Below, piece by piece: positions 1 to 64,000 of a stretch of 64,000 nucleotides of DNA. The DNA lies in assembly GCA_963739795.1 (NCBI GenBank), contig CAVUBL010000010.1:410798-474797 (forward strand), written 5' to 3'. Under the pieces are notes generated by a model. The model saw only the letters and a list, made by a program, of their open reading frames with translations. It did not search any database and had not been told where the DNA came from. The position numbers were made by a program, and so were the translations under genes. Source of the DNA: an uncultured Acidobacteriota bacterium (GTDB lineage: Bacteria; Acidobacteriota; Thermoanaerobaculia; Multivoradales; DATKCC01). The first letter of the stretch is position 1. Every line of letters starts with the position of its first letter.

Positions 1-2
1 GC

Positions 3-1247
<1,245 letters not shown>

Positions 1248-1253
1248 CGAGCG

Positions 1254-2888
1254 ATGCCCAGCGTCACGATCAACGGCCGGACCGTCGAGGTCGAGGCCGG
1301 CACCAATGTGATCGAGGCCGCCAAGCTGGTGGGGGTCCAGATCCCCCACTACTGCTACCACCCGCGGCTTTCGGTGGTGGGCCAGTGCCGCATGTGCCTG
1401 GTCCAGGTCGACGGTCACCCGAAGCTCCAGGCCGGCTGCTCGGTCACCGTCCAGAAGGACGGCATGGAGATCCGCACCGACGTGCCCGAGGTCGAAGAGG
1501 CCCAGCGGGCGATGATGGAGTTCCTCCTCATCAACCACCCGCTCGACTGCTCGATCTGCGACCAGGCGGGCGAGTGCGGCCTCCAGGACTACGCCTTCAA
1601 GCACGGCCAGTCCTTCTCCCGCTTCCGCTACGAGGAAAAGCGCACCTACCCGGGCCGCGAGCGCATCCCTCTCGGGCCGAGCGTGCTCCTCAACATGAAC
1701 CGGTGCATCCAGTGCACCCGCTGTGTGCGCTTCACCCGGGAGATCTCGGGCACCGGCTCCCTCGGCTTCTTCAACCGCGGAGCCCGCACCGAGATCGGGA
1801 CCTTCCCCGGCCAGGAGCTCGACGACCCACTGGCCGCCAACGTGGTGGACATCTGCCCGGTGGGCGCCCTGACCTCCACCCGCTTCCGCTTCGCCGAGCG
1901 GGTCTGGTACCTGGACAAGAAGCCGTCCCTGTGCACCGGGTGCGAGGTCGGCTGCAACGTGACCCTGGAGCACCGCCGCGGCGCGATCCGCCGCTACAAG
2001 CCCCGCGCGAACCCCGAGGTCAACGACTACTGGCTGTGCGACTTCGGACGGGCGAGCCACGAGCGCTACGGCCAGCTCCCCCGTCTGGTGACCCCCCGCA
2101 TCGGCGCCCACGAGGACGGCGTGTCCACCACCTGGGCCGCGGCCCTCGACACCGTGCACCACGCCATGACCTCGCGCTCGACCGGCGGCGCCGTCGCCTT
2201 CCTCGGCTCGGCTCACATGAGCACCGAAGCGGCCTACATGCTGGCCCGGGTCGCCGACCACGTGGGCTCGCCCCACCGGGCGGTCTGGGTGGACATCGGG
2301 CCCGAGCGCTCGATCCCCAACACCCACGGCGGCCTCTCCGGCACCGAGGCCGGCCCCAACCGCCGGGGCGCCGAGCTCGCCGGGCTCGCCTCGCGCGAGG
2401 GCGGGATGACGGCCGAGGAGCTGCTGAGCGGCACCGGCGCCGAGCGCTGCGCCGTGCTGGTGGTGGCGGACAGCGACCTCGGCGAGGCCGCCCACGACCC
2501 GGAGAGCGTCGAGCGCCTGCGCCGCGCGAGCTTCCTGGTGGTCCTGGGCTGGGCTGACACGCCCCTGGCCCGGGCCGCCGACGTGGCCCTGCCCGTCGCG
2601 ACCCACGCCGAGACCAGCGGCACGTTCATCAACGTGGAGTGGCGCCTGCAGCGCTTCGAGCGGGCCTTCCCGGCTCCCGGCCAGGCGCGGCCGGCCTTCG
2701 AGGCCCTCGCCGACCTGCTCTCCCGCTTCGACCAGGGCTGGAACGACCGAGTGACCGCCGCCGAAGTCTTCGACCGGCTGGCCGCGGAGGCCGCACCCCT
2801 CTCCGGGCTGCGCTTCGACGACCTGCCGGCCACCGGCCAGCCCATCGAGGCGCCCCGCGAGACGCCCGAGCCGGCCCTCGAAGGCTGA
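1254..2888 (+). CDS. nuoG: NADH-quinone oxidoreductase subunit G (short, 544 aa)
   Basis: CYHP..GQCRMC (N1b), HPLDCSICDQAGEC (N5), CIQCTRC..CP (N4), CTGCEVGC-x27-C (N7); operon position. Confidence 0.93.
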   Translation: MPSVTINGRTVEVEAGTNVIEAAKLVGVQIPHYCYHPRLSVVGQCRMCLVQVDGHPKLQAGCSVTVQKDGMEIRTDVPEVEEAQRAMMEFLLINHPLDCSICDQAGECGLQDYAFKHGQSFSRFRYEEKRTYPGRERIPLGPSVLLNMNRCIQCTRCVRFTREISGTGSLGFFNRGARTEIGTFPGQELDDPLAANVVDICPVGALTSTRFRFAERVWYLDKKPSLCTGCEVGCNVTLEHRRGAIRRYKPRANPEVNDYWLCDFGRASHERYGQLPRLVTPRIGAHEDGVSTTWAAALDTVHHAMTSRSTGGAVAFLGSAHMSTEAAYMLARVADHVGSPHRAVWVDIGPERSIPNTHGGLSGTEAGPNRRGAELAGLASREGGMTAEELLSGTGAERCAVLVVADSDLGEAAHDPESVERLRRASFLVVLGWADTPLARAADVALPVATHAETSGTFINVEWRLQRFERAFPAPGQARPAFEALADLLSRFDQGWNDRVTAAEVFDRLAAEAAPLSGLRFDDLPATGQPIEAPRETPEPALEG

Positions 2889-2945
2889 AGCTCCACCCCC
2901 GACGCCCATCACGATCGAACCGAATCCATCTTCGAGGAGCCGCAC

Positions 2946-3968
2946 GTGAGCGTCCAAAACGTGGCCATGCTCGTCAAGCTAGCGGCCTTTCTCCTCCTCA
3001 TGCTGACCATCGTGCCGGTCATGGTCTGGGTGGAGCGACGGGGCGGCGCCCTGATGCAGGACCGCCCCGGGCCCAACCGCCTGGGTCCCCTGGGCCTGAT
3101 CCAGCCGCTGGCCGACGCGGCGAAGTTCATTTTCAAGGAGGACGTCCTGCCCCGGGAGGCGGACCGGCTGCTCTACCTGCTGGCGCCCATCCTGGCGCTG
3201 ATCCCCGCCTTTTCCACCTTCGTGGTCATCCCCCTGGGGCCGACGATCGAGATCGCCGGCCAGCGGATCCCCATGATGGTGGCGGACGTCGACACCGGGG
3301 TGCTCCTGTTCCTGGCGATCGCCAGCCTCGGGGTCTACTCCCTGGTGATGGCGGGGTACGCCTCCAACAACAAGTTCTCCCTCATGGGCTCGATCCGCGC
3401 CTCGGCGCAGATGATCAGCTACGAGCTCGCCCTCACCCTGAGCGTGGTGGCGGTGCTTCTGCCGGTGGGCTCCTTCCGCCTCGACGACGTGGTCACCTAC
3501 CAGGTCCAGCACGTCTGGAACGTCATTCCCCAGTGCGTGGGCTTCGTGATCTTCCTGGTCGCCGCCTTCGCCGAGACCAACCGCCTGCCCTTCGACCTGC
3601 CCGAGGCCGAGTCGGAGCTGGTGGCCGGGTACCACACCGAGTACAGCGCCATGCGCTTCGCCGCCTTCTTCATGGCGGAGTACGCCGGCATGACCGTCCT
3701 CTCGGCGCTCGCCGCGACCCTCTACCTGGGCGGCTGGCACCTGCCGGGGGTCGACCTGGCGGCGATGGGGATCGTGGGCGTGGTGATCGGGGCGATCGTG
3801 TTGGTGGCCAAGATCCTCCTGTTCCTCTTCTTCTTCGTCTGGGTGCGCTGGAGCTTCCCGCGCTTCCGCTACGACCAGCTCATGGCCATCGGCTGGAAGG
3901 TCCTCCTGCCCCTCGCCATCGTCAACCTGATCTGGGTCGCTTCGGCGAGCCTCGCGGGGTGGCTGTGA
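2946..3968 (+). CDS. nuoH: NADH-quinone oxidoreductase subunit H
   Basis: ERR..A.MQDRPGPN, FAETNRLPFDLPEAESELVAGYHTEYS and PRFRYDQLM motifs. Confidence 0.97.
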   Translation: MSVQNVAMLVKLAAFLLLMLTIVPVMVWVERRGGALMQDRPGPNRLGPLGLIQPLADAAKFIFKEDVLPREADRLLYLLAPILALIPAFSTFVVIPLGPTIEIAGQRIPMMVADVDTGVLLFLAIASLGVYSLVMAGYASNNKFSLMGSIRASAQMISYELALTLSVVAVLLPVGSFRLDDVVTYQVQHVWNVIPQCVGFVIFLVAAFAETNRLPFDLPEAESELVAGYHTEYSAMRFAAFFMAEYAGMTVLSALAATLYLGGWHLPGVDLAAMGIVGVVIGAIVLVAKILLFLFFFVWVRWSFPRFRYDQLMAIGWKVLLPLAIVNLIWVASASLAGWL

Positions 3969-4522
3969 TGGAAGCCTTGATCTTCTTTCTGTTCGCCTTC
4001 TTCACCGTCGGCTCGGCCCTGGTGGTCGTCCTTCACCGCGACCCGGTGAAATCGACCCTGAGCCTGGTGCTGACCCTGGCCTCGACGGCGGTCCTCTTCG
4101 TCCTGCTCGGCGCCCCGTTCATCGGCACCCTCCAGGTGCTGATCTACACCGGCGCCATCGTCGTCCTGTTCCTGTTCGTCGTCATGCTGCTCAACCTCTC
4201 CCGGGAGGCCGGCACCGAGCCCGGTGGGCGCGGGCAGCGGCTGTTCGCGATTCTCGGCGCCGTGGTCTTCGCCCTGCTCGTCGGCGGCACGGTCTGGCGC
4301 TCGGTGGCGGGAGCCTCGGCGCCGCCCCTCGACGAGCAGTTCGTCGCCCTGCGCGAGCTCGCCCTCGAGCTTTTCGACCGCTTCCTCCTGCCGTTCGAGA
4401 TCGTCGGCCTGCTCCTCCTGGTGGCGGTCATCGCCGCCTACATCCTGGCCAAGCGCCCCGAGACCGCCGAACCCACCCCGAGCGGGGCCGGCGGCGATGA
4501 GACCCCGGAGGGTCCGCGATGA
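3968..4522 (+). CDS. nuoJ: NADH-quinone oxidoreductase subunit J
   Basis: ATG overlaps nuoH stop (TGATG); QVLIYTGAIVVLFLFVVMLL and LLPFEIVGLLLLVA motifs; buried inside ORF 2639..4522. Confidence 0.95.
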   Translation: MEALIFFLFAFFTVGSALVVVLHRDPVKSTLSLVLTLASTAVLFVLLGAPFIGTLQVLIYTGAIVVLFLFVVMLLNLSREAGTEPGGRGQRLFAILGAVVFALLVGGTVWRSVAGASAPPLDEQFVALRELALELFDRFLLPFEIVGLLLLVAVIAAYILAKRPETAEPTPSGAGGDETPEGPR

Positions 4523-4824
4523 GCGTTCCCGTCTCCTGGTACCTGTTGCTGGCGGCCGCCCTGTTCGCCATCGGCACGGCCGGCGCCCTGACCCGCCGCA
4601 ACGGCATCACCATCTTCCTGTCCATCGAGCTCATGCTCAACTCGGTCAACCTGACGCTGATCGCCTTCTCGCGCCTGCTGGGGGATCGGACCGGACAGAT
4701 CGTCGTCCTCTTCGTGCTCGCGGTCGCCGCGGCCGAGGCGGCGGTCGGCCTGGCCCTGTTCATCGCCCTCTACCGGCACCGGCGGACGATCGACATCGAC
4801 CGGGTCAACCTGATGCGGTGGTGA
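4519..4824 (+). CDS. nuoK: NADH-quinone oxidoreductase subunit K
   Basis: RRN..IFLSIELMLNSVNL and AAAEAAVGLA motifs. Confidence 0.96.
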   Translation: MSVPVSWYLLLAAALFAIGTAGALTRRNGITIFLSIELMLNSVNLTLIAFSRLLGDRTGQIVVLFVLAVAAAEAAVGLALFIALYRHRRTIDIDRVNLMRW

Positions 4825-4828
4825 CGCC

Positions 4829-6781
4829 ATGGAAATCCTCTGGCTGATTCCGCTCCTGCCTTTCCTGGGCGCCGCCCTCAACGGCCTCATGGGCCCGCGG
4901 GTGTCGCGCTCGGCGACCACCGCCGTCGCCCTGGGAGCGCCGTTGGCGAGCCTGCTGGCCGGCTTGTGGGTGATCTGGCAGTACGTGGGCTCCCACTATC
5001 CGGAGGCCTTCGTCCAGGTGCTGTACCCCTGGACCGTCGGGCCCCTGCACATCGACGTCGGGTTCCTCCTCGATCCGCTCTCGGCGGTGATGCTCTTCGT
5101 GGTGACCTTCGTCGGCTTCCTGATCCACGTCTACTCGGTGGGCTACATGGCCCACGAGGAGGGCTACCAGCGCTACTTCGTCTTCCTGAACCTGTTCATG
5201 GGGGCGATGCTGCTGCTGGTCCTCGGCTCGAGCTACCTGGTCTCGTTCGTCGGCTGGGAGGGTGTAGGGCTCTGCTCCTACCTGCTGATCGGCTACTACT
5301 ACGACCAGGAGTTTCCGCCGTTCGCCGGCATGAAGGCGTTCATCGTCAACCGGATCGGGGACTTCGCGTTCCTGATCGGCCTGTTCGCCCTGGTCTCGGT
5401 CTTCGGCACCCTCGACTACGAGAGCCTGTTCTCCCGGATCGCCGCCGATCCGGCGACGGCCCAGGCGACGTTCTTGTTCGGCCTGCCGTTGGCGAGCTTC
5501 GTGGCCCTGTGCCTGTTCATCGGCGCCATGGGCAAGAGCGCCCAGTTCCCCCTCTACGTCTGGCTGCCCGACGCCATGGCCGGCCCGACGCCGGTCTCCG
5601 CCCTGATCCACGCCGCCACCATGGTCACCGCCGGCGTCTTCATGGTGGCGCGCTCGAACGTCCTCTTCCAGCTCGCACCGGGGGTCGGCCTCTTCGTGGC
5701 CGCGATCGGCACCTTCACGGCGATTTTCGCGGCGACCATCGGCCTCGCCCAGACCGACATCAAGAAGGTCCTGGCCTACTCCACCGTCTCGCAGCTCGGC
5801 TACATGTTCCTGGCCGCGGGCCTCGGCGCCTACACGGCGGCGATCTTCCACGTGGCCACTCACGCCTTCTTCAAGGCCCTCCTGTTCCTCGGCTCCGGCT
5901 CGGTGATCCACGCCATGAGCGGCGAGCAGGACATGCGCAAGATGGGCGGCCTGAAGAAGCAGCTCCCGGTGACCTACTGGACCTTCCTGGTGGCAACGCT
6001 GGCGATCTCGGGGATCCCGCCCTTGGCGGGCTTCTTCTCCAAAGACGAGATCCTCGCCGCGGCCGCCGGCCGGGGCCACTGGGTCCTCTACACGGTGGGT
6101 CTGGTGACCGCAGGCCTGACCGCGCTCTACATGTTCCGGGTGGTCTACCTGACCTTCCACGGGTCGTTCCGGGGCACCGAGGAGCAGCGTCACCACCTTC
6201 ACGAGTCGCCGCCGGTCATGACCGTCCCCCTGGTGATCCTGGCCGTGGGCGCGGCCCTGGCCGGCTTCCTGGGCATCCCCGCGGTGCTCGCCGGCGGACA
6301 CGAGAGCTGGAACTGGATCGCGCGTTTCCTCGAGCCCGCCTACTGGAAGGTGGCTCCGGCCGAGGCGGCCGTCGAGGCCCACCACATGGGCTCGGGGGTC
6401 GAGCTCCTGTTGATCGTGCTGTCGGTGGCGGTGGCCGTCGGCGGCATCGTGGCGGCCCGGAGCTGGTACGGCGGTGAGCGCGGGCTGGCGAAGGGCCGGG
6501 CGACGGCGGAGCGCTACCCCGCCATCCACCGGCTGCTGGTGAACAAGTACTTCGTGGACGAGATCTACGACCGGGTCTTCGTGCGGCCCTTGCGCGGCCT
6601 GGCCCGGTTCTTCTGGAAGGGGGTGGACGGCAAGGTGATCGACGGCTCGATCCACCTCGGCGCCTACCTCACCGAGCTGACGGGGAACCTGGGGCGCCTG
6701 ACGACAACCGGCAACGTCCGCAACTACGCCCTGTACCTCTTCCTCGGCATCGTCGTCCTCCTGACCTGGGTGCTCCTGTGA
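4829..6781 (+). CDS. nuoL: NADH-quinone oxidoreductase subunit L
   Basis: GWEGVGLCSYLLIG, KSAQFPLYVWLPDAMAGPTPVSALIHAATMV and HAFFKALLFL motifs. Confidence 0.97.
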   Translation: MEILWLIPLLPFLGAALNGLMGPRVSRSATTAVALGAPLASLLAGLWVIWQYVGSHYPEAFVQVLYPWTVGPLHIDVGFLLDPLSAVMLFVVTFVGFLIHVYSVGYMAHEEGYQRYFVFLNLFMGAMLLLVLGSSYLVSFVGWEGVGLCSYLLIGYYYDQEFPPFAGMKAFIVNRIGDFAFLIGLFALVSVFGTLDYESLFSRIAADPATAQATFLFGLPLASFVALCLFIGAMGKSAQFPLYVWLPDAMAGPTPVSALIHAATMVTAGVFMVARSNVLFQLAPGVGLFVAAIGTFTAIFAATIGLAQTDIKKVLAYSTVSQLGYMFLAAGLGAYTAAIFHVATHAFFKALLFLGSGSVIHAMSGEQDMRKMGGLKKQLPVTYWTFLVATLAISGIPPLAGFFSKDEILAAAAGRGHWVLYTVGLVTAGLTALYMFRVVYLTFHGSFRGTEEQRHHLHESPPVMTVPLVILAVGAALAGFLGIPAVLAGGHESWNWIARFLEPAYWKVAPAEAAVEAHHMGSGVELLLIVLSVAVAVGGIVAARSWYGGERGLAKGRATAERYPAIHRLLVNKYFVDEIYDRVFVRPLRGLARFFWKGVDGKVIDGSIHLGAYLTELTGNLGRLTTTGNVRNYALYLFLGIVVLLTWVLL

Positions 6782-8373
6782 TGGCTACCGTCCTAGCGCT
6801 CTTCTTCGGCAACACCCTCACCCGGCTGGTCTTCTTTCCGACCGTGGCGGCCCTGCCGCTCCTGCTGGTCCGGAAGAACGACGAGCGGTTCACCAAGCTC
6901 TACACGCTGATCGTCTCGCTGGCCGAGCTGGTTTTCGCCGTCGAGTACGCGGCGACCCACTTCTCGGGCGGTCACTTCGAGCTGGCGAGCGACGGCGTCT
7001 ATCGGTGGATCGCGGCCTACGGGATCTCCTACCACCTGGTGGCCGACGGCATCTCCATGCCGCTGGTGCTGCTCTCCTGCTTCCTCCTGCCCCTCGTGGT
7101 GCTGGGCACCTGGAAGGGGATCTCGCGCCACTGGCCGGGCTACGCCGCCTCCCTGCTGCTCCTGACCACCGGAGTTCTCGGCACGTTCCTGGCGTTCGAC
7201 CTCTTCCTCTTCTACGTCTTCTTCGAGATCTCCCTGGTGCCCATGTACCTGATCATCGGCATCTGGGGCGGCGAGCGACGAATCTACGCGGCGGTCAAGT
7301 TCTTCCTCTACACCATGGTCGGGAGCCTCCTGATGCTGGTCGCCCTGCTCTTCCTGGGCTGGACCTACGCCCGGGTCACGGGCACCTGGAGCTTCGCCTA
7401 CAGCGACCTGCTGCAGCTCTCGCTGCCCCTGGGCACCCAGATCTGGCTGTTCGCGGCCTTCGCCCTGGCCTTCGCCATCAAGGTGCCCATGGTGCCGTTC
7501 CACACCTGGCTCCCCGACGCCCACGTCGAGGCGCCCACGGGTGGCTCGGTGATCCTGGCCGGCGTCCTCCTGAAGCTCGGCACCTACGGCTTCCTTCGCT
7601 TCGCGCTGCCTCTCTTCCCCCACGCCGCCCAGCGCGCCCAGCCCGTGCTCATCACCCTGGCGGTGGTGGGCATCCTCTACGGCGCCCTCGTGGCCTGGGT
7701 CCAGGAGGACATGAAGAAGCTGGTCGCCTACTCCTCGGTGGCCCACCTGGCGTTCGTCATGCTCGGCCTCCTGGCCTTCGACGCCATCGCCTGGCAGGGA
7801 TCGCTCCTCCAGATGGTCAACCACGGCATTTCGACCGGCGCCCTCTTCCTCCTGGTGGGGATGGTCTACGAGCGTCGCCACACCAAGCGCTTCGACGACC
7901 TGGGCGGCCTCGCCAAGGCCATGCCCGTCTTCGCCTTCTTCCTGGTCTTCTCCGCCCTCGCCTCGGTCGGCCTGCCGGCCCTCAACGGCTTCGTCGGCGA
8001 GTTCCTGATCCTGGTGGGCAGCTTCAAGACCCTGGGCTGGCCGGTGATCCTGGCCACCTTCGGCGTCGTGCTCGCCGCCGTCTACCTGCTGAAGATGATC
8101 GCGCGCACGGTCTGGGGACCGGTGACGCGGGAGGAGAACCGCAACATCGCGGACCTCTCGGTGCGCGAGATCGTCACCCTGGTGCCTCTGGTGGTCCTCA
8201 TGCTCTGGATCGGCGTGGCGCCCAAAGCCTTCCTCGAGCCGAGCCGGCCGGCCTTGGAGCAGACCTTGACCCGGTATCAAGAGCGGATCGCGGCCCCGCC
8301 GCCAGAGGAAGCGCGGCTGGTGGGCGTGGGCGACGAGACTCACATCGCGGCCCTGCCGGAGGTGACCCCATGA
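6781..8373 (+). CDS. nuoM: NADH-quinone oxidoreductase subunit M
   Basis: FAIKVPMVPFHTWLPDAHVEAP, KKLVAYSSVAH and GFVGEFLIL motifs. Confidence 0.97.
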   Translation: MATVLALFFGNTLTRLVFFPTVAALPLLLVRKNDERFTKLYTLIVSLAELVFAVEYAATHFSGGHFELASDGVYRWIAAYGISYHLVADGISMPLVLLSCFLLPLVVLGTWKGISRHWPGYAASLLLLTTGVLGTFLAFDLFLFYVFFEISLVPMYLIIGIWGGERRIYAAVKFFLYTMVGSLLMLVALLFLGWTYARVTGTWSFAYSDLLQLSLPLGTQIWLFAAFALAFAIKVPMVPFHTWLPDAHVEAPTGGSVILAGVLLKLGTYGFLRFALPLFPHAAQRAQPVLITLAVVGILYGALVAWVQEDMKKLVAYSSVAHLAFVMLGLLAFDAIAWQGSLLQMVNHGISTGALFLLVGMVYERRHTKRFDDLGGLAKAMPVFAFFLVFSALASVGLPALNGFVGEFLILVGSFKTLGWPVILATFGVVLAAVYLLKMIARTVWGPVTREENRNIADLSVREIVTLVPLVVLMLWIGVAPKAFLEPSRPALEQTLTRYQERIAAPPPEEARLVGVGDETHIAALPEVTP

Positions 8374-9806
8374 ACGCCGCCGATCTGGCGACCCTCGCCC
8401 CCGAGATCACCCTGGCCGCGGCGGGCTGTTTCATTCTGCTGCTGGAAGCCTTCGCCCCGAGCCTGCGGCGGGCGTTCACCGGTCTCTCCGTACTCGCCGT
8501 CCTGGTCGCCGGCTGGTTCGCCTGGGGCCTGCCGGCGGGATCGTCCTTCGGCGGCCTGATCGAGTCCACCTCCATGACCGCCCTGGGCTCGACCATCGTC
8601 CTGACGGCGGCGGCCCTCTCCCTCCTCGCCTCCCAGGGGTACCTGCTGCGCGAGCGGATCCTCACCGGTGAGTACCACGCGCTGATGCTCTGGGCGGTCA
8701 CCGGGATGCTCCTCATGCTCCGCTCGACGGAGCTGCTGACGGTCTTCGTCTCCTTGGAGCTCTTGTCGCTCTGCCTCTACGCCCTGGCCGCCTTCAACCG
8801 GAAGGTGGTGGTGGGTTCCGAGGCCGCGCTCAAGTACTTCCTGATGGGGGCGTTCGCCAGCGCCTTCGTGCTCTACGGCATCGCCCTCGTCTACGGCGCC
8901 ACCGGCACCACCTTTTTCTCCGGGATCGCCCAGGCCTTCTCCTCTGGGACCCACGCGGCGGCCTCTCCGGCCGTCGGTGCGATCGGCGTGATCCTCCTGA
9001 TCGCCGGGTTCGGTTTCAAGATGAGCGTGGCGCCCTTCCACGCCTGGGCCCCGGATACCTATCAGGGGGCGCCGTCGCCCTATGTGGCGTTCCTCTCGGT
9101 GGCGCCGAAGGCGGCCAGCGCCTTCGTCCTGATCCGGGTTCTCCACACCGTCTTCCCGCACCTGCTGGGGGCGAACTGGCCGGCGATCGTGGCCACCCTG
9201 GCGGTCCTCTCCATGGTCGGGGGCAACCTGCTGGCGCTGGTCCAGAAGGACATCAAGCGCATGCTCGCCTACTCGGGCGTGGGGCACATGGGCTACCTGC
9301 TGATCCCCCTCGCCGGGCTGGACCTCGGCGCGTCCGGCACCGGAAGCTCGTGGACGCCGGTTCTGGTCTACCTGGCGGCCTACGCCCTGATGAACGCCGG
9401 TGCCTTCGCGGTGATCGCCATGCTCTACTCCCGGGCCGGCGAGCAGCACCTGATCTCCGAGCTCTCCGGCTGGGGCTACCGCTTCCCTCTCCTCGGTCTC
9501 TGCCTGACCGTGTGCATGCTGTCCCTGGGCGGCATCCCTCCCACCCTGGGCTTCCTGGGAAAGTACCTGGTCTTCCTCCACGCCGTGCGCCACGGGCAGG
9601 TGTGGCTCGCCCTGGTCGGCGTCGCGACCTCGTTGGTGGGCGTGTTCTACTACCTGCGGGTGGTCTACACGCTGTACATGAAGGAAGAGGTCCACGAGCC
9701 GTCCGGCCTACGGATCGATGGCTGGGGCAAGACCGCTGCCTTGCTGGCGGCCCTCGGAACCCTGGTGCTGGGCATCTTCCCGGCCTGGCTCCTCGGTTGG
9801 TTCTGA
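8370..9806 (+). CDS. nuoN: NADH-quinone oxidoreductase subunit N
   Basis: ATG at 8370 overlaps nuoM stop; EAALKYFLMG, FKMSVAPFHAWAPD and KRMLAYS motifs; 3' part of ORF 7005..9806. Confidence 0.96.
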   Translation: MNAADLATLAPEITLAAAGCFILLLEAFAPSLRRAFTGLSVLAVLVAGWFAWGLPAGSSFGGLIESTSMTALGSTIVLTAAALSLLASQGYLLRERILTGEYHALMLWAVTGMLLMLRSTELLTVFVSLELLSLCLYALAAFNRKVVVGSEAALKYFLMGAFASAFVLYGIALVYGATGTTFFSGIAQAFSSGTHAAASPAVGAIGVILLIAGFGFKMSVAPFHAWAPDTYQGAPSPYVAFLSVAPKAASAFVLIRVLHTVFPHLLGANWPAIVATLAVLSMVGGNLLALVQKDIKRMLAYSGVGHMGYLLIPLAGLDLGASGTGSSWTPVLVYLAAYALMNAGAFAVIAMLYSRAGEQHLISELSGWGYRFPLLGLCLTVCMLSLGGIPPTLGFLGKYLVFLHAVRHGQVWLALVGVATSLVGVFYYLRVVYTLYMKEEVHEPSGLRIDGWGKTAALLAALGTLVLGIFPAWLLGWF

Positions 9807-9889
9807 GAGCAGGTGAATGACCCTCCGCCCCGCCATCGAGGTCCGCGCGACGGCCGGAGGCTCCTTCACCCGCGCCGAGGCGATCCGCC

Positions 9890-10522
9890 GTGGCCGAGCG
9901 TGAGCCCTCGGCGGTCTCCCCGCTCACCCTCAACCGGCTGTCGTTCTATCTGCGCTGCCTGCGGCGTCTCCAGGAGGAGGACGTGGAGCGGGTCTCCTCC
10001 CAGATGCTCGCCCGCCGCTTCCACCTCTCGGCGGCCCAGATCCGCAAGGACCTGGCCCACTTCGGCGGCTTCGGCATCCGGGGCGTCGGCTACGAGGTCG
10101 ACGGGCTGATCGAGCGCCTCTCGGGTCTTCTCGGCCTCGACCGCCGCCACCGCATGGTGATCGTCGGCATGGGCAACCTGGGCAGCGCCCTCGCCTGCTA
10201 CCTCGGCTTCAACTCCGACGCCTTCCGAGTGGTCGCCGGCGTCGATCGGGATCCGGCCAAGATCGGCAAGCGGATCGGGGACTTCGTCGTCCGGCCCACG
10301 ACAGAGATCCCCTCTGCCGTCCAGGAGACGCACGCCGAGATCGGCGTGCTCTGCGTGCCCGCCGAGGCCGCCCAGGAGAACTACGACGCCCTGGTCGCCG
10401 CCGGAATCCGCGGGGTGATCAACTTCTCCCCCGTGCGGGTGAGGCCGGTTCCGGGCGTGCCCTTGAAGGACGTGGACCTGCGCATCAACCTGGAGGAGCT
10501 CGCCTTCTTCTTGAAGGAGTAG
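9890..10522 (+). CDS. rex: Redox-sensing transcriptional repressor Rex
   Basis: RLSFYLRCL..L, QIRKDLAHFG.FG.RGVGY winged helix; VGMGNLG Rossmann motif. Confidence 0.95.
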   Translation: MAEREPSAVSPLTLNRLSFYLRCLRRLQEEDVERVSSQMLARRFHLSAAQIRKDLAHFGGFGIRGVGYEVDGLIERLSGLLGLDRRHRMVIVGMGNLGSALACYLGFNSDAFRVVAGVDRDPAKIGKRIGDFVVRPTTEIPSAVQETHAEIGVLCVPAEAAQENYDALVAAGIRGVINFSPVRVRPVPGVPLKDVDLRINLEELAFFLKE

Positions 10523-10654
10523 CCGCCGCGGCGCCAGGCCACGTGTCCGGGCCTCCAACATCGGCCGCTCGCCTGCCCGTCGGGGTGGTGCTACTCTCTG
10601 TGCGGCGCTTCGCCGCCGGCAACCCCCTCCAGAAAACGCTCACAGGAGACAAGA

Positions 10655-11239
10655 ATGCAGTCCAGAGCATGGTCTGTCGTAGCAATGCTGTTCGTCGCCG
10701 TCACAGGGTTCTTCACTCTCTCCGCAGCAAAGTCTCCCCAGCCCAACCCCCAGGCGGACCTCGCCAACCGCTCACTCGAGCAGCAGCGGGTCATCCAGGG
10801 TTTCCGCATTTCCCCTGTGCCCCTCGAAACCCATCACCGCGACTGGAACCTCCTCGGGCTCGGCAGCTACATCGTCAACGCCGAGGCGGCGTGCAACGAC
10901 TGCCACACCAACCCGCCCTACGCCGACGGCGGTGACCCCTACATGGGCCAGCCGACCCAGATCAACACCGACGGCTACCTGGCCGGCGGGGTGCAGTTCG
11001 GCCCCTTCACGTCGCGCAACCTCACTCCGGAGGCCAACGGGAAGCCCGCGGGCCTCACCTTCCAGCAGTTCAAGCAGGTCATGCGCAACGGGCACGACTT
11101 CGACAACCTCCACCCCCAGCTCGGTCCGCTCCTCCAGGTGATGCCCTGGCCGGCGTACCACAACATGACCGACCACGACCTGCGCGCCGTCTACGAGTAC
11201 CTCCGGTCGATCCCCAGCATCGACAACGGGAACGAGTAG
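10655..11239 (+). CDS. Exported monoheme cytochrome c
   Basis: Signal peptide, one CxxCH (CNDCH), SRNLTP and VMPW (probable Met ligand) motifs. Confidence 0.85.
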   Translation: MQSRAWSVVAMLFVAVTGFFTLSAAKSPQPNPQADLANRSLEQQRVIQGFRISPVPLETHHRDWNLLGLGSYIVNAEAACNDCHTNPPYADGGDPYMGQPTQINTDGYLAGGVQFGPFTSRNLTPEANGKPAGLTFQQFKQVMRNGHDFDNLHPQLGPLLQVMPWPAYHNMTDHDLRAVYEYLRSIPSIDNGNE

Positions 11240-11282
11240 GCGGACGCCGACAGGCCGGAGAGATAGCATCGGAGGCCGACCG

Positions 11283-13352
11283 ATGTCGATCCGCCCTGTC
11301 CTCCGTCTCGCCGCCGGCCTGGCTCTCGCCGCGGCCTGTGCCGTCCCGTCTCTCGGGGACGCCGGCGTCCCGGCCGGCCCCGTCGCCGCCGGCTACGTTC
11401 CGGACCGGGAGTGCGCCCTCTGCCACCGGGACGAGACGCGATCGTTCCGGGAGGTCGGGATGGGCCGCTCGTTCGAGCCCGTGGCGACGGCGGTGCGCGA
11501 CGGGCTCCTGATCGAGGACTTTGACGCCCCGGCCTTCCACCACGCCCCCTCTCACCGCTGGTACCGGATCCTCCGCGCGGGCGGCGGCCTGGTCTTCCGG
11601 CGCTGGCAGCTCGACGACTCCGGCCGGAAGCTCAACGTCTTCGAGCAGCCCATCGACTACATCCTGGGCTCGGGCAACCACTCCCGCGTCTACCTGTACC
11701 GCACGCCCGTGGGCGAGCTCTTCCAGCTCCCCCTCGCCTGGTACTCGCAGGAGAACGGGGGGCGAGGGGGCTGGGGCATGTCCCCGGGCTACGACCATCC
11801 GGATCACCCGGGCGTCACCCGGCTCGTCCACCCCGAGTGCATGTTCTGTCACAACGCCTACCCCGACGCCGCCGCGGCCGGCGAGTCCCCGGGCGTGCCC
11901 GACACCTTCCCGGCGCGGCTCCCGGAGGGCATCGGCTGCCAGCGCTGCCACGGTCCGGGCGCGGACCACGTGCGCCTCGCCCTCGACTCGCAGGCCCCGG
12001 ACTCGATGATCCGGTCGGCGATCGTGAACCCGGCGCGGCTCTCCCCGGGGCGGCGCAACGACGTCTGCTACCAGTGCCACCTGCTGCCGTCCTTTTCCAT
12101 CGCGGGGATCCGCCGCTTCGGGCGCGGCGCGTATTCGTTTCGACCCGGACAGGTCCTGGACGACTTCCGGGTCCTCATGGACATTCGGGAAGCGGACCGA
12201 AAGCCGAGCGAGCGCTTCGAGATCGACCACCAGGCCTACCGGCTGGAGCAGAGCCATTGCTTCCAGGCGAGCGGCGGCGCCCTGTCCTGCCTCTCCTGCC
12301 ACGACCCGCACCGCAAAGTGCCGGCCGCCGACCGGCCGGCCCACTACCGCAAGGTCTGCCTCGGATGCCACGACGGCGCCCTGGCGGACCACCCGGCGGT
12401 CCACCGGCCCGGCGCCGAGGCGGCCGCCGGAGCCGCGCCCCTCGCGGTCCGTGACAGCGACTGTGTCCGTTGCCACATGCCTCCGCGCCGGGCCGAGGAC
12501 GTCGTCCACACCGTGATGACCGACCACCGCATCCAGCGGCCGCCGGCGGACCTCGCCGCCCTCCTCGCGCCGCTCCAGGAGCGGGAGACGGACCTCCAGG
12601 ACGTGCTGGTGGTGGACACCGACGGCGCGCCCAGCGGCCGTCTCGCGGGGGTCTATCGAGCGGTCGCCGCGATCGGAAAGCAGGTCGCGGTGAGCGACGC
12701 CGTCGACTTCCTGGAGGCGAACCTGGCAGGCGTCGCGCCCGAGGCCCGGGAAGCCTGGTTGGCCCTCGCCCGTGGGCAGATCCAGCTCCACCGCTGGAAG
12801 AGCGCGGAGGCGACCCTGCGCCGGGCCCTGGCCCTGACTCAGAATCAGGCTCAGAATCAGGCCCAGGACGAACCAGAGGTCCGGGCGAACCTCGCCCTCG
12901 CCCTGGCCGGAGAGGGCAAACCGGCGGCGGCCGAGGCGGTCTTTCGAGGCCTGGTCACGGACTACCCGAAGTGGCCCGACACGCTGGCCGGCCTGGGGCG
13001 GATTCTCCTCGGCCAAGGGCGGATGGGCGCCGCGATCCCCTACCTCCGGCGCGCCACCGACGAGGGCCCGAACCGGGCGGTGGCCTGGGACGCCCTGGGC
13101 GCCGCCGAGCTGGCTCTCCACCACCCCGCCGAGGCCACGGAGGACTTCCGCCGGGCCCTCGAGGTCGACCCGACCCGGGCCCCCACCTACCTGCGCCTCG
13201 CCGACGCCCTCGTCGCCCAGGGCCGGCGAGACGAGGCGCTGCGCTATCTGCGGGTGGGGGCGGCCACCGCCGCCGAGCCGAAGGAGATCGAAGCCCGTAT
13301 CGAGCGTCTACAGGCCGTCGCCCCGGCGGCTTCTCAGGGCAGTCGCCGGTAG
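11283..13352 (+). CDS. Multiheme (7 CxxCH) cytochrome c with C-terminal TPR repeats
   Basis: CALCH, CMFCH, CQRCH, CYQCH, CLSCH, CLGCH, CVRCH; signal peptide; TPR-like helices after ~aa 470. Confidence 0.88.
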   Translation: MSIRPVLRLAAGLALAAACAVPSLGDAGVPAGPVAAGYVPDRECALCHRDETRSFREVGMGRSFEPVATAVRDGLLIEDFDAPAFHHAPSHRWYRILRAGGGLVFRRWQLDDSGRKLNVFEQPIDYILGSGNHSRVYLYRTPVGELFQLPLAWYSQENGGRGGWGMSPGYDHPDHPGVTRLVHPECMFCHNAYPDAAAAGESPGVPDTFPARLPEGIGCQRCHGPGADHVRLALDSQAPDSMIRSAIVNPARLSPGRRNDVCYQCHLLPSFSIAGIRRFGRGAYSFRPGQVLDDFRVLMDIREADRKPSERFEIDHQAYRLEQSHCFQASGGALSCLSCHDPHRKVPAADRPAHYRKVCLGCHDGALADHPAVHRPGAEAAAGAAPLAVRDSDCVRCHMPPRRAEDVVHTVMTDHRIQRPPADLAALLAPLQERETDLQDVLVVDTDGAPSGRLAGVYRAVAAIGKQVAVSDAVDFLEANLAGVAPEAREAWLALARGQIQLHRWKSAEATLRRALALTQNQAQNQAQDEPEVRANLALALAGEGKPAAAEAVFRGLVTDYPKWPDTLAGLGRILLGQGRMGAAIPYLRRATDEGPNRAVAWDALGAAELALHHPAEATEDFRRALEVDPTRAPTYLRLADALVAQGRRDEALRYLRVGAATAAEPKEIEARIERLQAVAPAASQGSRR

Positions 13353-13909
13353 AAGGAGACGGCGCACTCGCCGTAGCGCCGCTGGTCGACCCGGATCAGC
13401 CCGCCGGTCTCGTCGGGAAGCGTGGTCCGCGCCGAGTGCTCGATCGCCGCCTCGCCCTCCTCGGAGAGGAGCGGGGCCAGCCCCTCGAGGAGCGCGGCGT
13501 AGCCCGAAAACCGGTACGGGGGGTCGGCGAAGATCAGGTCGAAGGGCCCCTCCCCCCGCGTCGCCAGCTCCCGGAGGCCGCCGGGCAGGTCGAGACGGCG
13601 GATCTCGACCAGGGCCTCGCCCAGGCGGTCCCGGTTGCTCTGGAGGAGCGCCGCGGCGCGCCGGTCCGAGTCCACGCAGACCACCCGGAGAGCTCCCCTC
13701 CCCGCCGCCTCCAGCCCGATGACGCCGCTCCCGGCGAACAGGTCGAGGAGGCTCGCGCCTCGCTTCAGGGGCTCGTGCCAGATGGAGAACAGGGCTTCGC
13801 GCACCCGGCCCTCGGTCGGTCGGGCACCGGGAGGCACGGCGAGCCACCGGCCCCGGTGTTCCCCGCCCGTCGCCCGGACCCGGTTGGTCCTCGAGGCCCC
13901 GGCGCTCAC
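13334..13909 (-). CDS. rsmD: 16S rRNA (guanine966-N2) methyltransferase
   Basis: RPTEGRVREALF, LDLFAGSG..GLEA and DPPY motifs. Confidence 0.92.
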   Translation of the reverse strand: MSAGASRTNRVRATGGEHRGRWLAVPPGARPTEGRVREALFSIWHEPLKRGASLLDLFAGSGVIGLEAAGRGALRVVCVDSDRRAAALLQSNRDRLGEALVEIRRLDLPGGLRELATRGEGPFDLIFADPPYRFSGYAALLEGLAPLLSEEGEAAIEHSARTTLPDETGGLIRVDQRRYGECAVSFYRRLP

Positions 13910-14853
13910 GGCGGGCCCTCGGACGGCTTCTGATCCCCACTGGAGTCACTGGAGTCCGGGACGGGATCCGGGGTGGCGCCCAGCCCCGTGGCGTGCTTGA
14001 CCAGGGAGACGAAGGTCCGGGCGATGTCGTCGACGGCGACGTAGACGGTCAGGGGATTGTCCACCCCCTCGAGCTCCACGCCCTTGCCGTCGGACGTGAA
14101 GTCGACCACCTGGAAGTGGTCTCCGTCGGCGCGCTGGAGGATGTCGCCGCGCACCGGCTTGTAGCCCACGGGCAGCTCCGGCGGAAGCTCCATTCCTGCG
14201 ACGACGGCCAGGCGGTCCGCCACCTGGACCACGCGCGAGAGGGCGAGGGGCAGGCTCGAGAAGCGGCCGAAGCGTAGCTCGATGCGCCCGTCGGGGCCGG
14301 GCCGGGAGACCGGCGGCGGGCTCTTCATGGACGGCCGGCCCCGGTCGCCCGCCGGGTCGGGATTCGGAGCCCCCGGCACATCCAGCTCGAGCAGGCAGCT
14401 CTCGACCCAGTCCCCCTCGACCGTCAGCGGATCGGGGTCGACCTCCGAAAGGTCCTCCCGGCGGAGCTGGTCGAGGGTCGCCGCCAGCTCGTCCGGGCCC
14501 AGCTCGCCCAGATGCATCGCCTCCTTGCCGAGCGGCCCCTGCCGCAGGCGCACGGTGCCGTTGGCGAACAGGGTCACCTCGCGGCGGTCGATGCGGCTTC
14601 GGCAGTCCAGCCGCAGCAGGACGTGAGACCGGGGGTCCGTGGAAACCGCAGAGGGCTCGGGGAGCGGGTTGGGCCGGCCGGCTGTGTCCGGCTTCGAGCC
14701 GGGTTCCTGTCCGGATGGCTGGCCGGCTTCCTGACTCCGCTGGACGAGCGGCTGGTTCGAAGGCTCCTGGGCGGCAAGGCGGGAGCCGCCCGCCGCCAGG
14801 GTCGCCACCAGGAGCAGAGCGAGGACCAGGACCTCTCGTAGGCGGTATGTCAT
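13906..14853 (-). CDS. Hypothetical exported protein
   Basis: ATG overlaps upstream stop; hydrophobic signal MTYRLREVLVLALLLVATLAAG; 3' part of ORF 13906..16410. Confidence 0.6.
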   Translation of the reverse strand: MTYRLREVLVLALLLVATLAAGGSRLAAQEPSNQPLVQRSQEAGQPSGQEPGSKPDTAGRPNPLPEPSAVSTDPRSHVLLRLDCRSRIDRREVTLFANGTVRLRQGPLGKEAMHLGELGPDELAATLDQLRREDLSEVDPDPLTVEGDWVESCLLELDVPGAPNPDPAGDRGRPSMKSPPPVSRPGPDGRIELRFGRFSSLPLALSRVVQVADRLAVVAGMELPPELPVGYKPVRGDILQRADGDHFQVVDFTSDGKGVELEGVDNPLTVYVAVDDIARTFVSLVKHATGLGATPDPVPDSSDSSGDQKPSEGPP

Positions 14854-17573
14854 CGATTGCCCTCCCCCGCCGGACCGGCGGCCACCGGCTGGGCCTCCTC
14901 CTCGTCCCGATGGACGAGCTCGAGGGCGAGCTCCAGCTCTTGCTCGGGGCCGATCCGCCCGTCGAGGCGGGCGTCGCGGACCGCGGCGAGGGCCTTGCCC
15001 ACGAGCGGCCCGGGCGCCACCCCCCGGGCCACCAGGTCGCGGCCCCGCACCGTCAGCTCCAGGCGACGGAGCTCGGTCAGGTCGCGCCGCGCCCAGGCGC
15101 GGACCGGCTCGTTCTCCGACGCCACAAGGAGGAGGATCTCTTCGCCCGCCAGGTGTCCCAGGGCCGCGGCCACCCGATGAGCCGCCAGCTCGGGGCGGGC
15201 GAGCAGCTCCCGCGTCCGGGCGAGCCGCGAGGCGCTCCCGACGAGCAGGGCCCGGTCCGCCCCCGCGAGCATGAGCCGATCTGCCAGGGCCTCGCCGGCG
15301 GCGAGATCCCGGCCGGCATCGCGCTCCCCGCCGGTTCCCGCGACCAGGGCGAGGAGCAGGAGGCGCCACAGGCGAGCCGGAGGCTCGTCCAGGCCCTCGA
15401 CCGAGTACCAGTTCCAGGCCACGACCACCCGGCGCAGGCTCTCCCGGTCCCCTTCGGCGAGGTGCAGGGAGGGGTGGAGCGCCTCGAGCACGCCCAGCCC
15501 GTCGAGGCGCTCGAGGCCGCGGACCGCGAGGGCCGGGTCGTCGAGCAGGAGGACGAGCTCCTCGCGCAGGCGACTGCCCGAGAGGCGGTCGAAGACGCCC
15601 TCGGCAAGGGCCACGTCCACCAGGTTCAGGGTCTCGGGGGAGATCTCGAACCCGAGGCGGAGGCCGAGCCGCACCGCCCGCAGGACCCGGGTCGGATCGT
15701 CGATGAACGACAGGCTGTGGAGCACCCGGAGGAGGTGGTTGTCCAGGTCCCGCCGGCCGCCGAAGTAGTCGATCAGCTCCGGCGACGGCTCGGGCCCGAG
15801 GCGCACCGCCAGGGCGTTGATCGTGAAGTCGCGCCGGTAGAGGTCCTGGCGCACGGGCGAGGTCTGGACCTCGGGCAGGGCCGCCGGGGCGCGGTAGAAC
15901 TCGCTGCGCGCCGTGGCCACATCCACGTGGAAACCCTCCGGGTCGATCACCACCGCGGTCAGGAACGCCTCGTGGACCCGCACCCGCCCGCCGAGCTCGG
16001 CGGCCAGGAGGCGGGCGAAGTGAGGGCCATCCCCCTCCACCACCAGGTCCAGGTCCCGGTTCTCGCGGCGCAGCAGGAGGTCCCGAACGATCCCCCCCAC
16101 CAGGTAGACGGGGATCTCGCGGCGGCGGGAGACCTCGGCGACGGTTCGTACCCGCTCGTAGACCGCGGTGGGCAGGCGTTGGCGCAGGAGGTCGCCCACC
16201 GCGAGGCGCTCCTCGGGCAGGTGGGCCAGGCGTCGCTCCACGCCGCTCCCCGCCTCCCGCAGGCGGCCGTGGAGGTGACGGAGCACCTGCATCCGGGTGA
16301 CCAGGCCGGCGGCCTGCCCGCTCTCCCGGTCGCCCACCAGGATGAGGCGCGGGTGGCGACGGGTCATACGCTCGCCGACCTCGTCGGCCGGCGCGTCGGG
16401 CTCCACCCACTCCAGGTCGCGGTCCGCCACCGTCTCGACCCGCCGCTCGCCCAGCCCGTGCTGCAGGGCGCCGTCCAGGGTCTGGCGGGTGACGACGCCG
16501 ATCGTCCGGCCCCCGGGCTCGACGATGGGCGCGGCGTTGATCCGGCGCGCGACCAGGGCCTCCTTGGCCTCGGCGACGGTCTGGTCGAGGCGGAGGGTGA
16601 AAAAGCCCGTGACCATGAGGTCCGCGGCCCGGGCCGAGGGCGGAAGGTTGCGCTCGAGAAACGCGCGCAGCGACTCGCGGGCCTCCAGGGGGGTGACTCC
16701 CTTGAGGCGGGCGGAGGCCGCCGTGGCGTGACCACCGCCGCCGGCGAACGCCTCGAGCAGCCTGCCCAGGTCGACGCCCGGCTGATCTCCCCGCGCAATC
16801 ACCGTCACCCGGTCGCCCTCACCGAAAAGGGCGAAGAGCAGGGGGAGGTCGAAAATCTCCAGACAGCGGTTGACCAGGGGCGCCAGCTCGTCCACGTAGT
16901 CGCCCAGCTCGAGGGCCACGTAGCCCACCCGGCGTCCCCGAACCCCCTCGACCTCCAGGGCCTCGGTCATCCGGTGGAGGATGTCGAAACGGCTCGGGTC
17001 GAGTCGCTGGAGGGCGTGGCGCCGGACGACGGAGAGGTCGGCGCCACGCTCCAGGAGGCCGGCGACGGCCCGCAGGTCCCGGGGCCCGGTCCCGGAGTAC
17101 GCCAGGGATCCGGTGTCCTCGTAGATCCCCAGCAGGAGGAGTGTGGCCTCGACGGGTGTCGGAGCGTAGCCCCGCTCCGCGAAGATCTCGGCAAGGAGGG
17201 TGCAGGTGGAGCCTGCTCCGGGGTCGACGCGGCCTCCGGCGACGGTCAGGTCGCCCTCGGACGGTGCGTGGTGGTCGTAGGCCCAGAGCTCGATGGCGGG
17301 GTTGGCGGCAAGCCAGTCGGCGACGACGCCGATGCGGTCGCGCTGGACGACGTCGCACAGGACGAGGCGGGTGACGCGGGCGGGGTCGACTTCCTTCGGG
17401 CGGAGCTCGGTAAAGGGGATCTCGTTGCCGAAGGGCCCTTCCAAGAGGCGGCGGACGGACTCTTCCTTGGAGCCGGGAAAGAAGACGCCGGCTCCGGGAT
17501 GGAGCTTGCGGGCCATGAGGACCGCGCAGGTGGCGTCGAAGTCGGCGCCCAGGTGGGTGGTGACGATCTCCAT
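14850..17573 (-). CDS. DHH/DHHA1-CBS-tRNA nucleotidyltransferase (CCA- or A-adding enzyme)
   Basis: HLGADFDA, YDHH, GGGH (DHH family); CBS pair; GGIVRDLLL..DLDLVV, RRDFTINA and DDPTR class II NTase motifs. Confidence 0.9.
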   Translation of the reverse strand: MEIVTTHLGADFDATCAVLMARKLHPGAGVFFPGSKEESVRRLLEGPFGNEIPFTELRPKEVDPARVTRLVLCDVVQRDRIGVVADWLAANPAIELWAYDHHAPSEGDLTVAGGRVDPGAGSTCTLLAEIFAERGYAPTPVEATLLLLGIYEDTGSLAYSGTGPRDLRAVAGLLERGADLSVVRRHALQRLDPSRFDILHRMTEALEVEGVRGRRVGYVALELGDYVDELAPLVNRCLEIFDLPLLFALFGEGDRVTVIARGDQPGVDLGRLLEAFAGGGGHATAASARLKGVTPLEARESLRAFLERNLPPSARAADLMVTGFFTLRLDQTVAEAKEALVARRINAAPIVEPGGRTIGVVTRQTLDGALQHGLGERRVETVADRDLEWVEPDAPADEVGERMTRRHPRLILVGDRESGQAAGLVTRMQVLRHLHGRLREAGSGVERRLAHLPEERLAVGDLLRQRLPTAVYERVRTVAEVSRRREIPVYLVGGIVRDLLLRRENRDLDLVVEGDGPHFARLLAAELGGRVRVHEAFLTAVVIDPEGFHVDVATARSEFYRAPAALPEVQTSPVRQDLYRRDFTINALAVRLGPEPSPELIDYFGGRRDLDNHLLRVLHSLSFIDDPTRVLRAVRLGLRLGFEISPETLNLVDVALAEGVFDRLSGSRLREELVLLLDDPALAVRGLERLDGLGVLEALHPSLHLAEGDRESLRRVVVAWNWYSVEGLDEPPARLWRLLLLALVAGTGGERDAGRDLAAGEALADRLMLAGADRALLVGSASRLARTRELLARPELAAHRVAAALGHLAGEEILLLVASENEPVRAWARRDLTELRRLELTVRGRDLVARGVAPGPLVGKALAAVRDARLDGRIGPEQELELALELVHRDEEEAQPVAAGPAGEGNR

Positions 17574-17611
17574 GGCGATAGAAGTCTACCCAGGGATGCT
17601 AGCCTTGCGCT

Positions 17612-17688
17612 GGCGCGCTGCCCCAACTGGTAGAGGGGCCCGACTTAAAATCGGGCGGTTCCGGGTTCGAGTCCCGGGCGCGCTACCA
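17612..17688 (+). tRNA. tRNA-Leu(TAA), 77 nt, short variable loop, encoded CCA
   Basis: Acceptor GGCGCGC/GCGCGCT-A-CCA; anticodon arm CCCGA-CTTAAAA-TCGGG; T arm CCGGG-TTCGAGT-CCCGG. Confidence 0.9.
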
Positions 17689-17827
17689 CCCGACGCGGCC
17701 GCGCAGACTCCTCGATCCGCCTGGCCGGGACCGGCGGCCCCACGCCGGCGTCGACCTCCTCCGCAGCTTACACGTAGCCCCGCCCGGCCCGGGCGCCCGC
17801 TGAACTCCGTTCCGGCCGCGCGGGCCC

Positions 17828-18302
17828 CTACTCCACCTCGAGCTCGTAGTCGGTGGTGATCTCGATCGCCTTGTGGATGGACTGGTAGACCGGGCAGTGC
17901 TCGGCGTGGATGCGGTGCACCCGGTCGACCGTCTCCCGGGCCGCCTCCGGCGCCCGCAGCCGGTAGTGCACGTGGATGCGCCGGATCACCAGGACCCGGT
18001 TCACGAGCTCGATCTCGCCCCGCACGTGGGCCACCAACCGCCCCTCGCTCGCATCGACGTGACGCGCCTCCAGCGCGCCTCCCAGGGTCCCGGTCAGTCA
18101 GCCACCGGCGGCGGCCACGATGTAGTCGAGGGTCGTGGCGTGGGGCTCGAAGGCGTCGGCGGGCACGCCGTAGTGCTCGGCGATGGCTCCGTGGACGCCG
18201 AAGACGACCGGCTCGGGCTCGGCCGGCAGGCGGGCGTGGCGCATCGGGACCCCTCTCCCGCTCGATCAGGACCTCGGAAACGTAGGCGACGTCATGACTC
18301 AT
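17828..18302 (-). CDS. OsmC-like protein, probable selenoprotein (in-frame TGA 18098-18100; +1 indel near 18245)
   Basis: Reads ...TLDYIVAAAGG-[TGA]-LTGTLGGALEAR...HCPVYQSI; TGA sits at the first catalytic Cys position; hairpin follows. Confidence 0.75.
18061..18079 (-). promoter_or_regulatory. Candidate bacterial SECIS hairpin
   Basis: mRNA GGCGCGC-UGGAG-GCGCGUC, stem begins 18 nt after the UGA, G at loop position 2. Confidence 0.5.
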
Positions 18303-18348
18303 GGGAAACCTCCTCGGCCATCGGATTCTGCTCTTTCGAGGCACACGG

Positions 18349-19865
18349 TCAACCGCCGGCGGGATCGCTCACCCGCTCGCGCAGGTCGCCCAGGACGTCC
18401 TCGATCTCCTCGAGCGCCGAGCGCAGGTCGTCGGCGATCTCCTCGGCCAGAAGGTGCGGCTCCGGCAGGTTGGCCGAGTCCTCCAGGCTCTCGTCCCGGA
18501 GCCAGAAGAGATCGAGGCTGAGCTTGTCCCGCTGGGCCAGCTCGTCGTAAGTGTAGGCCCGCCAGCGCCCGTCCGGGGTCTCCTCGGACCAGGTCGGCTT
18601 CCGGTTGTGGCGATCGCCGGGCTGGTAGCAGGCGACGAACTCGTCCAGGTCGCTCCGGGTGAGCGGCCGCTCCTTGAGGGTGAAGTGCCCGTTGGTCCGG
18701 AGGTCGTAGACCCAGACCTCCTGGGTCCACGGCTTGTCCGAGCCCGGCTTGCGATCGAAGAAGAGCACGTTGGCTTTGACGCCCTGGGCGTAGAAGATGC
18801 CCGTCGGCAGGCGAAGCAGGGTGTGCACCTCGGTCTCCCGGAGGAGCTTCCTCCGCACCGTCTCCCCCGCCCCACCCTCGAACAGCACGTTGTCCGGCAC
18901 CACCATGGCCGCCCGGCCGTGGATCTTCAGCAGGCTCTTGACGTGCTGCACGAAGTTGAGCTGCTTGTTCGAGGTGGTGGTCCAGAAGTCGGGGCGGTTG
19001 TAGGTCAGCGTCTTGCGGTCGGTCTCGCCGGCCTCGTTGATCACCGTGATGCTCGACTTCTTGCCGAACGGCGGGTTGGTCAGCACCACGTCGGCGTGGA
19101 CGCTCGGCTCGTCCCGCAGGGCGTCGTCGGTGGCGATCGGCGGGGTCGTCTCGTCGTCGGTCGGGCCGATCCCGTGGAGCAGGAGGTTCATGGCGCACAG
19201 CCGGCTCACCCCGTCCACCAGCTCCACGCCGCGCAGCGCCTCGTACTGGAGGAAGCGCTTCTGGTCCTTGTCGAGGTCGAAGCGCTCGGCCAGGTACTGG
19301 TGCGCCGCCAGCAGGAACCCGCCGGTGCCGCAGGCCGGGTCGAAGCACCACCTCGCCCGGCTTGCGGCTGGACGCACCGGACCATCGCCTCGATCACGCT
19401 CCGCGGCGTGAAGTATTGGCCGGCGCCGCCCTTGACGTCCTGGGCGTTCTTCTCCAGCAGGCCCTCGTAGGCGTCCCCCTTGACGTCGGAGGACATGGAG
19501 AGCCACTCCTCCTTGCCGATCAGGTCGACGATCAAGGTGCGCAGCTTCGCCGGGTCCTGGATCTTGTTCTGGGCCTTGCGGAAGATCAGCCCCAGCATGC
19601 CCCCCTCCTGGCCGAGGGTCTGGAGGGTCTCCCGGTAGTGGGCCTCGAGCTTCTCGCCCTCCATCAGGGGGTCGGAGAGGTCGGACCAGCGGAAGCCCGC
19701 GGGCACCGGCTGCTCGTCTCCGGTGAGCTGCTCGCGCTCGTCCGCCATCTTGAGGAACAGCAGGAAGGTGAGCTGCTCCAGGTAGTCCTGGTAGGAGAGC
19801 CCGTCGTCTCGCAGGACGTTGCAGTAGGACCAGAGCTTGTTGACCAGGCGCGAAGGGTCGGTCAC
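18349..19865 (-). CDS. hsdM: Type I R-M N6-adenine methyltransferase (one indel near 19350)
   Basis: LWSYCNVLRDDG, GAGQYFTPR, FDPACGTGGFL and NPPF motifs across ORFs 19206..19865 and 18349..19953. Confidence 0.9.
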
Positions 19866-21442
19866 GAGGTCGCCCTCTTCTGGCGCTTCGTGGGCTCCGT
19901 CGCCGCCCGCTCGGCCCGGATGCGCTCCAGGAGGACGGAGGCCGGCTCGTCATTCGGGTCCTGGTCCACGAGCCGGCCCTCGAAGGCCCACTTGAGGATG
20001 GACTGGCGAAGGCGGGTGATGCGGGCTGATGGCTGCGTCAGGAGTGGCGCTCGTCAGGTGACGCTCGACAGTCGATGAGCTCAATCGCACTGCCTCGCCG
20101 TGATCCGCTCCTGTTCAGCCGCAGGAGGGAGTGGAATGGGAAGCCGCTTGAGGTCGTCGATGTTCAGACCGACGGTCGATCTTGCGCCCTGCGTGTGCTC
20201 TCTCGAAGTCCAGCTCCTTGGCCAAGGAGAGTCCAATAAAGTAGCCACGCCGCTCGACAACTCGACGAGTCGACTAGCCGAAGACATGCCACTTCTGGTA
20301 GATATGAACGCCGCGCAATCGGCTGGGACTACCGCAACCCGTCCAGTGTTCCGCGCCGACGGTGACCAGAACATCACCTGCCGGCCTGAGCGGTCCTCCG
20401 ATATCTCATCTGAGCGACGTTCGCTGAGATCGGCTTTACATCGGCCAGGTCGAGATGAACCGATCTGACATTGGATGACGCGACGATCGGAACCTCCGCC
20501 CGGAGTCTTGGGGCCAGCTTCTACCGAACGGCCCGCTTCTGAATAGCCTCGACTGCGATGAGTGGCCAAGCTGGTCGACGCGTCGCCCAGCACCACCCCT
20601 CGGGCAGCTCGGGAAGCTCCGAGGTGTCCGGCGCCGCCGGCTCCTTGTACTTCGCCTTCCACCTGTCGTCCTTGGGCTCCTTGCCCTTGGCCCGCATCGA
20701 CTCGAGCTCGGCCTCTTCCCACCTCTTGCGCCGCTCCACCAGGATCCGCTCGAGCAGCTCGTCGGCGGGCTCGTAGTCCCGGCCCTCCTCCCGGGCCAGC
20801 TCGGCCTCGGTGGGGACCAGCCGGCCCTCGACCGCCGCCTTGAGCACCGAAGCCCGGTAGCGCTTCAGGTTGGCCTGAACCCGCCGGAGGGCCTGCTCGG
20901 CGGCGTCCAGGCGGGTGAAGTAGGAGTCGAGGGCGGAGACGATGCGGCGCTGTTCGGGGAGAGGTGGTACTGCAACCTCGGGATTTGCCTGATCGACTCC
21001 TTGAGTGCAGCTTGAGCCGACGTCGTGCCGCTGACAAACCGCCGATAGTCAACCCGGTCGAGCTGTACGTCAGGAAACCAGGTGGTATGCCAGCTCGAGA
21101 GGCGCAAGACTCCTCATCGAGACGTGATTGTGGAGCCATGCCTTACCACGAACAGGCATGCCATATCGATTGTCCAGAGTGCCCACGAACCAGGCTCCAT
21201 CCTCACTCAGCAGAACCAGACTTCGCCTCGTTACAAGAGGTGACCTGCTTCGAGTCCACCGCCTTGACTTGCATCCTAGATACGCTCCGTCGTATCGGAC
21301 GTGCCCCCACGCGAACGGCGATGTTCGGCCGCATTGACTGGTAGCACGCTTCCCGGCGGTACACGGATCTCGACGAGCTCTTCGCAGAGATGCAGATGCC
21401 CGATCCCCGGCATCGGTTTCCCAGCTGGTGGTAGTCACTCAC
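19862..21442 (-). CDS. hsdS: Type I R-M specificity subunit (multiple frameshifts as sequenced)
   Basis: PPLPEQRRIV...RASVLKAAVEGRLV central conserved region; LPIPLPPAAEQERI and ILKWAFEGRLV..DPNDEPAS C-terminal repeat; two lower-GC TRDs. Confidence 0.82.
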
Positions 21443-24282
21443 GCCGCCAGCACCTCGTTCAGCTCACGCAGCACCTCGGGCAGCTCCTCTCCGAACACCT
21501 GCCGGGCCTTGCCCAGGCCGCCCTCCTCGGCGAACGGGGTGTACGCGAAGTCGTCCACCTCGATCTCCAGGCTCGTCGAGATGTGGTCCCGGATCATCTC
21601 CAGCCACTCGACCTGCTGCGGCGTGAACCGCCGGCCGGTCTGCATCTGCTGGGCGAGCCAGCCGCGGAACCGCTCCTGCACCTGCTCCGGGTAGGGCACC
21701 AGCTCGTCCGCCTCGTGGAGGGCGTAGCGGACCAGCGAGACGACGTCGGTCAGCAGCCGCCGGCCCGAGGCGCCGCGCACCCGGCTGCGGTCGAGGGTCT
21801 CGTACGCCCGCCACAGCCTCTCGGGCGTCCAGGAGCGGGGCGGCGCGCCGATCGCCTCGGCCAGGCCCTTGACGTCGGCGTAGTGGAGCCGGTCCTTGTA
21901 GCCCACCGAGTAGAAGAACTGGAGCGCCGTGATCTCGTCCTTGTGCTCCGCGATGAACTGCTCGAACGAGGTCACCATCGCCTTCGCCTTGAGCCGGGCC
22001 TCCTCGGAGACGCCGGCCTCGAGGACCGTGTCTTCCGACACCTCGTCGATGATCTGCTCCAGGTTCCGCTTCACCTCGAGGAGGGTCTGGCGGAGGCCGG
22101 GCCGGGTGGCCAGGGGCAGGGCCGCCTCGTGGAGCATCGCGATGCCCGCCTGCTTCACCTGCTCGTCGCTGGGCGGCTCCTCGCCGGCGAGGCTCGGGTC
22201 GGCCCGGGCGCGCTCGATCCGGGCGTCCGGGTCCAGAGCCTTGACCAGATCTCCGGTCATCTCCTGGAGCGTCACGCCGTCGGAGGCGTACTCGATGAGC
22301 TTCCGGTCCTGGACGCCGCACTGCTTGTCCAGCCGCGACAGCCGGCTCACCAGGCTGCTGTAGACCCTCGGGTCGACCGTGCCCGCGGCCACCTGGTCGA
22401 GGAGCGCCTTCAGGCTGACGCGGGGCTCGCGTTCGAGGGGCTGCGTGTCCGCCAGCTCGGACTCGGTGATCTCGACGCAGTCCACGATGACGAAGTGGGT
22501 CTTGGCCCGGGCGTCCGGGGAGACGCCCTGAAGCTCAGTTCGATCGACGATCCGCACGCCGCGCCCCTTCATCTGCTCGAACAGGACCCGGCTCTTGACC
22601 GAGCGCATGAACATGACGATCTCGATGGGCTTGACGTCGGTGCCGGTCGCCACCATGTCGACGGTCACTGCGATCCGCGGGAAGTAGCTCGTCCTGAAGT
22701 CCTGGATCAGGTCCGACGGCTTGCCCTCGGTGTTCTTGTAGGTGATCTTGCGGGCGAACTGGTCGCCCCGCCCGAACTCCTCGCGCACGATGCCCACGAT
22801 GTCCTCCGCGTGGGAGTCGTCCTTGGCGAAGATCAGGGTCTTGGGGACCTCGGTGCGGCCCGGGAAGATCTCGGTGGTCACCTTGTCGCGGAAGGTCTGG
22901 ATGATCGTGCGGATCTGGTCTTTGGCCACGACCTTGCGGTCCAGGTCGCCCGCCTGGTAGGTGACGGGCTCGTCCGGTGCCTGCCAGCGGGTGGTGCGGG
23001 TCTGGCGGTCCCGGATCCCCAGCAGGGGCAGCGGGCTGGCCTCGATGGTCGAGCCGTGCTGGGTGATCCGCGTCCGGATCCGGTAGATCTCGAAGTCGAC
23101 GTTCACCCCGTCGGCCACCGCCTCCTCGTGGCTGTACTCCATGACCAGGTTCTGGTTGAAGAAGCCGAAGGTGTGCTTGGCCGGGGTGGCGGTGAGCCCC
23201 ACGAGGTAGGCGTCGAAGTACTCCAGGACCTGGCGCCAGAGCGAGTAGATCGAGCGGTGGCACTCGTCGATGAAGATGACGTCGAAGAACTCGGGCGGGA
23301 TGGCCGGGTTGTAGACCACGGGCAGGGGCTCTGAGGCGGCCGGAACCGAGCTCTCGAAAAGAGACGCTTCCTCGACCGCGGCGTCGAGCTCGTCCTCCCC
23401 TTTCAGCATCGAGTAGAGCCGCTGGATCGTGGTGATGACGACCTTCGAAGACGAGGCGATGGTGTTCGAGGTGAGCCGCTGAACGTTGTAGAGCTCCGTG
23501 AGCTTGCGGTTGTCGTCGGGCGTTCGGTACCCCTGGAACTCCTTCTCCGCCTGCTCGGCCAGGTTCGAGCGGTCGACCAGGAAGAGCACCCGGCGCGCGC
23601 CGCCGAGCTTGATCAACCGGTAGATCGAGCTGACCGCCAGGAGGGTCTTGCCGGACCCCGTGGCCATCTGGATGAGCGCCCTCGGCTTGTCCTGCTTGAG
23701 CGACGCCTCCAGGTGGGTGATGGCGGTGACCTTGTTGTGCCAGAGGTCCGGCAGGTGAACCGGCGGCAGGCAGGCGATCCGCGACCTCAAGGTGGAGGGC
23801 GCCTCGGTCTCCTCCACCGGGCCACCGCCCCAGCCCTCGGTCCATCGGCCGAGCGGCTCGGCCTGGAGCCACTCCGCCAGCGTCGCCGGCTGATGGAAGC
23901 TGAAGACCGGCCGGCTGCGGGGGTGTGGATCGAGGAGGTTGGCGAACCGGGTCTCGCCGCCGGTGCTCGTGTATAGGAAGGGCAGAGGCCGGACCGGCGG
24001 GTCGAGATCCCCGGGCAGGCCCTCGGAGTACTTCTTGGCCTGGAGCTCCACGCTGGCGAGCGGGTACCCCGCGGGCTTCGCCTCCAGCACGCCGACCGGC
24101 TTGGCATCCACGAAGAGCAGGTAGTCGACCGTGCCGTGGCCGCGGGCCATCTTGAACTCGCGGACGGCCACGCCCCGACCGGCGTGGAGGTTCAGCTCGG
24201 CGTGGTCCTGGATCACCCAGCCGGCCTGCTCCAGGAGCCGGTCGATTCGGCGACGGGCCTGCTCCTCGGGCTTGAGAGGCAT
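21439..24282 (-). CDS. hsdR: Type I R-M restriction subunit (EcoEI-like)
   Basis: VDYLLFVD..VLEAK nuclease motif, MATGSGKT, DECHRS, TATP, QMKGRG; ATG at 24282. Confidence 0.93.
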   Translation of the reverse strand: MPLKPEEQARRRIDRLLEQAGWVIQDHAELNLHAGRGVAVREFKMARGHGTVDYLLFVDAKPVGVLEAKPAGYPLASVELQAKKYSEGLPGDLDPPVRPLPFLYTSTGGETRFANLLDPHPRSRPVFSFHQPATLAEWLQAEPLGRWTEGWGGGPVEETEAPSTLRSRIACLPPVHLPDLWHNKVTAITHLEASLKQDKPRALIQMATGSGKTLLAVSSIYRLIKLGGARRVLFLVDRSNLAEQAEKEFQGYRTPDDNRKLTELYNVQRLTSNTIASSSKVVITTIQRLYSMLKGEDELDAAVEEASLFESSVPAASEPLPVVYNPAIPPEFFDVIFIDECHRSIYSLWRQVLEYFDAYLVGLTATPAKHTFGFFNQNLVMEYSHEEAVADGVNVDFEIYRIRTRITQHGSTIEASPLPLLGIRDRQTRTTRWQAPDEPVTYQAGDLDRKVVAKDQIRTIIQTFRDKVTTEIFPGRTEVPKTLIFAKDDSHAEDIVGIVREEFGRGDQFARKITYKNTEGKPSDLIQDFRTSYFPRIAVTVDMVATGTDVKPIEIVMFMRSVKSRVLFEQMKGRGVRIVDRTELQGVSPDARAKTHFVIVDCVEITESELADTQPLEREPRVSLKALLDQVAAGTVDPRVYSSLVSRLSRLDKQCGVQDRKLIEYASDGVTLQEMTGDLVKALDPDARIERARADPSLAGEEPPSDEQVKQAGIAMLHEAALPLATRPGLRQTLLEVKRNLEQIIDEVSEDTVLEAGVSEEARLKAKAMVTSFEQFIAEHKDEITALQFFYSVGYKDRLHYADVKGLAEAIGAPPRSWTPERLWRAYETLDRSRVRGASGRRLLTDVVSLVRYALHEADELVPYPEQVQERFRGWLAQQMQTGRRFTPQQVEWLEMIRDHISTSLEIEVDDFAYTPFAEEGGLGKARQVFGEELPEVLRELNEVLAA

Positions 24283-24360
24283 GCGCGGAGCAGTGTAGTG
24301 CACGCGACAAGCTCGTGCACCGGCCGGCTCCGCCATCCCGGACACCGGGCACCGGGCCCC

Positions 24361-24391
24361 GCGGCCGCCGGGGTCGGGCTCCGGCGGCCGC
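24361..24391. terminator. GC-rich hairpin downstream of the RND operon
   Basis: GCGGCCGCCGG-9nt-CCGGCGGCCGC; no U-tract. Confidence 0.3.
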
Positions 24392-24407
24392 TTGCCGGCA
24401 TGAGCTT

Positions 24408-27400
24408 CTACACCTCCAGCCGGTCGTTCGGCCGGGCGACGAGCAGGTAGAGCGCTGGCATCGAGAAGATGCTGATGACCAAGCGCGCCACCAGGCCGGC
24501 GACGATGACCAGCGCGAAGGGGCGCTGCGAGTCCGAGCCGATGCCGGTGGAGAGCGCCGCCGGCAGCAGCCCCAACGCCGCCACCAGGGCCGTCATCATG
24601 ATCGGTCGTAGCCGGACCAGCGCCGCCTCGTGGGTCGCCGTCGCGATGTCCACCCCTCCGCGCCGCAGCTCGTTGGCGTACGAGATGTAGACCACGGCGG
24701 TCTGAACGGAGACCCCGAAGAGCACCAGGAAGCCGATGCCCGACGAGACCGAGAACGGCGTCCCGGTCGCCCACAAGGCGACCAGGCCTCCGACCGGGGC
24801 CGAGAGCAGCACTCCGACGACCGTGATCAGTGGGAACTTGAAGTTGCTGTAGAGGGCGAAGAGCAGCAGGAAGATCACGAACAGGGTCAGCGGCAGGATG
24901 ATCCTCATCTGCCGCCGCGAGGCCGTGTACTCCTTGTACTCGCCACCCCAGTCGATCCGGTAACCGGTCGGGATCTTCACCTTCCCGCTCACCTGGCGCT
25001 GTGCGTCCTCGACCGCGGAGGCCAAGTCCCGGCCTTCGACCGAAAACTGAACGCCGATATAGCGCTGGTCGTTCTGCCGGTAGATGAACGAGGCGCCGTT
25101 CTCGATGCTGATCTTGGCGAGCTCCTTGAGCGGCACCTGCTGGCCGCCCGGCGTGGCGACCAGGATGTTGCCGATCGTCTGCGGGTTGCTGCGGAACTGG
25201 GGCTCCAGGCGAACCACCAGGTCGAAGAGCTTCTCGCCCTCGACCACCTCGGTCGCCGCATCGCCTCCCACCGCGGCTTCGATCAGGTCGTTGATGTCTG
25301 CGACGTTCACCCCGTAGCGGGCGATGGCGGCGCGATCGACCTCGATCGCCAGGCTCGGCTGGCCGAGCTCCTGGACCAGGGTCACGTGGTCGATGCCGCG
25401 CACCCCCTCGAGGACGCGCTTGATCTGCTTGCCCTTGTCCTCGAGGACGTGGAGGTCACTGCCGAAGACCTTGACCGCCAGCGCGCTCTTCAGGCCGGTC
25501 TCCGCCTCGTCCACCGCATCTTCGGCCGGCTGGGTGTAATTGAAGATGATGCCGGGGAAGGACTCCAGCTTCTGGTCGATGGCGGCGATGAGCTCGGGCT
25601 TCGTGCGGTACTTGCCGTGCCACTGGCTGTACGGCTTCAGGCCGACGAAGAACTCGGCGTTGAAGAAACCCGTGGGGTCGGTGCCGTCGTCCGGCCGCCC
25701 GTGCTCGGAGGCGACCACGGTGACCGGCCCGAAGGAGCGCAGAACCTTGCGGATCTCCGGCACGATCTTGCGCGACTCGTCGAAGGAGATGGTGTACGGC
25801 ATGGTGGCCCGCACCCACAGCGCCCCTTCGTCCAGCTTGGGCATGAACTCCGCCCCGATGTGGGGGATCAGGAGCATCGACAGGCCCAAGAGCGCGGCCG
25901 AAACGAAGGTCGTCGTCCAGGGGTGGCGGAGACTCGCGTCGAGACCGCGGCCATAGACCCTCTTGGTCCACTCGAACGCCACGTTGCGCCGCTCCTTGAC
26001 GCCCCGCCTCATCGCCCAGGAGCAGAGCACCGGGAGGAGAGCCAAGGTGACGATCAGGGAGCCCACCAGGGCGAAGATCATGGTGTCGGCCATCGGCTTG
26101 AACAGCTTGCCCGACGGGCCGGAGAGGACATAGATCGGCAGGAAGCCGGCGATCATCACCACCACCGAGTAGAAGATCGGGCGGTCGACCTCCGCCGCGG
26201 CGCGGACGATGAGCTGATGGATCTTGATCGGTTGCTCGTGGTTCTCCGCCACCTGCCGGAAGATGTTCTCCACCATGAAGACGGCGCCGTCCACGAGGAT
26301 GCCGAAGTCCACGGCGCCGATCGAGAGCAGATTGGCTGGGATCCCCTTGAGGTCCAGGCAGACGAAGGCGAAGAGCAGGGCGAGAGGGATGGTGACCGCG
26401 ACGATCAGACCGGAGCGCCAGTCGTAGAGAAAGAAGATCAGCGCCACGACGACCAGGACCATGCCGCGCATCAGGTTGTCCTCGACCGTGCGGGTGGTGA
26501 GGTCGATGAGATCCGTGCGGTCGTAGAAGGGATGGACCTTGACGTCCTTGGGCAGGATGTGCGCGTTGAGCTCGCGGGTCTTGGCTTCGACCCGCTTGAG
26601 CACGGTCTGCGCCTGCTCGCCCTTGCGCAGCAGGATCACGCCCTCGACGGCGTCGCTCTTCTCGTTGAAGCCGAACTGGCCGAGGCGCGGGGCGTGGCCG
26701 ATCACCACCTTCCCCACGTCCTTGACCAGGACCGGCGTGCCGTCGTGGACGGCCAGGACCACCTGGCCGATGTCCTCCGGGGTGTGCACCCGTCCGAGGC
26801 CGCGCACGTAGTAGAACTGCCCGCCCTCCGAGTAGAAGCCGCCGCCGGCGTTGCCGTTGTTGGCGGCCAGCGCCGAGACCACGTCGGCGACCGAGAGCCC
26901 CGCGCCGGCGATCTTGGACGGGTCGAGGAGCACCTGGTACTGCATCGTCTCCCCGCCCAGCCCGGAGTCGTCGGCGACGCCGGGCACCGCCTTGAACTGG
27001 CGCTCGACGATCCAGTCTTCGATCGTCTTGAGCTCCATCGGAGAGCGATCGGGGCTCTCGAGGACGTAGCGGTAGATCAGCCCCGACGGCGAAAAGAGCG
27101 GTGCCACCGAGGGCGAGACCCCGTCCGGAAGCTCGACGTCGGGCAGACGCTCGAAGACGAGCTGGCGGTCGAAGTAGTTGTCGGTCTTGTCGCCGAAGGT
27201 GAGGCGCACGTCCGAGAGGCCGTAGAGCGAGATCGACCGCTGCACCACCATCCCCGGCGTGCCGTTCATCTCGACTTCCGTGGGGACGGTGATCAGCCGC
27301 TCCACCTCCTCGGCGGCGTGCCCCGGCCATTGGGTGACGATCTCGACCAGGGGCGGAGAGAGATCTGGATAGGCGTCGACCGGCAGGCGGCGGAAGGAGT

Positions 27401-27533
27401 AGACACCGGCTCCGACCAGAAGCAGAGCGAAGAGAACCATCAAGAAGCGCTGGTTGAGCGCCAGCTTGACGATCCGGTTGATGATCGACGGCGTCGCGTC
27501 GACGGAGGGCTGCGGAGTCTCGGGGGTGCTCAT
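24408..27533 (-). CDS. CusA/CzcA-family heavy-metal efflux RND transporter
   Basis: LPVDAYPDLS, DFGILVDGAVFMVEN, AEFMPKLDEG and RLRPIMMTALVA motifs. Confidence 0.93.
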   Translation of the reverse strand: MSTPETPQPSVDATPSIINRIVKLALNQRFLMVLFALLLVGAGVYSFRRLPVDAYPDLSPPLVEIVTQWPGHAAEEVERLITVPTEVEMNGTPGMVVQRSISLYGLSDVRLTFGDKTDNYFDRQLVFERLPDVELPDGVSPSVAPLFSPSGLIYRYVLESPDRSPMELKTIEDWIVERQFKAVPGVADDSGLGGETMQYQVLLDPSKIAGAGLSVADVVSALAANNGNAGGGFYSEGGQFYYVRGLGRVHTPEDIGQVVLAVHDGTPVLVKDVGKVVIGHAPRLGQFGFNEKSDAVEGVILLRKGEQAQTVLKRVEAKTRELNAHILPKDVKVHPFYDRTDLIDLTTRTVEDNLMRGMVLVVVALIFFLYDWRSGLIVAVTIPLALLFAFVCLDLKGIPANLLSIGAVDFGILVDGAVFMVENIFRQVAENHEQPIKIHQLIVRAAAEVDRPIFYSVVVMIAGFLPIYVLSGPSGKLFKPMADTMIFALVGSLIVTLALLPVLCSWAMRRGVKERRNVAFEWTKRVYGRGLDASLRHPWTTTFVSAALLGLSMLLIPHIGAEFMPKLDEGALWVRATMPYTISFDESRKIVPEIRKVLRSFGPVTVVASEHGRPDDGTDPTGFFNAEFFVGLKPYSQWHGKYRTKPELIAAIDQKLESFPGIIFNYTQPAEDAVDEAETGLKSALAVKVFGSDLHVLEDKGKQIKRVLEGVRGIDHVTLVQELGQPSLAIEVDRAAIARYGVNVADINDLIEAAVGGDAATEVVEGEKLFDLVVRLEPQFRSNPQTIGNILVATPGGQQVPLKELAKISIENGASFIYRQNDQRYIGVQFSVEGRDLASAVEDAQRQVSGKVKIPTGYRIDWGGEYKEYTASRRQMRIILPLTLFVIFLLLFALYSNFKFPLITVVGVLLSAPVGGLVALWATGTPFSVSSGIGFLVLFGVSVQTAVVYISYANELRRGGVDIATATHEAALVRLRPIMMTALVAALGLLPAALSTGIGSDSQRPFALVIVAGLVARLVISIFSMPALYLLVARPNDRLEV

Positions 27534-28705
27534 TGATTCTCCGCGAACTTGAGGAAGAGTCCACCCTCGACGACGACGCGGTCGTCGGGCGAGAGCCCGG
27601 AGGTCACCTCGAAGAGATCGCCGATCCGCGAGCCGAGGTCGACCCGGCGGCGGAAGTAGTTACCGTCCTTGCCGGCGAGATAGACGAACGGCAGGTTCTC
27701 GTCATCGCGCAGCACGGCCGAGGTCGGCGCCAGAAGCCCCTGATGCCCGGTGCTCGAGTGGATCCGCACCTTGACGTAGAGGTCCTTCTTCAGGGCGCCT
27801 CCCGGGTTGTCGGCCAAGATGCGAACCGCCACGGCCCGGGTCTGGGGATCGACGACGGCGGCGATGTAGGAGACCTTGCCGGGGACCGGGTCGGGCGCGG
27901 TCTCGGTGAGGACCTCGGCCGGATCTCCCACCTTGACGTCGGCCAGGTCGCGGGTGAAGACGTTGGCCATCACCCACATCTTGGAGAGGTCGGCGACGGT
28001 GAAGCAGGTCGTTGCGCCGGCGCCGAGGAGCTCGCCCGGCGTGATCATCCGCTCGACCACCGTGCCGCGGATCGGAGACCGCAGCAGCGCATAGCTCCGG
28101 TCGATCGCCTTGCCGGCCACCAGGTCGTCGAGGGTCTTCTGATCGACCCCCAGCGAGCGCAACGCTTCGAGCGCGGCGTCGCGATCCGCCTCGGCGGAGG
28201 TGGCGTCGGTCTGGGCCTGCTCGAGCTCGCGGCGGGAGAGCCCACCGTCGGCGAACAGCTTGCTGTCCAGATCGGCGATGCGCCGGGCGTTGGCGGCGTC
28301 GGCGGCGCCCTTGCGGTAGGCGCTGATGTCGGCGGCGAAGTCGGGCGAGGCCACCTCGGCCAGAGGCTGGCCGCGCTTCACCTGGGCGCCGACGTCCACC
28401 AGCAGCCGGGCCACCGGTCCCGAGATCGGGGAGATGACCTGGGTCGACTGATCGGCGTCGAAGGCCACCGTGCCGGTGGTCTCCACCGTGCGCCGGTAGT
28501 CGGTGGGCTCGAGGGTCACCGTGTGGATGCGAGCCTGCTGGGCAGGCGTGATGGTGATGCCCTGGGGGGTCGGGTCGGCGGCACTGGCGACCGGCGCGGC
28601 GGCCGGGTCGGAGGCCGGATCGGAGGCGTCGTGGCAGGCTCCGAGGAGCGCCACGGCGGGCAGCAGGAAGAGCACGGGGAGGAACTTCGAAGGTTTCGTT
28701 CTCAT
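27530..28705 (-). CDS. RND membrane-fusion (periplasmic adaptor) protein
   Basis: Lipobox LLGAC; ISGPVARL..VKRGQPL and LRSPIRGTV lipoyl halves. Confidence 0.9.
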   Translation of the reverse strand: MRTKPSKFLPVLFLLPAVALLGACHDASDPASDPAAAPVASAADPTPQGITITPAQQARIHTVTLEPTDYRRTVETTGTVAFDADQSTQVISPISGPVARLLVDVGAQVKRGQPLAEVASPDFAADISAYRKGAADAANARRIADLDSKLFADGGLSRRELEQAQTDATSAEADRDAALEALRSLGVDQKTLDDLVAGKAIDRSYALLRSPIRGTVVERMITPGELLGAGATTCFTVADLSKMWVMANVFTRDLADVKVGDPAEVLTETAPDPVPGKVSYIAAVVDPQTRAVAVRILADNPGGALKKDLYVKVRIHSSTGHQGLLAPTSAVLRDDENLPFVYLAGKDGNYFRRRVDLGSRIGDLFEVTSGLSPDDRVVVEGGLFLKFAENQ

Positions 28706-28715
28706 CGTCGGAGTC

Positions 28716-30005
28716 TCAGGAGTTGGCGGCGGGCAGCCTGGTGCCGATGGCGCGTTCGAGATCGGCGCGCGAGTCGTTGGCCGCGCCCAGGGCGTCGGCG
28801 AGCTCGCTTTCCGCGGCGAGCAGCGTGCGCTTGGAGTCGAGAAGATCGAGGGCGGAGAGCCCCCCGAGGCTGTAGCTCTTGCTGGCGATGTCGTAGGCGC
28901 GTTGGGCCTCGGGGAGAAGCTGGTCTCGGAGATAGATCGCCTGGCGGCGGGCGGTGTCGGCGGCCTGGAAGGCGCTCCGTACCTCGAGGGCGACTTGCGC
29001 TTCGAGGTCGCGGGAGGAGGCCGAGAGCTCCTCCTCGTAGTGCTCGGCCTCGGCGACCTGCCCCTTTTCGTGCTGCCAGAAGAAGAGCGGGAAGCTGATG
29101 CCCGCCACCGTGCTGAAGGTCGAGGTGTCCCCTCGGTAGTTGTTGCGCTCCAGGGTGACGTCGAAGTCCGGCAGCCAGTAGGACCGGGCGAGCTTGGTGG
29201 AGGTGTGCGCCGCCTTGCGCTGCGCCGCCAGGCTCGCCAGGTCCGGACGGTTCGCCGCGGCGAGCTTGACCAGCGTGTCCAGGGGTGGCAGCGGGGGCGG
29301 CACGGACAAGGGGTCGCTGAGCGCCAGGGGCGAGGCGAGTGGCCGCCCGACCAACCGGTTGAGGGTCGAGCGCGAAGTCGCGAGCTGCCGCTCCGTGGCG
29401 ATCAGGGCGTTTTCCGCCTGGGCCACGTCCACCTTGGCCTTGATCACGTCGATCTCGGGCACCGTGCCGGCTTCGAAACGGGCCTGGGTCTTGGCGAGGA
29501 AGTCGTCGGCCAGGGCCTTGGCCTGCTCGAGGTCGCGCAGGTGCCGCCGGGCCACGAGGAGCGCGTCGTAGGCGGTGACGGTGTCGGCGGCGAGCTGCTG
29601 GCGCGCCTGGGTGTAGTCGAGCTCGGCCGACTTGTACAGGTCGGTCGCCGCCTTGCCGCCGAGGCGGATCTTGGTGGGAAAGGGGACGGCGAGGTCGAAG
29701 GCGTAGATGCGCGCCGGCGAGCTGCCGGGCGAGAGCAGGCCGGTCTCGTCGTCGTACTCGGCCGACAGGGCCGGATCGGGCAGGGCGCGGGCCTCGACGA
29801 TCCGGGCTCGCGCCTGCTCCACTTGCTGGCGGGCGGCGGCGAGGCCCGGGTTGTGCGCCCAGGCCTCGCGGACGGCCTGCTCGCGGCTGAGTCCGGGCGG
29901 CGTCGCTTTCGGCGGCGCGGCCGGCGGAGCCGCCGAAGCGCGGGCAGCCGGCAGACAGGCTATGGTGATCGCTACCGCCAACGAGGCGGCACGAAGAGGT
30001 TTCAT
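28716..30005 (-). CDS. TolC/CzcC-family outer-membrane efflux protein
   Basis: Signal peptide, OEP helical repeats, C-B-A operon position. Confidence 0.88.
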   Translation of the reverse strand: MKPLRAASLAVAITIACLPAARASAAPPAAPPKATPPGLSREQAVREAWAHNPGLAAARQQVEQARARIVEARALPDPALSAEYDDETGLLSPGSSPARIYAFDLAVPFPTKIRLGGKAATDLYKSAELDYTQARQQLAADTVTAYDALLVARRHLRDLEQAKALADDFLAKTQARFEAGTVPEIDVIKAKVDVAQAENALIATERQLATSRSTLNRLVGRPLASPLALSDPLSVPPPLPPLDTLVKLAAANRPDLASLAAQRKAAHTSTKLARSYWLPDFDVTLERNNYRGDTSTFSTVAGISFPLFFWQHEKGQVAEAEHYEEELSASSRDLEAQVALEVRSAFQAADTARRQAIYLRDQLLPEAQRAYDIASKSYSLGGLSALDLLDSKRTLLAAESELADALGAANDSRADLERAIGTRLPAANS

Positions 30006-30073
30006 GAACTCCCTCCTTCGGGGCGTTCGAGGCCCCGAGCCAAGCGTTGATCTGTGAAGTCGCTAGGTGCCGC

Positions 30074-30439
30074 CTACGCGGCAGGAGGTGCGCGCCCGTC
30101 GAAGGGGCGCGGGAGGCTGACGTGCGGGGGCCGAGCCGGGCGGCTCACGGTCCGCGAGGAGACCGCGGGAAGGCCAACGCCGGCGAGGGGACTGGTGCCC
30201 ACAAGGGCCATGCCCAGGAGCAGGCAGGCGGGGCAATCGAAGGGGCTGTGCGAGCCCAGGAGCTGCCCGCTGGCCACGGGATGGCCGGGCGAGACGCTAT
30301 GGGCGACGGCCGCCGCGGCGAACAGGTCGCCGAGCTCGTTGCTGTCGTGGTGGAACTGCGGCAGGGGCGCCAGGGTCTCGACGGAGACGAACAGGGCGAG
30401 GAGCGCCAGGCCGGTGAGGGTGCGTTTCCAGCTCCGCAT
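30074..30439 (-). CDS. DUF2946/CzcI/CruR-like leader protein (121 aa)
   Basis: N-terminal hydrophobic helix, His-rich segment, CPAC, C-terminal RAPP; immediately upstream of the efflux operon. Confidence 0.7.
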   Translation of the reverse strand: MRSWKRTLTGLALLALFVSVETLAPLPQFHHDSNELGDLFAAAAVAHSVSPGHPVASGQLLGSHSPFDCPACLLLGMALVGTSPLAGVGLPAVSSRTVSRPARPPHVSLPRPFDGRAPPAA

Positions 30440-30607
30440 CGGTTCAGGACCGTACCACACTCGCGGGAGGACAGAGGGGTGCGATTCTCCGCTCTATCGT
30501 GAGAGCCCCGGGGCTCGCCCTTTCCCTTTGGGCGGTCGTGTTAGGTCCCGGCGACGTGGCGATCGAGCTGTTCGAGTCTGGGACGCTTGTCTCCGCGCCT
30601 CCGGCCA

Positions 30608-31177
30608 TCACACGAGCTCGGCCGGAGTCCAAGGCGGCGGCTGGTCGATACCGACGAGACGGCCTCCGTGGTAGCGGGCGATTCTTCGGAACGGGGCCGC
30701 GGCATGGCTGTTGTCCAGGAGCTCGGCTTCGTCCACGACGCCGAGGGCTTGGCGGACGAGTCGCCAGAGGCGACGGAAGCGGCTGCGGATCTTCTCCTCG
30801 GGCACATCGTGGCCTCCGAGCTCACACCGCAGCTCCACCCGGGCCACCGCGAGGTCTTCCGGGATCAGGAGAACGTGGAGGGAGACGAGGTAGCCCGCGG
30901 ACTTCGCTTCACGAATCAGGTCGAGCTTCGAAGGGTGGGAGAAGACCGTCTCGGCGACGAAGGAGCGGCGTTCCAGGATCAGCTCATGGCGCCGCGTGGC
31001 TGCCAGCTCCGCGGCGTCGTAAGCGTGCCGGGCCGGGTCGGTCGGCCAACGCTCGCGTGCGATCTGGTCCGCGTTCACGAAGGGCAGCCGTGTCGCCGGG
31101 CCGAGAACGCGTTCGTAGAAGGTCGTCTTGCCGGCGCCGTTGGGCCCTGCCACGAGATGCAGAACCGGCGTGGGCAC
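30608..31177 (-). CDS. Zeta-toxin/AAA_33-family P-loop kinase toxin
   Basis: GPNGAGKTT, NADQIA, ETVFSH and GGHDVP motifs. Confidence 0.8.
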   Translation of the reverse strand: MPTPVLHLVAGPNGAGKTTFYERVLGPATRLPFVNADQIARERWPTDPARHAYDAAELAATRRHELILERRSFVAETVFSHPSKLDLIREAKSAGYLVSLHVLLIPEDLAVARVELRCELGGHDVPEEKIRSRFRRLWRLVRQALGVVDEAELLDNSHAAAPFRRIARYHGGRLVGIDQPPPWTPAELV

Positions 31178-31178
31178 G

Positions 31179-31556
31179 TCAGTCTTCGTGCTCGCGGTCG
31201 GAGGGCTTCGGCCCGCGTCGCGTCAAGTGCCCCTGGTCGTCCAGCTCGACATAAGGCCGTCCCTCGGCCTGGAACTCGCGGTCCAGGCGGAGCGCGTCCC
31301 TCAGGGCAGTCATCCGCTCGCTCCAAGACGCCCTGACGATGGCCTGCTCTTCCGTGTCGAGCGCGTCGTATTCCTTGGTCCCGCGGAGTACCTCGGCCAC
31401 CGTCTCGATGGAAACGTCGGGGCTCGCTTCCAGCTCTCGCCCGATGCGTGCCCAGTGGCTGAGCTGCTGTGCGGTGCTCCGGCTCATCACGGAGGCGGCT
31501 TGCGCGGCCGTCGCGTAGAGCTCTTCGTCGATTCGTACAGGGGTGCTCTTCTTCAC
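31179..31556 (-). CDS. ParD-like (RHH) antitoxin
   Basis: VRIDEELY..A...SRS..QQLSHWARIGR signature; directly upstream of the toxin. Confidence 0.75.
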   Translation of the reverse strand: MKKSTPVRIDEELYATAAQAASVMSRSTAQQLSHWARIGRELEASPDVSIETVAEVLRGTKEYDALDTEEQAIVRASWSERMTALRDALRLDREFQAEGRPYVELDDQGHLTRRGPKPSDREHED

Positions 31557-31584
31557 GCCAAGATCCTCGTGCGACAGACGGATC

Positions 31585-31599
31585 GTAGCAGATTGCTAC
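31585..31599. promoter_or_regulatory. Palindromic operator upstream of the ParD-like/Zeta module
   Basis: GTAGCA-gat-TGCTAC. Confidence 0.55.
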
Positions 31600-31664
31600 A
31601 CCATCATCATGAACTGGAGCATCCGGCGCGAGACTCGGAGCTGCCGGGCGGCTTCGCAATCCCC

Positions 31665-32891
31665 TCAGGCGGCAGCCTGGACGATTCGAACCCGACTATT
31701 GCTCTGCCAGCAGCTCACGTTCGACTCGGTGCAGACCGGCCTCTCTTCCCCGTAGGAGAGGGTTTTAAGTCGGCTGCTGCTGATGCCCAGGGCAACCAAG
31801 GCAGCCTTCACGGCATCCGCTCGCGCCTGACCCAGTATGAGATTTTCTTCGGCGGTTCCGCACTCCGCGGTATGGCCCTCGAGGAAATAGAGAGAGGTTG
31901 GAACGGACGCCATTCCCGCGGCGATGACTGCCAACTCCTCCGGGTTGATCTCGACTCCGGTGTTGACGCCGCCGACCGTCTTGTTCCCAAAGTACAACGG
32001 CCACGTGGGATACGGGAATACAACCATGTCCGCGGGCACGAACGACGTGATCGGAGCGTCCTTCGGCGCGAGATTCAGGCAGGTCATGGCGTCGAGGCGC
32101 AGGAAGAGCTGGCTGCCTTCCACCCTGGCGAAGCTGGCGAAGATGTCCGCGCCGCTCGCGTCGTCTTGTGGATCCGTGCCGAGCTGGCTCATCGGATTCC
32201 AGTCCGATGGATCGCCGTCGAGCTGGATCGCGGCCCACGCCACCCCGCTCGCAACGGTCACCAGGAGCGCGGCGGAGAGCAGGGCCGGGACGCTGTTGCG
32301 GTGCGCGCGCAGAGTGCGAACCGCGGTGAAGGCCAGCAACAGGGCCAGCAGCCCGAGGCCCCACTCGCCGAGGGTCGGAACCTCCACGATGGAACGCAGG
32401 TCGAGCAGCATCGGCGCCCCGTCGCCGGCGCCGTTGTCGGTGAGCATCGCCTCGTCGCTGCCGGTATGGTTCACGCACGCAGACGGATCTTCGGCCGGGC
32501 AGGTGAGGAATGCGATGCGGCTCGACGCGCCGTGCGGCGCGGTCGCCAGCGGAAAGTGGGTTTCGAGGACGTTGGAGGCGCCGGTGCCGAGGCGCACGCC
32601 GAGCGGCCAGGTGCCGGAGTCGAGGGACTGGGGCGCTCCATAGGTCCCTCCCGAGCACGTCTCGAAGGTCACCGGTCCCACCCCGGGGGACGCATCGTCG
32701 AGCATCGTCGTGACGACGACCTCGACCCCCGCGAAGGGACCGTCCGAAGAGGGAACCTCGCATCCGGTCGCCGGATCGTTATCGAGGTTCAGGAGCGTCT
32801 GAACCACCGTTTGTGCGGATGCCGGGTTCCCGGCCGGGAAGAGCGCGATCAGTGGTATCGCGAGAGCAAGAAGCGTCGGTCGGAGTCTCAT
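31665..32891 (-). CDS. Exported protein with internal IPTL-CTERM-like motif and C-terminal OmpA/Pal-like domain
   Basis: Signal peptide; VPTLGEWGLGLLALLL; EGHT..CGT.E.N..LG..RA.AV..LSYGEERP. Confidence 0.72.
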   Translation of the reverse strand: MRLRPTLLALAIPLIALFPAGNPASAQTVVQTLLNLDNDPATGCEVPSSDGPFAGVEVVVTTMLDDASPGVGPVTFETCSGGTYGAPQSLDSGTWPLGVRLGTGASNVLETHFPLATAPHGASSRIAFLTCPAEDPSACVNHTGSDEAMLTDNGAGDGAPMLLDLRSIVEVPTLGEWGLGLLALLLAFTAVRTLRAHRNSVPALLSAALLVTVASGVAWAAIQLDGDPSDWNPMSQLGTDPQDDASGADIFASFARVEGSQLFLRLDAMTCLNLAPKDAPITSFVPADMVVFPYPTWPLYFGNKTVGGVNTGVEINPEELAVIAAGMASVPTSLYFLEGHTAECGTAEENLILGQARADAVKAALVALGISSSRLKTLSYGEERPVCTESNVSCWQSNSRVRIVQAAA

Positions 32892-32949
32892 CAGGCAGCG
32901 GTCTCCTCGAAGCGATCCGCGAGAAGGACTCCGGCGGAACGGTAAGAGG

Positions 32950-33290
32950 CGGACCCTATCCCATTCGAGGGTCACGGACAACGCCCCGGCAGGGCGATGC
33001 GAAGGCGCGACGGTTCCAATCGCTCTCGGTCGAAGAGCGGATGGCGTATCTCACCGAGCTCACCGAGCTGGCCCTCCAGAACAACCCCCGCATCGCCGAG
33101 TCCAAGGATGCTCCAGCGGCTCCAGGGCGTGCTCGCGTCCTTACGCTCCCATGACGTCGAATACCTGGTGATCGGCGGAATCGCCTCCGTTCTCCACGGC
33201 GTGCCGCGGGCGACGTTCCATCTCGACATCCTCATCCGGCCGGACATCGAGAACGCTCGGCGACTCCTCCAGGTATTGCACCTCGAGGCG
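32950..33290 (+). pseudogene. Truncated copy of the small-protein/nucleotidyltransferase module
   Basis: ~280 bp near-identical to 46058-46338; NTase (ATG 33108) stops matching after ~57 aa; DLD changed to HLD. Confidence 0.75.
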
Positions 33291-33627
33291 CCTGGCACCT
33301 GCGCCCGGGGCAGGCGGCGCTGCCGGCCGTCGAGGCGAGGCTCTCCCGGAGGATCCGGGGGTGGCGAGCGGCGATCCGTAGCAGGGCGATGGCGGGGCCC
33401 TCGGGATGCCGGCGGCCTTGCTCCCAGTTGCGCAGGGTGTGGACGCTGATCCCGACGGCGCGGGCGAGCTCCGCCTGCGAGAGGCCGATGAAGCGACGGA
33501 GGGCCGCCACGTCGGCGCCGGATTCGAACTGTCCGTTCATCAGGCGCTTTCTCATGCTCGCCGGGAGGCTGCGCGCGAGTTGCTCCGGAGTGAGCTCGGG
33601 GATGTGCTGTCGGGGCGACTCGTCCAT
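33232..33627 (-). CDS. XRE-family HTH protein (orphan HigA/MqsA-like antitoxin)
   Basis: LRRFIGLSQAELARAVGISVHTLRNWEQGRRHPEGPAIALL. Confidence 0.75.
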   Translation of the reverse strand: MDESPRQHIPELTPEQLARSLPASMRKRLMNGQFESGADVAALRRFIGLSQAELARAVGISVHTLRNWEQGRRHPEGPAIALLRIAARHPRILRESLASTAGSAACPGRRCQAPRGAIPGGVAERSRCPAG

Positions 33628-33685
33628 GCTGACGACGGGGCGCGGTCCGGGGCCGATAGCGCACCCTGTGCTAACGTCTCGCTTC

Positions 33686-34051
33686 ATGTCGAAGCAACGG
33701 ATTCGACGGGTAGCCGTTCCGTGCCTGTCCGCGATCCTGCTGCTGGGTGCGATCGACCTCGGCTCGTCGCGCGAGGTGCACGACCCCTACGCCACGGCCG
33801 GCGTGGAGGTCTTTCCGTGCACCTCGGCGCAGCCGGCCCCCTATCGCCACATCGAGTCGACGCACCCCGAGCACCTGCCGCTCTGCCCCTTCTGCCTGCT
33901 GCAGATGCAGAGCGCGGGCGCCCACCTGCCGCCGGCCGCGGGCAGGGTCTCGTCGCCCTCGCGAGAGTTCGAGGTGCGCGAGGTCCCCACTCCTCCCCTC
34001 CTCACCTTCCACCACCCGGCAAGCCTCCGCGGCCCCCCCGCGGCCTTCTGA
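33686..34051 (+). CDS. DUF2946/CruR-like leader protein (121 aa)
   Basis: N-terminal hydrophobic helix, His residues, CPFC, C-terminal RGPP; upstream of a TonB-dependent receptor. Confidence 0.7.
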   Translation: MSKQRIRRVAVPCLSAILLLGAIDLGSSREVHDPYATAGVEVFPCTSAQPAPYRHIESTHPEHLPLCPFCLLQMQSAGAHLPPAAGRVSSPSREFEVREVPTPPLLTFHHPASLRGPPAAF

Positions 34052-34201
34052 GCCCCTTCCAGCCGTCGCCTGAACACCCGGGCACCGCCGCGCGCGGCGC
34101 CTGGTCGATGTCCGTTTAGCCGGACGGTCCGCCGGATTCGGCCCCGTGCGGGATCCGGGCCGCCCGCTTGCGAAGGATTCAAAGGAACTCAGGAGGTACC
34201 C

Positions 34202-36634
34202 ATGTCTCGATATGGAATAGACCGAATCTTCAACCGGCGGGCGCTTCGCGTCGCCCGTCTCGTCTTCTGGCTCTCGCTCGCCCTGCCCGCCGCGGCCCTG
34301 GCCGGCCAGGTGCTGGGCAAGGTCATCGGCCCCGACGGCTCGCCGCTCCCCGGCGTGACCGTCCGTCTCTCCAACCACGTCACCGGCTACGAGCAGCAGG
34401 TCACCACCGGCGCCGACGGCGCCTTCCTGCTCTACAACGTCCCCGACAACCCCTATCACCTGACCGCCGAGCTCTCGGGCTTCTCGCCGGTCCACGAGGA
34501 CGTCTCGGTACGCGGCGCGGTGCCGGTGGAGCGCATGCTCACCCTGGCGCCGAGCTTTTCCGAGAGCGTCTCGGTCGAAGGCGCGAAGGAGCCCGTGGCC
34601 CTCGAGACCGACAGCTCCACCAGCCACGTGGACATCGACCGCTCCCTCATCCGCCGCTTCCCGGCGGCCGCAGCCTCGCGCGCCTTCGAGTCGATCGTGC
34701 TCTCGGCTCCCGGCTTCTCCCAGGACGAGAACGGGCGCTACCACTTTCAGGGCGGTCACTCGCAGCAGCTCCTGGTGGTCGACGGCCAGCCCATCGGCGA
34801 CCAGGTGGGGATCACATTCTCCAACTCTCTCGACCCGGCCATCGTCCAGGACCTCGAGATCCAGACCGGCGGGATCTCGGCCGAGTACGGAGAGAAGGCC
34901 TACGCGGTGCTCAACCTCACGACGCGCTCGGCCCTGGGTCATGACGGCTTCCACGGCGACGCCGGGGTCGGCGGCGGCAGCTTCGGCACCCACCAGGGCT
35001 CTGCGAACCTCGGCTGGGGCGCTGCGCGCCGCGGGGTGTTCGCCAGCGTCGACGGCTCGTCCTCGGACCGCTTCCTCGATCCCGTGTCGTTCGGCAACCT
35101 CCACAACCACGGCGACACTACCCGCGCCTTCGTCCGCTACGACCTGCTCTCGGGGAGCGGCTCGGACTCTCTGAGGTTCACGGCCAACGCCGGCCGTACC
35201 CGCCGCGACGTCACCAACCTGCCGTCCCAGGAGGCGGCGGGTCAGGCCCAGCGGGTCCACTCGGAGGACTGGAACGGCAACCTCGGGTATCAGCACGTCG
35301 CCGGCGACTGGGTCGCCGAGGGCCTCCTCTATGCCCGCGACAACCGCCTGCGCCTCTTCGGCTCACCCGGCGACACGCCGGTGACCGCCGACCAGAACCG
35401 CTCCCTGGCCAACCTGGGCGGGTCGTTCTCGATCTCTCGGCAGATGGGGGTCCACGAGCTCGAGGCCGGTGTCCAGGCCAAGAGGTTTCCCATCGACGAG
35501 CGGTTCGACTTCGGGATCACCGATCCCGGCTTGAACGACCCGGCTTCGGAGGGGTACGACGCCAATCTCGCGCCCTACGACCTCACCCGCGGCGGGCAGC
35601 TCTTCACATTCTCGGGCTCGCGCACGGGCACCTACGGAGCCGCCTTCGTCGAGGACACGATGCGCCTCCGGGCCCTGACCGTGCACGCGGGCGTGCGCTA
35701 CGGGCGCAACCGGCTCTTCGAGACGGAGTCGGAGGTCCAGCCGCGCCTCGGCGTCGCCTACTCCATCGCGCCCACCCACACGGTCCTCCGCGCCTCCTAC
35801 GACCGGATGTTCGTCACCCCGGAGTACGAGAACATCCTGCTCTCCTCCTCGCCCGAGGCCGCGGCCTTGGTGCCGCCGGACATCCAGGCCTCGAACCGCC
35901 TGGGCTTCGGGCAGCTCTACAACGTGTCGGAGAAACAAGACGTGATCAACGTCGGTGTGCAGCAGGGGATCGGCTCCGCCCTCAGAGTCGACGCCTCCTT
36001 CTGGAAGCGGCGGGTCACGAACGCCGCCGACCAGTCGCAGTTCTTCAACACCGGCATCGTCTTCCCCCTCAACTTCAAGGGCGGCGACCTACACGGCTGG
36101 AACCTACGGCTGGACGGTGGTCCGGTCGCCGGAGTGCGCGGCTACCTGTCGCTGGGGCACGTCCGGGCCATCTACGACCCGCCGTTCGTCGGCGGGCTCT
36201 TCCTCGACGCCGAGGCCCTCGACAGCCTTAGCGGCGGCCCGTTCGTCATCGACCACGACCAGAACCTCCAGGAGCAGCTCGGCCTTTACTGGGACGTTCC
36301 CGGAACCGGGTTCTGGCTCGGCCTGACCCAGCGCTACGACTCCGGCCTGGTGACCGACGCCGGGGACCCGGCGGACGTCCTCGCCAGCCCGGACACGGCC
36401 TACGCCGAGCCCTACATCCGGTTCGCCGAGGACCCGCAGCGGATCCGGCCACGCACCGTCTGGAACGCCTCCGCCGGGACGCGCCTGGAGCGCTACCACC
36501 TCCCGTTGGAGCTCGAGGTGGACGTCCTGAACCTGACCAACGAGAAGGGCCTCTACAACTTCCAGTCGGTCTTCGGCGGCACCCACGTCATCCCGCCCCG
36601 GGCGATCTCAGCCCGCCTCCGGGCGACGTTCTAG
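34202..36634 (+). CDS. TonB-dependent receptor with N-terminal carboxypeptidase-regulatory-like domain
   Basis: Signal peptide, plug region (GGISAEYG), beta-barrel pattern, C-terminal Phe (RLRATF). Confidence 0.9.
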   Translation: MSRYGIDRIFNRRALRVARLVFWLSLALPAAALAGQVLGKVIGPDGSPLPGVTVRLSNHVTGYEQQVTTGADGAFLLYNVPDNPYHLTAELSGFSPVHEDVSVRGAVPVERMLTLAPSFSESVSVEGAKEPVALETDSSTSHVDIDRSLIRRFPAAAASRAFESIVLSAPGFSQDENGRYHFQGGHSQQLLVVDGQPIGDQVGITFSNSLDPAIVQDLEIQTGGISAEYGEKAYAVLNLTTRSALGHDGFHGDAGVGGGSFGTHQGSANLGWGAARRGVFASVDGSSSDRFLDPVSFGNLHNHGDTTRAFVRYDLLSGSGSDSLRFTANAGRTRRDVTNLPSQEAAGQAQRVHSEDWNGNLGYQHVAGDWVAEGLLYARDNRLRLFGSPGDTPVTADQNRSLANLGGSFSISRQMGVHELEAGVQAKRFPIDERFDFGITDPGLNDPASEGYDANLAPYDLTRGGQLFTFSGSRTGTYGAAFVEDTMRLRALTVHAGVRYGRNRLFETESEVQPRLGVAYSIAPTHTVLRASYDRMFVTPEYENILLSSSPEAAALVPPDIQASNRLGFGQLYNVSEKQDVINVGVQQGIGSALRVDASFWKRRVTNAADQSQFFNTGIVFPLNFKGGDLHGWNLRLDGGPVAGVRGYLSLGHVRAIYDPPFVGGLFLDAEALDSLSGGPFVIDHDQNLQEQLGLYWDVPGTGFWLGLTQRYDSGLVTDAGDPADVLASPDTAYAEPYIRFAEDPQRIRPRTVWNASAGTRLERYHLPLELEVDVLNLTNEKGLYNFQSVFGGTHVIPPRAISARLRATF

Positions 36635-36662
36635 CGGCCGGTGGCCCCCTGCCCGCCTCGCG

Positions 36663-36758
36663 TCACCCGGCGCGGGGCGGGTCGTAGATGAACTCGAAGC
36701 GGTCCCAGAGGGCCTTGGCCTGTGCGGGTGGAAGGGTCTCGTAGGGCGATCCGGACAT
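36663..36758 (-). pseudogene. IS630-family transposase fragment
   Basis: Translates SPYETLPPAQAKALWDRFEFIYDP, resembling the IS630 LYE.FPP.EA....RLEFHYTP segment. Confidence 0.5.
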
Positions 36759-36780
36759 TGTTGGTTCTTCCACTTGCTTC

Positions 36781-37029
36781 GCCCTGGACCTCTACGCCTG
36801 GACCACCTACCGAGTGAGCCGGCTCCGTCGGCCGGCCTCGATTCCCTGGCATGAGCTGGCGCGGCGGTTCGGGAGCAGGGAGAGGGCGCTCCGGAACTTC
36901 CGGGTCTAGGTCCGGCGAGCGCTCGAGCGGATCCGGGTGGTCTATCCCGGGCTGCGCTAGGAGGTGACGCGGGAGAGCCTGCGGCTCTTCCCGGGGCCGA
37001 GCCATGTGGGACCGCGGCCGGTGCGGTGA
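36781..37029 (+). pseudogene. Plasmid replication initiator RepA (RepA_C-like) C-terminal remnant
   Basis: ALDLYAWTTYRVSRLRRPASIPWHELARRFGS..RNFRV*VRRALERIRVVYPGLR*EVT..LRLFPGPSHV; two in-frame TAG. Confidence 0.65.
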
Positions 37030-37052
37030 AGCTGAGGGGGCCGGCAGCTATC

Positions 37053-37370
37053 TCAGGCCGCCGTGTGCCTCGGGATCTTCTCCACCTCGCTCTCGAGCTT
37101 CCGCTCGGCGTGCCAGAGGTCGTACTCCGTCTGCATGCGGAGCCAGAGGCCGGGACCGTTGCCGCAGAAGCGGCCCAGGCGGACGGCCATCTCGGGCGAG
37201 ACGGCGGAGCGCTCGGCGAGGACCGCGTGGAGCATCTGGCGCGAGACGCGGAGCTGCCGAGCGGCCTCGCTGACGCTCAGACCGAGGGCGGGGAGCACGT
37301 CCTCGCGGAGAATTGCTCCGGGGTGGGTCGGGGCCATTCGAGGTGGCTGTTCCGCGGGAATCTCGGGCAT
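37053..37370 (-). CDS. higA: HigA/VapI antitoxin
   Basis: THPGAILREDVL..LSVSEAARQL..SPEMAVRL..WLRMQ..YDLW. Confidence 0.9.
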   Translation of the reverse strand: MPEIPAEQPPRMAPTHPGAILREDVLPALGLSVSEAARQLRVSRQMLHAVLAERSAVSPEMAVRLGRFCGNGPGLWLRMQTEYDLWHAERKLESEVEKIPRHTAA

Positions 37371-37383
37371 CTCTCTCCTGCCT

Positions 37384-37659
37384 TCAGTGGTACTGCTCCA
37401 GGTCCACCCGGAGGGCATCGCCGTCGTCCCACTCGAACGTGATGCGCCACGGGCCGTTGACGGCGAGGGCGTAGCGTTCGGGCTTTCCGTGGAGGCGGTG
37501 GAGTCGCCAGCCGGGCAAGTCGAGATCCTTCGGGTCTTCTGCGGCCTGAAGCGCCGTCAGTCGCATCCGCACACGATCGACCAGGTCGGGACGGATCCCC
37601 TTCGGGTCGTTCGCGTTCCAGAGCCTCGCCAGCCCCTTGTGCCGGAAGCTCCGGATCAT
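37384..37659 (-). CDS. higB: HigB (RelE superfamily) toxin
   Basis: MIRSFRHKGL..DLDLPGWRLH.L.G..VNGPWRITF signature. Confidence 0.9.
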   Translation of the reverse strand: MIRSFRHKGLARLWNANDPKGIRPDLVDRVRMRLTALQAAEDPKDLDLPGWRLHRLHGKPERYALAVNGPWRITFEWDDGDALRVDLEQYH

Positions 37660-37667
37660 CGAAAGTC

Positions 37668-37696
37668 AGGCTAGCGGATGGCACCGCCATTGTCAA
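37668..37696 (-). promoter_or_regulatory. sigma70 promoter of higBA with palindromic operator in the spacer
   Basis: TTGACA-17-TAGCCT, 8 nt before ATG; ATGGC-ggt-GCCAT inverted repeat at 37678-37690. Confidence 0.7.
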
Positions 37697-37721
37697 GCGA
37701 GGCTTTACAGGTTGAGCGGCG

Positions 37722-37742
37722 GGCCCGCGCACAGCGCGGGCC
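37722..37742. other. Hairpin/cruciform downstream of VR2
   Basis: GGCCCGCGC-aca-GCGCGGGCC, 12 nt past the stop codon. Confidence 0.75.
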
Positions 37743-37754
37743 AGAGGGCCAAGA

Positions 37755-39939
37755 TCACAGTCCTCCCGACGACGAACAACACACCCGAAACCCGATGACG
37801 TCGTTGCGGCTCTCGGGATGGACGACGTCGCGGTAGGCCGCGCGCAGGTACCTCGGGTAGTCGTGGAACGAGCCGCCCCGCAAAACCCGCGACGCGCCCG
37901 AGGACGGTCCGCTCGGGTCCTTCTCGGCTTCCGGGGGGTAGTCCCCGTACCAATCACCGCACCATTCCCAGACGTTGCCGGCGAGATCTTGGACTCCCTC
38001 CGGCGTCGCCCCCTCGGGGTAGGCGCCCACCGGCGTGGTGTCCCCAACACTCATGCCAAAGTTGGCCAGCTGCTCGCTGGGCTCGGCGTCTCCCCACGGG
38101 TACTTGCGCCCGTCGGGCCGCCGGGCGGCGTACTCCCACTCCGCCTCGGTGGGCAGCCGCACAAGACGTTCGTCTCCGCCCTCGGAGATCCGGCTTGAGA
38201 GCCACTCGCAAAACGCCATCGCATCCATCCAGGAGACGTTGACCACCGGGTGCTCGTCCTTGCCCTCGGGGATCTGCCCGTCCACCCAATGCTCCGGAGG
38301 CTCCTTGCGCGTCGCCTTTACGAAGACGGCGTACTCGGCGTTGGTCACCGGGTGGCGCGAGAGCCGGAACGGGCTCACCGTGACACGCCGGACGGGGGAT
38401 TCGTTTTTCTGGGCCTCTGAATCGTAGCCCGGGCCGTCCGGCTTCGTCCTGCTGCGCCCCCATCCAGAAGCTGCCTCCGGGGATCTCGAGCCAGGCCCCG
38501 GAGCCCAGGTCGAAGAGGTCTCGCTTGCCGCTGACGGGCCGCGCCTTGGGCGCTTCGACTGCCGGCGGCGTGGCGAAGTAGACCAGCAGGTGGCGCTGGC
38601 GGTCGCTGAGCTCTCGCAGCACCTTGAGATGCCGCTCCGGAAGGCCGCTCGCCCGGATGCGGGCCCACTCCGGAGGAGCTTCCTTCTCCCCGGCCGTCCC
38701 CTCCGCCGAGTCCTCGGTCTCCAGCCGTTCCATGTCCAGGAGAAACTTCCTCAGGTTCTGGGGCAGCGCTCGCACCTCTCGCCAGCGGTCGGCGGGCAGA
38801 ATCTCGGAAAGGAGGTGCCAAGCGACGACAGCGGGCTCGGGTAGCTCTTCCTCCCCCTCGCCCAGCTTGCCCGTATTGCGGAGCACCGCGAGAGTCATCG
38901 AGAGGTCGTTCAGGAAACGCTTCACGTGGCGGGGGTGCCGGGTCTCCAGGGCTCGAGCCAGGACCCGGACGTCTTCGCTCCCGCGCTCGCCGCCCGATCC
39001 CAGGACCCTCGCCAGGTCGGAACCCTCGAGGAGGCCGGTCACGTACCCTTCCGCCCCACTGGGGCTCACCTCCGGAAGGTCGAAGGCGACCTGGACGACC
39101 TTCTCGAGGAACTGATCCGCCTGCCCCTGAACGGTCTCCGGCAGGACTTCGACCAGGCGCTCCCAGTCGATCCCCAGGAAGAAGCAGACGCCGGGGAGGT
39201 CGAGGAAGAGGTTGATGGCCTCGATCACCTCGACGACTCGCTCCCGCCGACACCGGTCCAGGTCGTCGAGGAAGACGGCCAGGACCTCTCGGCGCTGGGT
39301 TTCCGGGCTCCAGAGCTGCGCTTCGGTGAGGCCGCCGGTATCGCGGAAAGCGGGCTGGAGCTCGAAGAGGAGCCGGGAGACCTCGTTGAAGAGGTCCCGG
39401 AAGGTGTCGTGGAAGGCCCGCTTCTCGTGGGCCGGGGCGTAGCGGCTTTCCGGGCCGTCGCCGAGGATGAGATCCCGGAGCGGCGCCGGCGCCGCCAGGC
39501 CGAAGAGGGCCTTCAAGGTCGCGCTCTTGTACGAGCCGACCAGGTGCTTGAGCTGGTCGAGCATGCCGCCCTTGCGGAGCTCGTCGATGGCGGCGCCCAG
39601 CAGGCCGGCCAAGATCGTGTCGTCGTCCGGGTACTTCCAGGCGTTGAACCAGAGGGTCCGGACCTTGCGGACGCCGGCAGGAGGGTTCGACTCGGGCTTC
39701 CCCGGGTTCTCGAGTAGCCACTGCGCCCGGCGGAGCAGCGTCGTCTTGCCGCGCCCCCAGCCGCCCCGCACCACCACCGTGAAGGGCGTCGAGTTGTCCG
39801 GGTTCCAGGCCAGCTCCGCCAGGGTTCGGGCGAAGCCCTCGAAACCGAGATCCAGCTCTTGCTCCCGAAGGGGATGGTCCGGGAAGACGCGCGCGAGGCG
39901 GGACGCCTCCGACGCCTCGGACTTCTTGCCCTTGCTCAT
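37755..39939 (-). CDS. DGR target 2: KAP-family P-loop NTPase fused to FGE-sulfatase/CLec domain (one indel near 38450)
   Basis: GGWGRGKTT, FNAWKY, FLDDLDRC, FLEKVVQVAFDLP; [31 protein letters not shown]; ends in VR2. Confidence 0.88.
37758..37895 (-). repeat. DGR variable repeat VR2
   Basis: 138 nt; 12 substitutions versus TR in the variable core, all at TR adenines. Confidence 0.93.
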
Positions 39940-40961
39940 GGGCTCCATCCTCTCAAACTTCGCCACGTCCCGGCCAGCTCGACGTGGCCGCGCCAGGCGG
40001 CGAGGCTCCGCTCGAGCTCCTCCGGCAGCTCGCCACCCTGCCGGCGGCGCCGCAACCGGCGCCGATACCGTCGAACGGTCTCACCGCGGACCCGGATCCG
40101 ATCCGGCCAGACGACATAGCCCAGGAACGGAACCCCTTCGTCCGATCGGCGGATCGACGCTCTTGCGGGGGTGGGCCACGAGGCGAAGCTCCGCGAGCTT
40201 GCCTTCGACTCGTTCCATCCACTGCCGTCAGGACTGCTTCTCGTCGTGAAGGAGGATGAAGTCGTCGACGAAGCGCAGGTACGCCGGCGCGCGCAAGCGT
40301 CCTTACCCAGTGGTCGAAGCCGTCCAGGTACAGGTTGGCCCAGATCTGCGCGGTCAGATTGCCGATGGGCAGGCCCTGCCGTCGGTCCCAAGGGGTGAGA
40401 CAGTCGTCGCCTGGGAAGTAGCACGAAACGGCTCGCGGGCTCGTGCCCATGATCCACGATTCGATCGAGCAGGGAGAGGAGCAGGGCATCCTTGAAGATT
40501 CCCGGAACTTCGCCTTCAGGATCTCATGGTCGATGGCCGGGAAGTACTTCCGAACGTCCACCTTGAGGGCGTAGCGGAAACGGCCGGCGAAACGCTGGTA
40601 GCGGAGAACGGCCCGGTGGCTTCCCTTGCCCCGCCGGTTGGCCCAACAGTCGAAGATCAGGCGGCGGTCGATCTCCGGTTCGATCACGTTGCAGATCGCG
40701 TGATGGACCACCCGGTCGGGATAGGGAGCGGCCGAGATCCAGCGCCTCTTGGGATCGTGAACCAGGAAGTGGCGATGAGGTGAGGGGCTCCAGCTCTCGG
40801 CCGCGAGCTCTCGGCTCAGGCCGATGGAGGTGGTCCTCCAGGCGGCGGTTGAAGCAGAGGACGTCCGGGCGGTAGCGCTTCCCGCACTGGGCTCGGCGGG
40901 CAGCGAGACGGAGGTTTTCGAAAGAGCACACCTCGGCGAAGAGCCCTCCGACCCGGCGCAC
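39936..40961 (-). CDS. DGR reverse transcriptase (several single-base indels as sequenced)
   Basis: Assembled from frames: [67 protein letters not shown]. Confidence 0.88.
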
Positions 40962-40971
40962 GGCGCGACGC

Positions 40972-41335
40972 CTACTCTTCTCGACGGGGCCCGGTGGCCT
41001 GGAGCCACCCGCCGATCATCCGCCCCAGCTCCTCGTTCTGGCCGCTGATGTATTCGAGCTGGCGTGGGGACAGGGCCTCGACCTCGGCCGCCAGCCGCAG
41101 CAGGATGCGGAGCTGGTCCAGAAGGCGGTTCGCCCGGTGGAGGGGGCGCTCCTTGCTGCGGGCATGGGACGCCTCGACGAGGGCCATGCAGAGGTCGAGG
41201 GCCGTGGTCTGGAGCTCGGTCGCCCAGGGTCAACTTGTAGCCGCCGGGGAACCGCTCGACCCGCGGCAGCAGCCACCGGTTGACGTCGTACGCCTTCTGG
41301 ACGATGGGAAGTAGCGCGTCGTCTGAGGGCGACAT
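40972..41335 (-). CDS. avd: DGR accessory variability determinant (four-helix bundle; one indel near 41220)
   Basis: KAYD..WL...[27 protein letters not shown]...ELGRMIGGW. Confidence 0.85.
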
Positions 41336-41360
41336 GGAGAAGGGAAGACCCAGGCGGCGC

Positions 41361-41401
41361 CCCCGCCGCGCGTTCGCCGACGAGCTACCAGCGCGGCGGG
41401 G
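41361..41401. other. Stem-loop in the TR-avd spacer (Sp-like DGR RNA element)
   Basis: CCCCGCCGCGC-19nt-GCGCGGCGGGG perfect 11 bp stem. Confidence 0.45.
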
Positions 41402-41532
41402 AGCCTTCTTCTTCGCCCGCGACCCGCGGGGCGCGACCCGGTCGGCCGGCGGGACTGGAGAGCGCGCGCTCCAACCGGGCCACCGTGGTGGCGCGACTGG
41501 ACTCCGGCGTCGCACCTGGAAGGCCAGGCCCC

Positions 41533-41671
41533 CAGTGCTCCCGACGACGAACAACAACACCCGAAACCCGATGTTGTCGTTGCGGTTCTCGGGATGGTTG
41601 TTGTTGCGGTAGGCCGCGCGCAGGTTCCTCGGGTTGTTGTTGAACGAGCCGCCCCGCAAAACCCGCGACGC
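41533..41671 (-). repeat. DGR template repeat TR
   Basis: 139 nt, 10 in-frame AAC codons ([32 protein letters not shown]); non-coding location. Confidence 0.95.
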
Positions 41672-41734
41672 TGTGCCGGCTGACCGCGGAGACGGTATCA
41701 CGGCACCGCTCGGCGCTTGCAGGATTCGCGGCGC

Positions 41735-41753
41735 GCCCGCGCACGGCGCGGGC
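41735..41753. other. Hairpin/cruciform downstream of VR1
   Basis: GCCCGCGC-acg-GCGCGGGC, 13 nt past the stop codon. Confidence 0.75.
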
Positions 41754-41766
41754 CAAAGGGACGAGA

Positions 41767-44700
41767 TCACAGTCCTCCCGACGACGAACAACAAACCCGA
41801 AACCCGAAGTTGTCGAAGCGGCCCTCGGGATGGACGCCGTCGCGGTAGGCCGCGCGCAGGTACCTCGGGAGGCAGATGAACGAGCCGCCCCGCAAAACCC
41901 GCGACGCGCCCGAGGGCGGTCCGGTCGGGTCCTCCTCGTCTTCCGGGGGGTAGTTCCCGAACCAGTCGGCGCACCACTCCCAGACGTTCCCGGCCAGGTC
42001 GTGGAGCCCCTCCGGCGTGGCTCCCAGGGGATAGATCCCGACCGGTGTGGGGCGCCCGACGTTCCAGGCGAAGTTCGCATGGAGGGAATCCGGCTCCTCT
42101 TCTCCCCAGGGGTAGCGTCGGCCTTCCAGGCCTCGAGCAGCCAGCTCCCACTCGGCCTCGGTCGGCAGGCGCCCGCCCGCCCAGCGGCAGAAGGCGTCCG
42201 CCTCGTACCAGGAGACGTAGGTCACCGGGCGGTTCGGGTGCCGGAGCTGGTCGTTCCAGGAGTCCGGGCTCGTGTATCCCTCTCGCTCCCGCCAGGTCCA
42301 CCCTTCCGGGTCCCAGCTCCTGGGGTCGAGGTACCCCTCGTCGCCCGCCTCGACGAACCTCCGGTACTCCTGGACCGTCACCGGGTAGCGCCCGAGGACG
42401 AAGGGGCTCACGGTGACGCGGCGGACCGGGGATTCGTCGCCGAAGGCGTCCGGGTCGTAGCCAGGGCCAGGGGCCTCGGAGTCCGCCGTCTGGGCGCCCC
42501 TCCAGAAGGTGCCGCCGGGGATCGCCACCCGGTTCTCCTCCGGCTTCGCCAGACGCGGGTCCCCGGCCTGGCCGAGGGCCTCGCCCACGTCCACGCGAAC
42601 GGCTTCCTCGACGACCTCTTCGCCTTCCGCAGGAGGCTTGAAGATCGTGATGGCGTTCTCGAGGGCGGTCGAGTATGCGGTGCCCGCGGCGGGGTCACCG
42701 CCGTAGGGTTTGAGGTCCACGAGAATCCGGCCTACCAGGCCCACGGCCCGGGCCTCGCTCACCCGGTCGGTGCCGGTCGCGAGGATCTTCTCGAGGAGTC
42801 GCCGGGTGGCCCGCCGCCCGTCCAGGTGGCACAGGCACCCTGCCAGCAGCAGGACCACCTCGCTCCAGCGGTCGTCGTAGAGCCGGCCGTCCTTGGAGAG
42901 GACGTCCCAGTATTGGCCGTCGGTCTTGAGCTCGCGGGCCGCCAGATACTCCTGGAAGGAGAGATGCCAGAACTCGACCTCCCCCTCGGTGTGGCTCACC
43001 ACGATGCCACTCTCGAGCGCTTCGGCTTCGAGGAACGCCCGGCCCTCGGCCTCTCCGGTCTCGAGAACGGGGGCCACGGCTCGGCTCGCCTCGGGCAGGC
43101 CCAGGGAACGCTGGACGCCCTCTGGATCGGTGAACATGTCGAGGGCCAGGGCCTGGAGGGCCTCCTGCCGCTGGCTCGTCGTGAAGGCGAAGTGGTCCTT
43201 GTGGGAGTCCAGGAGATAGGAGATCGCCACCTCGTAGAGCTCGTTGCGGCATTCCGGGAGCTTCTTCTGGTTCCAGTGGACGACCGCGAGCATGGTGAGC
43301 ATCAGGGGGCTCTCGGTCATGGGGCCCACGTCCTCGTGGGAGCGGATGGCCTCGAGGAGCTCGGCCTCGTACTCCGCCGCCTCCCGGCTGGCGTCGGGGC
43401 CGGCGCCCGCACCCTCCGACCCCGGGTCCCGGACCTGGAAGAGGGCGCGGCTCCAGCCGCGGATGAAGGTCGCCACCTGGTCATCGTCGAAGGGCGCCAA
43501 GGGATAGGCGGGCAGGCCGCCGAGGTGCGCGAGCCGCTGATAGGCCCGGGTGCGGCAGGTGATGAGGTGGCGGTTGGGGCGGTCGGTGGAGCCGGTGGCC
43601 ACCAGCTCGTCGACGATGGCGGCGACCCGGGTGCGGAGCGCCCCAGGCACCTCGTCGAGGCCGTCCAAGAGGAGGAAGCAGCCGCCCGAGGTGACACGGC
43701 GGCGCAGGTAGCCCTCCGACAGGCCGAGGTTTCGGCCCTGGAGGTCGAAGTCCAGGTACCGAAGCAGGTGGTCGGGGGCGTCTTCGGGGCAGGAATCGTT
43801 CGGCTGGTCGGCCAGGAACCGGGCGAAGCTGGAAAGGTAGACGAGGACCGGGAAGGGGATCTCCTCGGCGGTGGTGGCGTCGAGGCCCAGCTCGCGGGTC
43901 GCCAGTCTCGGGTCCCTGGTGAGGAGCGACCGGGCCAGGACCTGCGCCGCGAAGCGGAGGAAGGTGGTCTTGCCCGACCCCGGGTCGCCGATGAGGACGG
44001 CGTGCGGCGAGCGGCTGAGGGCCTCGGGAAGCTCGAGGTGCCGCTCCCGGCGGAGATCCTCCTCGATGGGCTCGTGCTGCCGCCCTTCGGGTCCGACGCC
44101 GGCCACTCGAAGGCGGGTGTAGACGCGATCGAGCGGAAGGCGCTCGGCGACCTGAGCGCCCATACCCCGGATCTTGACGTAGGAGTTGCGGCTCTCGACG
44201 GCCTGGAGGTAGCGGGTGGGGTCGGGACCTGCCGGTCGCCGCGTGCCCTCCGACCCCCAGGCTCACCACTTCCTGGGCCACCTTCGGGCCGGTGGCCTGC
44301 GATCTGTCGGCGAGCTCCTCCACCAGCTCCAGCAGCCGCTTCGCCACGTCCTCCCAGGCCTTGTCCTCGTTCCCCCACTCGGGGTCCGTCACGGCGAGGC
44401 CGTTCGTGGGAAGGGCCTGGAGCTTGCCGAACGGAGCGGTCTGCCAGTTCCCCGTCGGCCGGACGATCACCGGCACCACCCGGGCCTCGCCTCTTCGCCT
44501 CCCGCTCCAGCGCCCGCTTCATCTCCCGGCCCCAGATGAACTCCGAGGCGATGAAGTCGTCGCTCACCAGGAAGAGGATGAGGTTCGCCCGCTCCAGCTC
44601 TTCCGCGATCCCCTCCTCCCAGCGGTCGCCGGGGAGGAGCTTGCGGTCGGTCCAGGTGTCGATCAGGCCCTGGCGCTCCAGGAGCTTGAGCGCCTTCTCG

Positions 44701-44774
44701 AGGCGGATCCGGTGCCGGTCGTCGGCGTGCGAGTAGCTGAAGAAGACCCGGACGGGTGGACGTTCGTCGCTCAA
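41767..44774 (-). CDS. DGR target 1: TIR-NACHT(STAND)-FGE-sulfatase/CLec protein (indels near 44500 and 44225)
   Basis: [35 protein letters not shown] (TIR); [28 protein letters not shown] (NACHT); FGE motifs; ends in VR1. Confidence 0.88.
41770..41907 (-). repeat. DGR variable repeat VR1
   Basis: 138 nt; 16 substitutions versus TR in the variable core, all at TR adenines. Confidence 0.93.
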
Positions 44775-45084
44775 GAGATTCCTCCGATGGAGTGGAAGCT
44801 ACCACCCTGAGTGGTGGGAACCACCTGGCCGTTTCGCATCAAGCCGGCGGGCGCCGGAGCTCGGCCGGGAGATTTCCACAGGGAGCTTCGGAGCGGCGCC
44901 GTGGCAGAACCGGCACTCCGGCGGGCATGGCCGGGGTGAGCCCAGGGATGTCGGTCATGGTCCCGACTCCAGGCACGAAACGAAGAGCGATCGTCACGCC
45001 GAGGCGCCGATCGAGGGCGGCGGGGGCGTTGCCCAAAGGACCCGGCGCGGGAGGGCAGCCGTGCAGTCGACGCACCTCCGCTCC

Positions 45085-45720
45085 ACTCAAGTGGACGGTG
45101 AGGGCGAAGTACACGGCCAGCGGTACGCCGTTGAGTCGCGCGGGCCGAACCACCGACGGCGGATCGCTTGAGGGCACTGTAACTAGCGTCGCCTGTCGAG
45201 GGCCTCCGGAACGCCGCGGTTGGATACCTGCCCGTGCATGGCGATCATCGTCTCTACGTCGACGCGTCCGCGGACCGCGAAGAACTGAGTGCCGAATGGA
45301 AACTTCTCAGGTAGTCGGGCGTACCCGTGGGTCGAGTGAGCTTGCCGGGTGGCGAGGCGTGAACCGACACCGCCTCGCCGTCCGCGAGCAGCGTGGGCCG
45401 GGCCTCACGGAGCGGGTTCGCGGCGAGCAGGCTCCCCGGATCGCCGAACTGCCGAGGACCTCGCTCGCCAACGAGGAGTCAAGTTGAGCGCCACGTGCCA
45501 GTCCCAGATCGTCGCTTCCGGGCGACGAGACCGGCCTCGCTAGAGGACGGTGAATCAAGAAGATGCCGAGAACCTGACTAGCCAACCGCCCTGGGCCGAG
45601 GCGCTCGACCATCTCGTCGAAGAGCGGCTCAGATTTCATCTGTCCGCGTGTAATCGCGGGCCAGGAGGGCTTGCTCGCCTTCCTGATCGAGGTCCTCCAG
45701 CGCTTGCGGCGGTCCCGGGC
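45085..45720 (-). pseudogene. Degraded TonB C-terminal-domain gene
   Basis: Fragments GRVDVETMI..GQV and RPARLNGVPLAVYFALTVHL in different frames. Confidence 0.35.
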
Positions 45721-45964
45721 GCGGAGGGCTCCCGGGAAGATGGTGGGTAGGAGCGCGAACGTTGTCCACACGCGATCCACGAGACCCTCCCAAGCCGACG
45801 CTAGGCAGGAGACAAGAGTGTCCTGTCCCGGGCGGGAGAGATGGCGGTCTCGGGCCGCCCTGGCTCGCTTGGGGATTCGGTGGACCGTCGCCTCCGAGCT
45901 GTCGCGCCAGGATCCCCCCGAGGCTCGAGTTGAGCCGCCCGCCGCCTGGTATCATCGGCAGAGA

Positions 45965-46213
45965 ATGAAGCCGCCGCCACCAGCGCTCTCTGGTTCGGGC
46001 GTGTCCCCGACTCCGGTTCGCGGTGTCTCTCACTCGCGGGACGACGAGAGCCTCGAAGCGAAGGCGCGATGGTTCCAATCGCTCTCCGTCGAAGAGCGGA
46101 TGGCGTATCTCGTCGAGCTCACTGAGCTGGCCCTCCAGAACAACCCCCGCATCGCCGAGTCCAAGGATGCTCCAGCGGCTTCAGGGCGTGTTCGCGTCCT
46201 TACGCTCCCATGA
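45965..46213 (+). CDS. Small protein paired with the nucleotidyltransferase (putative TA partner)
   Basis: KARWFQSLSVEERMAYL; overlaps the downstream NTase; duplicated at 33.0 kb. Confidence 0.55.
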   Translation: MKPPPPALSGSGVSPTPVRGVSHSRDDESLEAKARWFQSLSVEERMAYLVELTELALQNNPRIAESKDAPAASGRVRVLTLP

Positions 46214-46622
46214 CGTCGAATACCTGGTGATCGGCGGAATCGCCGCCGTTCTCCACGGGGTGCCGCGGGCGACGTTCGATCTCGACATCCTCATCCGGCC
46301 GGACCTCGAGAACGCCCGGCGACTCCTCCAGGCATTGCTCGCGGCAGGACTGGCCACCGCGGACCTGACGACGCCCGAGGAAGTTCTGGCCAACGAGATC
46401 ACCATCTTTCAGGACCGCGTCCGCATCGACGTCCAGACGTCGACGCCGGGCCTCGACTTCGAGACGGCCTGGCGGCGGCGGGAGACCATGGACTACCAAG
46501 GGGAGCCATTCTTTGTGGTGTCCCGCAAGGACCTGGTGGCCTCGAGGCGAGCCGCCGGGCAGGACGTGGATCTTCAGGACGCGGAGATGCTCGAAAGCGC
46601 CGGCGAGGACGAGGACGCCTGA
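46167..46622 (+). CDS. Minimal nucleotidyltransferase (DUF6036/MNT-like)
   Basis: YLVIGGIAAVLHGVPRATFDLDILI, RIDV and AAGQDVDLQD motifs. Confidence 0.8.
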   Translation: MLQRLQGVFASLRSHDVEYLVIGGIAAVLHGVPRATFDLDILIRPDLENARRLLQALLAAGLATADLTTPEEVLANEITIFQDRVRIDVQTSTPGLDFETAWRRRETMDYQGEPFFVVSRKDLVASRRAAGQDVDLQDAEMLESAGEDEDA

Positions 46623-46724
46623 CGGTAAGGCGGCGGCCCCGGCTCTGGGTCTTCGGGGCCTGGCCGGCGGTGGGGCGGCGAGGTGGTTCAGGGAGAAGAG
46701 CCTGGCAGCCCCCCCTGGGCGGCC

Positions 46725-47186
46725 CTACAGAGGCACCTCGCTCCATCGGAAGGTGGGGACGAAGCGCTCCAGATGTCGCACGTTCTCGGTGACGACAGAG
46801 CCGCCGACGGCAATCGCTTGAGCGGCGAGGATGGCGTCGCCGTCGAGTGCCTCCGGCGCCGCGGTGGGGCGCCCACTGTGGCGAGCCTCGGCCCACAGGC
46901 CGGCAGCTCGTCGGAGCGTGGACGTGTCAAGGCTCAGGTAATCGAGCGTCTCGGTGAGTCGGTCGAGGCGCTGTAGGCTCCGAGTCGTGGACCGCCCGCT
47001 GCGAAGGGCAACGTGCAGCAGACCTCGCCGGACCTCGTAGTCGACGATCTCGGGAAGGCAGATCACGATGGAGTGAGCCCCCTCGAGTAGTAGTTGCGTG
47101 AGCCACGCAGCCACGGGATGGTTCGCCTCGCGGGCTGGATGGCACAGCCTCGAGACGACCGTCGAGTCGAGAAGGAGAACCGTCAC
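46725..47186 (-). CDS. vapC: PIN-domain (VapC-like) toxin
   Basis: LLLDSTVV, IVDYEVRRG, DGDAILAAQA and TENVRH acidic tetrad. Confidence 0.85.
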   Translation of the reverse strand: MTVLLLDSTVVSRLCHPAREANHPVAAWLTQLLLEGAHSIVICLPEIVDYEVRRGLLHVALRSGRSTTRSLQRLDRLTETLDYLSLDTSTLRRAAGLWAEARHSGRPTAAPEALDGDAILAAQAIAVGGSVVTENVRHLERFVPTFRWSEVPL

Positions 47187-47374
47187 TCAGGACAACGCAC
47201 GCCGAGGGTGGGGAGCTCTTCCTCGAGGAGGGGCCAGATTTCATCGTCGTAGCCAGTCGGGTCTTGCTCCCACTTCCGGAGGAGGTCGGCTGCTCGGCGA
47301 TACCGGCGCACGCGATCCCGCTCCGCCGGTTCGGCGGTGACTGGTTCCTGGGGAGAAGTGATGCTCGTCTTCAT
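47183..47374 (-). CDS. Putative VapB-type antitoxin (63 aa)
   Basis: Small acidic ORF overlapping the PIN start. Confidence 0.55.
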   Translation of the reverse strand: MKTSITSPQEPVTAEPAERDRVRRYRRAADLLRKWEQDPTGYDDEIWPLLEEELPTLGVRCPE

Positions 47375-47798
47375 GGTCTCGGCGGGAACTAAGTGGACCT
47401 TCCGAGTGTAGCAGAGCTTCGGAGCGAGACCCGGCCCCGGGTCAGAAGCACCTGGCACGACACCCAGGTGCGGGAGGAAGCTCGCGGAGAGCTCAAGGAC
47501 GCGGCGCGGAGGGTCGGCCAGGTGATCGGCGTTCGCTCGCTCGTGGCGCAGGCGGCGCCGGGGATCGGCACGGCGCTCGGGCTGGTGCGGATCGCTCGGC
47601 GGGTGGTGCGGCAGATGGAGCTGGATCGGGGGGGTGGGCGGGAGCGGTGACGGGGGACACCGGCCGCCCGCCGCCCTATTGCGCATTCGCAAGCCAGGCC
47701 CAGAAGCACCTGGCACACCCTCCGGCGAGCTCGAGGAGAACGGCGTTCACCTGGAGGCCGTCGAGGGGCAGCGCCTTTCTACCCCTCTGGGGAGAGCT

Positions 47799-47906
47799 TC
47801 AGCCAGCCGGACCCAGGACGAACCGCGCTCGCTCCCGCCGGAGCATTGCGTAGGGCGTCATGTGCTTCACACCGAGCCCGATGCAGGCGTCCAGGAGGTA
47901 GGCCAT
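47799..47906 (-). pseudogene. DUF4411 (PIN-like) gene with large internal in-frame deletion
   Basis: 35 aa MAYLLDA|CIGLGVKHMTPYAMLRRERARFVLG matches my recollection of the DUF4411 N- and C-termini joined; TGATG-coupled to the peptidase gene. Confidence 0.65.
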
Positions 47907-49051
47907 CAGAAGCCCACTCCGAGGCTCTGGCCCAACTGGTGGAACGTCGCCATCTTCTTGACGCCCAGCAGGCGGAACGATTCGGTGAACGAGGTCCGTC
48001 CTTCCAGCGTGCTGGTGACCATGGCCCGGGCAAAGCGCTTGCTGACGCGGGCCGGGAGGGTGAGGTAGAAGTTGCCGCCGGAGCCCCGGGGCATGCCGCG
48101 CAGGCGGGCCAGCTCCTCCTCGTAAGCCGACCAGAGCTCAGGCCGGCTCAGGCCACCGGCGTCGTGGATACGGCGAAGGACGACCAGGGTGCTCACCTTG
48201 AAGCGCCGAGCCAGGCGGGCGAGCTCGCTCCGCAGTGGGGCCTTTGCGTCGTACTCGGAGCGCACGAGCTCGAGCGGAGCCAGGAGCTCGGCGGCGACGC
48301 GGTTGCACCAACGTTCGGTCGTCTGGTCCGGAACCGCGACGGCTTGGGCATCGGACACCGCGGACTGACCCAGCCACAGATGCGCGAGCTCGTGGGCGAG
48401 GGTGAACATCTGCGCCGCCTTGGTGTCGGCGCCGTTGATGAAGACCAGGGGCGCGAGCGGATCGCTGAGGGCGAATCCTCGGAACTCGTCCGGGTCCAGG
48501 TGGCGGTGGGTGTTGCTCCCGACGACTCCGCTCACCATCACCAAGATGCCGAGGTCGTCGGCCTGGGCGATGAAGCGGCGGAGCGCCTCCGTCCAAGTGG
48601 AGAGGCGGCGGCGCTCCTCGACGTCGAAGGCCAGGGCGCCTCGGATGGCTGCGGCGGTGGCCACGACGTCGTCTCCAAGTCCCGCCGAGCCGGTGAATCC
48701 GAGCGGTCTCTCCCCCACCGAGCGCGCGAAGTCGCGGAACCAGTCCTGGCGCTGCTGGCAGAGGTAGATCGTGTCGAGGAGGTCCGGGCTGGGACGCCCG
48801 AAGCCGGCGCTGGCGACGGTGCGGAAGTCCGGGATCGGGACTTCCTCGGCCGGCGGCTCGGGCAGGAACAGAAAGCCGATCGGGGTGAAAGTCGCCCTGG
48901 CGAAGCGTTCGAGCTGCTTGAGGGTGGGAAGCCGTTCACCGCGTTCCCAGGCGTCGAGCTTCGGGAAGCGCCTACCGAGCGCATCGACGCTCAAGCCGCT
49001 GCGCTCGCGGGCCCAGCGGAGCAGCTCGGGCTTCACCTCTACACGGTTCAT
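47906..49051 (-). CDS. HTH + ImmA/IrrE-family Zn metallopeptidase
   Basis: N-terminal XRE HTH (LRWARERSG..PTLKQLE); FTLAHELAHLW HExxH. Confidence 0.9.
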   Translation of the reverse strand: MNRVEVKPELLRWARERSGLSVDALGRRFPKLDAWERGERLPTLKQLERFARATFTPIGFLFLPEPPAEEVPIPDFRTVASAGFGRPSPDLLDTIYLCQQRQDWFRDFARSVGERPLGFTGSAGLGDDVVATAAAIRGALAFDVEERRRLSTWTEALRRFIAQADDLGILVMVSGVVGSNTHRHLDPDEFRGFALSDPLAPLVFINGADTKAAQMFTLAHELAHLWLGQSAVSDAQAVAVPDQTTERWCNRVAAELLAPLELVRSEYDAKAPLRSELARLARRFKVSTLVVLRRIHDAGGLSRPELWSAYEEELARLRGMPRGSGGNFYLTLPARVSKRFARAMVTSTLEGRTSFTESFRLLGVKKMATFHQLGQSLGVGF

Positions 49052-49559
49052 CGTTCTCCTTCGCCTTTAGAGCTGGAACGGGCCTCTCGATCGACTCAAG
49101 CTACGACGCGCGGGACCTCGTCTGGATCGACACGAGAGGAGGTCCGGGAAGGGGTGACTGGCGAGGGCGCTGTGGAGGGAGGGGCCACCGCCCACGCGGC
49201 TGGGTGCTTGAGGCGAGCCAGTTGCCAGGGGTTTGTGAAGGAGGGCAGAGCTGTATGGGAGGGGAGGGTGGGTGAGCAGCTGCGCTGCTAGGAGGGGGGG
49301 TTTGGAGAGGTAGCGAGGGCAGTGCTGAGGAGGGTGGTAGGCGCTGCAGGGGTTTGGGATGGGATGGGGGTAGGCGCTGGGGATGGAGCAGCTTCAGTAT
49401 AGCGGGAGCGCTCGCGCTAGGTGCGGTGACTTCACCGGTAAGCAAGTGGATGTGCACGCTGCAGCGTGCCATCGAGGAGCTGGATCGCGGGGGAAGGTGG
49501 GGGCGGTGGGGTGGGGATCCCCGCGGGTTTAGCGCAGTTGCGGGAAGCGGGCTTCAGCT

Positions 49560-50069
49560 TCACGGGTTCGGCACGAAGCGATGCTGGAATCCTGCGTCCT
49601 CAAGCGGCGCCGCAGATCCCGAGCTCCTGGATGGTCGGAAACGCGAAGAGAAAGGGCGCATGCGAGACGTAGTAGAAGGCTGGGAAACGCTCTGGTGCAA
49701 GGCCCGCAGCTTGGCTCCTCTCTGGTCAGCGAGGTCGAGCTCATGGCTGCGGTAATGGCTCTGGTCAAAAGTGATGATGCAGCGAGGCTCTCGTCGCAGC
49801 TGATCCACTATCGAAGCGACGCGATGTGCGTGCGCCTTCGGATTGATTAGCCTCGCCTGGCAAACGGATTCCGGTATCTGGGTGTTCAGGAGCGAATAGA
49901 TGGACGGTCGGTTGTGCGGCAAGATGGCAATTCCGGTGAGGCGGGTGAACTCCCCTGAAGATCCTCGGGCGGGAACCGGGGCTCTGCGTAGATGGGTGCC
50001 AGTCCGCGAGGAGCTGCTGCCAGAGCCCCTTGACCACATCGTAGGAGTGGCCAGGTAGTCGCGTTTCAC
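49560..50069 (-). CDS. Hypothetical protein, frameshifted, lower GC
   Basis: Coherent segments MKRDYL.HSYDVVK, CIITFDQSHYR and FYYVSHAPFLF across frames. Confidence 0.4.
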   Translation of the reverse strand: MKRDYLATPTMWSRGSGSSSSRTGTHLRRAPVPARGSSGEFTRLTGIAILPHNRPSIYSLLNTQIPESVCQARLINPKAHAHRVASIVDQLRREPRCIITFDQSHYRSHELDLADQRGAKLRALHQSVSQPSTTSRMRPFSSRFRPSRSSGSAAPLEDAGFQHRFVPNP

Positions 50070-50255
50070 TGTCGAAGCGTCTCTGAGGCCAACGGCCTAT
50101 CGTTAGCGGCGGCGCCACTTGCCACTGCCCCTGCCATCGCGCTCCCTGCGCCCCACGACGAGGTGTACACTGACTCGGGAACCTTTCGCGAGGACGACAG
50201 GTGCAAGTTGGGTGGCGACCACTGAGGAGATGCATTGAGGCCGTCTCCAGAGGCC

Positions 50256-51210
50256 TTAGTGGAACTGCCTCAGAATCTTCCTGACTGTTCGGTCCAGGTC
50301 TTGATCTGTCTGTCGTAGCTGCTCAATCTTGTCCACAGCGTACATCACCGTAGAATGGTGTTTGTTGCCGAATGCTTTCCGATTTCTGGGTATGAGAGGT
50401 TTGTCAACTTCTTGCAGCAATACATCGCTACCTGGCGAGGAAATGCGACCTGTTGGGAATTTGTCCGGCTCAGAACCTCGTCGACTTTGAGGCAGTAGAG
50501 ACGTGCTACATGCCTGATGACCGCGCGCGCGTCGACGCGGCGTTTACGCGATCGTCTGACGGATGCCGCTCGGTTCTCCGCCAGCTTCGCCAGGTAGGGA
50601 ACGGTGTAGATGCTCTCCAAGAGGGCACGACAGAGGTCCGAGAGGAGGTCCGCCTCGCCCGCCGAAAGCTCGCCAGGTCCGCGTGAGCCCCAATGTTCCG
50701 CATTCTTCTAAACTGGGAGGCAACGCGGACGAGCTTTGGCGGGATCTCCCCTTTTTCCTCGAGGTTCTTAAGTTTCTCAAACAGGTTGTCGCCCCGAGCG
50801 TCGCGATCCGCACAAACTCTCTCGATCACCCTCCCAAGCAGAACAGCGTAGCCGTTGAAGTCGATGGGCTTCACGCGCTCCGCGGCTTCCAATGCGGAGG
50901 CTACCTCCTCTGGCAAGCCTTTCGGGTGGAGTTCTCCAGGTGGGTAAACGGTGTCCGTCAGAATTAGTTCAGGGCTCCCGCCCTCCTCAAGAATGCCCTG
51001 CACTTCATGTTCCGTTCCCTGAGAGAAGAGAAGGCTAATACCTCCGTACGGTGGGCAACGGACCAGCTCCCAGGTCCTCCATGCTGTGTCGCCTCCGGAG
51101 GCATCTTCTTCCTCGCTGTACTCCCGAAGTACGTAGAGAAGTCCGGAATTCCCGCAATGTCGGCAGAGATGGGGGGCTGCAGTCAGCCGTCCGTCGGGGT
51201 CTCCTGGCAT
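50256..51210 (-). CDS. DUF4145 (HEPN-like) domain fused to DnaA domain IV (two single-base indels)
   Basis: CRHC; LGRVIERVC..LFEKL..L..RNIGAH; then FPRQVAMYCCKKLTNLSYPEIGK(A)FGNKHHSTVMYAVDKI. Confidence 0.75.
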
Positions 51211-51385
51211 CAACCACCCTCCCGCGGGCCACCTATCGCTTCCAGGCGAATGTTCGGCATCGAAGCATGTCTTAGACCAAGCGACGAGCCGGCCTCACCT
51301 TCAGTTGCGCGGCCGCGGTCGCGCCTCGGCGGCTCTCCACGCCGGACGGGACGAAGGCCCGAAGGCAACCCTGATCATCCACTCC

Positions 51386-51586
51386 TTATTCGTCCAGATG
51401 AAGATGAGCCCGAAGCGCCTCCCTCATGATCTCCGAGGCAGGTCTGTCTTCCTCAAAGGCGGCTCTCCGCAACGCCTCTCGCTCATCGGGATGCAGGTAG
51501 ACCACACTCCGTATCAGTCCGGCCTTCGTAACGGTCGTTTTGCCTCCGCGCGGCCCCTCTGTCGGGGGTTTGGATTTCTTCGCCAT
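51386..51586 (-). CDS. Ribbon-helix-helix (CopG-like) regulator
   Basis: RSVVYLHPDEREALRRAA..SEIMREAL; SD GGAGG upstream. Confidence 0.7.
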   Translation of the reverse strand: MAKKSKPPTEGPRGGKTTVTKAGLIRSVVYLHPDEREALRRAAFEEDRPASEIMREALRAHLHLDE

Positions 51587-51629
51587 GCACTCCTCCCAGC
51601 GAGAGTATACATGATGGGATTTAGGGCTC

Positions 51630-51658
51630 TTGACATTAGGACCCAAAGGCCCTAGCCT
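51630..51658 (+). promoter_or_regulatory. sigma70 promoter, back-to-back with the RHH gene promoter
   Basis: TTGACA-17-TAGCCT; flanking TAGGGC/GCCCTA inverted repeat; TATACT on the minus strand at 51604-51609. Confidence 0.55.
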
Positions 51659-51791
51659 AGGTGACGGCGACTTCGAAGATGCTGGAGCGCCGCAAACACG
51701 GGGCGGGCTGCCGCCGCCCACAAACAGAAACGGCCCCGGCAGGTGCGGACACACCCACCGGAGCCTGACCACTCAAGGAGGTACAAGCTCC

Positions 51792-52136
51792 ATGAGCAGC
51801 TTGACGGATCGTATCTCGCCCGCCGACCCGACGAACGAGCAGCTTCGGGTCTCCCTTCTGATCGGCCTCGGCCTGCTGCACATCGGGGCCGAGATCCTTT
51901 CCCGGGCCCCGGACGTCGAGACGGCGCTCGAGGCCGGGGACCGGGAGCGGTTTCGGCTCCTCTTCGCGGCAGAGGCGGCCCACTGCTGGGTCGTCGGCCA
52001 CGGCGCCTCCGACTCGGCCGACTTCCCCGGCCAGGACAGCGCCTTCGCGGCGGCGCTTCGCGCCCTCGACTGGACGCCCGAGGAGCTGGAGCGGCACTTC
52101 TCCGCCGCGCTCGCCGACCTCCGCGAGGAGGGCTGA
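51792..52136 (+). CDS. Hypothetical protein
   Basis: SD AGGAGG, ATG 51792, TGATG-coupled to radC. Confidence 0.55.
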   Translation: MSSLTDRISPADPTNEQLRVSLLIGLGLLHIGAEILSRAPDVETALEAGDRERFRLLFAAEAAHCWVVGHGASDSADFPGQDSAFAAALRALDWTPEELERHFSAALADLREEG

Positions 52137-52864
52137 TGGGCGGCCCGAGCGGGAAGAGTCGCCCCAAGCCGTTCTCTCCTCCAGCGCCGAGCCTGATCCG
52201 GGAGATGCCTCCCGATGAGCGGCCCCGGCAGCGGCTCCTCCGGAGCGGCGGCGCGGTCCTCTCCGACCCGGAGGTGCTGGCTTTGGTGCTCGGCAACGGG
52301 TGCCGGGCAGTGTGCAGCCTGGAGCTGGCGCGGGGCATCTTGCAGGAGACGTCCGGGATCGGCGGCCTCGTGGGCATTCGGGCCAGCGCGCTTCGGCGTC
52401 GGGGGGTGGGCGAGGCCAAGGCCGCCGCGGTGCTGGCGGCGCTGGAGCTCGCCCGGCGACTGGTGCAGGCCGAGGTTCCCGAGCGCATCCCCATGGACCG
52501 GCCCCGGGCCGTGGCGAGCTATCTGGTGCTGCGCTACGCCCTCCGGGACCAGGAGGTGATGGGTGCGCTCTACCTCGACGTCCGGCGGCGGCTACTCGGA
52601 GAGGGGGAGGTGTTCCGGGGAGCCATCGGCCGGACCTGCGTCGAGCCCCGGCAGATCCTCTGCCGGGCTCTGCTCCACGGGGCAGCAGGTGTGGTGCTCT
52701 TCCATTCGCACCCGAGCACCGATCCTTCGCCGAGCCCGGAGGACGTCCGCTTCACCCGGAGGATGGACGCCGCGTGCGAGGTGGTCGGCGTGCAGCTCCT
52801 CGACCACCTGATCCTCGGGAACGCGCAGAGGTGGGTGTCGCTTCGGGACCGGGTGCGCTGGTGA
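52136..52864 (+). CDS. radC: RadC/JAB-domain protein
   Basis: ERPRQRLL..G...LSD.E.LA.VL; HSHPS.DP.PSPED..FT; LLDHLILG. Confidence 0.9.
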   Translation: MGGPSGKSRPKPFSPPAPSLIREMPPDERPRQRLLRSGGAVLSDPEVLALVLGNGCRAVCSLELARGILQETSGIGGLVGIRASALRRRGVGEAKAAAVLAALELARRLVQAEVPERIPMDRPRAVASYLVLRYALRDQEVMGALYLDVRRRLLGEGEVFRGAIGRTCVEPRQILCRALLHGAAGVVLFHSHPSTDPSPSPEDVRFTRRMDAACEVVGVQLLDHLILGNAQRWVSLRDRVRW

Positions 52865-53245
52865 TGCGAGGGGAGGAGTACCTGCTGTTCGTGCCCCCCG
52901 GGCCACAGGCTTCGCCCGTGGCCCCTCCCCCACCCGCAGGGACTTGCAGCTTGGCTCCCGGGCGCCAGGCGCCCGGTCTCCAAACTGCCTGGGGCTGTCA
53001 GTCGCCGGAGTGGCTGGGCGGCCTGTGCCGGAGGGCCGCGCACCTGGCGTGTCCCCTTCGAGGTGAACGGCGTTCACCTGAACGAAGGCGTCGCGAGAGG
53101 GTGCAGATCTCTACACTGAGCGCATGGAACACGCGCCTTCGCTCAGCCAGTGCCGGCGACGCCGGGCGTGTCTCAGGGACTCCTCCCTGCGCATTTCCCG
53201 GATCGGAACCGGCCTTCCCCAAACCTCACTTCTAAAGGAGCCGAC

Positions 53246-53473
53246 ATGACCCCATCTACCGAAGCCGAATCCCCCGTCACCCTCGTCAACCAGGTCAAGG
53301 CCGCAGAGATCCTCACTGTCGATCCTCGAACCTTGGCGGGCTGGCGCTACCGCGGAGGTGGGCCGCCGTTCGTCCGCATCGGCAACCGGGTGCGCTACAA
53401 GGTCCGCGATCTCTATGCGTGGATCGAGGAGCGGACGTTCCAGTCCACCGCCGAGGCCGATGAGCTGGCGTAG
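53246..53473 (+). CDS. HTH_17/AlpA-like excisionase-type DNA-binding protein
   Basis: KAAEILTVDPRTLAGWRYRGGGPPFVRIGNRVRY. Confidence 0.8.
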   Translation: MTPSTEAESPVTLVNQVKAAEILTVDPRTLAGWRYRGGGPPFVRIGNRVRYKVRDLYAWIEERTFQSTAEADELA

Positions 53474-53491
53474 CTGCACCCCCTGGAGTCC

Positions 53492-53510
53492 GCTTCCTAT
53501 GTGCTTCCTA
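53492..53510. repeat. GCTTCCTA direct repeat (11 bp period) next to the tRNA-Cys 3' end
   Basis: Copies at 53492-53499 and 53503-53510; candidate integrase arm sites. Confidence 0.4.
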
Positions 53511-53577
53511 CGGCCAGATGGCTCCGGCCGGGACACGGACCTCGAATGAACAACTCCTTTGTCTAGAGAGGCTTAAA

Positions 53578-53652
53578 TGGAGGCGACGGGCGGATTCGAA
53601 CCGCCGAATGAGGGTTTTGCAGACCCTTGCCTTACCACTTGGCTACGTCGCC
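53578..53652 (-). tRNA. tRNA-Cys(GCA), encoded CCA
   Basis: GGCGACG..AGGGT-CTGCAAA-ACCCT..GGTTCGAATCC..CGTCGCCTCCA. Confidence 0.96.
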
Positions 53653-53697
53653 TTGGGCGGGGTCGGAGCGCGCCCTTGGCGGCCCGACTGCGCGGCG

Positions 53698-53783
53698 AGT
53701 TTAGCATCCACTCGACGAGCCTTCAACAGGCCCGGAATCGAGCCTCGGCGGCGCTTGACAGTGCCCGCCGGCCCGTCTATCCT
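53698..53783. promoter_or_regulatory. Divergent sigma70 promoters for tRNA-Cys and tRNA-Gly
   Basis: Minus strand TTGAAG-17-TAAACT (53698-53726); plus strand TTGACA-17-TATCCT (53755-53783). Confidence 0.65.
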
Positions 53784-53795
53784 TGGCCTCCCCGG

Positions 53796-53870
53796 GCGGG
53801 AATAGCTCAGTGGTAGAGCACAACCTTGCCAAGGTTGGGGTCGCGGGTTCGAATCCCGTTTCCCGCTCCA
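53796..53870 (+). tRNA. tRNA-Gly(GCC), encoded CCA
   Basis: GCGGGAA..CAACC-TTGCCAA-GGTTG..GGTTCGAATCCC..TTCCCGCTCCA. Confidence 0.97.
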
Positions 53871-53956
53871 TTCCTCTGAAAGTCCGACGCAGGATTCCGT
53901 CGATCCGCCCGGCGCCTCGCGCGCCGGGCGTTCGTGTCTTCGGGGGCTCCCCTTTC

Positions 53957-54343
53957 CTACTCCTCGACCTGGAACGCGTCCCTGAGCAGGGTGTACTCCA
54001 CCCGGCCCTCGATCTGGTCGAGCCCTAAGACGTCGAAGCGCACGGGGCCGTCCCACGGGCGTTCGGCCAGGTAGGCGCTCGCCGCCTGGGCGAGCTTGCG
54101 CCGCTTGGCGGCGTCCACGGCGAGAATCGCGGGGCCGAAGCGATCGCTTGCCCGGGCCTTGACCTCCACGAAGCAGAGGGTGTCGCCCTCGCGGGCCACC
54201 AGGTCCAGCTCGCCGCCGGCGTTGCGCACGTTCCGGGCGATCACCCGAAAGCCCCGGCGGCGGAGCCAGGCGGCGGCCCGATCCTCGGCGCCGGCGCCCT
54301 TGGCACGGTTGTGGGGTCCGGTGAGGAAGCGCCGAAAGCTCAC
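53957..54343 (-). CDS. yraN: YraN/UPF0102 endonuclease-fold protein
   Basis: GAGAEDRAA.WL..GF..RN..GELDLVA..FVEVKAR..RFDV. Confidence 0.88.
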   Translation of the reverse strand: MSFRRFLTGPHNRAKGAGAEDRAAAWLRRRGFRVIARNVRNAGGELDLVAREGDTLCFVEVKARASDRFGPAILAVDAAKRRKLAQAASAYLAERPWDGPVRFDVLGLDQIEGRVEYTLLRDAFQVEE

Positions 54344-55752
54344 CGGCGCTTCCAGCGGGTGCCGCTGGGCGTGTCCTCCAGAACTACGCCTCGGGCGGCC
54401 AGCTCGTCGCGCAGGCGGTCGGCTTCGGCCCAGTCCCTGGCCGCCCGGGCCTCCTCCCGGCGGCGGACCAGATCCTCGATCTCCGCGTCGTCGCCGGCCC
54501 CGGCCGGGGCCTCTTCCCACGCCGCCGGATCGAGGACTCCGAACACCCGGTCGGCGTCGGCCAGGGCCGCGACGACCCGCTCCCGGTCCCCCTCGACCAG
54601 CCCCTCCTCCACCGCCACGTTGATCTCCTTGACGAAGCCGAAGAGGGCGGCCAGGGCTTTGGAGACGTTGAGGTCCTCGGCCAGGGCGGCGGCCAGATCC
54701 CGGGCGAGGCGGGCGGCGGGCTCGCGCACCTTGGAGACGCCGTCCTCCGCCTCGGGCGCGTGCTCGACTCGGAAGCGCATCTCGTCGATCCGCGCCAGGG
54801 CCTTGGCCGAAGCCTCCACCGATTCGAAGGTGAAGTTCAGCTTCTGGCGGTAGTGGACGGAGAGGAAAAGGTAGCGCAGGGCCCGCGAGGAGACGCCGCG
54901 CTCGAGGAGCTGCGTGAGGGTGAACTGGTTGCCCAGGCTCTTGGCCATCTTCTCGCCGTCGACCACCAGGTGCTCGGCGTGGAGCCAGAGGTGCACGAAG
55001 GGCTCGCCGGTGGCGGACTCGCTCTGGGCGATCTCGTTCTCGTGGTGGGGGAAGATGTTGTCGACGCCGCCCGTGTGGATGTCGAACGTGTCCCCCAGGT
55101 ACTTCATGCTCATGGCCGAGCACTCCACGTGCCAGCCGGGGCGTCCGGGCCCCCACGGGCTGTCCCACGAGGGCTCGCCCGGCTTGGCGGCCTTCCAGAG
55201 CACGAAGTCGCGGACGTTCTCCTTCTCGTACTCGTCGCTCGCCACCCGCTCGCCGCGGCGCACCTGGGAGGGGTCGATCCGCGACAGGCGCCCGTAGTCG
55301 GGATCGCTCTCGATGCGGAAGAAGACCGAGCCGTCACTCTCGTAGGCGTAGCCGCGCTCGAAGAGGCGCTCGACCAGGGCGATCATCTCCGCCACGTGCT
55401 CGGTGGCCCGTGGGTACTTCTCGGCCCGTTCCACGTGGAGCGCGTCGAGGTCGGCGAAGAAGGCGTCGATGAACGGCGCGGTGTACTCGTCGATCCCCAC
55501 CCCGGCCTCGCGGGCGGCGGCGATGATCTTGTCGTCCACGTCGGTCAGGTTCATCACCTGGGTCACGTCGTAGCCCAGGTAGCGAAGTGTCCGGCGCAGG
55601 ACGTCCTCGAACAGGAAGGTCCGCAGGTTCCCGATGTGGACGTAGTTGTAGACCGTCGGCCCGCAAGTGTAGACGCGCGCCTCGCCTTCGCGGATCGGTC
55701 GGAGGGGCACCTGGCGGCGCTCCAGGGTGTCGTAGAAGTGGGGATGTGCCAT
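54340..55752 (-). CDS. cysS: Cysteine-tRNA ligase
   Basis: CGPTVY..HIGN, PGWHVECSAM, HHENE and KMAKS motifs. Confidence 0.97.
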   Translation of the reverse strand: MAHPHFYDTLERRQVPLRPIREGEARVYTCGPTVYNYVHIGNLRTFLFEDVLRRTLRYLGYDVTQVMNLTDVDDKIIAAAREAGVGIDEYTAPFIDAFFADLDALHVERAEKYPRATEHVAEMIALVERLFERGYAYESDGSVFFRIESDPDYGRLSRIDPSQVRRGERVASDEYEKENVRDFVLWKAAKPGEPSWDSPWGPGRPGWHVECSAMSMKYLGDTFDIHTGGVDNIFPHHENEIAQSESATGEPFVHLWLHAEHLVVDGEKMAKSLGNQFTLTQLLERGVSSRALRYLFLSVHYRQKLNFTFESVEASAKALARIDEMRFRVEHAPEAEDGVSKVREPAARLARDLAAALAEDLNVSKALAALFGFVKEINVAVEEGLVEGDRERVVAALADADRVFGVLDPAAWEEAPAGAGDDAEIEDLVRRREEARAARDWAEADRLRDELAARGVVLEDTPSGTRWKRR

Positions 55753-55760
55753 GGGAGCTG

Positions 55761-56348
55761 TCAGGGGGTGACCTGGACGGTGCCGCCGAGCCAGGAGGGC
55801 CCGCGGATCTCGTCGCCGGAGGCGTCGAACACCTTGGTGGCGGAGAACGACAGGGTCCCGGAGCCGGCGCCGATGCCGGTGAAGCGCAGGGTCATGAGCT
55901 GGCCCGAGCCGCCGGTCGCGCCCACGTCGCCCAGGCGCGAGGCGCCCACCACGAGCTGGCCCGGGGCCGCCTCGGCGACCTGGAGGGTGGTGGTGGCGCC
56001 GCCGGCGCTCAGGAAGGTGCCCTCGGTCGAGCCGTCGTAGCGCAGCACGCCCGACGGAAAGGACAGGTCGAAGGCGAGGCCGTAGACGCCGCTGAGCTGA
56101 TCGGCCTGGACCTGGACGACGAGGGTGGTGCCCGAGGTTCCGGCGGCGGTGAGAAGTCGAACCGCCGGTGCCGAGCCGCCCTCGGCGGTGAAGGTGAGGC
56201 CGGCCTGGGGCGCCGTCGGCCCACCCCCTCCCCCACCCCCTCCGCCTCCGCCGCAGGAGGTGAGGGCCAGGGTCAGCGTCAGGATCAGGACCTGGGCGAG
56301 GGCTCCCGCAAGCCCCAGCCCCGCCGGTCGCTGTGGGGCAGACCTCAC
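55761..56348 (-). CDS. Cohesin-like domain lipoprotein
   Basis: Lipobox LTSC, poly-Gly linker, GLAFDLSFP..LRY..EGTFL beta-sandwich pattern. Confidence 0.65.
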   Translation of the reverse strand: MRSAPQRPAGLGLAGALAQVLILTLTLALTSCGGGGGGGGGGGPTAPQAGLTFTAEGGSAPAVRLLTAAGTSGTTLVVQVQADQLSGVYGLAFDLSFPSGVLRYDGSTEGTFLSAGGATTTLQVAEAAPGQLVVGASRLGDVGATGGSGQLMTLRFTGIGAGSGTLSFSATKVFDASGDEIRGPSWLGGTVQVTP

Positions 56349-56866
56349 GCGGGGACTCCCTCGCGGGACTCCGCCAGGCGCCGGAGCTGGCGTTTCACCC
56401 GCTCCCGGCGCAGGCCCCGGAGGTGGTCGACGAAAAGTACCCCGTCCAGATGGTCGATCTCGTGGAGGATCGCCCGCGCGAGCCAGTCCTCGGCCTCGAT
56501 CTCGAAGCTCTCCCCCGCCAGGTCCTGCGCCCTCAGCCGGATCCACTTCGCCCGCTCCACCTTGTCGTTGATCTCGGGGATCGAGAGGCAACCCTCCACG
56601 TCCGTCACCCGCCCTTCTTCCTCGAGGACCTCGGGGTTGACCAAGATCACGAGCTGCTCCGGGTCCTTGCCGACCGAAAGGTCGACCACCGCGAGGCGGG
56701 TCTCGACCCCCACCTGGGAGGCGGCCAGGCCCACGCCCGGCGCCGCGTGCATGGTCTCCACCATGTCGGCCGCGAGCCCGCGGAGCTCGTCGTCGAAGCG
56801 CTCGACGTCCGGGCACTTCACGCGCAGCACGGGGTCGGGATAGATGCGGATGGGAAGCAAGGCCAT
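56345..56866 (-). CDS. def: Peptide deformylase
   Basis: GVGLAASQVG, EGCLSIP and HEIDH motifs. Confidence 0.97.
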   Translation of the reverse strand: MALLPIRIYPDPVLRVKCPDVERFDDELRGLAADMVETMHAAPGVGLAASQVGVETRLAVVDLSVGKDPEQLVILVNPEVLEEEGRVTDVEGCLSIPEINDKVERAKWIRLRAQDLAGESFEIEAEDWLARAILHEIDHLDGVLFVDHLRGLRRERVKRQLRRLAESREGVPA

Positions 56867-56881
56867 CAGGATTCCTCGAAA

Positions 56882-57748
56882 CTAGGCGTTGAGGCGGCGG
56901 AGGTTGTTCAGAACCTCCTGGTCGTTGTGCTGCATGCGCAAGGCGTTGAGCAGGCCGCGGGGATCGGGGTTGCCCACCAGCGCCTTCTCCAGGCCCTCGC
57001 GGTTCAGGACGAGCGCTCTGACGGCCTCGGTCACCCGGTAGTCGGCGGGCCAGCTCCCGTGCTCCAGGAGCACGCTCTCGCCGATCACGTCGCCGGGGCC
57101 GAAGTCGCGCAGGCCGGTGTCCCGGCCGTGCACGCGGGCGTGTGCCGACACCACTCCCATGAGGAGGAAGTAGAGAGGACCCTCCGTCGAGCCGGACTCG
57201 GCCAGGGCCTCGCCGACCTTGAAGGAGAGCAGCTCCATGGCCGAGAAGAGCTGCTTGAGCTGCTCCGGGGTCAGGTTGCGCGCCAGGGTGGAGGGCGCCA
57301 CGTGATGCCACAGGCGCTGGACCTGGAGGGCGGCGGTGGCGCCGCTCGGGCGGCCTTCGCGCAGGCCCTCGAGCGCCAGGGACCGGCTGCGCTCGGAGTC
57401 CTTGGCCAGGCGGAGCTGCTCGATGCGGTCGTCGAGGCCGGCATCGAGGGGCAGGTAGCGCTTCGCCTTCAGGAGCAAGGCCATCCCCCGGTCGTAGAAG
57501 CCGTCCTGTGCGAATTCCTCGGCCACGAACACGAACTCGTCGGCCGCCTTGTCGAACTCCTCGAGGCCGGCGTAGGCCTCGGCGAGCCGGAGGTGGCCGT
57601 GGAGATCCTCGATGTTTCCACGCAACCGGTGCTTGAGGCGCTCGACCGCCTCCTCGTACCGCTCGAGCACGATCAAGTCCTCGATCGTGCTGATTTCGTC
57701 AGGGGCGGGGGCGCGGTCACCGCCGCCGAACAGCTTCTTGAAGACCAA
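56882..57748 (-). CDS. TPR + cyclic-nucleotide-binding domain protein
   Basis: TPR-like helices, then LFSAM..GE.L..G..YFLLMGVV..FGPGDVIGE. Confidence 0.7.
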   Translation of the reverse strand: MVFKKLFGGGDRAPAPDEISTIEDLIVLERYEEAVERLKHRLRGNIEDLHGHLRLAEAYAGLEEFDKAADEFVFVAEEFAQDGFYDRGMALLLKAKRYLPLDAGLDDRIEQLRLAKDSERSRSLALEGLREGRPSGATAALQVQRLWHHVAPSTLARNLTPEQLKQLFSAMELLSFKVGEALAESGSTEGPLYFLLMGVVSAHARVHGRDTGLRDFGPGDVIGESVLLEHGSWPADYRVTEAVRALVLNREGLEKALVGNPDPRGLLNALRMQHNDQEVLNNLRRLNA

Positions 57749-58101
57749 CGGCTTGCGTCCTCTGGGATCTTCCCGCCTCGCCGTCAGGGTGGGCGGGCTC
57801 TCCCCCGTCTCTCCTGCCGGGGGAAGTCGCGACCGGGCAGGGACACCGTCGACCTCCGCGGTGGACGTCGGCGGGCTCCCACAGCCCGTCGCCATTATAG
57901 TCGAGGGGCCCCAGGACCCTGCCCCGGGCCCGTGGGGACGGCACTGATCGGCCCACGCCCCGGGCGAAGCGGGCCCCGGCGCCCCCCTGGCGCGGATCTT
58001 GCCCTCTCTTCCGGTGGCCAGGCGGTGGACCGCCGGGCCGGGAGACATCGATCGTGAACGTAACCAACAAGAACCGACCCAGACTACGGGGGGCCGAGAC
58101 C

Positions 58102-60534
58102 ATGACCACCCTGCGCACCAGGCGAATCCTTCGGCGCATCGCGCTACCCGCTTCCCTCTTCTCCGTCGCCGCGTGGCTCGCGGCGCCGGTCTTCGCCGCC
58201 GCTCCGCCCGAGGCCGGCTACGACGGCTACGGCTCGGGCTATTCAGGCCAGGGCGGCGACACCCTGGACCCGGAGACCGGCGGCTACGACGGGAGCTACT
58301 CCTACGTCCGCACCCTCGAGGGCTCGGCCACGCTGATCCAGGGGGCCAGCGGCGACCGGCAACAGATCGAGGGCCAGCAGCCGGTCCTGGCCGGCGACCG
58401 GATCTGGGTCGCCCCGTCGGGCCGGGTCGAGCTGGTGCTGTCGGACCGCAACCGGCTGCGGATCGACGGCGGCTCGGAGGTCGTCTTCGACGCCCTGGCC
58501 TCCTCCCCCGACCGGCAAGACCGATCCACCCTGCTGCGCGTTCCCCAGGGCAACATCCAGCTCGTCGTGGCCGACGATTTCCTGGGCGACGACCTGCCGC
58601 GGATCGACACGGGGAATGCCACGATCTATCCCCGCGGCCCGGGAAGCTACCGGATCACCTCGGGTGGTGAGGACTGGACCGAGGTGGTGGCCCGCGACGG
58701 CGCGGCCGACGTGGTGACCCACGAGGGCTCGGTCTTGGTGGAGCCGGGCGAGGAGGCCGTGCTCGAGGGCCGCGGTTCGACCCGCTCGGACGTGCGCCGG
58801 GCCTCGGCCGAGGACTCTCTCGAGCTCTGGGGCCTGCGCCTGGACCGGGAGGCCCGGTACGCCGAGGTCCCCTACGTCGACGACTCGCTGCGCTACGAGG
58901 CGTCCTCCCTCGACCGCTACGGCTCCTGGGTCCAGCTCGAGGGCACCTACGGCTGGCGCCCGCGGGTGGCCACCGACTGGCGCCCGTACTGGGACGGCCG
59001 GTGGGACTTCAGCCCCTTGGGCCTCACCTGGGTGTCGTACGAGCCCTGGGGCTGGGTGCCCTACCACTACGGCTCCTGGGACTACGTGTCCAGCTACGGC
59101 TGGGTCTGGTTCCCCGGGAACCGGTTCGGGCCGGCCTGGGTCTACTGGAACTGGACCAACGACTACGCCGGCTGGATCCCGGTGGGCTATTACTCCCGCT
59201 ACTACCGCCACTACGTCGGCGCGTCGTTCGGATTCCGCCTCGGAGTCTACGGCTGGGCCGGAGGCGGCTGGAATGACTACGACGACTGGGTGTTCTGTCC
59301 CCGCGGGTACCTCGGCTACCGCCAGCAGAACCGCTACGCCGAGCCCGGCCGGAGGTTCGCCCGGGGCGAGGGCCAGCGCTACGGGGTGCCGCGCCGCGGC
59401 CTGATCACCACCGACACGCGAGGCCTGACCCGGGCCGAGCTGCGCAAGAGCGGCTCCATCGTCGACGTGCTGACCGCCGGGCGGCGCGGAGCGGGGCGCG
59501 ACCTGCCCGACGTGACCGCCTTCGTGGCGCGCAAGCCGGACCTGCCTCGGGACGTCCAGCAGACGGTCGTAGTGGACCGACGCGGCTCCGGCGGTCGCGA
59601 CCGAACTCCGTCCATCGCGGTGGACCGGGGGCAGCCCCCGGGCTCGCCGGACCGCTCGCGGGCCGGCATCGAGCGCCCCTCCCTGCGCACGCCGGAGGTG
59701 AATCGGCCCACGGCCGACGCCCCCCGCCGGGTCTCCCCCCGGCTCGACGCTCCCGTCGCGCGGGCGCCGGTCTCCCGGGACGAGTCCTGGCGCAGCAACG
59801 GGTCGCGTCCCGGGCTCCGGGCGCCCCGCGCCGAGGCTCCGCGCACCGAGGCCCCTCGAGCCTCCGGCCCGACGCTGGAACGCAGGCCCAGCCAGGCCCC
59901 GACGCTGGAACGCAGGCCCAGCCAGGCCCCGACCCGGAACGAAGTGCGGCCGCGGGCGGTGCCCGAGCGCCCCACCCGCACCGAGCCTCGTTCCAACGGC
60001 GACGCGGCGCGCCCGCGGACCTCGCCGGACCGGCCGCCCGAGCTCGGAAGAACCGCCGCGCCCTCGTGGCGCGACCGGCGGCCCCTCGCCAACGACTCGG
60101 TGGCGCCGCGAGTGGGCGGGGACCGTGGAGCCGGGAGGACCTACTCGCTGCCCTCCGTACCCCGCCGCGTGATCGACGGGGTCCGGGCGAACGGCTACTC
60201 TCGCGTGCCCATCGAGTCCTACCGGAAGCCGGTCACCGCCTCGCCGCCGGCTTCCTCCGTCCGGGTCCGCCCTGAGGTCGGCCGCGGAGTGCCCTCGCGC
60301 ACCGCTCCCACGCCGCGCACCTACAGCCCGCCGCCGGCGAGCGAGCGGTCGCGGTCGTCGGCGTCCCGCTCTCCGAGCCGGCCCTCCTCGCCGCCTTCGA
60401 CGAGGGCTCAGAGGCCGCCCTCCCACCGGTCGTCGTCGTCTTCCGCCTCGCGCTCGCGAAGCTCCTCCGGCAGCCGGAGCCGCGGCTCCTCCAGCCGCTC
60501 CTCCCGAGGCCACAGCCGCCCGCCCGGCGGCTGA
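58102..60534 (+). CDS. FecR-like + DUF6600 protein with Arg/Pro/Ser-rich tail
   Basis: Signal peptide; LDRYGSW..YGW.P..WRPYWDGRW..WVSYEPWGWVPYHYGSW aromatic repeat domain. Confidence 0.75.
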   Translation: MTTLRTRRILRRIALPASLFSVAAWLAAPVFAAAPPEAGYDGYGSGYSGQGGDTLDPETGGYDGSYSYVRTLEGSATLIQGASGDRQQIEGQQPVLAGDRIWVAPSGRVELVLSDRNRLRIDGGSEVVFDALASSPDRQDRSTLLRVPQGNIQLVVADDFLGDDLPRIDTGNATIYPRGPGSYRITSGGEDWTEVVARDGAADVVTHEGSVLVEPGEEAVLEGRGSTRSDVRRASAEDSLELWGLRLDREARYAEVPYVDDSLRYEASSLDRYGSWVQLEGTYGWRPRVATDWRPYWDGRWDFSPLGLTWVSYEPWGWVPYHYGSWDYVSSYGWVWFPGNRFGPAWVYWNWTNDYAGWIPVGYYSRYYRHYVGASFGFRLGVYGWAGGGWNDYDDWVFCPRGYLGYRQQNRYAEPGRRFARGEGQRYGVPRRGLITTDTRGLTRAELRKSGSIVDVLTAGRRGAGRDLPDVTAFVARKPDLPRDVQQTVVVDRRGSGGRDRTPSIAVDRGQPPGSPDRSRAGIERPSLRTPEVNRPTADAPRRVSPRLDAPVARAPVSRDESWRSNGSRPGLRAPRAEAPRTEAPRASGPTLERRPSQAPTLERRPSQAPTRNEVRPRAVPERPTRTEPRSNGDAARPRTSPDRPPELGRTAAPSWRDRRPLANDSVAPRVGGDRGAGRTYSLPSVPRRVIDGVRANGYSRVPIESYRKPVTASPPASSVRVRPEVGRGVPSRTAPTPRTYSPPPASERSRSSASRSPSRPSSPPSTRAQRPPSHRSSSSSASRSRSSSGSRSRGSSSRSSRGHSRPPGG
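59868..59934 (+). repeat. 30 bp tandem repeat (PTLERRPSQA x2)
   Basis: CCGACGCTGGAACGCAGGCCCAGCCAGGCC repeated twice plus a partial copy. Confidence 0.8.
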
Positions 60535-60597
60535 TCGGGACCGAGGAATCGAGAGCGAGAAGGGAGACCTCGTGCGAAGAGCGAATACAATCCCCCG

Positions 60598-60840
60598 GTG
60601 CGCCACGACCGGATCACCCTGTTTCTCTTCGTCGTCTACTGTGTGGAGATCGGCCTCTTCCTGATCTTCGCCCCGTGGACCGTCCTGTGGGACCGAACCC
60701 TCGCTCAGATCCCATCTCAGCTCGTGCGACTCTTCGTCCTCCACCCGGCGGCGCGGGCGGCGGTGACCGGTTTCGGGCTGGTGCACTTGGTGTGGGGAGC
60801 CCACGACCTGACGCTCCTCTTCTCCCGCCGCGGCTCATGA
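60598..60840 (+). CDS. Small membrane protein
   Basis: 80 aa, two hydrophobic segments, overlaps thiE start. Confidence 0.6.
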   Translation: MRHDRITLFLFVVYCVEIGLFLIFAPWTVLWDRTLAQIPSQLVRLFVLHPAARAAVTGFGLVHLVWGAHDLTLLFSRRGS

Positions 60841-61493
60841 AGCCCCGCGTCCCCCGCCTCCTAGCCATCACCGATCCAGTCGCCCTCGCCGAAGTGGGGC
60901 TCGAGGCCTGGCTCCGCCTCCTGGCCGATGCCGCCGTAGAGGCGGTCCAGGTGCGCGCCAAGGAGCTCGACGACCGCGACCTGCTCGAGCTCGCGCGGCG
61001 AGCCCGGGCCGGTCTGCCGGCGGCGACAACCGTGCTGATCAACGGCCGTCCCGATGTGGCCCTGATCGCCGAGGCCGACGGCGTCCACCTGCCGGCGGAC
61101 GGGCTGCCCGTCCCCGTGGTGCGCCGGCTGGCCGCCCGCCTCGGCCGGAAGCTCCTGGTCGGCCGCTCGACCCACCGGCCCGACGAGGTGGCGGCTGCCC
61201 GCGCCGAGGGCGCCGACTACGTGACCTTCGGGCCGGTCTACCCCACTCCGAGCAAAGAAACCTACGGTGAGCCTCCCGGGCTCGCCGGGCTCGCCAGGGC
61301 GGCCGGGGAGGGCCTGCCGGATCTGCCGAATCTGCCGAATCTGCCGGTATTGGCCCTGGGCGGGGTCTCGGCGGCGAGGATTCCGGAGATCGCCGCCGCG
61401 GGAGCGGCCGGGGCTGCGGGGATCCGGATGTTTCTCGACGGCGGAAGCGTGGCCGAGGCCGTGGCCGGGGCCGCCGCGGCCTGGCCCAGATGA
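60837..61493 (+). CDS. thiE: Thiamine-phosphate synthase family protein
   Basis: VQVRAK, LINGRPDVA..ADGVHL, GRSTH, DYVTFGPVYPTPSK and LALGG motifs. Confidence 0.88.
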   Translation: MKPRVPRLLAITDPVALAEVGLEAWLRLLADAAVEAVQVRAKELDDRDLLELARRARAGLPAATTVLINGRPDVALIAEADGVHLPADGLPVPVVRRLAARLGRKLLVGRSTHRPDEVAAARAEGADYVTFGPVYPTPSKETYGEPPGLAGLARAAGEGLPDLPNLPNLPVLALGGVSAARIPEIAAAGAAGAAGIRMFLDGGSVAEAVAGAAAAWPR

Positions 61494-61567
61494 GCCCGGC
61501 TGACCCCGACGGGGCCCGGCCGACGCCGGCCGCCGTGGTACATTCCTGCGACGGACGATCGACGCCG

Positions 61568-62092
61568 ATGACTCAAGCTCCCCGCAAGGTCGAGTACCTT
61601 TTCCTCTCCCTGGGCGTCCTGGTCCTCGACCAGTGGACCAAGTGGCTGGTGGAGGTCCATCTGCCCCACTCCGCCTCCATCCCGATCCTCGCCGGGTTCC
61701 TGAACCTCACCCACGTGCGCAACACCGGCGTCGCCTTCGGCTTGTTTGCGGCCCGCGGCGCTCAGGGCGGCACCTGGCTGCTGGTGGGCATGGGCCTGGT
61801 CGCCCTGGCCGCCGTGTTCCTGTACTTCCGCCTGGCTCCGGCGCGCAACCGCCTGCTGCTCACCTCCCTCGCCCTGATCGTGGGCGGCGCGCTGGGCAAC
61901 CTCATCGACCGCCTGGCGAGCGGCGCCGTGACCGATTTCATCGACGTCTACGTGAGCCACCACCACTGGCCCGCGTTCAACGTCGCCGACAGCGCCATCA
62001 CCCTCGGGATCGCCCTCATGGTGGTGGACAGCTTCCGGGCGCACCGGCGGCCCGAGGCCGGCGCCGAGCAGGCCGCGCCCTCCGAGGCTTGA
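61568..62092 (+). CDS. lspA: Lipoprotein signal peptidase II
   Basis: DQWTK, NTGVAFG, GGALGNLIDR, VTDFI and FNVADSAI motifs. Confidence 0.96.
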   Translation: MTQAPRKVEYLFLSLGVLVLDQWTKWLVEVHLPHSASIPILAGFLNLTHVRNTGVAFGLFAARGAQGGTWLLVGMGLVALAAVFLYFRLAPARNRLLLTSLALIVGGALGNLIDRLASGAVTDFIDVYVSHHHWPAFNVADSAITLGIALMVVDSFRAHRRPEAGAEQAAPSEA

Positions 62093-63048
62093 GCCCCCGC
62101 TTCCAGGTGCCGCCGGAGGCTGCCGGCGAACGCCTCGACCGCTATCTCGCCCGCCTCCTCGACGAGCCCCGCAACCAGGTCCAGCGCTGGATCCGCGAGG
62201 GCCTCGTGCTCCTCGACGGCCGGCCGGCCAAGCCCTCGGCCGCGCTGGCCGGCGGTGAGCGCCTGGACGCCGAGCCGCCGCCGCCCCCGCCGAGCGGAAT
62301 CGAGCCGGAGGCGGGCCAGCTCACCCTCCTGCACCAGGACCCCTCGCTGATCGTGGTCGACAAGCCGGCGGGTCTGACCGTCCACCCGGGGGCGGGCCGT
62401 TCCTCCGGAACCCTGGTCCACCGGCTTCTCGCTCGCTTCCCGGAGATCGAGGGCGTGGGAGGGCCGGGCCGGCCGGGCATCGTCCACCGGCTGGACAAGG
62501 ACACCAGCGGCGCCCTGGTCGTGGCGCGCACCCGGGAGGCGTACCGGGCCCTCCAGCAGGCGTTCTCCGGGCGGCGGGTCGAGAAGAGGTACCTGGCGGT
62601 GGTCTACGGTGCCCCGGAGCCCGCCCGCGGCGAGATCGCCGGGCCCATCGGTCGCCACTCGGAGCGGCGCAAGCAGATGACCGTCCGGGCCGACGGGCGG
62701 CCTGCCCTCACCCGCTACCGCACCGTGGCCTCCGCCTCCGGCGTGGCCCTCTTGGAGATCGACCTGGCGACGGGGCGTACCCACCAGATCCGGGTGCACC
62801 TCAAGAGCGTCCACCATCCGATCGTCGGGGACCCCGTCTACGGCGAGGCGCGCTGGAAGACCCTCCCCGGGCCGGTGCGGGCTGCGCTCCGGGCCTTTCC
62901 GCGCCCGGCCCTCCACGCCTGGCGCCTGGCTTTCGAGCACCCGACGACCGGCGAACGGGTCGCTTTCGAAGCCCCGGTGCCCGAGGACCTCCGATGTCTA
63001 TGGCAGGAGGTAACCGGCGAGCCGATCCCGGAGCTGCCGGCAGCCTGA
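62089..63048 (+). CDS. rluD: RluA-family pseudouridine synthase with S4 domain
   Basis: RLDRYL, VVDKPAGL.VHP, HRLDKDTSG, TGRTHQIRVH and LHAWRL motifs; lspA-linked. Confidence 0.9.
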   Translation: MSPRFQVPPEAAGERLDRYLARLLDEPRNQVQRWIREGLVLLDGRPAKPSAALAGGERLDAEPPPPPPSGIEPEAGQLTLLHQDPSLIVVDKPAGLTVHPGAGRSSGTLVHRLLARFPEIEGVGGPGRPGIVHRLDKDTSGALVVARTREAYRALQQAFSGRRVEKRYLAVVYGAPEPARGEIAGPIGRHSERRKQMTVRADGRPALTRYRTVASASGVALLEIDLATGRTHQIRVHLKSVHHPIVGDPVYGEARWKTLPGPVRAALRAFPRPALHAWRLAFEHPTTGERVAFEAPVPEDLRCLWQEVTGEPIPELPAA

Positions 63049-63118
63049 ATGAAGGCGGCGGGCTCCGTCCCGGCCCACCGGCGCTCCAGGCGTCAGATGT
63101 GTCGGATTCGAAGCCGCC

Positions 63119-64000
63119 CTACAGTAGATCGGCCAGAGGCGTGAACTCCTGATCCTGGGACTCGGCCACCGCCTGGCAGGTGATCTTGCCCTGGTGGGTG
63201 TTCACGCCGGCGAGCAGGCCGGGATCGTCGAGCACCGCCTTGCGCAGCCCCTTGCCCGCCAGCTCCAGGGCGTAGGGCAGGGTCACGTTGTTGAGGGCCA
63301 GGGTCGAGGTACGCGGCACCGCTCCGGGCATGTTCGCCACGCAGTAGTGGATCACGCCGTCGACGTCATAGATCGGGTCGGAATGTGTGGTCGGGTGGGT
63401 GGTCTCGAAGCACCCCCCCTGGTCCACCGCCACGTCGACCGCGACCGAGCCGTTCTTCATCTCGCCGAGCATCTCCCGGGTGACCAGCTTGGGTGCCGAG
63501 TGGCCCGGGATGAGCACGGCGCCGATGAGCACGTCGGCCCGCGCCAGGGCGGCGAGGAGGTTGTAGCGGTTGCTGTAGAGGGTGGTCACCTGCCCGTTGA
63601 AGGTGTCGTCGAGGAAGCGCATGCGGTCCAGGTTCGCCTCGAGAACCACGACCCGCGCCCCCATCCCCAGGGCGACCTTGGCCGAGTTCAGGCCCACGAT
63701 GCCGCCGCCGATGATGGTGACGTCGCCCGGCGGCACGCCCGGCACGCCGGAGAGGAGCGTTCCGCGCCCCCCGAAGCGCCGCTGGAGATAGTAAGCGCCC
63801 ACCAGCGAGGCCATGCGGCCGGCGACCTCCGACATGGGGGTCAGCAGGGGCAGGGCGCCCCGCCGGTCGGTGATCGTCTCGTAGGCGACCCCCGTGACCT
63901 CCCGCTGCTGGAGGACACCCGTCAACCCCGGCAGGGGGGCCAGGTGGAGGTAGGTGAACAGGAGCTGGCCGGTCTGGAGCAAGGGGTACTCGGGCTCGAT
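63119..64000 (-). CDS. ald: Alanine dehydrogenase (5' part outside window)
   Basis: [41 protein letters not shown] and [15 protein letters not shown] motifs. Confidence 0.96.

Follow-up and report, generated by a model that had tools for sequence, protein, structure and literature searches.

A conserved in-frame UGA and its downstream hairpin point to a further selenocysteine-containing clade of OsmC/Ohr-like proteins

OsmC/Ohr proteins work with two cysteines, a peroxidatic one followed by a resolving one. These two-cysteine hydroperoxide reductases (1ukk, 1nye/1qwi, 1usp, 2bjo, 6eb4 and others) share their fold with the clade considered here. A selenocysteine (Sec)-containing branch of the superfamily was predicted in 2005 by Zhang, Fomenko and Gladyshev from the Sargasso Sea (PMC1088965); it is of the COG1765/YhfA type, is marked by the motif UxxT, and is retained as a family in reviews of 2022 and 2026 (PMC9312934, PMC13188914). 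The statement in an earlier note on the present DNA that OsmC-like selenoproteins exist is therefore in keeping with what has been known since 2005 (PMC1088965). NCBIfam has in addition a curated model, NF041052 (OsmC_like_Se, "OsmC-related (seleno)protein"), for an OsmC-related family some of whose members contain Sec.

The gene of interest occupies positions 17828 to 18302 on the minus strand of the window, by which we mean the whole 64-kb stretch of DNA that was analyzed. Taken whole, as in its relatives, it extends from ATG 18302-18300 to TAG 17830-17828, and it would comprise 157 codons were its frame intact. The OsmC reading frame itself covers positions 17828 to 18244 (minus strand), from an internal ATG (18244-18242) to the TAG, and has 138 codons including an in-frame UGA at 18098-18100. 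Its translation reads MRHARLPAEPEPVVFGVHGAIAEHYGVPADAFEPHATTLDYIVAAAGG, then the UGA, then LTGTLGGALEARHV, and continues through HAEHCPVYQS to the C-terminal YELEVE. When cysteine is substituted for the stop, residues 38-131 match the Pfam family OsmC (PF02566) at 50.4 bits, above its gathering threshold of 27.5. The translation and the Pfam match bear out the proposal of the earlier note that the frame is coherent on both sides of the TGA. This codon, the putative Sec codon, aligns with the first (peroxidatic) cysteine of OsmC. The CPV motif that the same note had placed downstream of it is indeed there: its cysteine codon is TGC (17896-17894, minus strand), residues C117-P118 are invariant in the protein alignment of the family, and that alignment, together with the alignment to 1ukk, marks this cysteine as the probable resolving residue. 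Also as noted earlier, the list of open reading frames fragments the gene, cutting it into pieces of 48 and 69 amino acids. What did not stand was the placement of the start of the gene at 18302, inasmuch as ATG 18302-18300 opens a run of 19 codons, MSHDVAYVSEVLIERERGP (18246-18302, minus strand), that translation and comparison with relatives place in a frame other than that of the rest of the gene. Thus, the TGA, the CPV motif, the hairpin considered below and the split reading frames of the earlier account were confirmed, but not its start codon. Ahead of ATG 18302 are expression signals (18309-18352, minus strand), namely a strong Shine-Dalgarno sequence, GAGGAGG, at 18315-18309 and a sigma-70-like sequence, TTGACC-16-CAGAAT, at 18352-18325, the one promoter-like site found as compared with 0.0 expected in shuffled sequences.

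A protein search returned 1083 clusters, the top 120 of which were used for counting residues at the position of the UGA, and a scan with one genome per species returned at least 585 relatives, the best 80 of which were kept as DNA. The proteins of the family are about 157 residues long, begin with MSxVVYVSxVxIERxxGPxRxAxLPAE, and have the family-specific invariant residues H18, H24, Y25, D40, E79 and R89 (numbered on the 138-amino-acid frame). All 80 of the best 80 of at least 585 relatives have TGA at the column in question, and the coding sequence is conserved before as well as after it. The carriers among these best 80 are for the most part Acidobacteriota, the others belonging to Binatia, Chloroflexi, KSB1, Nitrospiraceae, Desulfobacterales and Dormiibacterota, and the TGA form is also found in an isolate, Geobacter argillaceus, which is likewise among the best 80 of at least 585. 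The residues recorded at the column in the top 120 of the 1083 clusters were tryptophan (83), cysteine (30), glycine (4) and leucine (2). The cysteine-containing homologs that the earlier note had called for thus exist in 30 of the 120 top clusters, and their codons were verified in DNA as TGT or TGC (L088, L089 and L090). Other variants without Sec have TGG (P0007), GGA (P0020) and TTA (P0093), and every variant codon is a single base away from TGA. Three independent metagenome runs (X1, X3 and X4) have Logan contigs that agree without differences with TGA 18100-18098 of the window copy, and so the TGC or TGT that the earlier note had suggested looking for in independent reads was sought there and TGA was found in its place.

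Beginning exactly 18 nt after the TGA is a hairpin (18061-18079, minus strand) with a 5' arm GGCGCGC (18079-18073), a loop UGGAG (18072-18068) and a 3' arm GCGCGUC (18067-18061). Its minimum free energy is -11.8 kcal/mol, and its seven-base-pair stem, loop and spacing are as the earlier note had described them. Like the SECIS element of E. coli fdhF and the bSECISearch consensus, it is a stem-loop that lies within the coding region after the UGA and has a G at the start of a small apical loop. Its 5-nt loop begins 25 nt after the UGA, unlike that of fdhF, which we take to begin about 18 nt after the codon. It also has no bulged U and consists of a nearly invariant GC block, GGC-GCG-CTG-GAG-GCG-CGY. 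The bSECIS model calls for a loop of 3-9 nt, a stem of 4-16 bp, a minimum free energy of -7.5 kcal/mol or lower, a G within the first two loop positions and a distance of 16-37 nt from UGA to loop (PMC13188914). The hairpin agrees with the model on every count, its spacing and energy lying within the ranges of bSECISearch and UGGAG fitting the loop pattern N1-G-(G or U)-N-N2. The window has a G+C content of 69%, and the 45-nt and 69-nt contexts of the hairpin have no folding advantage over dinucleotide shuffles (z = -0.45 and +0.66). Moreover, 80 of the 1141 TGA triplets in the window (7%) precede a bSECIS-model hairpin whose stem has 7 bp or more, and for 43 of the 1141 (3.8%) the dG of that hairpin is -11 kcal/mol or lower, a frequency that counts against the Sec reading. 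Because similar hairpins follow 4-7% of the TGAs in the window, only the comparison with relatives gives the hairpin its significance. Searches against Rfam returned neither a SECIS nor any other relevant family, whether for the whole window at gathering thresholds or for positions 17950-18150 at permissive E-values.

The comparison was carried out on 81 sequences aligned from the TGA onwards. The RNAalifold consensus over all of them is the same hairpin (18079-18061): 93% of the stem cells are paired, and the variation is wobble-compatible only, one G-C pair being G-U and another, C-G, being U-G in some sequences. No compensatory double changes in the stem were found among the 81 sequences; this is a point against the Sec reading, although covariation is here uninformative in either direction. 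Since the stem is nearly invariant, support at the level of RNA comes not from covariation but from constraint on synonymous sites, and this constraint is pronounced. Entropies at the fourfold sites of hairpin codons +7, +8, +9, +11 and +12 were 0.33, 0, 0, 0.19 and 0.99 bits, respectively, whereas fourfold sites elsewhere in the same 81 genes are saturated (1.4-1.9 bits). The bases kept at the hairpin codons (GGY GCG CTG GAR GCG CGY) are those that maintain the pairs or the G of the loop, and the two alanine codons in the hairpin are GCG in 81/81 and 79/81 sequences, as compared with about 30% at other invariant alanine codons. Over the hairpin, 79 of the 81 Sec forms encode GGALEAR or GGALDAR, whereas the Cys forms have 19 different heptapeptides in this region among 30 clusters. 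Likewise, the G of the loop was lost (through CTC or CTA) in two of five variants without Sec but in none of the 81 Sec forms. The pattern of substitution indicates that the hairpin is under selection at the level of RNA beyond what is imposed by protein coding.

A second hairpin, mutually exclusive with the first, can be drawn between alignment columns 14-20 and 28-34. It is 92% paired across the family, which counts against a single, fixed SECIS fold. In the window, this alternative hairpin has two mismatches and is therefore broken, and it leaves unexplained the constraint at columns 36 and 39. In Geobacter argillaceus, however, it is the main stem that is broken, and an extended version of the alternative is the sole good hairpin. 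We regard the alternative as no more than possible, and chiefly so in Geobacter argillaceus. A small first hairpin between the UGA and the main stem (columns 8-12 with 16-20) was also considered; it did not surpass shuffled sequences and was dropped.

Does the product have the fold and the redox residues of an OsmC/Ohr protein? A phmmer search of PDB with the read-through protein returned nothing at an E-value of 0.01 or lower, and a profile of the family gave weak matches to Ta0195, T. thermophilus OsmC, B. subtilis OhrB and E. coli YhfA. Alignment of the profile to the T. thermophilus OsmC protein, 1ukk, places the Sec column on the cysteine of AGCFS and CPV on CPV. An AlphaFold2 model of P0001, a Cys homolog with 73% identity, has a pLDDT of 96.6, and the top Foldseek matches to that model were 2onf, 1ukk, 1lql, Ohr and OsmC, with E-values from 4e-9 to 1e-6; the OsmC/Ohr matches had TM scores of 0.6-0.8 and a probability of 1.00 at an identity of 9-18%. 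Judging from these models and alignments, the product has the OsmC fold with both redox residues at OsmC positions. As in OsmC/Ohr, the first redox residue is in a long helix and the second is in a CPV-type motif, at equal spacing. Unlike OsmC/Ohr, to which it is only 9-18% identical, the clade has Sec, on our reading, in place of the peroxidatic cysteine, some 20 additional conserved residues at the N-terminus, and the family-specific invariant residues listed above.

The retention in relatives of both the TGA (80/80 in the best 80 of at least 585) and the hairpin that follows it leads us to read the UGA as a codon for Sec, and the existence of Cys homologs and the RNA-level selection on the hairpin lend further support to the selenoprotein reading of the earlier note. 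We consider it highly probable, from comparative sequence analysis, that the TGA of this family encodes Sec by way of the downstream hairpin and that the gene specifies a Sec-containing OsmC/Ohr-like peroxidase. By the known bacterial mechanism, GGCGCGC-UGGAG-GCGCGUC would be the bacterial SECIS element, SelB carrying Sec-tRNA(Sec) would bind to its apical loop (with G at loop positions 2-3), and SelB would deliver Sec to the ribosome paused at UGA 18100-18098. The product, by homology, would be an OsmC-fold protein of about 157 residues with Sec substituting for the N-terminal peroxidatic cysteine and the invariant cysteine of CPV as the resolving residue. If the chemistry resembles that of OsmC/Ohr, the Sec residue would attack a hydroperoxide, the presumed substrate, and the resulting selenenic acid would form with the CPV cysteine a selenenyl-sulfide, which a thiol donor, for example a lipoylated protein or thioredoxin, might then reduce. 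No selA, selB, selD or tRNA-Sec was found in the 64-kb window (the Pfam scans for Sel domains covered about 30 of some 52 candidate reading frames, the longest included), and this counts against the Sec reading. The only tRNAs in the window are tRNA-Leu, tRNA-Cys and tRNA-Gly, and no tRNA-Sec was seen near the gene in 60 related loci. Selenoproteins have been documented in Acidobacteria, Chloroflexi and Geobacter (PMC1794560).

Two other ways of reading the TGA were weighed. It could be an ordinary stop codon, either a nonsense mutation or the boundary between two small genes, with the hairpin as a chance GC-rich stem, a view with which the background frequency of such hairpins in the window and the lack of an Rfam match would agree. 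But a stop codon of this kind would hardly be kept in all 80 diverse relatives (the best 80 of at least 585) with coding conserved on either side, nor would it account for homologs that have cysteine at the very position and for synonymous sites that are frozen over the hairpin, and we regard it as very improbable. Alternatively, the TGA could be read as tryptophan or glycine by an altered genetic code, as the tryptophan in 83 of the 120 top clusters might seem to indicate. The tryptophan entries that were checked (P0002 and P0005) in fact carry TGA, table 11 does not give their database proteins, and the database protein of P0002 also reads through that gene's own, genuine TGA stop. Tryptophan at the Sec column in database proteins is thus mostly an artefact of translating TGA with another code table. 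Furthermore, the stop codons of the best 80 of at least 585 relatives are TGA in 38, TAA in 21 and TAG in 21; as TGA terminates 38 of these 80 genes, the carriers use it as a normal stop and their code is the standard one, as it is in the phyla to which they belong. An altered code is accordingly the least credible of the readings, and scarcely worth entertaining. We return, then, to the Sec reading as the preferred interpretation of the family, and turn to the state of the copy in the window.

As we have seen, the beginning of the gene is out of frame in the window, which, the UGA aside, does not have one uninterrupted frame from start to stop. One relative, L001, is a 90%-identical ortholog whose positions 2942-3407 correspond by blastn to window positions 18304-17838. 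A gap in the DNA alignment with L001 locates the shift of frame at 18244-18245 (minus strand), where the window has CCC-G-ATG-CGC and L001 has CCC-GTT-CGC, that is, one extra base in the window. A 94%-identical contig in metagenome run X5 is also one base shorter at 18244. The frameshift occurs in none of the best 80 of at least 585 relatives, all 80 of which have the MSxVVYVSxVxIERxxGP segment in frame, and this counts against the window copy as an intact gene. No identical contig covering 18244-18293 was found in 13 metagenome runs, and two exact-pattern scans of metagenome contigs for the frameshift site gave 0 matches. Long-read assemblies make length errors at short base runs, and the extra base comes after two such runs, GGGG and CCC; if CCC is read as CC, the translation becomes ERGPMRHARLPAE, a perfect match to the consensus of the family (GPMR). 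We put the chances that the extra base is an error of assembly at about even.

The insertion could instead be real and the window copy a pseudogene, inactivated recently by the extra base and not by the TGA, which would be ancestral. Because the extra base puts the native ATG 18302 out of frame, ribosomes starting there would enter about 230 codons of nonsense frame. Consistent with inactivation, the frameshift is unique among 81 sequences, and the adjacent hsdM gene is split too, at position 48/49 of the Pfam N6_Mtase model and by one or two indels near 19340. Meanwhile, other long genes of the window are intact, among them acrB (1021/1021 model positions) and a gene for a 907-amino-acid PolyA_pol-CBS-DHH protein, and hence indels are not frequent across the assembly. 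In addition, homology to L001 stops a few dozen nucleotides upstream of the ATG, where an insertion of about 35 kb begins, and so the native upstream region has been lost. On the other hand, the 19 out-of-frame codons still encode the conserved peptide of the family, dN/dS against L001 is only 0.24 overall, and the SECIS, the TGA, the CPV motif, the Shine-Dalgarno sequence and the promoter-like site are all intact. The intact 19-codon peptide, the low dN/dS, the expression signals and the base runs behind which the extra base lies suggest that this base is an artefact of assembly or else arose very recently, and a pseudogene is in our estimation a possibility of about one in three. Less likely, and on the whole doubtful, is that the gene yields an N-terminally truncated selenoprotein translated from the internal ATG 18244, a codon that the insertion itself would have created and that stands 5 nt past the purine-rich, Shine-Dalgarno-like run GGGAGAGGGG (18259-18250). 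The remaining 138 codons would hold the entire Pfam OsmC match (residues 38-131), but the 19 missing residues are conserved in 80/80 relatives (the best 80 of at least 585) and include the first of the strands that the model of P0001 has near its N-terminus (E11-16 and E19-23). Also, P0007, the sole database homolog called from this methionine, has the N-terminal peptide in frame upstream; it looks degenerate, inasmuch as it has TGG in place of TGA. Programmed +1 frameshifting at CCC-G behind the Shine-Dalgarno-like run was considered as well and rejected, as none of the 80 relatives (the best 80 of at least 585) needs it.

The surroundings of the gene have been rearranged. In L001 it comes directly after cysS, tRNA-Cys and tRNA-Gly; in the window these three are found at 53.6-56.2 kb, about 35 kb away from the gene. 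The intervening stretch of about 35 kb contains a type I restriction system, AcrB/OEP efflux genes and genes for a zeta toxin, a KAP NTPase, a NACHT-FGE protein, an IrrE-like peptidase and RadC. The gene thus lies at the edge of this insertion, beside the broken hsdM, a position that counts against the best explanation. No gene neighbor is conserved across the 80 loci (the best 80 of at least 585), the commonest neighbor cluster being present in just 10, and hence no functional partner is indicated.

How does the clade relate to the selenoproteins already described? OsmC-like selenoproteins as a kind are already known, and the clade of the window is a further member of that kind. In common with the Sargasso Sea family, it belongs to the OsmC superfamily (PF02566), would have Sec in place of a redox cysteine, has Cys homologs, and has a bacterial SECIS-like hairpin just downstream of the UGA. 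Unlike the UxxT of that family, and as compared by published motif alone, its motif is ULTGT (UxTxT), with an invariant glycine at +3. NF041052 was the best NCBIfam match (21.5 bits, E-value 1.7e-4), but the protein of the window falls below the 95-bit cut-off of that model and is not a member of it. The difference of the clade from the curated OsmC-like selenoprotein family, like the frameshift, had been missed in the earlier note. In public annotation, members of the clade go by no name more specific than "OsmC family protein" or "uncharacterized OsmC-like protein." We tentatively suggest, at somewhat less than even confidence, that these genes form an uncatalogued clade of Sec-containing OsmC/Ohr-like proteins apart from OsmC_like_Se, common in soil Acidobacteriota and in other phyla (at least 585 species-representative matches), with a SECIS frozen over GGALEAR and a Sec residue hidden as tryptophan, of which the window would have a copy that was only just left at the border of a 35-kb island and put out of frame.

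Selenoproteins are systematically missed by gene callers, and here the gene was split into fragments of 48 and 69 amino acids. Because TGA has been translated with another code table, most public relatives have a false tryptophan at what would be the catalytic residue. Since soil bacteria carry the clade in abundance and the curated selenoprotein model does not cover it, the use of selenium would be under-counted in these phyla. The nearly invariant hairpin offers a simple and specific search pattern, as well as a clean system for the study of SelB-SECIS recognition outside Proteobacteria and Firmicutes, and, as natural Cys forms exist at 60-73% identity, catalysis by Sec could be compared directly with catalysis by Cys. 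What is known of how Sec is decoded is unchanged; the finding is of value because the clade is abundant and mis-annotated and its putative SECIS is unusually clean.

Comparison of gene order with L001, the locus that carries a 90%-identical ortholog of the OsmC gene, revealed a stretch of ~35 kb in the window (positions ~18330-53580) that is missing at the syntenic place in L001, where cysS, tRNA-Cys and tRNA-Gly are followed directly by the OsmC gene. The 380-bp tRNA-Cys/tRNA-Gly block is, in addition, inverted in its orientation relative to cysS. Among the contents of the stretch are genes for restriction and efflux (hsdM, hsdR, AcrB and an outer-membrane efflux protein) together with genes for a zeta toxin, a KAP NTPase, a NACHT-FGE-sulfatase protein, an IrrE-like peptidase with an HTH, a DUF4145 protein and RadC. 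The stretch looks like a genomic island adjoining tRNA genes.

The coding sequence of the type I restriction methylase HsdM (18349-19865, minus strand) is divided over two frames, one encoding HsdM_N and positions 2-48 of N6_Mtase and the other N6_Mtase positions 49-275. The break, near 19335-19355, suggests either one deletion or two 1-nt insertions ~15 nt apart, and the putative indel site lies directly ahead of the DPACGTGGF motif.

The window also has a tRNA with anticodon UAA (17612-17688, plus strand), which was called tRNA-Leu. Bacterial tRNA-Leu belongs to class II. The window tRNA is class I in shape, since it is only 77 nt in length and has a variable loop of 5 nt; it has a G1-U72 pair and A73, and its CCA is encoded. 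In contrast, the tRNA-Leu(UAA) of the close relative L001 is normal (83 nt, with a long arm), and its stems are unrelated to those of the window tRNA, which is similar in body to phage tRNA-Asn and tRNA-Lys. Immediately adjoining this tRNA is a gene (14850-17573, minus strand) whose 907-residue product joins DHH, DHHA1, CBS and poly(A) polymerase/CCA-adding head domains in a single chain.

Among the best 80 of at least 585 relatives of the OsmC gene, the main hairpin, the candidate SECIS, is broken in only one, from Geobacter argillaceus (L078:3145-3204), which has GCAAGG in place of GCGCGY. There, a 9-bp hairpin, CCUUCGGCG-GUG-CGCUGGAGG, which begins 10 nt after the UGA, stands in for it.

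Rare relatives have replaced the TGA itself with GGA (Gly; L084), TTA (Leu; L085-L087) or TGG (Trp; L091-L093), each one base from TGA. All of them retain the hairpin, and the TGG form has lost its start codon as well. These relatives look like recent losses of the predicted catalytic residue. A different origin applies to the Trp given at the Sec position in public protein sets (clusters P0002, P0005 and ~80 others; observed from loci L081-L083 and L094), which mostly stems from translation of TGA under a code table other than the standard one. The P0002 protein also runs on through its own true TGA stop (INWCC). Such mistranslation conceals the predicted selenoprotein and places W at the predicted catalytic column in alignments.

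Follow-up and report, generated by a model that had tools for sequence, protein, structure and literature searches.

A putative metal-sensing arrest leader of the CruR/CutF type upstream of a Czc/ZneA-like efflux operon in an uncultured acidobacterium

Within a 64,000-nt stretch of DNA from an uncultured Acidobacteriota bacterium (hereafter the window), a 121-aa ORF, leader 1, lies directly ahead of an OEP-MFP-RND efflux operon. We consider it likely that leader 1 is a cis-acting metal-sensing arrest leader of the CruR/CutF (DUF2946-like) type, with unmasking of a Shine-Dalgarno (SD) sequence as its output. On this reading leader 1 represents a divergent new member of the nascent-peptide metal sensors known from CruR and CutF, and not a new kind of switch. 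What it adds to them is a ZneA/Czc-like pump, the back-to-back occurrence of two leader types in relatives, a predicted pairing of arrest codons with GGAGG, and the leaderless look of both leader 1 and a second leader, leader 2, which precedes a TonB-dependent receptor gene.

Layout and family of leader 1

Leader 1 occupies positions 30074-30439 on the minus strand and starts with ATG; an alternative GTG start at 30460 would give 128 aa, but database homologues begin at MRSW instead. Its N terminus carries the basic residues R2, K5, and R6 followed by a hydrophobic stretch at residues 8-24 (mean KD 1.96), which we read as an N-in membrane anchor. AlphaFold2 places a helix at residues 2-23 (pLDDT 82-89) in a model that is of low confidence as a whole (pLDDT 57). 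Leader 1 thereby has the export signal typical of the CruR family. The anchor is followed by a PLPxFHxxxNE motif (residues 25-35), CPAC (69-72), a second hydrophobic stretch (72-88), a disordered basic tail, and RAPP (116-119), after which come AA and the stop codon TAG. The codons of CPAC, the presumed metal-binding motif, lie at 30224-30235 (minus strand), 43 residues before the Arg of RAPP, and those of the RAPP arrest motif (CGC GCA CCT CCT) lie at 30083-30094 (minus strand), two codons ahead of the stop. The first-pass annotation had described just such an ORF, with helix, CPAC, and RAPPAA, before a TolC-MFP-RND operon, and this description holds. Its "His-rich segment," however, was overstated: of the 121 residues 6 are His, and conservation is limited to the F-H pair. 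Codon-position GC (0.75/0.57/0.90) is typical for coding sequence and, together with the conserved homologues, shows that leader 1 is not a chance frame.

The best-known relative is CruR (Bp2923), a DUF2946 protein of Bordetella pertussis in which copper relieves a stall at RAPP and Rho then terminates transcription before a TonB receptor gene (PMC9426467). Ribosomes are arrested by the CruR RAPP motif, and both RAPP and RGPP cause strong, EF-P-resistant arrest in vitro (PMC12992588). Scans of both leaders against Pfam and NCBIfam at default thresholds gave no match. At relaxed E-values, leader 1 aligned to model positions 3-117 of DUF2946 (PF11162) with 16.4 bits (E 0.016), which, in contrast to CruR, is below the Pfam gathering threshold of 23.7 bits. 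Leader 2 scored 12.5 bits, and the homologues of leader 1 scored 11-15.5 bits or nothing. A profile-profile comparison with acidobacterial DUF2946-like leaders gave 94.7% probability over only 12 columns around CxxC. Because these DUF2946 scores are sub-threshold, we regard leader 1 as a divergent relative and not as a Pfam-defined member. It nevertheless shows the motifs of the CruR family, namely CXXC (as CPAC), a C-terminal RAPP near the stop codon, and a spacing of 43 residues between them, and like members of that family it is the first gene of a metal-homeostasis operon. One other DUF2946 match in the genome (L001, C21:203735-204022) was rejected as an alternative-frame artefact with an internal stop, situated amid ordinary genes.

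A scan of 29900-30700 for consensus promoters and terminators found nothing, and no intrinsic terminator was detected in the spacer region it covers. Alignment of five orthologous loci, on the other hand, brought out a single conserved stretch 5' of the leader 1 ATG, an extended -10-like element (TGG-TACGGT, 30449-30457, minus strand) 9 nt before that codon. TAnnnT occurs 5-11 nt ahead of an in-frame start in 21/36 leaders, mostly with a preceding TGn, and leader 2 has TGC-TAACGT as a -10-like element 8 nt ahead of its ATG. Leader 1 has no SD sequence of its own, and its transcript is therefore probably leaderless; judged by such features, both leader transcripts look leaderless.

Spacer RNA and candidate output

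The 68-nt spacer between leader 1 and the OEP gene (30006-30073, minus strand) is predicted to form a three-way junction of helices H1, H2, and H3. H1 (GCCGC/GCGGC) contains the stop codon in its loop, H3 spans 30019-30037, and the SD sequence GGAGG lies at 30012-30016. The MFE architecture is identical in five orthologues, with the junction closed by ACCUCC:GGAGGU. The RNAalifold consensus likewise pairs the arrest codons with GGAGG, with one compensatory pair only, in H3, among the five close relatives. Synonymous sites are invariant inside the predicted stems and variable in loops and unpaired positions. The arrest codons GCA-CCU-CCU are rare, as in the window Ala is encoded by GCA in 5.5% of cases and Pro by CCT in 12%, and the only two CCT among the 15 Pro codons of leader 1 are those of the RAPP prolines. 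These codons are predicted to form an anti-SD, ACCUCC, that pairs with the GGAGG of the pump operon.

Similar pairing was seen beyond this locus. Of the 36 leaders, 23 carry an anti-SD pentamer at the arrest site, compared with 10.5% of control windows, and at 9 of 12 leader-1-type loci roughly half or more of the predicted SD pairing (0.48-0.99) falls to the arrest-site window. A third leader in the same genome, which appears orphaned and adjoins an IS200-like gene, matches perfectly over 8 nt, CUCCUCCC to GGGAGGAG. In silico, the SD is 75-99% paired in all leader-1-type loci, mostly with the arrest codons, but the energy-rank and recoding controls are weak. By duplex energy, the arrest site only modestly beats other windows of the leader (median rank 0.23); its rank is 0.1 or lower at 6/21 loci and 0.37 for leader 1 itself. 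Recoding A-P-P to common codons in silico left the SD mostly paired, and when longer flanks were folded, other C-rich partners competed for it. Since the rank and recoding tests are weak or ambiguous, we treat SD unmasking as a prediction and not as a finding. A riboswitch at the locus was also considered and rejected, as an Rfam scan of 29800-34400 found no family for the spacer and its sole match was a meaningless miRNA.

The output of an arrest at leader 1 could instead be transcriptional, as in CruR. The stall would then mask a Rho loading site within the leader's C-rich 3' end, its release would lead to termination before the OEP gene, and the SD pairing would be incidental. Consistent with this, the last 60-100 nt of the leader 1 mRNA have a C/G of 1.6-1.8, CruR operates by Rho termination, and the SD-pairing statistics are only modest. 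The spacer, however, is short (36-70 nt in the clade) and by prediction nearly all structured, and is therefore a poor Rho substrate, whereas that of CruR has 162 nt and those of the TonB-receptor leaders here mostly 62-150 nt. Leader 2 also has a far stronger C>G bubble, with a C/G of 3.5 over its strongly C-rich last 60 nt. A Rho-based output at leader 1 thus appears unlikely to us.

Conservation of the motifs and their spacing

Homologues of leader 1 fall into 12 clusters, down to ~31% identity. In the 13-sequence alignment that includes leader 1, P25, P27, F29, H30, E35, CPAC, and RAPP are invariant; relatives differ in the codon used for the RAPP Arg (CGC/AGA/CGT), though not in the residue. 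CxxC and RAPP are 43 residues apart in every leader-1-type ORF, 44 in leader 2, and 42-45 in 36/36 leaders, although the tail between CPAC and RAPP is disordered in the AlphaFold2 model and variable across homologues. CPAC, RAPP, and the gap also occur in the further genomic members L049-L053, one of which, L053, has RPPP. A profile search with the 13-sequence alignment yielded no additional relatives and no bridge to annotated DUF2946 proteins, nor did the alignment detect leader 2 in the same genome. All close relatives (L004, L005, L006, L011, and L012) are followed by ~68 nt and then OEP-MFP-RND. The distant member L007 precedes an OEP gene, and the L008 leader heads an outer-membrane barrel and an AztC/ZnuA-type zinc ABC importer.

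Such conservation might also be expected of a stable small membrane protein that assists the pump in the manner of CzcI or CusF, as an accessory protein or chaperone that might, for instance, hand periplasmic metal to MFP/RND; RAPP would then be a structural or interaction motif. The conserved motifs on the periplasmic side, PxPxFH..NE and CPAC, might together with the two hydrophobic segments make up a hairpin that carries a metal site, and CzcI, a small protein encoded upstream of czcCBA, is related to CutF-like proteins. It is difficult to reconcile this role with an invariant RAPP held at a fixed distance from CxxC across a disordered, variable tail, in proteins that otherwise share as little as ~31% identity. 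Proteomes strongly avoid RAPP and RGPP, apart from the C termini of small upstream ORFs; unrelated cargo (pump and importer) lies behind the same leader type, and the mature CruR and CutF proteins are undetectable. We therefore think an accessory function quite improbable and continue to favor an arrest leader.

Efflux operon and likely metal

All three genes of the operon are on the minus strand. The first that leader 1 would regulate encodes a TolC/CzcC-like OEP (28716-30005; PF02321, E 1.6e-59) and is followed by the gene for a CzcB-like MFP lipoprotein (27530-28705), which matches HlyD_D23 and RND_mfp and has CzcB/NccB as its best NCBIfam model. The third encodes a heavy-metal RND pump of the ZneA/CzcA type (24408-27533; TIGR00914, 882 bits, above cut-off), and its start overlaps the stop codon of the MFP gene. 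The pump scored 766 bits against ZneA (4k0e) and 525 bits against CusA. Its TM4 reads VDFGILVDGAVFMVEN and contains the signature D-F-G...D-G-A...V-E-N, which we take to be that of the divalent-cation type (Nies 2003). By these sequence comparisons the pump is an HME-RND of the Czc/ZneA subtype, nearer to ZneA/CzcA than to CusA. Because the pump is ZneA/Czc-like, the metal of the leader 1 system is probably zinc or another divalent cation rather than copper.

Pfam scans of the real genes in 14.8-44.2 kb of the window found no two-component, MerR, or ArsR regulator, in line with the initial remark that no two-component or MerR regulator is nearby; the region held only restriction-modification, toxin-antitoxin, OmpA-like, Xre-type HTH, and DGR-associated genes. 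That leader 1 is a decayed or neutral relic, with the promoter under a distant regulator (e.g., of the CzcRS type, encoded elsewhere in the genome), could draw on the ~30-kb reach of this check and on the orphaned look of the third leader, but it is very hard to believe given purifying selection on the motifs, their spacing, spacer length, and spacer sequence across several genera.

Proposed mechanism

We propose that an arrest at leader 1 would work as follows. Leader 1 would be transcribed from the promoter abutting its start codon, and its N-terminal helix would enter the membrane. The ribosome would stall at RAPP once Pro118 occupies the P site and Pro119 the A site. During this stall CPAC, 43 residues back, would be just out of the exit tunnel, and the hydrophobic stretch after it would be at a distance where membrane insertion can pull the chain. 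Metal at CPAC, probably aided by the conserved F-H...N-E motif, would alter the duration of the stall. The stalled ribosome would cover the ACCUCC arrest codons and H1, which would otherwise hide the GGAGG of the OEP gene 72 nt downstream, and it would also keep Rho off the leader's C-rich 3' end. A long stall would thus turn on translation of OEP, with that of the tightly packed MFP and RND genes following. Given that the pump serves export, the expected effect of metal on leader 1 is a longer stall, as in CutF.

Leader 2 and the pairing of leaders

Leader 2 lies on the plus strand at 33686-34051 (33669-34051 with its -10-like element) and encodes 121 aa with CPFC at 67-70 and RGPP at 115-118, followed by AAF and the stop. 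Behind it, at 34052-36634 (plus strand), are a 150-nt spacer and the TonB-dependent receptor gene (34202-36634) that leader 2 would control; the gene product has CarboxypepD_reg and Plug domains. The two leaders are 29% identical in a weak alignment (pairwise E 0.002). They diverge from starts 3,247 bp apart, in agreement with the ~3 kb first noted. A leader paired with a TonB receptor was found at 10/16 acidobacterial loci tested. Leader-1-type and leader-2-type ORFs are back to back, in tandem, or in one locus in relatives (L011/L048, L053, L050, and L008), and since these carry both types together, the pairing goes beyond a coincidence of this window. The core of the original proposal, a CxxC...RAPP arrest-type leader that would control the efflux operon and is paired with a TonB-receptor leader, is well supported by anatomy, conservation, and published precedent, and the proposal as a whole is supported in part.

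Leader 2 would be CruR-like, with metal relieving its stall. By analogy, opposite wiring of leaders 1 and 2 is plausible because it matches the published contrast between CutF, in which metal prolongs the stall, and CruR, in which metal relieves it. Opposite-sign logic for two such leaders is a concept with precedent and is not new. A bolder reading, which we offer tentatively and regard as doubtful, joins these points into one conserved divergent cassette in which a single nascent-chain sensor family would read the same divalent metal (zinc) with opposite sign. Inversion in the efflux leader would come from the clade-specific hydrophobic segment after CPAC, if release of the stall needs a membrane insertion that metal blocks, and the CCU-CCN arrest codons would double as an anti-SD that turns dwell time into pump translation. 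If true, it would provide a natural pair of inverted sign and the first arrest peptide that responds to zinc.

Discussion

CruR and CutF established that metal levels can be signalled to a ribosome by the very peptide it is making, and the systems dissected so far are two copper systems, both from Proteobacteria. The locus described here is a compact natural uptake/efflux pair from one family in one organism, with a ligand that is probably not copper. Its two leaders differ in features that can be mutated: the hydrophobic segment, the length of the spacer, the C>G bubble, and the anti-SD arrest codons. The Pfam DUF2946 model overlooks entire acidobacterial branches of the family, and annotation pipelines therefore leave such regulators hypothetical or uncalled.

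Like CruR, leader 1 is a small upstream ORF that opens a metal operon and has an N-terminal export signal, CXXC, RAPP 2-3 residues before the stop, a 43-45-residue ruler, and a poorly structured product. It differs from CruR in its short, structured spacer, in the added conserved PxPxFH..NE and hydrophobic stretch after CPAC, in its metal (copper for CruR, probably a divalent metal for a zinc-type pump here), and in its acidobacterial host, a phylum absent from the CruR survey (PMC9426467). As leader 1 heads an efflux pump, the sign of its response would have to be opposite to that of CruR. Leader 2 also shares with CruR the TonB-dependent receptor cargo, a long spacer, and a C>G bubble.

In CutF of Rhodobacter capsulatus, copper prolongs the stall and so frees a hidden ribosome-binding site; not every member of that family is copper-specific, and OEP/RND genes are the commonest downstream neighbours of CutF-like genes (PMC9973294; bioRxiv 10.1101/2025.02.05.636593). 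The papers on CruR and CutF cited here describe no experiment on a member that heads an RND operon. Like CutF, leader 1 would be an exported nascent sensor that induces a detoxification function; its spacer is likewise <100 nt, and SD unmasking is predicted for it. CutF, however, combines CxxxC with an EF-P-rescuable PPP tail, whereas leader 1 has CxxC and RAPP and so lacks the CutF motif. The anti-SD is in the spacer for CutF but would be formed by the arrest codons themselves in leader 1, and the cargo is a multicopper oxidase in the one and an RND pump in the other.

ApdA, ApdP, and SecM-type monitoring substrates report on Sec or YidC activity from upstream of secretion genes (PMC7897499, PMC10951233). 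Leader 1 recalls them in its C-terminal RAPP core, in an arrest that would place Pro in both the P and A sites, in a force-sensitive release, and in control of the downstream gene through mRNA structure, the last three as predicted here. The genomic context of leader 1 and its CxxC, in contrast, point to a metal ligand, and the genes downstream of it are OEP, MFP, and RND rather than Sec/YidC-pathway genes. CzcI of Cupriavidus metallidurans, which we compared by description only, differs from leader 1 in having no C-terminal proline motif. Like leader 1, it is encoded by a small exported-protein gene directly upstream of a Czc-type OEP-MFP-RND operon, and the authors of the CutF work place it among CutF-like proteins (PMC9973294; bioRxiv 10.1101/2025.02.05.636593).

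Leader 1 and the DUF2946 family

Judged by its sequence, leader 1 is a genuine and conserved nascent-peptide leader of the CruR/CutF type and stands at the head of a zinc-type RND efflux operon. The ORF has 121 codons and runs on the minus strand from an ATG at 30439 to a TAG at 30076-30074, and its GC content by codon position (0.75/0.57/0.90) is of the coding type. A basic N terminus is followed by a hydrophobic helix (residues 8-24; mean hydropathy, 1.96), a PLPQFHHDSNELG segment, CPAC at residues 69-72, a second hydrophobic stretch directly after CPAC (residues 72-88; mean hydropathy, 1.83), and a basic, proline-rich tail that ends in GRAPPAA before the stop. The first-pass annotation was correct about this layout (121-codon frame, helix, CPAC, and RAPPAA) and about the outer-membrane efflux protein (OEP), membrane-fusion protein (MFP), and RND genes downstream, but it overstated a segment of leader 1 as His-rich, there being six histidines only. 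AlphaFold2 was confident for the N-terminal helix only, in line with the report that CruR lacks structure.

A CXXC motif and a C-terminal RAPP at fixed spacing are the published signature of Pfam DUF2946 (PMC9426467). In CruR (Bp2923), the DUF2946 upstream ORF of Bordetella pertussis, CXXC occupies residues 90-93 and RAPP residues 139-142, with 45 intervening residues; without copper the ribosome is stalled at RAPP, and expression of the downstream TonB-dependent transporter is on; copper, acting via the CXXC, relieves the stall and leads to Rho termination in the 162-nt spacer (PMC9426467). In vitro, the CruR RAPP causes arrest with one Pro codon in the P site and the other in the A site; RAPP and RGPP are the strongest, EF-P-resistant arrest cores and are enriched, in many phyla, at the C termini of small exported proteins whose genes precede TonB-receptor and metal genes (PMC12992588). 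In CutF, a DUF2946-like protein of Rhodobacter capsulatus, copper on the exported nascent chain prolongs the stall at a C-terminal proline motif, and the prolonged stall opens a stem-loop that otherwise sequesters the cutO ribosome-binding site (PMC9973294; bioRxiv 10.1101/2025.02.05.636593). The CutF group also reported that OEP/RND efflux genes are the most frequent downstream neighbors of CutF-like genes, with TonB-like genes next, that most spacers are <100 nt, and that the members are not all copper-specific, and they termed CutF and CruR "not isofunctional" (PMC9973294; bioRxiv 10.1101/2025.02.05.636593). Leader 1 is thus new and unannotated but of a known type, since such elements, their occurrence with RND pumps, and the two opposite logics are all described in this published work.

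The Pfam DUF2946 model aligned end to end with leader 1 at 16.4 bits and scored 12.5 bits against leader 2, the partner ORF ahead of a TonB-dependent receptor, both below the threshold of 23.7 bits. When 301 genomes of the phylum were searched, DUF2946 matches at E up to 0.01 were found in 30 and matches above threshold in 3 only; most full-length matches were small ORFs in which 43-45 residues separate a CxxC from a RAPP or RGPP close to the stop, and CarboxypepD_reg-Plug TonB-dependent receptors lay downstream in 10 of the 16 phylum loci tested. Profile-profile comparison of the leader-1 clade with the acidobacterial DUF2946-like leaders gave 94.7% probability over 12 columns around the CxxC only. 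Because the Pfam score is below threshold and the full architecture is present, we call leader 1 a divergent DUF2946 relative that has all architectural features of the family, not a Pfam-defined member.

A word-indexed protein search (E up to 0.01) returned nine proteins including the window's own, the other eight being 66-88% identical, while HMMER, run exhaustively against 1.84 billion cluster representatives, gave only five at E up to 0.001; with a profile search the clusters numbered 13 in total. One homolog comes from a Thermoanaerobaculia metagenome-assembled genome. M1, P25, P27, F29, H30, E35, C69-P-A-C72, and R116-A-P-P119 are invariant in homologs down to about 31% identity. The RAPP Arg is kept with varying codons (CGC, AGA, and CGT), and selection therefore acts on the amino acid. 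Additional members came from a search of 201 genomes of the class, all with a CxxC-to-Arg gap of exactly 43 residues. One of these leader-1-type ORFs (L053:1297-1755, genome G354) has RPPP in place of RAPP (codons CGC CCT CCT CCG) and lies 42 nt ahead of a probable OEP gene, the GAGGAGG of which is a perfect complement of CCUCCUC; this leader connects RAPP and CutF-like PPP tails inside one clade.

The efflux operon and its likely metal

The OEP gene (PF02321; E, 1.6e-59) starts 68 nt downstream of leader 1 and is followed by the MFP gene and a 1041-aa RND gene, the start codon of which overlaps the MFP stop codon. The RND protein scores 882 bits with the CusA/CzcA family model, above its cutoff, and is much nearer the zinc exporter ZneA (766 bits) than the copper/silver pump CusA (525 bits). 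Its fourth transmembrane segment is VDFGILVDGAVFMVEN, which we take to be the Asp-Asp-Glu signature of divalent-cation HME pumps, and the top NCBIfam match of the MFP is CzcB/NccB. A distant leader-1-clade member (L008, L009, and L018) heads a different operon that encodes a 414-aa protein, an AztC/ZnuA-like binding protein, and an AztB-like permease. From the ZneA/CzcB-like pump and this zinc-importer operon, we infer that the sensed metal would not be copper but zinc or a related divalent ion. The earlier claim that no two-component or MerR regulator is nearby was borne out, as no metal regulator was found within about 15 kb on either side of the locus.

The 414-aa protein (L008:607-1848), encoded between the leader-1-type ORF and the AztC/AztB-like zinc importer genes, has a proline-rich N terminus and a C-terminal Phe typical of outer-membrane barrels. 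Pfam and NCBIfam gave no match for it, and it may be an outer-membrane channel specific for a metal.

Transcript start and spacer RNA

Each leader is preceded by a TGnTAnnnT extended -10-like element, TGGTACGGT at 30449-30457 on the minus strand (9 nt before the ATG of leader 1) and TGCTAACGT at 33669-33677 on the plus strand (8 nt before that of leader 2), and the former is the only conserved sequence upstream of leader 1. In 21 of 36 leaders, TAnnnT occurs 5-11 nt before an in-frame start, in most cases preceded by TG, and neither window leader has a Shine-Dalgarno (SD) sequence ahead of its start. These features suggest that the leaders are probably translated from leaderless mRNAs made at extended -10 promoters.

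RNA folding predicted the same three-way junction at all five orthologous loci. The Ala-Pro-Pro codons (ACCUCC) pair with GGAGGU of the OEP gene in the predicted closing helix, hairpin H1 (GCCGC/GCGGC) holds the stop codon in its loop, and H3 has one compensatory change, G:C to A:U. Within the predicted stems, synonymous positions do not change: the Pro118 codon always ends in U, and Ala120 is GCC throughout. Unpaired and loop positions do vary, among them the Gly and Arg codons, the last base of the Ala121 codon, and the stop codon (UAG, UGA, or UAA). The arrest codons GCA-CCU-CCU are rare in the window (5.5%, 12%, and 12%), and these CCU codons are the only ones among the 15 proline codons of leader 1.

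A ribosome stalled with Pro118 in the P site would cover about 15 nt downstream, including the anti-SD and H1, and would thereby free the OEP gene SD, 72 nt away; termination and departure of the ribosome would then allow the junction to re-form. Of 36 leaders, 23 have an anti-SD pentamer no more than 24 nt from the arrest site, versus 10.5% of control windows, a count in which Pro-Pro codons alone favor the pentamer and some loci are close relatives. In 9 of 12 leader-1-type loci, roughly half or more of the predicted SD pairing (0.48-0.99) is with the arrest-site window. The duplex energy of the arrest site with the SD was not exceptional relative to other C-rich leader segments, in silico recoding of the arrest codons did not free the SD, and folding with longer flanks gave competing partners for it. 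On these models, unmasking of the SD by a stalled ribosome has about an even chance of being the output step. An Rfam scan of both spacers matched no family, and no intrinsic terminator or consensus promoter was found in a scan around leader 1.

Differences between the leaders

Spacers are 36-70 nt in leader-1-type loci versus mostly 62-150 nt for TonB-receptor leaders. Leader-1-type ORFs have a hydrophobic segment directly after the CxxC, which leader 2 lacks, and a PxPxFH..NE motif. The C>G bubble over the last 60 nt is pronounced in leader 2 (C/G, 3.5 versus 1.8 in leader 1), where it resembles the Rho loading region mapped in cruR (PMC9426467). Any of these differences could be the basis of opposite signs of response, and opposite logic in the two leaders is a reasonable hypothesis with precedent. 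Residues 72-88 of leader 1 would be 30-46 residues from the peptidyl-transferase center at the predicted stall, a distance range in which a hydrophobic segment entering the membrane reportedly exerts a pull on arrest peptides (work of the von Heijne laboratory). We speculate that metal at CPAC could alter such a pull.

The leader pair and other leaders

Leader 2 (33686-34051, plus strand; 121 aa) has CPFC, a 44-residue gap, and RGPPAAF, and its TonB-dependent receptor gene begins 150 nt after it. Leader 1 had been placed about 3 kb from this leader and divergent to it, and the start codons indeed lie 3.2 kb apart. The block between them (30608-33687) carries a ParD/zeta toxin-antitoxin pair, an IPTL-CTERM/OmpA-like gene, and an Xre-type HTH gene. 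Among relatives, L011/L048 and L053 have the two leader types directly back to back and divergent, L050 has them in tandem, and L008 has them within one locus; the pairing is therefore ancestral. Because of the back-to-back arrangements, the 3.2-kb block looks like an insertion into a shared control region.

The listed start of the Xre/MqsA-like HTH ORF (33232-33687, minus strand) is one base from the leader 2 ATG on the opposite strand, so that the ORF would overlap the leader 2 -10-like element; either translation may truly begin further inside this ORF, or the gene may be a remnant. In one metagenome-assembled genome, a good SD, a 15-codon ORF, and then an SPFH/Band 7 gene come after the leader-2 homolog (L011:5551-5991, minus strand) in place of a TonB receptor; the receptor seems to have been lost there.

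The whole genome has three genuine leaders of the CxxC...RAPP/RGPP kind. The third (contig C21:433529-433924, minus strand, equal to L056:5130-5525; 19.4 bits to PF11162) has HCPAC, a 44-residue gap, and RAPPRG before the stop, and its GCU-CCU-CCC codons match the downstream GGGAGGAG as a perfect 8-nt complement. With only a signal-peptide remnant of 45 codons and an IS200-like transposase gene after it, this leader looks orphaned. In another genome of the phylum (G044), a single 3.2-kb locus (L036) holds three CxxC-44-RGPPA leaders, one ahead of a TonB-dependent receptor and another directly ahead of the next leader.

Follow-up and report, generated by a model that had tools for sequence, protein, structure and literature searches.

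What is a 121-codon open reading frame doing directly ahead of a TonB-dependent receptor gene in an acidobacterial genome? The question is raised by a 64,000-nt stretch of a contig from an uncultured Acidobacteriota bacterium (hereafter the window), in which the original prediction saw a metal-sensing ribosome-arrest switch of the CruR type. Metal-sensing arrest peptides have, to our knowledge, so far been characterised only for copper and in proteobacteria (CruR and CutF). We consider it likely that the ORF is a cis-acting regulatory leader of the CruR/CutF kind, which would stall at RGPP, be released by metal and control the receptor. The features on which this reading draws are the following (positions within the window, all on the plus strand).

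33686..34051, +: leader ORF P0001, 121 aa, with its TGA stop; supported by orthologues, substitution pattern, GC3 and a 36-sequence family
33692..33760, +: N-terminal export signal or membrane helix, residues 3-25; AlphaFold2 and family alignment
33884..33895, +: CxxC (C67-P-F-C70), presumed metal ligand; family conservation
33896..34027, +: linker of 44 residues from CxxC to RGPP; fixed in length, poorly conserved in sequence, predicted disordered
33956..34090, +: C-rich, G-poor tract (C>G bubble), candidate Rho loading (rut) region; base counts, centred on the arrest site
34028..34039, +: putative arrest core R115-G-P-P118, encoded by CGC GGC CCC CCC; invariance of R, P and P, and the CruR stall register
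34040..34051, +: three-residue tail AAF and TGA stop; family tail length
34045..34052, +: CUUCUGAG, last codons, stop and one further base, complementary to the receptor Shine-Dalgarno (SD) region; predicted folds
34052..34201, +: intergenic region, 150 nt, G+C-rich and structured; three-locus alignment
34188..34196, +: CUCAGGAGG, receptor SD region, with AGGAGG 5 nt before the ATG; sequence, invariant in three orthologues
34202..36634, +: TonB-dependent receptor gene, 810 aa; Pfam domains and full-length alignment

The upstream ORF and its family

Translation of 33686..34051 (+), which starts with MSKQRIRRVAVPCLSAILLLGAIDLG, bears out the predicted 121-aa product with its N-terminal helix, HPEHLPLCPFC and terminal RGPPAAF; the CxxC lies within HPEHLPLCPFC. 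Two orthologues of the same length (P0002 and P0003, 73-77% identity) keep all of these motifs. Among the orthologues, third codon positions take most of the substitutions (24-30, against 15-20 at positions 1 and 2), GC3 is 0.89-0.91 (0.89 in the window copy), and the first proline codon of the motif varies synonymously between CCC, CCT and CCG. When the whole genome was scanned in six frames for CxxC-x42-46-R[AG]PP followed by 0-6 residues and a stop, three open ORFs matched; the reversed genome gave none. In the same kind of scan, R[AG]PP near a stop was uninformative by itself in this high-GC genome (512 real versus 445 reversed occurrences), and specificity belongs only to the composite motif. 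Because of the orthologue conservation, the codon-position pattern and the genome-wide scan, the leader is more than a chance ORF, and we set that explanation aside.

We compared the leader with a family of 36 sequences, made up of 34 cluster representatives from a profile search and two close orthologues. A hydrophobic N-terminal segment is kept in all 36 members of the alignment. In the window copy it is preceded by basic residues (K3, R5, R7 and R8) in the N-region of the predicted export helix, which AlphaFold2 models with a block pLDDT of 91-95. The only other structure in that model is a 9-residue helix at the CxxC, the rest of the chain being disordered. C70 is present in 36/36 members and C67 in 35/36; the consensus around them reads CPxCLxxLQTxGAHL, and the upstream His55 is nearly invariant. 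The R, P and P of the putative arrest core occur in every member, and the second position is split between alanine and glycine (RAPP in 20, RGPP in 16), which suggests that the two forms are interchangeable within the family. The tail after R[A/G]PP is two or three residues long in 31 of the 36.

The distance between CxxC and R[A/G]PP is nearly constant: 30 of 35 relatives have exactly 44 residues, and none falls outside 43-45. A count by hand gave 44 residues also in L030 and L031, two DUF2946-type proteins from the same phylum. Since only CxxC and R[AG]PP are conserved, a linker fixed in length and free in sequence fits an exit-tunnel ruler better than a folded domain.

The original prediction called for a check against the DUF2946 HMM (PF11162), and here it fared less well. 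P0001 scores 12.5 bits (E 0.26) against a gathering score of 23.7, with residues 44-118 aligned to profile positions 34-117 of 117; the family consensus (13.2 bits) and both paralogues also fall below the 23.7-bit cut-off. On these scores we rejected straight membership. Nonetheless, 13 of the 36 members match PF11162 at E<=1 (best 1.1e-4), and no other family is matched by more than two. An hhalign comparison with six DUF2946-type proteins of the same phylum, themselves above or near threshold, ran without gaps from CxxC to RAPP (probability 60%, E 8.6e-5). Taken as sequence relationships, these results support a sister subfamily of DUF2946 rather than a proven member, with remote homology only. 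A weak DUF2946 match elsewhere in the genome (C21:203735-204022) has an internal TGA and lies between gap and a mechanosensitive channel gene, and we regard it as noise.

The window holds a second leader (30074-30439, minus strand) with a CPAC...RAPP signature. It heads an efflux operon of the Cus/Czc-like RND type, 3.3 kb from the leader discussed here.

The receptor and the intergenic region

The predicted TonB-dependent receptor is indeed there: its ATG lies at 34202, 150 nt past the leader stop, and its product carries a CarboxypepD_reg domain (residues 37-108, 53.6 bits) and a Plug domain (residues 141-233, 25.5 bits against a cut-off of 23.9) in Pfam. The barrel family PF00593 is not matched directly; the L016 and L017 receptors do reach the PF00593 threshold, and the protein can be aligned with both over its whole length. 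It ends in ...RATF, with an aromatic last residue. HFQGGH, which had been singled out in the plug, is present (residues 181-186, nt 34742-34759) and conserved across the receptor lineage. It occupies the position of the canonical plug motif (R)PVIRGL of other receptors, and as a variant of that standard motif we have dropped it as a metal site.

The leader-receptor pair recurs in L003 (183 nt between the genes), L004 (151 nt) and L023 (135 nt), and the window receptor is 87% identical to that of L003 and 67% identical to that of L023. The leader diverges faster: it shares 34% identity with P0006, and the receptors downstream of these two leaders share 67%, a difference that suggests leader-like evolution. 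A divergent gene encoding an MqsA/XRE-like HTH protein (33232-33687, minus strand) was considered as a regulator and rejected. The pair in L003, L004 and L023 stands without it, and because it is not conserved there, we take it to be part of a toxin-antitoxin island.

Between positions 33300 and 34400 we found no intrinsic terminator and no sigma-70 promoter, and neither element separates the two genes; nor was a Zur- or Fur-like palindrome found upstream of the leader, either in the window or in L003. Across three orthologous loci, mean column identity is 77% over 221 alignment columns, short coding flanks included. Two features of the transcript stand out. The first is the C>G bubble, which peaks at 33986-34045 with 38 C and 9 G in 60 nt. 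At this locus and at four other family loci, the C-G skew of the 50 nt that follow the stop ranks within the top 5% genome-wide, and the genome has a rho gene. The C-rich tract is in part a by-product of Pro, Ala, Thr and Ser codons.

The second feature is a pairing between the stop region of the leader and the receptor SD, which is predicted in the minimum free energy, centroid and three-sequence consensus folds. The duplex is worth -21.5 kcal/mol, a value reached by one of 500 shuffles. Since the fold stability of the region as a whole is no different from that of shuffles (z = -0.26), only this specific helix is cited here. The pairing is invariant across the three orthologues, so that it shows no covariation. 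Within the wider family, the arrest window holds a 5-11-nt Watson-Crick complement to the SD window at eight of nine loci; it is absent in L017, and at L003_B, L004_B and L016 it is no better than in mismatched pairs. The first proline codon of the motif is CCU at 7 of 10 loci, against 4.9% of proline codons and 13% of Pro-Pro dicodons genome-wide, and this choice creates an anti-SD-like CCUCC. As predicted features, the C>G tract and the stop/SD pairing are compatible with stall-dependent expression of the receptor.

A proposed arrest switch and its alternatives

The closest known counterpart is CruR (Bp2923) of Bordetella pertussis. This upstream ORF of the DUF2946/PF11162 family governs bfrG, which encodes a TonB-dependent transporter (Roy et al. 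2022, PMC9426467). CruR has a 45-residue spacing between CxxC and RAPP, a 3-residue tail and a 162-nt intergenic region, and its regulation is broken by a 5-residue insertion in the linker (PMC9426467). Its arrest has been shown in vitro, with two prolines in the P and A sites (PMC12992588). In the same work RGPP was validated experimentally as an arrest core equivalent to RAPP, both being robust and EF-P-refractory, and both motifs were found enriched at the C-terminal ends of small secreted proteins whose genes precede TonB receptor genes (PMC12992588).

Judged by the features described for CruR (PMC9426467), the original assignment to this type is supported: an export helix, a CxxC, a linker of about 44 residues, R[A/G]PP near the stop, a structured intergenic region and a co-directional receptor are all in place and are conserved across the 36 sequences. 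The likeness extends to order and detail. Both leaders have an export signal, a CxxC, a 44-45-residue linker and R-x-P-P three residues before the stop; both come first in the gene order and are separated by a long, G+C-rich stretch (162 and 150 nt) from the TonB-dependent receptor gene that follows; and both show a C>G tract towards their 3' end and a mature part predicted to be unstructured. They differ in that CruR carries a RAPP core and has a PepSY_TM gene downstream, whereas the window leader carries RGPP and has none. CruR is also a Pfam DUF2946 member, whereas the window leader matches that model below threshold only. Finally, CruR comes from a proteobacterium and is associated with copper genes; the window leader comes from an acidobacterium, and its relatives lie beside zinc genes. 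The predicted pairing of the stop region with the SD may be a translational read-out that has not been described for CruR.

By analogy with these systems, the nascent leader peptide would arrest its own ribosome at Arg-Gly-Pro-Pro. We infer from the register of the CruR toeprint (PMC12992588) that Pro117 (34034-34036) would occupy the P site and Pro118 (34037-34039) the A site. A ribosome halted here, in the middle of the C-rich, G-poor tract, would shield the transcript from Rho, and it would also mask the segment at the stop codon, which, left uncovered, would pair with the receptor SD. Through one or both of these read-outs, exclusion of Rho and freeing of the SD, the receptor would be transcribed and translated. 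The CxxC, probably together with the conserved His55 and His80, would lie just beyond the exit tunnel, 44 residues upstream of the arrest core. Binding of metal there would release the arrest, the leader would be completed and the receptor switched off. This direction follows the logic of CruR and would suit an uptake gene.

Secretion-monitoring arrest peptides offer a further comparison. ApcA, ApdA, ApdP and the Streptomyces lividans set (Fujiwara et al. 2025, PMC12992588), together with SecM, resemble the window leader in placing R-[A/G]-P-P at the C-terminus of a small secreted protein with a co-directional gene downstream, and a stall with Pro-tRNA in the A site is expected in each case. 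Peptides of the ApcA, ApdA and ApdP type monitor Sec or YidC activity, however, and are released by the pull of the translocon. In the window leader, release by metal binding is implied instead, because a conserved Cys/His cluster lies at a fixed distance from the core.

The same build could also work in the opposite sense, as in CutF of Rhodobacter capsulatus. The leader falls within the CutF-like definition (fewer than 150 aa, a signal peptide, PP in the last 15 residues and a co-directional gene within 1000 nt; PMC9973294), being 121 aa long, with a helix at residues 3-25, PP at 117-118 of 121 and a same-strand receptor at 150 nt. In the CutF-like collection, genes of the TonB type rank among the most frequent neighbours, and the authors already note that some members are not copper-specific (PMC9973294; bioRxiv 10.1101/2025.02.05.636593). 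Like the window leader, CutF is followed by a predicted mRNA helix over the downstream ribosome-binding site that a stalled ribosome could open. CutF differs in that it controls a detoxifying oxidase, is induced by copper and has a short intergenic stem-loop, whereas the window leader has an importer as its target, a 150-nt intergenic region and an expected response of opposite sign. CruR and CutF differ from each other in the compartment of metal sensing and in the sign of the response, neither of which is readable from sequence. Under CutF logic, metal sensed on the exported chain during Sec translocation would prolong the stall, open the SD helix and turn the receptor on. The export helix kept in 36/36 members agrees with this, as does the predicted stop-region/SD pairing, a read-out of the CutF or SecM type (PMC9973294; bioRxiv 10.1101/2025.02.05.636593), and such wiring would make sense for the efflux operon behind the second leader in the window. 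For the receptor we nevertheless think it unlikely. An uptake receptor induced by its own cargo would be counter-productive for a scarce metal, and CruR, the sole characterised leader of a TonB receptor, runs the opposite way with a dispensable signal peptide (PMC9426467). Moreover, the CxxC of the stalled chain would be only 47 residues from the peptidyl-transferase centre, so that even an extended chain would probably be too short to span both the tunnel and SecYEG.

It is also improbable, in our view, that the ORF simply encodes a metal-binding protein that is stable in the periplasm or anchored in the membrane, such as a metallochaperone for the receptor or for ZnuA, in which RGPP would have a structural or recognition role. 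In favour of this, the leader carries an export signal and conserved Cys and His ligands, the family consistently sits beside metal uptake genes, and CutF itself was initially taken for a copper chaperone (PMC9426467). Against this, the leader is predicted by AlphaFold2 to be almost wholly disordered, its conservation is limited to CxxC and R[AG]PP with a linker fixed in length and free in sequence, and it diverges much faster than the receptor (34% versus 67% identity). Ordinary proteins, furthermore, counter-select RAPP and RGPP as ribosome-stalling sequences (PMC12992588).

Zinc as the probable signal

An arrest leader released by metal, the reading we prefer, raises the question of which metal is sensed, which the original prediction had left open. 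The receptor itself gives little direct guidance. It has no match among PDB sequences at E<=0.01 and no ZnuD match in NCBIfam, and it lacks His/Asp-rich insertions in the alignment; with no PDB or NCBIfam match of either kind, we rejected its identification as ZnuD or OprC. It belongs to a different, unclassified lineage, with 20-25% identity to the ZnuD-like receptors of the family. Zur-controlled ZnuD receptors (such as Neisseria ZnuD, 4rdr) resemble the receptors behind four other family leaders, not the window receptor.

The neighbourhoods of the relatives are more informative. At L016, L017, L025 and L026, family leaders precede ZnuD-like receptors (NCBIfam ZnuD, E 3e-91 to 1e-123), which carry long His/Asp/Glu loops; the best PDB match of the L017 receptor is ZnuD 4rdr (7.7e-66). 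At L004, L015 and L018, a family leader is followed by an OMP-like gene and then by ZnuA and ABC-3 genes, and in L004 the orthologous leader-receptor pair lies directly 3' of znuA and znuB on the same strand. In all, 7 of the 11 family lineages examined adjoin ZnuD-like receptors or ZnuA/ABC-3 genes. Copper genes (OprC-type TIGR01778, PCuAC, Sco, YcnI, CopC and PepSY_TM) adjoin none of these 11. Because the neighbours of the relatives are ZnuD-like receptors or ZnuA/ZnuB transporters and not copper genes, zinc is the likelier signal, and on this comparative evidence the leader probably senses zinc rather than copper. For the window copy the assignment rests on its relatives, since its receptor is not ZnuD-like, is without His-rich loops and sits away from znuA in its own genome.

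That the leader is instead a copper-specific CruR orthologue whose receptor imports copper like BfrG or OprC is very doubtful: the CxxC is a classical Cu(I) motif, the build is identical to that of CruR, and the Cus/Czc-like RND operon found at a distance of 3.3 kb has a CPAC...RAPP leader of its own, but no listed copper gene was seen beside any of the 11 lineages, seven of which adjoin zinc genes of the ZnuD or ZnuA/ABC-3 kind, and the PF11162 score stays below threshold.

The zinc-responsive reading can be extended, tentatively, to the family as a whole. Zn(II) bound to a Cys2/His cluster past the tunnel exit might fold the chain and pull it off the RGPP/RAPP arrest, stopping zinc import at a step after the initiation of transcription. 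Sister leaders might then be oppositely wired for import (the window receptor) and export (the RND operon), and the arrest codons CCU-CCN might double as an anti-SD element. We hold this combined scheme to be possible, though with somewhat less than even confidence.

The leader build of export helix, CxxC, 44-residue ruler and R[A/G]PP is now seen in Acidobacteriota, in a family that the Pfam model misses and that is tied to zinc-uptake genes. No riboswitch for zinc has been described (PMC9426467). If the zinc switch is real, it would be the first arrest-peptide sensor for zinc and would extend nascent-chain metal sensing to that metal. Confirmation would also account for the control of certain uptake receptors that lack an evident Zur or Fur box, and the constant 44-residue distance would provide a natural model in which to study how metal-induced folding at the exit tunnel generates force. 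At present such ORFs are annotated as unnamed hypothetical proteins, and the receptors behind them stand without predicted regulation. Other neighbours of family members include an unclassified OMP-like gene and PMT-type glycosyltransferases.

The leader and its known relatives

The sequence bears out the description in the original prediction, which had placed a short ORF with CxxC and RGPP motifs ahead of a TonB-dependent receptor gene:

33686-34051, + strand: leader ORF, 121 residues (MSKQRIRRVAVPCLSAILLLGAIDLGSSREVHDPYATAGVEVFPCTSAQPAPYRHIESTHPEHLPLCPFCLLQMQSAGAHLPPAAGRVSSPSREFEVREVPTPPLLTFHHPASLRGPPAAF), stop codon TGA
Leader residues 67-70 (CxxC) and 115-118 (RGPP), + strand: 44 residues apart, with three residues after RGPP and then the TGA
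34202-36634, + strand: receptor gene, 810 aa, 150 nt beyond the leader, with a signal sequence, CarboxypepD_reg and TonB Plug

The CarboxypepD_reg and Plug domains score 53.6 and 25.5 bits (Plug cut-off 23.9), and the whole length of the protein aligns with receptors recognised by the barrel model PF00593. In the window genome it lies within a toxin-antitoxin and defence island, apart from the single znuA. An MqsA/XRE-type HTH ORF (33232-33687, - strand), with an annotated start that overlaps the leader ATG (TCATG) and a C-terminal third that appears out of frame, is one of the toxin-antitoxin genes stacked around the DGR island of the window and is not kept beside the leader elsewhere. The leader ATG lacks a Shine-Dalgarno (SD) sequence ahead of it, both in the window (33660-33686, GTCTCGCTTC) and in the related locus L003 (5975-6000, GTCTCGACCC). 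A conserved element, TGCTAACGT in the window and TGCTAGAGT in L003, lies 12-20 nt upstream of the ATG and could be a -10 element giving a near-leaderless transcript.

A word-indexed search recovered two 121-aa orthologues with 77% and 73% identity. Substitutions number 24-30 at third codon positions, versus 15-20 at the first and again at the second, and GC3 is 0.89-0.91. The three orthologous loci use CCC, CCT or CCG for the first Pro of RGPP, and what is conserved is therefore the peptide. An exhaustive profile search yielded 34 cluster representatives of 114-142 aa, and the family is present in six of 301 genomes of the same phylum, mostly of the same order. The 36-sequence alignment is invariant at the second Cys, Arg115, Pro117 and Pro118 and nearly so at the first Cys, His55, Leu71 and Gly78. 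The arrest core is RAPP in 20 members and RGPP in 16, and 31 of the 36 sequences end 2-3 residues after it. CxxC and R[AG]PP are separated by 44 residues in 30 of 35 sequences and by 43-45 in all; this linker is almost without conserved sequence and almost without indels, in a protein with an N-terminal half rich in indels. In a six-frame scan of the whole genome, the composite motif occurred in three open ORFs, and the reversed genome yielded none. On its own, an R[AG]PP close to a stop is frequent in DNA this rich in G+C (512 real versus 445 reversed).

The AlphaFold2 model built with the family alignment has only two helices, one N-terminal (residues 3-25, pLDDT above 90) and one of nine residues at CPFCLLQMQ; elsewhere the pLDDT is 50-70, fitting a leader rather than a folded protein. 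The leader of locus L023 (P0006) shares 34% identity with the window leader, and the receptors behind them share 67%, with the segment DENGRYHFQGGHSQQLL kept. Rapid drift of sequence under strict conservation of motif and length is what a tunnel-spanning ruler would predict.

As defined by CruR (Bp2923), DUF2946 proteins have a CXXC, a RAPP three residues from the C-terminus and an export signal; the leader is first in its operon, with a long intergenic region (162 nt) and often a TonB-dependent transporter gene downstream (PMC9426467). The window leader shares all of these sequence features but falls short of the Pfam model PF11162 (DUF2946), which has a cut-off of 23.7 bits: the leader reaches 12.5 bits and the family consensus 13.2. 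Of the 36 members, 13 match at E<=1 (best 1.1e-4); no other Pfam family is matched by more than two. DUF2946 itself exceeds its threshold in only three of the 301 same-phylum genomes. Seven above- or near-threshold matches from these genomes carry CxxC and RAPP, with 44-residue spacing in the two counted by hand (L030 and L031). In a profile-profile comparison, the stretch from CxxC to the arrest core aligns ungapped between six such proteins and the new family (probability 60%, E 8.6e-5). Given the shared CruR features, the missed threshold and this gapless match, we treat the family as a putative divergent sister of DUF2946. The leader also falls within the operational definition of CutF-like proteins (PMC9973294) and fits the class of small secreted RAPP/RGPP proteins enriched upstream of TonB-dependent receptor genes, in which RGPP arrests as robustly as RAPP and both cores are refractory to EF-P (PMC12992588). 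At the level open to sequence analysis, these features support the CruR-type interpretation, with arrest predicted. The leader appears to belong to a kind already known, the metal-sensing RAPP/RGPP arrest leaders. It stands apart in four ways: its lineage scores below the Pfam threshold, its host is an acidobacterium, its specificity is probably for zinc, and it may have a dual read-out through Rho and the SD.

Gene neighbours and the probable metal

We compared gene context at family loci in the window, L003, L023, L004, L015, L018, L016, L017, L025, L026, L028 and L022. In the window, L003 and L023, the leader is paired with an unclassified CarboxypepD_reg-type receptor. On one strand of L004 lie a leader with RAPP (leader A), a 450-aa OMP-like gene, ZnuA, ABC-3, an orthologue of the window leader (RGPP) and the same receptor; L015 and L018 have the leader, the OMP-like gene, ZnuA and ABC-3. 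In L016, L017, L025 and L026, the leader is followed by a receptor with ZnuD as its best family (NCBIfam E 3e-91 to 1e-123). Two of these have long His/Asp/Glu loops, and the best PDB match of the L017 receptor is 4rdr (7.7e-66). The neighbour in L028 is an unrelated large protein. Overall, zinc-type uptake genes adjoin family leaders in seven of 11 lineages, and copper genes in none of the 11. Zinc is only our best guess for the window copy, since its receptor is not ZnuD-like and is located away from znuA.

The secreted protein of 450-507 aa between leader and znuA (L004 2631-3983; L015 3399-4925, - strand; L018 2277-3629) combines a coiled, Ala-rich N-terminal region with an ...H(A/K)H..(F/Y) at the C-terminus. 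It matched no Pfam or NCBIfam family; an outer-membrane zinc channel of an unclassified type is one possibility. A palindrome, GGCATG-ATAC-CATGCC, lies ~70 nt upstream of leader A (L004, about 2010-2030) and is kept at the matching place in L014, a locus of the window genome; nothing like it occurs upstream of the window leader. It is a possible operator of the znu-type operon, perhaps Zur-like.

RNA features and a proposed switch

Three features lie around the end of the leader and ahead of the receptor gene:

About 33956-34090, + strand: C-rich, G-poor tract, peaking at 38 C and 9 G in the 60 nt 33986-34045, exactly on the arrest codons
34045-34052, + strand: stop-region segment CUUCUGAG, comprising the final Ala120 base, the Phe121 codon, the stop and one more base
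34188-34195, + strand: CUCAGGAG, containing the receptor SD and complementary to CUUCUGAG

In the window and four other family loci, the C-G skew of the first 50 nt past the stop is in the genomic top 5%. In the CruR system, Rho loading was mapped to a C>G region of this type, with the proposal that a stalled ribosome blocks Rho (PMC9426467); the window genome encodes Rho. No intrinsic terminator or sigma-70 promoter was predicted in the region.

Pairing of CUUCUGAG with CUCAGGAG is predicted in the MFE and centroid folds and in a consensus fold of the three orthologous loci. Among 500 shuffles each, the duplex was matched by one for the window, two for L004 and 15 for L003. The fold as a whole is of ordinary stability (z = -0.26), and the pairing shows no covariation within orthologues. 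In CruR, the two Pro residues of the motif, third and fourth, occupy the P and A sites respectively at the arrest (PMC12992588). With Pro117 in the P site, the segment is at +11 to +18, so that a stalled ribosome would occupy or unwind it. Perfect complements of 5-11 nt link the stretch from arrest site to stop with the stretch around the downstream SD in eight of nine loci, the longest (11 nt) in leader A of L004; L017 has no such pairing at all. The cognate pair ranks best or second best in five of the nine. Seven of 10 loci use the rare CCU for the first Pro of the motif, which yields CCUCC; in the window genome, the corresponding figures are 4.9% among Pro codons and 13% among Pro-Pro dicodons.

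When the metal is scarce, the ribosome would arrest at RGPP, masking the rut-like tract and freeing the SD, and the receptor would be made. With sufficient metal, Cys67 and Cys70, perhaps with His55 and His80, would bind it on leaving the tunnel; the chain would compact, releasing the arrest, and the ribosome would terminate. Rho could then load, or the SD helix re-form, or both, turning the receptor off. We favor this sign, in which metal turns the receptor off, because of the CruR precedent and the physiology of an importer; the main rival is the opposite sign, as in CutF.

Sister leaders in the same genome

Two further leaders were found in the window genome:

Window 30074-30439, - strand: second leader, 121 aa from MRSWKRT, with CPAC, a 43-residue linker and RAPPAA-stop
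Contig C21:433529-433930 (L014 5030-5425), - strand: third leader, CPAC...SRAPPRG-stop

The second leader heads, at a distance of 71 nt, an efflux operon of TolC-like, MFP and RND (Cus/Czc-type) genes (24408-30005, - strand), and its nine homologues keep every motif. It is related to the receptor leader family (hhalign probability 84%), scores 16.4 bits against DUF2946, and has CCU CCU Pro codons complementary to the AGGAGG of the next gene. Since this related leader of the same build heads an efflux operon, import and export may be under sister leaders in one neighbourhood. The third leader is orthologous to leader A of L004 (P0038), the head of the OMP-like, ZnuA and ABC-3 operon. An IS200-like Y1 transposase gene (L014 3540-4805) apparently interrupts the next gene past its signal peptide and is followed by a PMT-type glycosyltransferase gene. 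Glycosyltransferase genes of PMT/GT39 type recur downstream of leader-receptor pairs in several lineages (L003 9294-11132; L016 4751-6076; L014 1337-3169, - strand).

Follow-up and report, generated by a model that had tools for sequence, protein, structure and literature searches.

Background

The diversity-generating retroelement (DGR) of the Bordetella phage BPP-1 is phage-borne and comprises the reverse transcriptase (RT) bRT, the accessory protein bAvd, a template repeat (TR) situated between avd and the RT gene, a variable repeat (VR) in Mtd with its Mtd-type C-type lectin (CLec), an IMH element and a hairpin. More recently Dore et al. (2024, PNAS, PMC10907252) described DGRs with two NTPase-CLec targets, the NTPases being of the NACHT, nSTAND or KAP type, and with TIR effectors. 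Each such target consists of a central NTPase and a single C-terminal CLec diversified by the DGR, with some additionally possessing an N-terminal TIR domain (PMC10907252). The same study recorded degenerate or IS-affected loci and proposed the idea that these proteins act as antigen sensors; DGR 3 of Thiohalocapsa PB-PSB1 serves as an example of the cellular, clade 5D-type DGRs (PMC10907252).

A DGR with two NTPase-CLec targets

In a window of 64,000 nucleotides from an uncultured Acidobacteriota bacterium (GCA_963739795.1 CAVUBL010000010.1:410798-474797) we found a DGR cassette at 37702-44805 on the minus strand, with the order TIR-NACHT-FGE/CLec target (carrying VR2), TR, Avd, RT and KAP-FGE/CLec target (carrying VR1). 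The element is a genuine diversity-generating retroelement in which a single TR serves two targets, one with a NACHT/STAND and the other with a KAP scaffold. The locus is a DGR that would rewrite the tips of two sensor-like proteins in an acidobacterium, a kind described in 2024 (PMC10907252), and its architecture is not new, having already been presented by Dore et al. 2024. All the parts that an initial annotation of this DNA had assigned to a minus-strand DGR were recovered at their positions as repeats, Pfam domains and hairpins, and its proposal that one cassette serves two different NTPase scaffolds (STAND and KAP) agrees with both the Pfam domains and the adenine-restricted mismatches between the TR and the VRs.

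The window matches the published description of the clade 5D-type DGRs point by point in its domains and its two targets, a likeness of architecture. Both targets have a central NTPase and a C-terminal CLec containing the VR, and the same order recurs in the related loci L002, L004 and L012. In L002 and L004 the arrangement is TIR-NACHT-FGE, Avd, RT and KAP-FGE, L027, L029 and L030 have a KAP gene downstream of the RT, and L012 has both NACHT and KAP. The window differs from those DGRs in having a Thermoanaerobaculia-like host (Acidobacteriota), whereas multicellular taxa are emphasized in PMC10907252, the main text of which does not contain 'Acidobacteri', and in pairing targets from separate NTPase families, whose fixed order the relatives also keep. 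An acidobacterium is the probable host, Thermoanaerobaculia-like by its CysS: the nearest named relatives of this protein belong to the Thermoanaerobaculia and the same cassette is also present in a Holophagae MAG (L004), both in keeping with the acidobacterial origin suggested by the initial annotation. We favor, with fair confidence, the reading that this is a complete chromosomal DGR of the known 'NTPase-CLec conflict-system' type, that it resides in a variable island of the genome of a Thermoanaerobaculia-like acidobacterium, and that its frame breaks are assembly errors.

The template and variable repeats

A repeat of about 115 nucleotides is present in three copies, at 37781-37895 (VR1), 41557-41671 (TR) and 41793-41907 (VR2), all on the minus strand, and the window contains its 30-nucleotide 5' end exactly three times, as against 0 expected. 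The TR as a whole spans 41533-41671, with a mutagenic core at 41558-41671 that contains 26 adenines and 10 AAC codons, a count that bears out its earlier description as AAC-rich; each of these adenines occupies the first or second position of its codon. VR1 constitutes the final ~38 codons of target 1, with homology to the TR continuing to ~37758, and VR2 the final ~38 of target 2, with homology between the TR and the VR, including an IMH-like segment, extending to ~41770. A stop codon follows 24-26 nucleotides past the end of each VR. Over the 114-nucleotide core VR1 differs from the TR at 12 positions, every one a TR adenine (P=1.8e-9), and VR2 at 17 positions, 16 of them TR adenines and the remaining one a G>T change at the 3' edge; the adenine-specific pattern is seen in both VRs. 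In the orthologous locus L002 the corresponding differences are likewise confined to TR adenines (18/18 and 15/15).

That the three repeats arose by chance or are simply the ends of paralogous genes, without any retroelement activity, is a reading to which we attach hardly any probability. Paralogy does contribute a part of the repeat signal, the two targets being ~75% identical over their entire FGE domains, but adenines account for 28 of the 29 mismatches against the non-coding third copy (P about 1e-9 and lower), this copy directly adjoins the genes for Avd and a bRT-like RT, and the TR and the VRs co-vary between orthologous loci. The adenine restriction of the mismatches together with this co-variation effectively refutes such an origin.

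Comparison with L002, which is 82% identical to the window at this locus, further illuminates the history of the repeats. The TRs of the two genomes differ at 5 non-adenine positions, and at these both VRs of each genome match the variant of their own TR. The orthologous VRs differ between the genomes at 20/26 and 13/26 of the adenine sites and at 5/88 and 6/88 of the others. The TR and both VRs have therefore evolved together, which indicates that homing took place after the split of the lineages of the window and L002.

The putative target-recognition signals were examined by DNA folding. GC-rich hairpins with 3-nucleotide loops follow VR1 (37722-37742, minus strand, 9-bp stem) and VR2 (41735-41753, minus strand, 8-bp stem), so that the pairing of hairpins with both VRs in the initial annotation holds, and no hairpin was detected by this means downstream of the TR. 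The IMH*-like segment at the 3' side of the TR is a single G/C position apart from its equivalent in both VRs (GGGAGCACTG versus GGGAGGACTG). This position, in GGGAG[G/C]ACTG, is G in the VRs and C in the TR, and is conserved in both the window and L002. At the level of sequence the locus is thus predicted to distinguish IMH from IMH*, with a hairpin downstream of the former.

The reverse transcriptase and Avd

The RT gene (39936-40961, minus strand) is frame-broken; upon stitching of the fragments its product is recognized by the Pfam RVT_1 model and displays the motif RFVDD. It matches bRT (PDB 8ub7, E=6e-40) over residues 6-333, far above the best group II intron RT (1.7e-14), and these PDB matches support the earlier assignment to the DGR type of RT as opposed to the group II intron type. 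Among 3169 RT homologs the closest are intact RTs of 341 aa with 79-85% identity, with which the stitched RT is collinear; against the RTs of Moduliflexus, Moorena and Coleofasciculaceae its identity is 46-49%. The homolog searches revealed no intact copy nearly identical to the RT of the window. The conserved motif [ILV]GxxxSQ reads IGNLTAQ, with A in place of the S found in 110/110 relatives. Frame-breaking indels lie at ~40822 (+1), 40501 (-1), 40445 (+1), 40281-40304 (-2) and 40155 (+1), and an in-frame TGA at ~40232 is accounted for by a -1/+1 pair. The stop codon of the RT overlaps an ATG of target 1 (ATGA).

Avd (accessory variability determinant) is encoded immediately adjacent to the RT at 40972-41335 on the minus strand, and its stitched product is detected by the Pfam bAvd model (PF22296, 3.3e-14), along with a weak match to PDB 4DWL, Bbp7 (E=0.05). 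One extra A at 41216 (+1) disrupts the gene, as seen against L002 and L001 alike; its orthologs are intact and 120 aa in length. Like the BPP-1 DGR, the cassette has an RT homologous to bRT over its full length, a bAvd-family Avd, adenine-only differences between the TR and the VRs (with the one VR2 exception), a CLec-fold protein whose C-terminus contains the VR, a GC hairpin just past the VR and an IMH* that differs on the TR side. Unlike it, the present element is chromosomal, has two targets and a TR upstream of avd, uses the FGE-sulfatase subtype of CLec, and has a 3-nucleotide hairpin loop and an IMH/IMH* difference of a single position.

The two targets

Target 1 (37755-39966, minus strand) combines a KAP-family P-loop NTPase (Pfam KAP_NTPase, 3.9e-25) with an FGE-type C-type-lectin fold (FGE-sulfatase, 6e-50). 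It is frame-broken by +1 nucleotide at ~38446, and its L002 ortholog is intact at 727 aa. The PADLOC models for PifA, QatA and PDC-S20 match it partially, only ~75-260 residues being covered, which suggests a limited sequence similarity of its KAP domain to the KAP NTPases of PifA and the Qat system. No effector domain was recognized by Pfam on this target. Target 2 (41767-44774, minus strand) has a TIR - NACHT (STAND NTPase) - FGE architecture (TIR_2, 7e-12; NACHT, 2e-7; FGE-sulfatase, 1e-57), again with the FGE-type C-type-lectin fold at its end, and its TIR fragment is ThsB-like according to PADLOC (1.9e-28). It is broken at ~44490 (+1 nucleotide) and at ~44240-44310 (+37 nucleotides in comparison with L002, next to a G5 run), leaving an intact sub-ORF at 41767-44163 that encodes the NACHT and FGE domains (798 aa). 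Its L002 ortholog is intact at 986 aa, and in L003 the N-terminus is intact.

The VR thus lies at the C-terminus of an FGE-fold CLec domain in both targets, by Pfam FGE-sulfatase and by PDB 2Y3C, the DGR variable protein TvpA of Treponema denticola, which the FGE part of target 1 matches at 6.6e-20. TvpA shares with them the FGE-sulfatase fold family and the location of the VR at the extreme C-terminus, but it is a lipoprotein without an NTPase, whereas here the fold is fused to signaling NTPases of a cytoplasmic type. Target 2 also parallels the antiviral STAND/NACHT proteins (Avs, bNACHT) in its effector-NTPase-sensor layout and ThsB-like TIR, and departs from them in having a hypervariable lectin fold, and not TPR or other repeats, as its sensor. 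We also considered target 2 as a member of the antiviral STAND/bNACHT family itself; at E<=1e-3 none of the PADLOC families matched the NACHT-FGE protein of 798 aa, and we therefore do not count it as a member, its resemblance to them being one of layout.

Assembly errors or decay

Taken at face value, the sequence permits translation of neither the RT nor Avd nor a full-length target. Frame-breaking indels in these four genes number at least 10; the RT has at least 5 in addition to one TGA, Avd and target 1 have 1 each, and target 2 has 2. The initial annotation had remarked that the ORF track fragments the element, which these counts confirm, but had left the weight of this fragmentation out of its reading. 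In our assessment the breaks are probably consensus errors of a long-read metagenome assembly rather than biological decay, because the ratio of synonymous to nonsynonymous changes in the RT is like that in intact relatives and because a nearly identical contig reveals single-base deletions in the same island. Specifically, stretches of the island that are 0-0.6% divergent from contig L003 carry 7 single-G deletions that split genes intact in L003, whereas a control from the core genome shows 485 mismatches, only 8 gaps and all genes intact. The indels within the cassette are mostly +1 insertions of various bases outside long homopolymers; the stretch at 49-50.7 kb shows a G-deletion signature instead. 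On account of this difference a single mode of error does not explain everything.

The alternative, that the locus is a relic with real frameshifts, a dead RT and Avd, and VRs that are frozen records of past mutagenic homing, appears to us rather unlikely; under it the NACHT-FGE ORF (798 aa, without the TIR) and the KAP fragment would at best be partly functional. The number of indels speaks for it, as does their concentration in the RT and Avd (~6 per kb, versus ~0.6 per kb in the targets), a distribution that would also be expected from an earlier loss of the RT. So do the S to A change in the conserved RT motif, the failure of the cassette indels to share the G-deletion signature of the clearly error-ridden segments, and precedent: the RT of L002 is interrupted by an IS, a case of natural inactivation in an ortholog, and degenerate or pseudogenized DGR loci were reported by Dore et al. 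(PMC10907252). Against it, the RT branch of the window shows no nonsynonymous excess, its specific codon changes being 32 synonymous to 15 nonsynonymous as compared to 30:14 in the intact L027 and 43:24 in the intact L001, and its dN/dS of 0.15 is the lowest in the cassette. At 72 conserved RT columns there are only 2 real deviations, and any excess substitutions do not outnumber the indels, contrary to what neutral decay would give. The 88 non-adenine positions of the TR/VR core are likewise unsubstituted save for the G>T at the 3' edge of VR2, and yet the TR of this window, and of this window only, has a one-nucleotide insertion (an extra T at ~41554). These observations, with the single-base errors demonstrable against the near-identical contig, favor assembly error.

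Proposed mechanism and function

By the paradigm of the Bordetella DGR, the TR-containing RNA would be reverse-transcribed by an RT-Avd complex that misincorporates opposite template adenines, and the cDNA would replace the 3' end of either target, guided by the conserved IMH-like segment and the GC hairpin after each VR. We propose that the TR itself is spared because of its IMH* variant (C for G) and the absence of a hairpin. The process would re-randomize 16 codons of the FGE-type lectin fold, giving up to ~1.8e15 protein variants. The site so diversified would be the C-terminus of two sensor-like NTPases, namely the TIR-NACHT protein, with its NLR-like arrangement of effector, switch and sensor, and the KAP protein, which is without a recognized effector. 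By analogy, their likely role is the sensing of a ligand or antigen coupled to NTPase switching, with a TIR output in the case of target 2, and the cassette may have an immune function.

The genomic context bears on this last point. The cassette is flanked by HigBA, a PIN toxin and an ImmA/IrrE protease, in an island that is variable between strains. The earlier picture of a defense island adjoining R-M and TA modules is correct with respect to the TA modules, but the sole R-M system, a Type I HsdM/HsdR (18349-24774), is 13 kb away, past a Czc efflux operon, OmpA and a TonB-type receptor. A working DGR whose NTPase-CLec proteins function not against phages but in signaling, surface or kin recognition, or regulatory tuning is an alternative, albeit one that we judge rather improbable. 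In its favor, PADLOC gives no match for the NACHT protein and partial ones for the KAP protein, the KAP target has no recognizable effector, the neighbors are mainly toxin-antitoxin and housekeeping-type genes with no dedicated defense system adjoining, and a defense role is a hypothesis for its own proposers (Dore et al., PMC10907252). Conversely, the tripartite layout of TIR, NACHT and sensor with its ThsB-like TIR mirrors the antiviral STAND proteins, the KAP domain is similar to those of PifA and QatA, and the strain-variable location with TA modules and the ImmA/IrrE protease also points toward conflict.

It is conceivable, but in our estimate distinctly unlikely, that the NACHT target and the KAP target are obligate partners, diversified together by one TR that feeds both lectin tips. 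Were they a true pair, the KAP sensor, which has no recognized effector, could cooperate with the NACHT sensor and its TIR in the manner of paired NLRs. If true, this would also take the 'hypermutated antigen sensor' idea past the multicellular bacteria, the hosts here not being known as multicellular. Across Acidobacteriota and Desulfobacterota-type MAGs the TIR-NACHT-CLec, Avd, RT, KAP-CLec order is kept as RT identity drops from 85% to ~46%.

Gene content and domain architectures of the DGR cassette

The diversity-generating retroelement (DGR) occupies 7.1 kb of the minus strand (37702-44805), with genes and repeats in the order target 2 (with the variable repeat VR2), template repeat (TR), avd, RT and target 1 (with VR1). 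Pfam searches identified TIR_2, NACHT and FGE-sulfatase domains in target 2 (41767-44774), KAP_NTPase and FGE-sulfatase domains in target 1 (37755-39966), bAvd in the Avd ORF (40972-41335) and RVT_1 in the RT ORF (39936-40961), demonstrating the parts list of a DGR. The initial annotation had named grouping of the RT with group II intron or other RT classes as an outcome that would refute it; instead, the RT, whose YxDD box reads FVDD, has a full-length match to the Bordetella bRT (PDB 8ub7; E=6e-40), against 1.7e-14 for the best group II intron RT. Among the matches of the FGE domain are formylglycine-generating enzymes and TvpA (2Y3C, 6.6e-20), a DGR variable protein. In PADLOC searches the TIR domain of target 2 is ThsB-like (1.9e-28), the KAP domain bears a partial resemblance to PifA, QatA and PDC-S20, and none of the models was matched by the NACHT protein. 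An ATG of the KAP target 1 overlaps the RT stop in an ATGA at 39936-39939, which suggests that the RT and target 1 are translationally coupled; the same close juxtaposition is seen in L027, a relative with an intact RT.

Comparable arrangements recur in other genomes. A Holophagae MAG (L004) has the cassette gene order of the window, with an RT that is 64% identical, and a KAP gene lies 3' of the RT in L027 and in the loci L029 and L030. In a Desulfurivibrionaceae MAG (L012) a 46%-identical RT is flanked by NACHT and KAP genes, and a further locus (L032) has two NACHT targets.

Adenine-specific transfer from TR to VRs

The window has a G+C of 69.5%. Repeat finding recovered minus-strand copies of a ~115-nt repeat, namely VR1 (37781-37895), VR2 (41793-41907) and, as the middle copy, the adenine-rich TR (41557-41671). 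Over a 114-nt core, in which the TR has 26 adenines, all 12 mismatches of VR1 to the TR are at TR adenines (P=1.8e-9), as are 16 of the 17 mismatches of VR2, the remaining one, at the 3' edge, being a G>T. In the frame of the targets the TR contains 10 AAC codons and its adenines all occupy codon position 1 or 2; stops cannot arise, and the 16 variable codons allow up to 1.8e15 protein variants. The TR/VR homology extends ~35 nt beyond the last adenine, where the segment reads GGGAGGACTG in the VRs and GGGAGCACTG in the TR, a difference that is also kept in the orthologous locus L002. A GC hairpin with an 8-9 bp stem and a 3-nt loop is demonstrably VR-specific, being present 3' of each VR and absent after the TR. 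The possibility of an additional, third VR was rejected, as the 30-nt 5' end of the repeat has exactly three occurrences in the 64 kb (expected 0). An Rfam search of the window returned three tRNAs only, and the cassette itself gave no match to a known structured RNA.

The orthologous locus L002 (11.1 kb; ENA ERZ25039483 contig_48805) has a cassette of the same make-up that is 81.6% identical in nucleotide sequence, with intact genes for the TIR-NACHT-FGE protein (986 aa), Avd (120 aa) and the KAP-FGE protein (727 aa), and its VRs too differ at adenines only (18/18 and 15/15). The TRs of the window and L002 are distinguished by five non-adenine differences, and both VRs of each genome follow the bases of their own TR. 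Likewise, the orthologous VRs differ between the two genomes at 20/26 and 13/26 adenine sites, as against 5-6 of the 88 other sites. Because TR and VRs change in concert, TR-to-VR transfer took place in both lineages after their split; the orthologous loci are direct sequence evidence for this and demonstrate an adenine-specific information flow over evolutionary time.

Frame breaks in the cassette: consensus errors or recent decay

Three-frame translation together with alignment to L001 (78% nucleotide identity; a relative with an intact RT), L002 (82%) and L027 (82%) located breaks in all four genes: in target 2, a +1 at ~44490 and a +37 at ~44240-44310 beside a G5 run; in Avd, a +1 at 41216; in the RT, a +1 at ~40822, a -1 at 40501, a +1 at 40445, a -2 at ~40281-40304 and a +1 at 40155; and in target 1, a +1 at ~38446. 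A -1 and a +1 change lying within 7 nt of each other account for a TGA in the RT at ~40232. In a GC3 frame plot, other parts of the window have long, uninterrupted coding runs. Programmed frameshifting in the RT was rejected, as the five shifts go in both directions and lack a common motif. A search for an intact near-identical RT with a protein search, in GTDB genomes and in JGI metagenomes found none above 85% amino acid identity.

Sequence comparisons make it probable that these breaks share their origin with a poor local consensus, i.e. that they are assembly errors. The near-identical contig L003 (ENA, with a Flye-style name) aligns to window positions 52868-43922. At 50000-50999 there are 3 substitutions only, but 7 single G are missing in the window (minus-strand sense), and 49070-49600 and 44900-45920 have dozens of small deletions. 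The DUF4145-DnaA_C (318 aa), TonB_C (249 aa) and two hypothetical proteins, scrambled in the window, are intact in L003. As a control from the core genome, 58187-53908 aligned to the short-read contig L069 gave 485 mismatches but only 8 gaps, with all genes intact. We conclude that the island part of the contig that includes the window has a locally poor consensus, because its indel-to-substitution ratios are unlike natural divergence. The tract of deletions relative to L003 as a whole comprises 49070-50700 and 44900-45920, with many single-G losses; the deletions account for a GC-skew spike at 49-50 kb.

That the breaks are instead real and reflect a very recent decay of the cassette we regard as unlikely, even though several observations speak for it. 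The cassette indels are mostly +1 insertions of mixed bases, unlike the G deletions elsewhere in the island, and the targets have fewer of them per kb than the RT and Avd. Furthermore, the hallmark motif IGxxxSQ of the RT (40390-40400) reads IGNLTAQ in the window, which alone has an A where 110 of 110 relatives have the invariant S; either this residue, which lies close to the fidelity-determining region, truly varies, or the A is one more consensus error. Moreover, L002 is a natural case of RT loss in this DGR lineage, its RT being split near the 3' end by an IS (L002 6684-8609) that has terminal inverted repeats CCCATCTTC/GAAGATGGG and encodes an intact DDE_Tnp_1 transposase of 547 aa. On the other side, the frame-corrected RT is collinear with the intact 341-aa RTs (79-85% identity) and deviates at only 3 of the 72 columns conserved at >=95% in 110 relatives, one of these being an indel-derived stop; the relatives themselves deviate at a mean of 1.0 and a maximum of 5 of these columns. 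Within the cassette, the RT has the lowest dN/dS, 0.15 in comparisons with L001 or L002. In three-way codon alignments the RT has 32 synonymous and 15 nonsynonymous window-specific changes, comparable to the intact L027 (30:14) and L001 (43:24), and the comparison with L002 instead gave the same picture; as this ratio resembles that of intact relatives, a period of relaxed selection on the RT is undetectable, yet the RT has an indel load of ~7 per kb. Similarly, TR and VR have no non-adenine substitutions at 88 core positions, yet the TR has an indel, an extra T at ~41554 relative to both the window's own VRs and the L002 TR. Together with the single-base deletions against L003 in the same island, these features argue for assembly errors as the more probable source. 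The practical lesson is that such frame breaks call for a read check before the labels "pseudogene" or "functional" are applied.

Predicted mode of action and relationship to known DGRs

The Bordetella DGR paradigm and the bRT-Avd structures offer a model for the copying and homing steps. By analogy, the TR RNA would be copied by RT-Avd with adenine misincorporation, and the cDNA would home to each VR via the IMH, the 3' recognition segment of the VR, and the hairpin, with its TR counterpart, IMH*, shielding the TR. Domain logic and the work of Dore et al. suggest that a ligand would be bound by the lectin tip, that the NTPase would switch or oligomerise and that the TIR domain would execute the output of target 2; no effector is recognised on the KAP target.

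Dore et al. 2024 (PMC10907252) describe clade 5D DGRs with a pair of targets, each of which combines one CLec domain with a NACHT, nSTAND or sometimes KAP NTPase; TIR effectors are present on some targets, some of the loci are degenerate, and a role as antigen sensors was proposed. By gene content the window has the same two NTPase-CLec targets and a TIR effector. Since that study describes exactly this class, the kind of DGR is already known, and the finding opens no new category. What is mildly new is the Thermoanaerobaculia-like host, the conserved pairing of NACHT and KAP targets and the clean orthologue evidence for homing. If intact in the organism, the cassette would be a clean, compact 7.1-kb example of a DGR hypermutating NLR-like sensors that adds a phylum, and probably also a lifestyle, to those so far emphasised, and a reasonable candidate for asking whether a DGR-diversified TIR-NACHT or KAP sensor gives defence.

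Genomic context

The proposed acidobacterial host is supported by CysS, whose closest named relatives are Thermoanaerobaculia proteins (at most 81% identity). A TonB-type receptor (34202-36634) and tRNA-Cys (53578-53652) bound the variable island that holds the cassette. This island also contains HigB/HigA (37053-37659), a TonB_C remnant, a DUF6036 nucleotidyltransferase, a PIN toxin with its upstream partner, an ImmA/IrrE-type M78 peptidase with an HTH, DUF4145-DnaA_C and RadC. An Xis/AlpA-like HTH ORF (53150-53473) beside tRNA-Cys and tRNA-Gly (53796-53870) suggests an island of the tRNA-associated integrative type, but searches gave neither an integrase nor a tRNA-Cys att repeat of at least 13 nt. 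Three loci carrying the neighbouring TonB-type receptor (L066-L068) have only 1.56 kb in common with the window at 87% identity, and their island content is different and lacks a DGR; hence, the locus is strain-variable. TA and IS content also differs at the corresponding place in related genomes. The initial annotation had placed the DGR next to both restriction-modification and toxin-antitoxin modules. The latter part holds, with HigB/HigA and the PIN toxin in the island, but the only restriction-modification genes are 13 kb off, beyond a CzcCBA-type heavy-metal efflux operon (24408-30005). They form a minus-strand Type I system (17586-24774) adjoining tRNA-Leu (17612-17688), with an HsdM-like N6_Mtase (18349-19953), an HsdR-like protein (ResIII, EcoEI_R_C; 21439-24774) and two unannotated ORFs between and beside them.

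The island flanks are 95-100% identical in the window and L003, but at window 43922-44805 (L003 8100-9040) identity falls to ~80% from the start of the DGR target gene; the cassette allele has seemingly been exchanged or has diverged far faster than its surroundings. A 285-bp direct repeat (95% identity; 32995-33279 and 46054-46338, plus strand), corresponding to the 5' part of the DUF6036 gene, is present in copies 13 kb apart that enclose the TonB-type receptor, HigBA and the entire DGR cassette.
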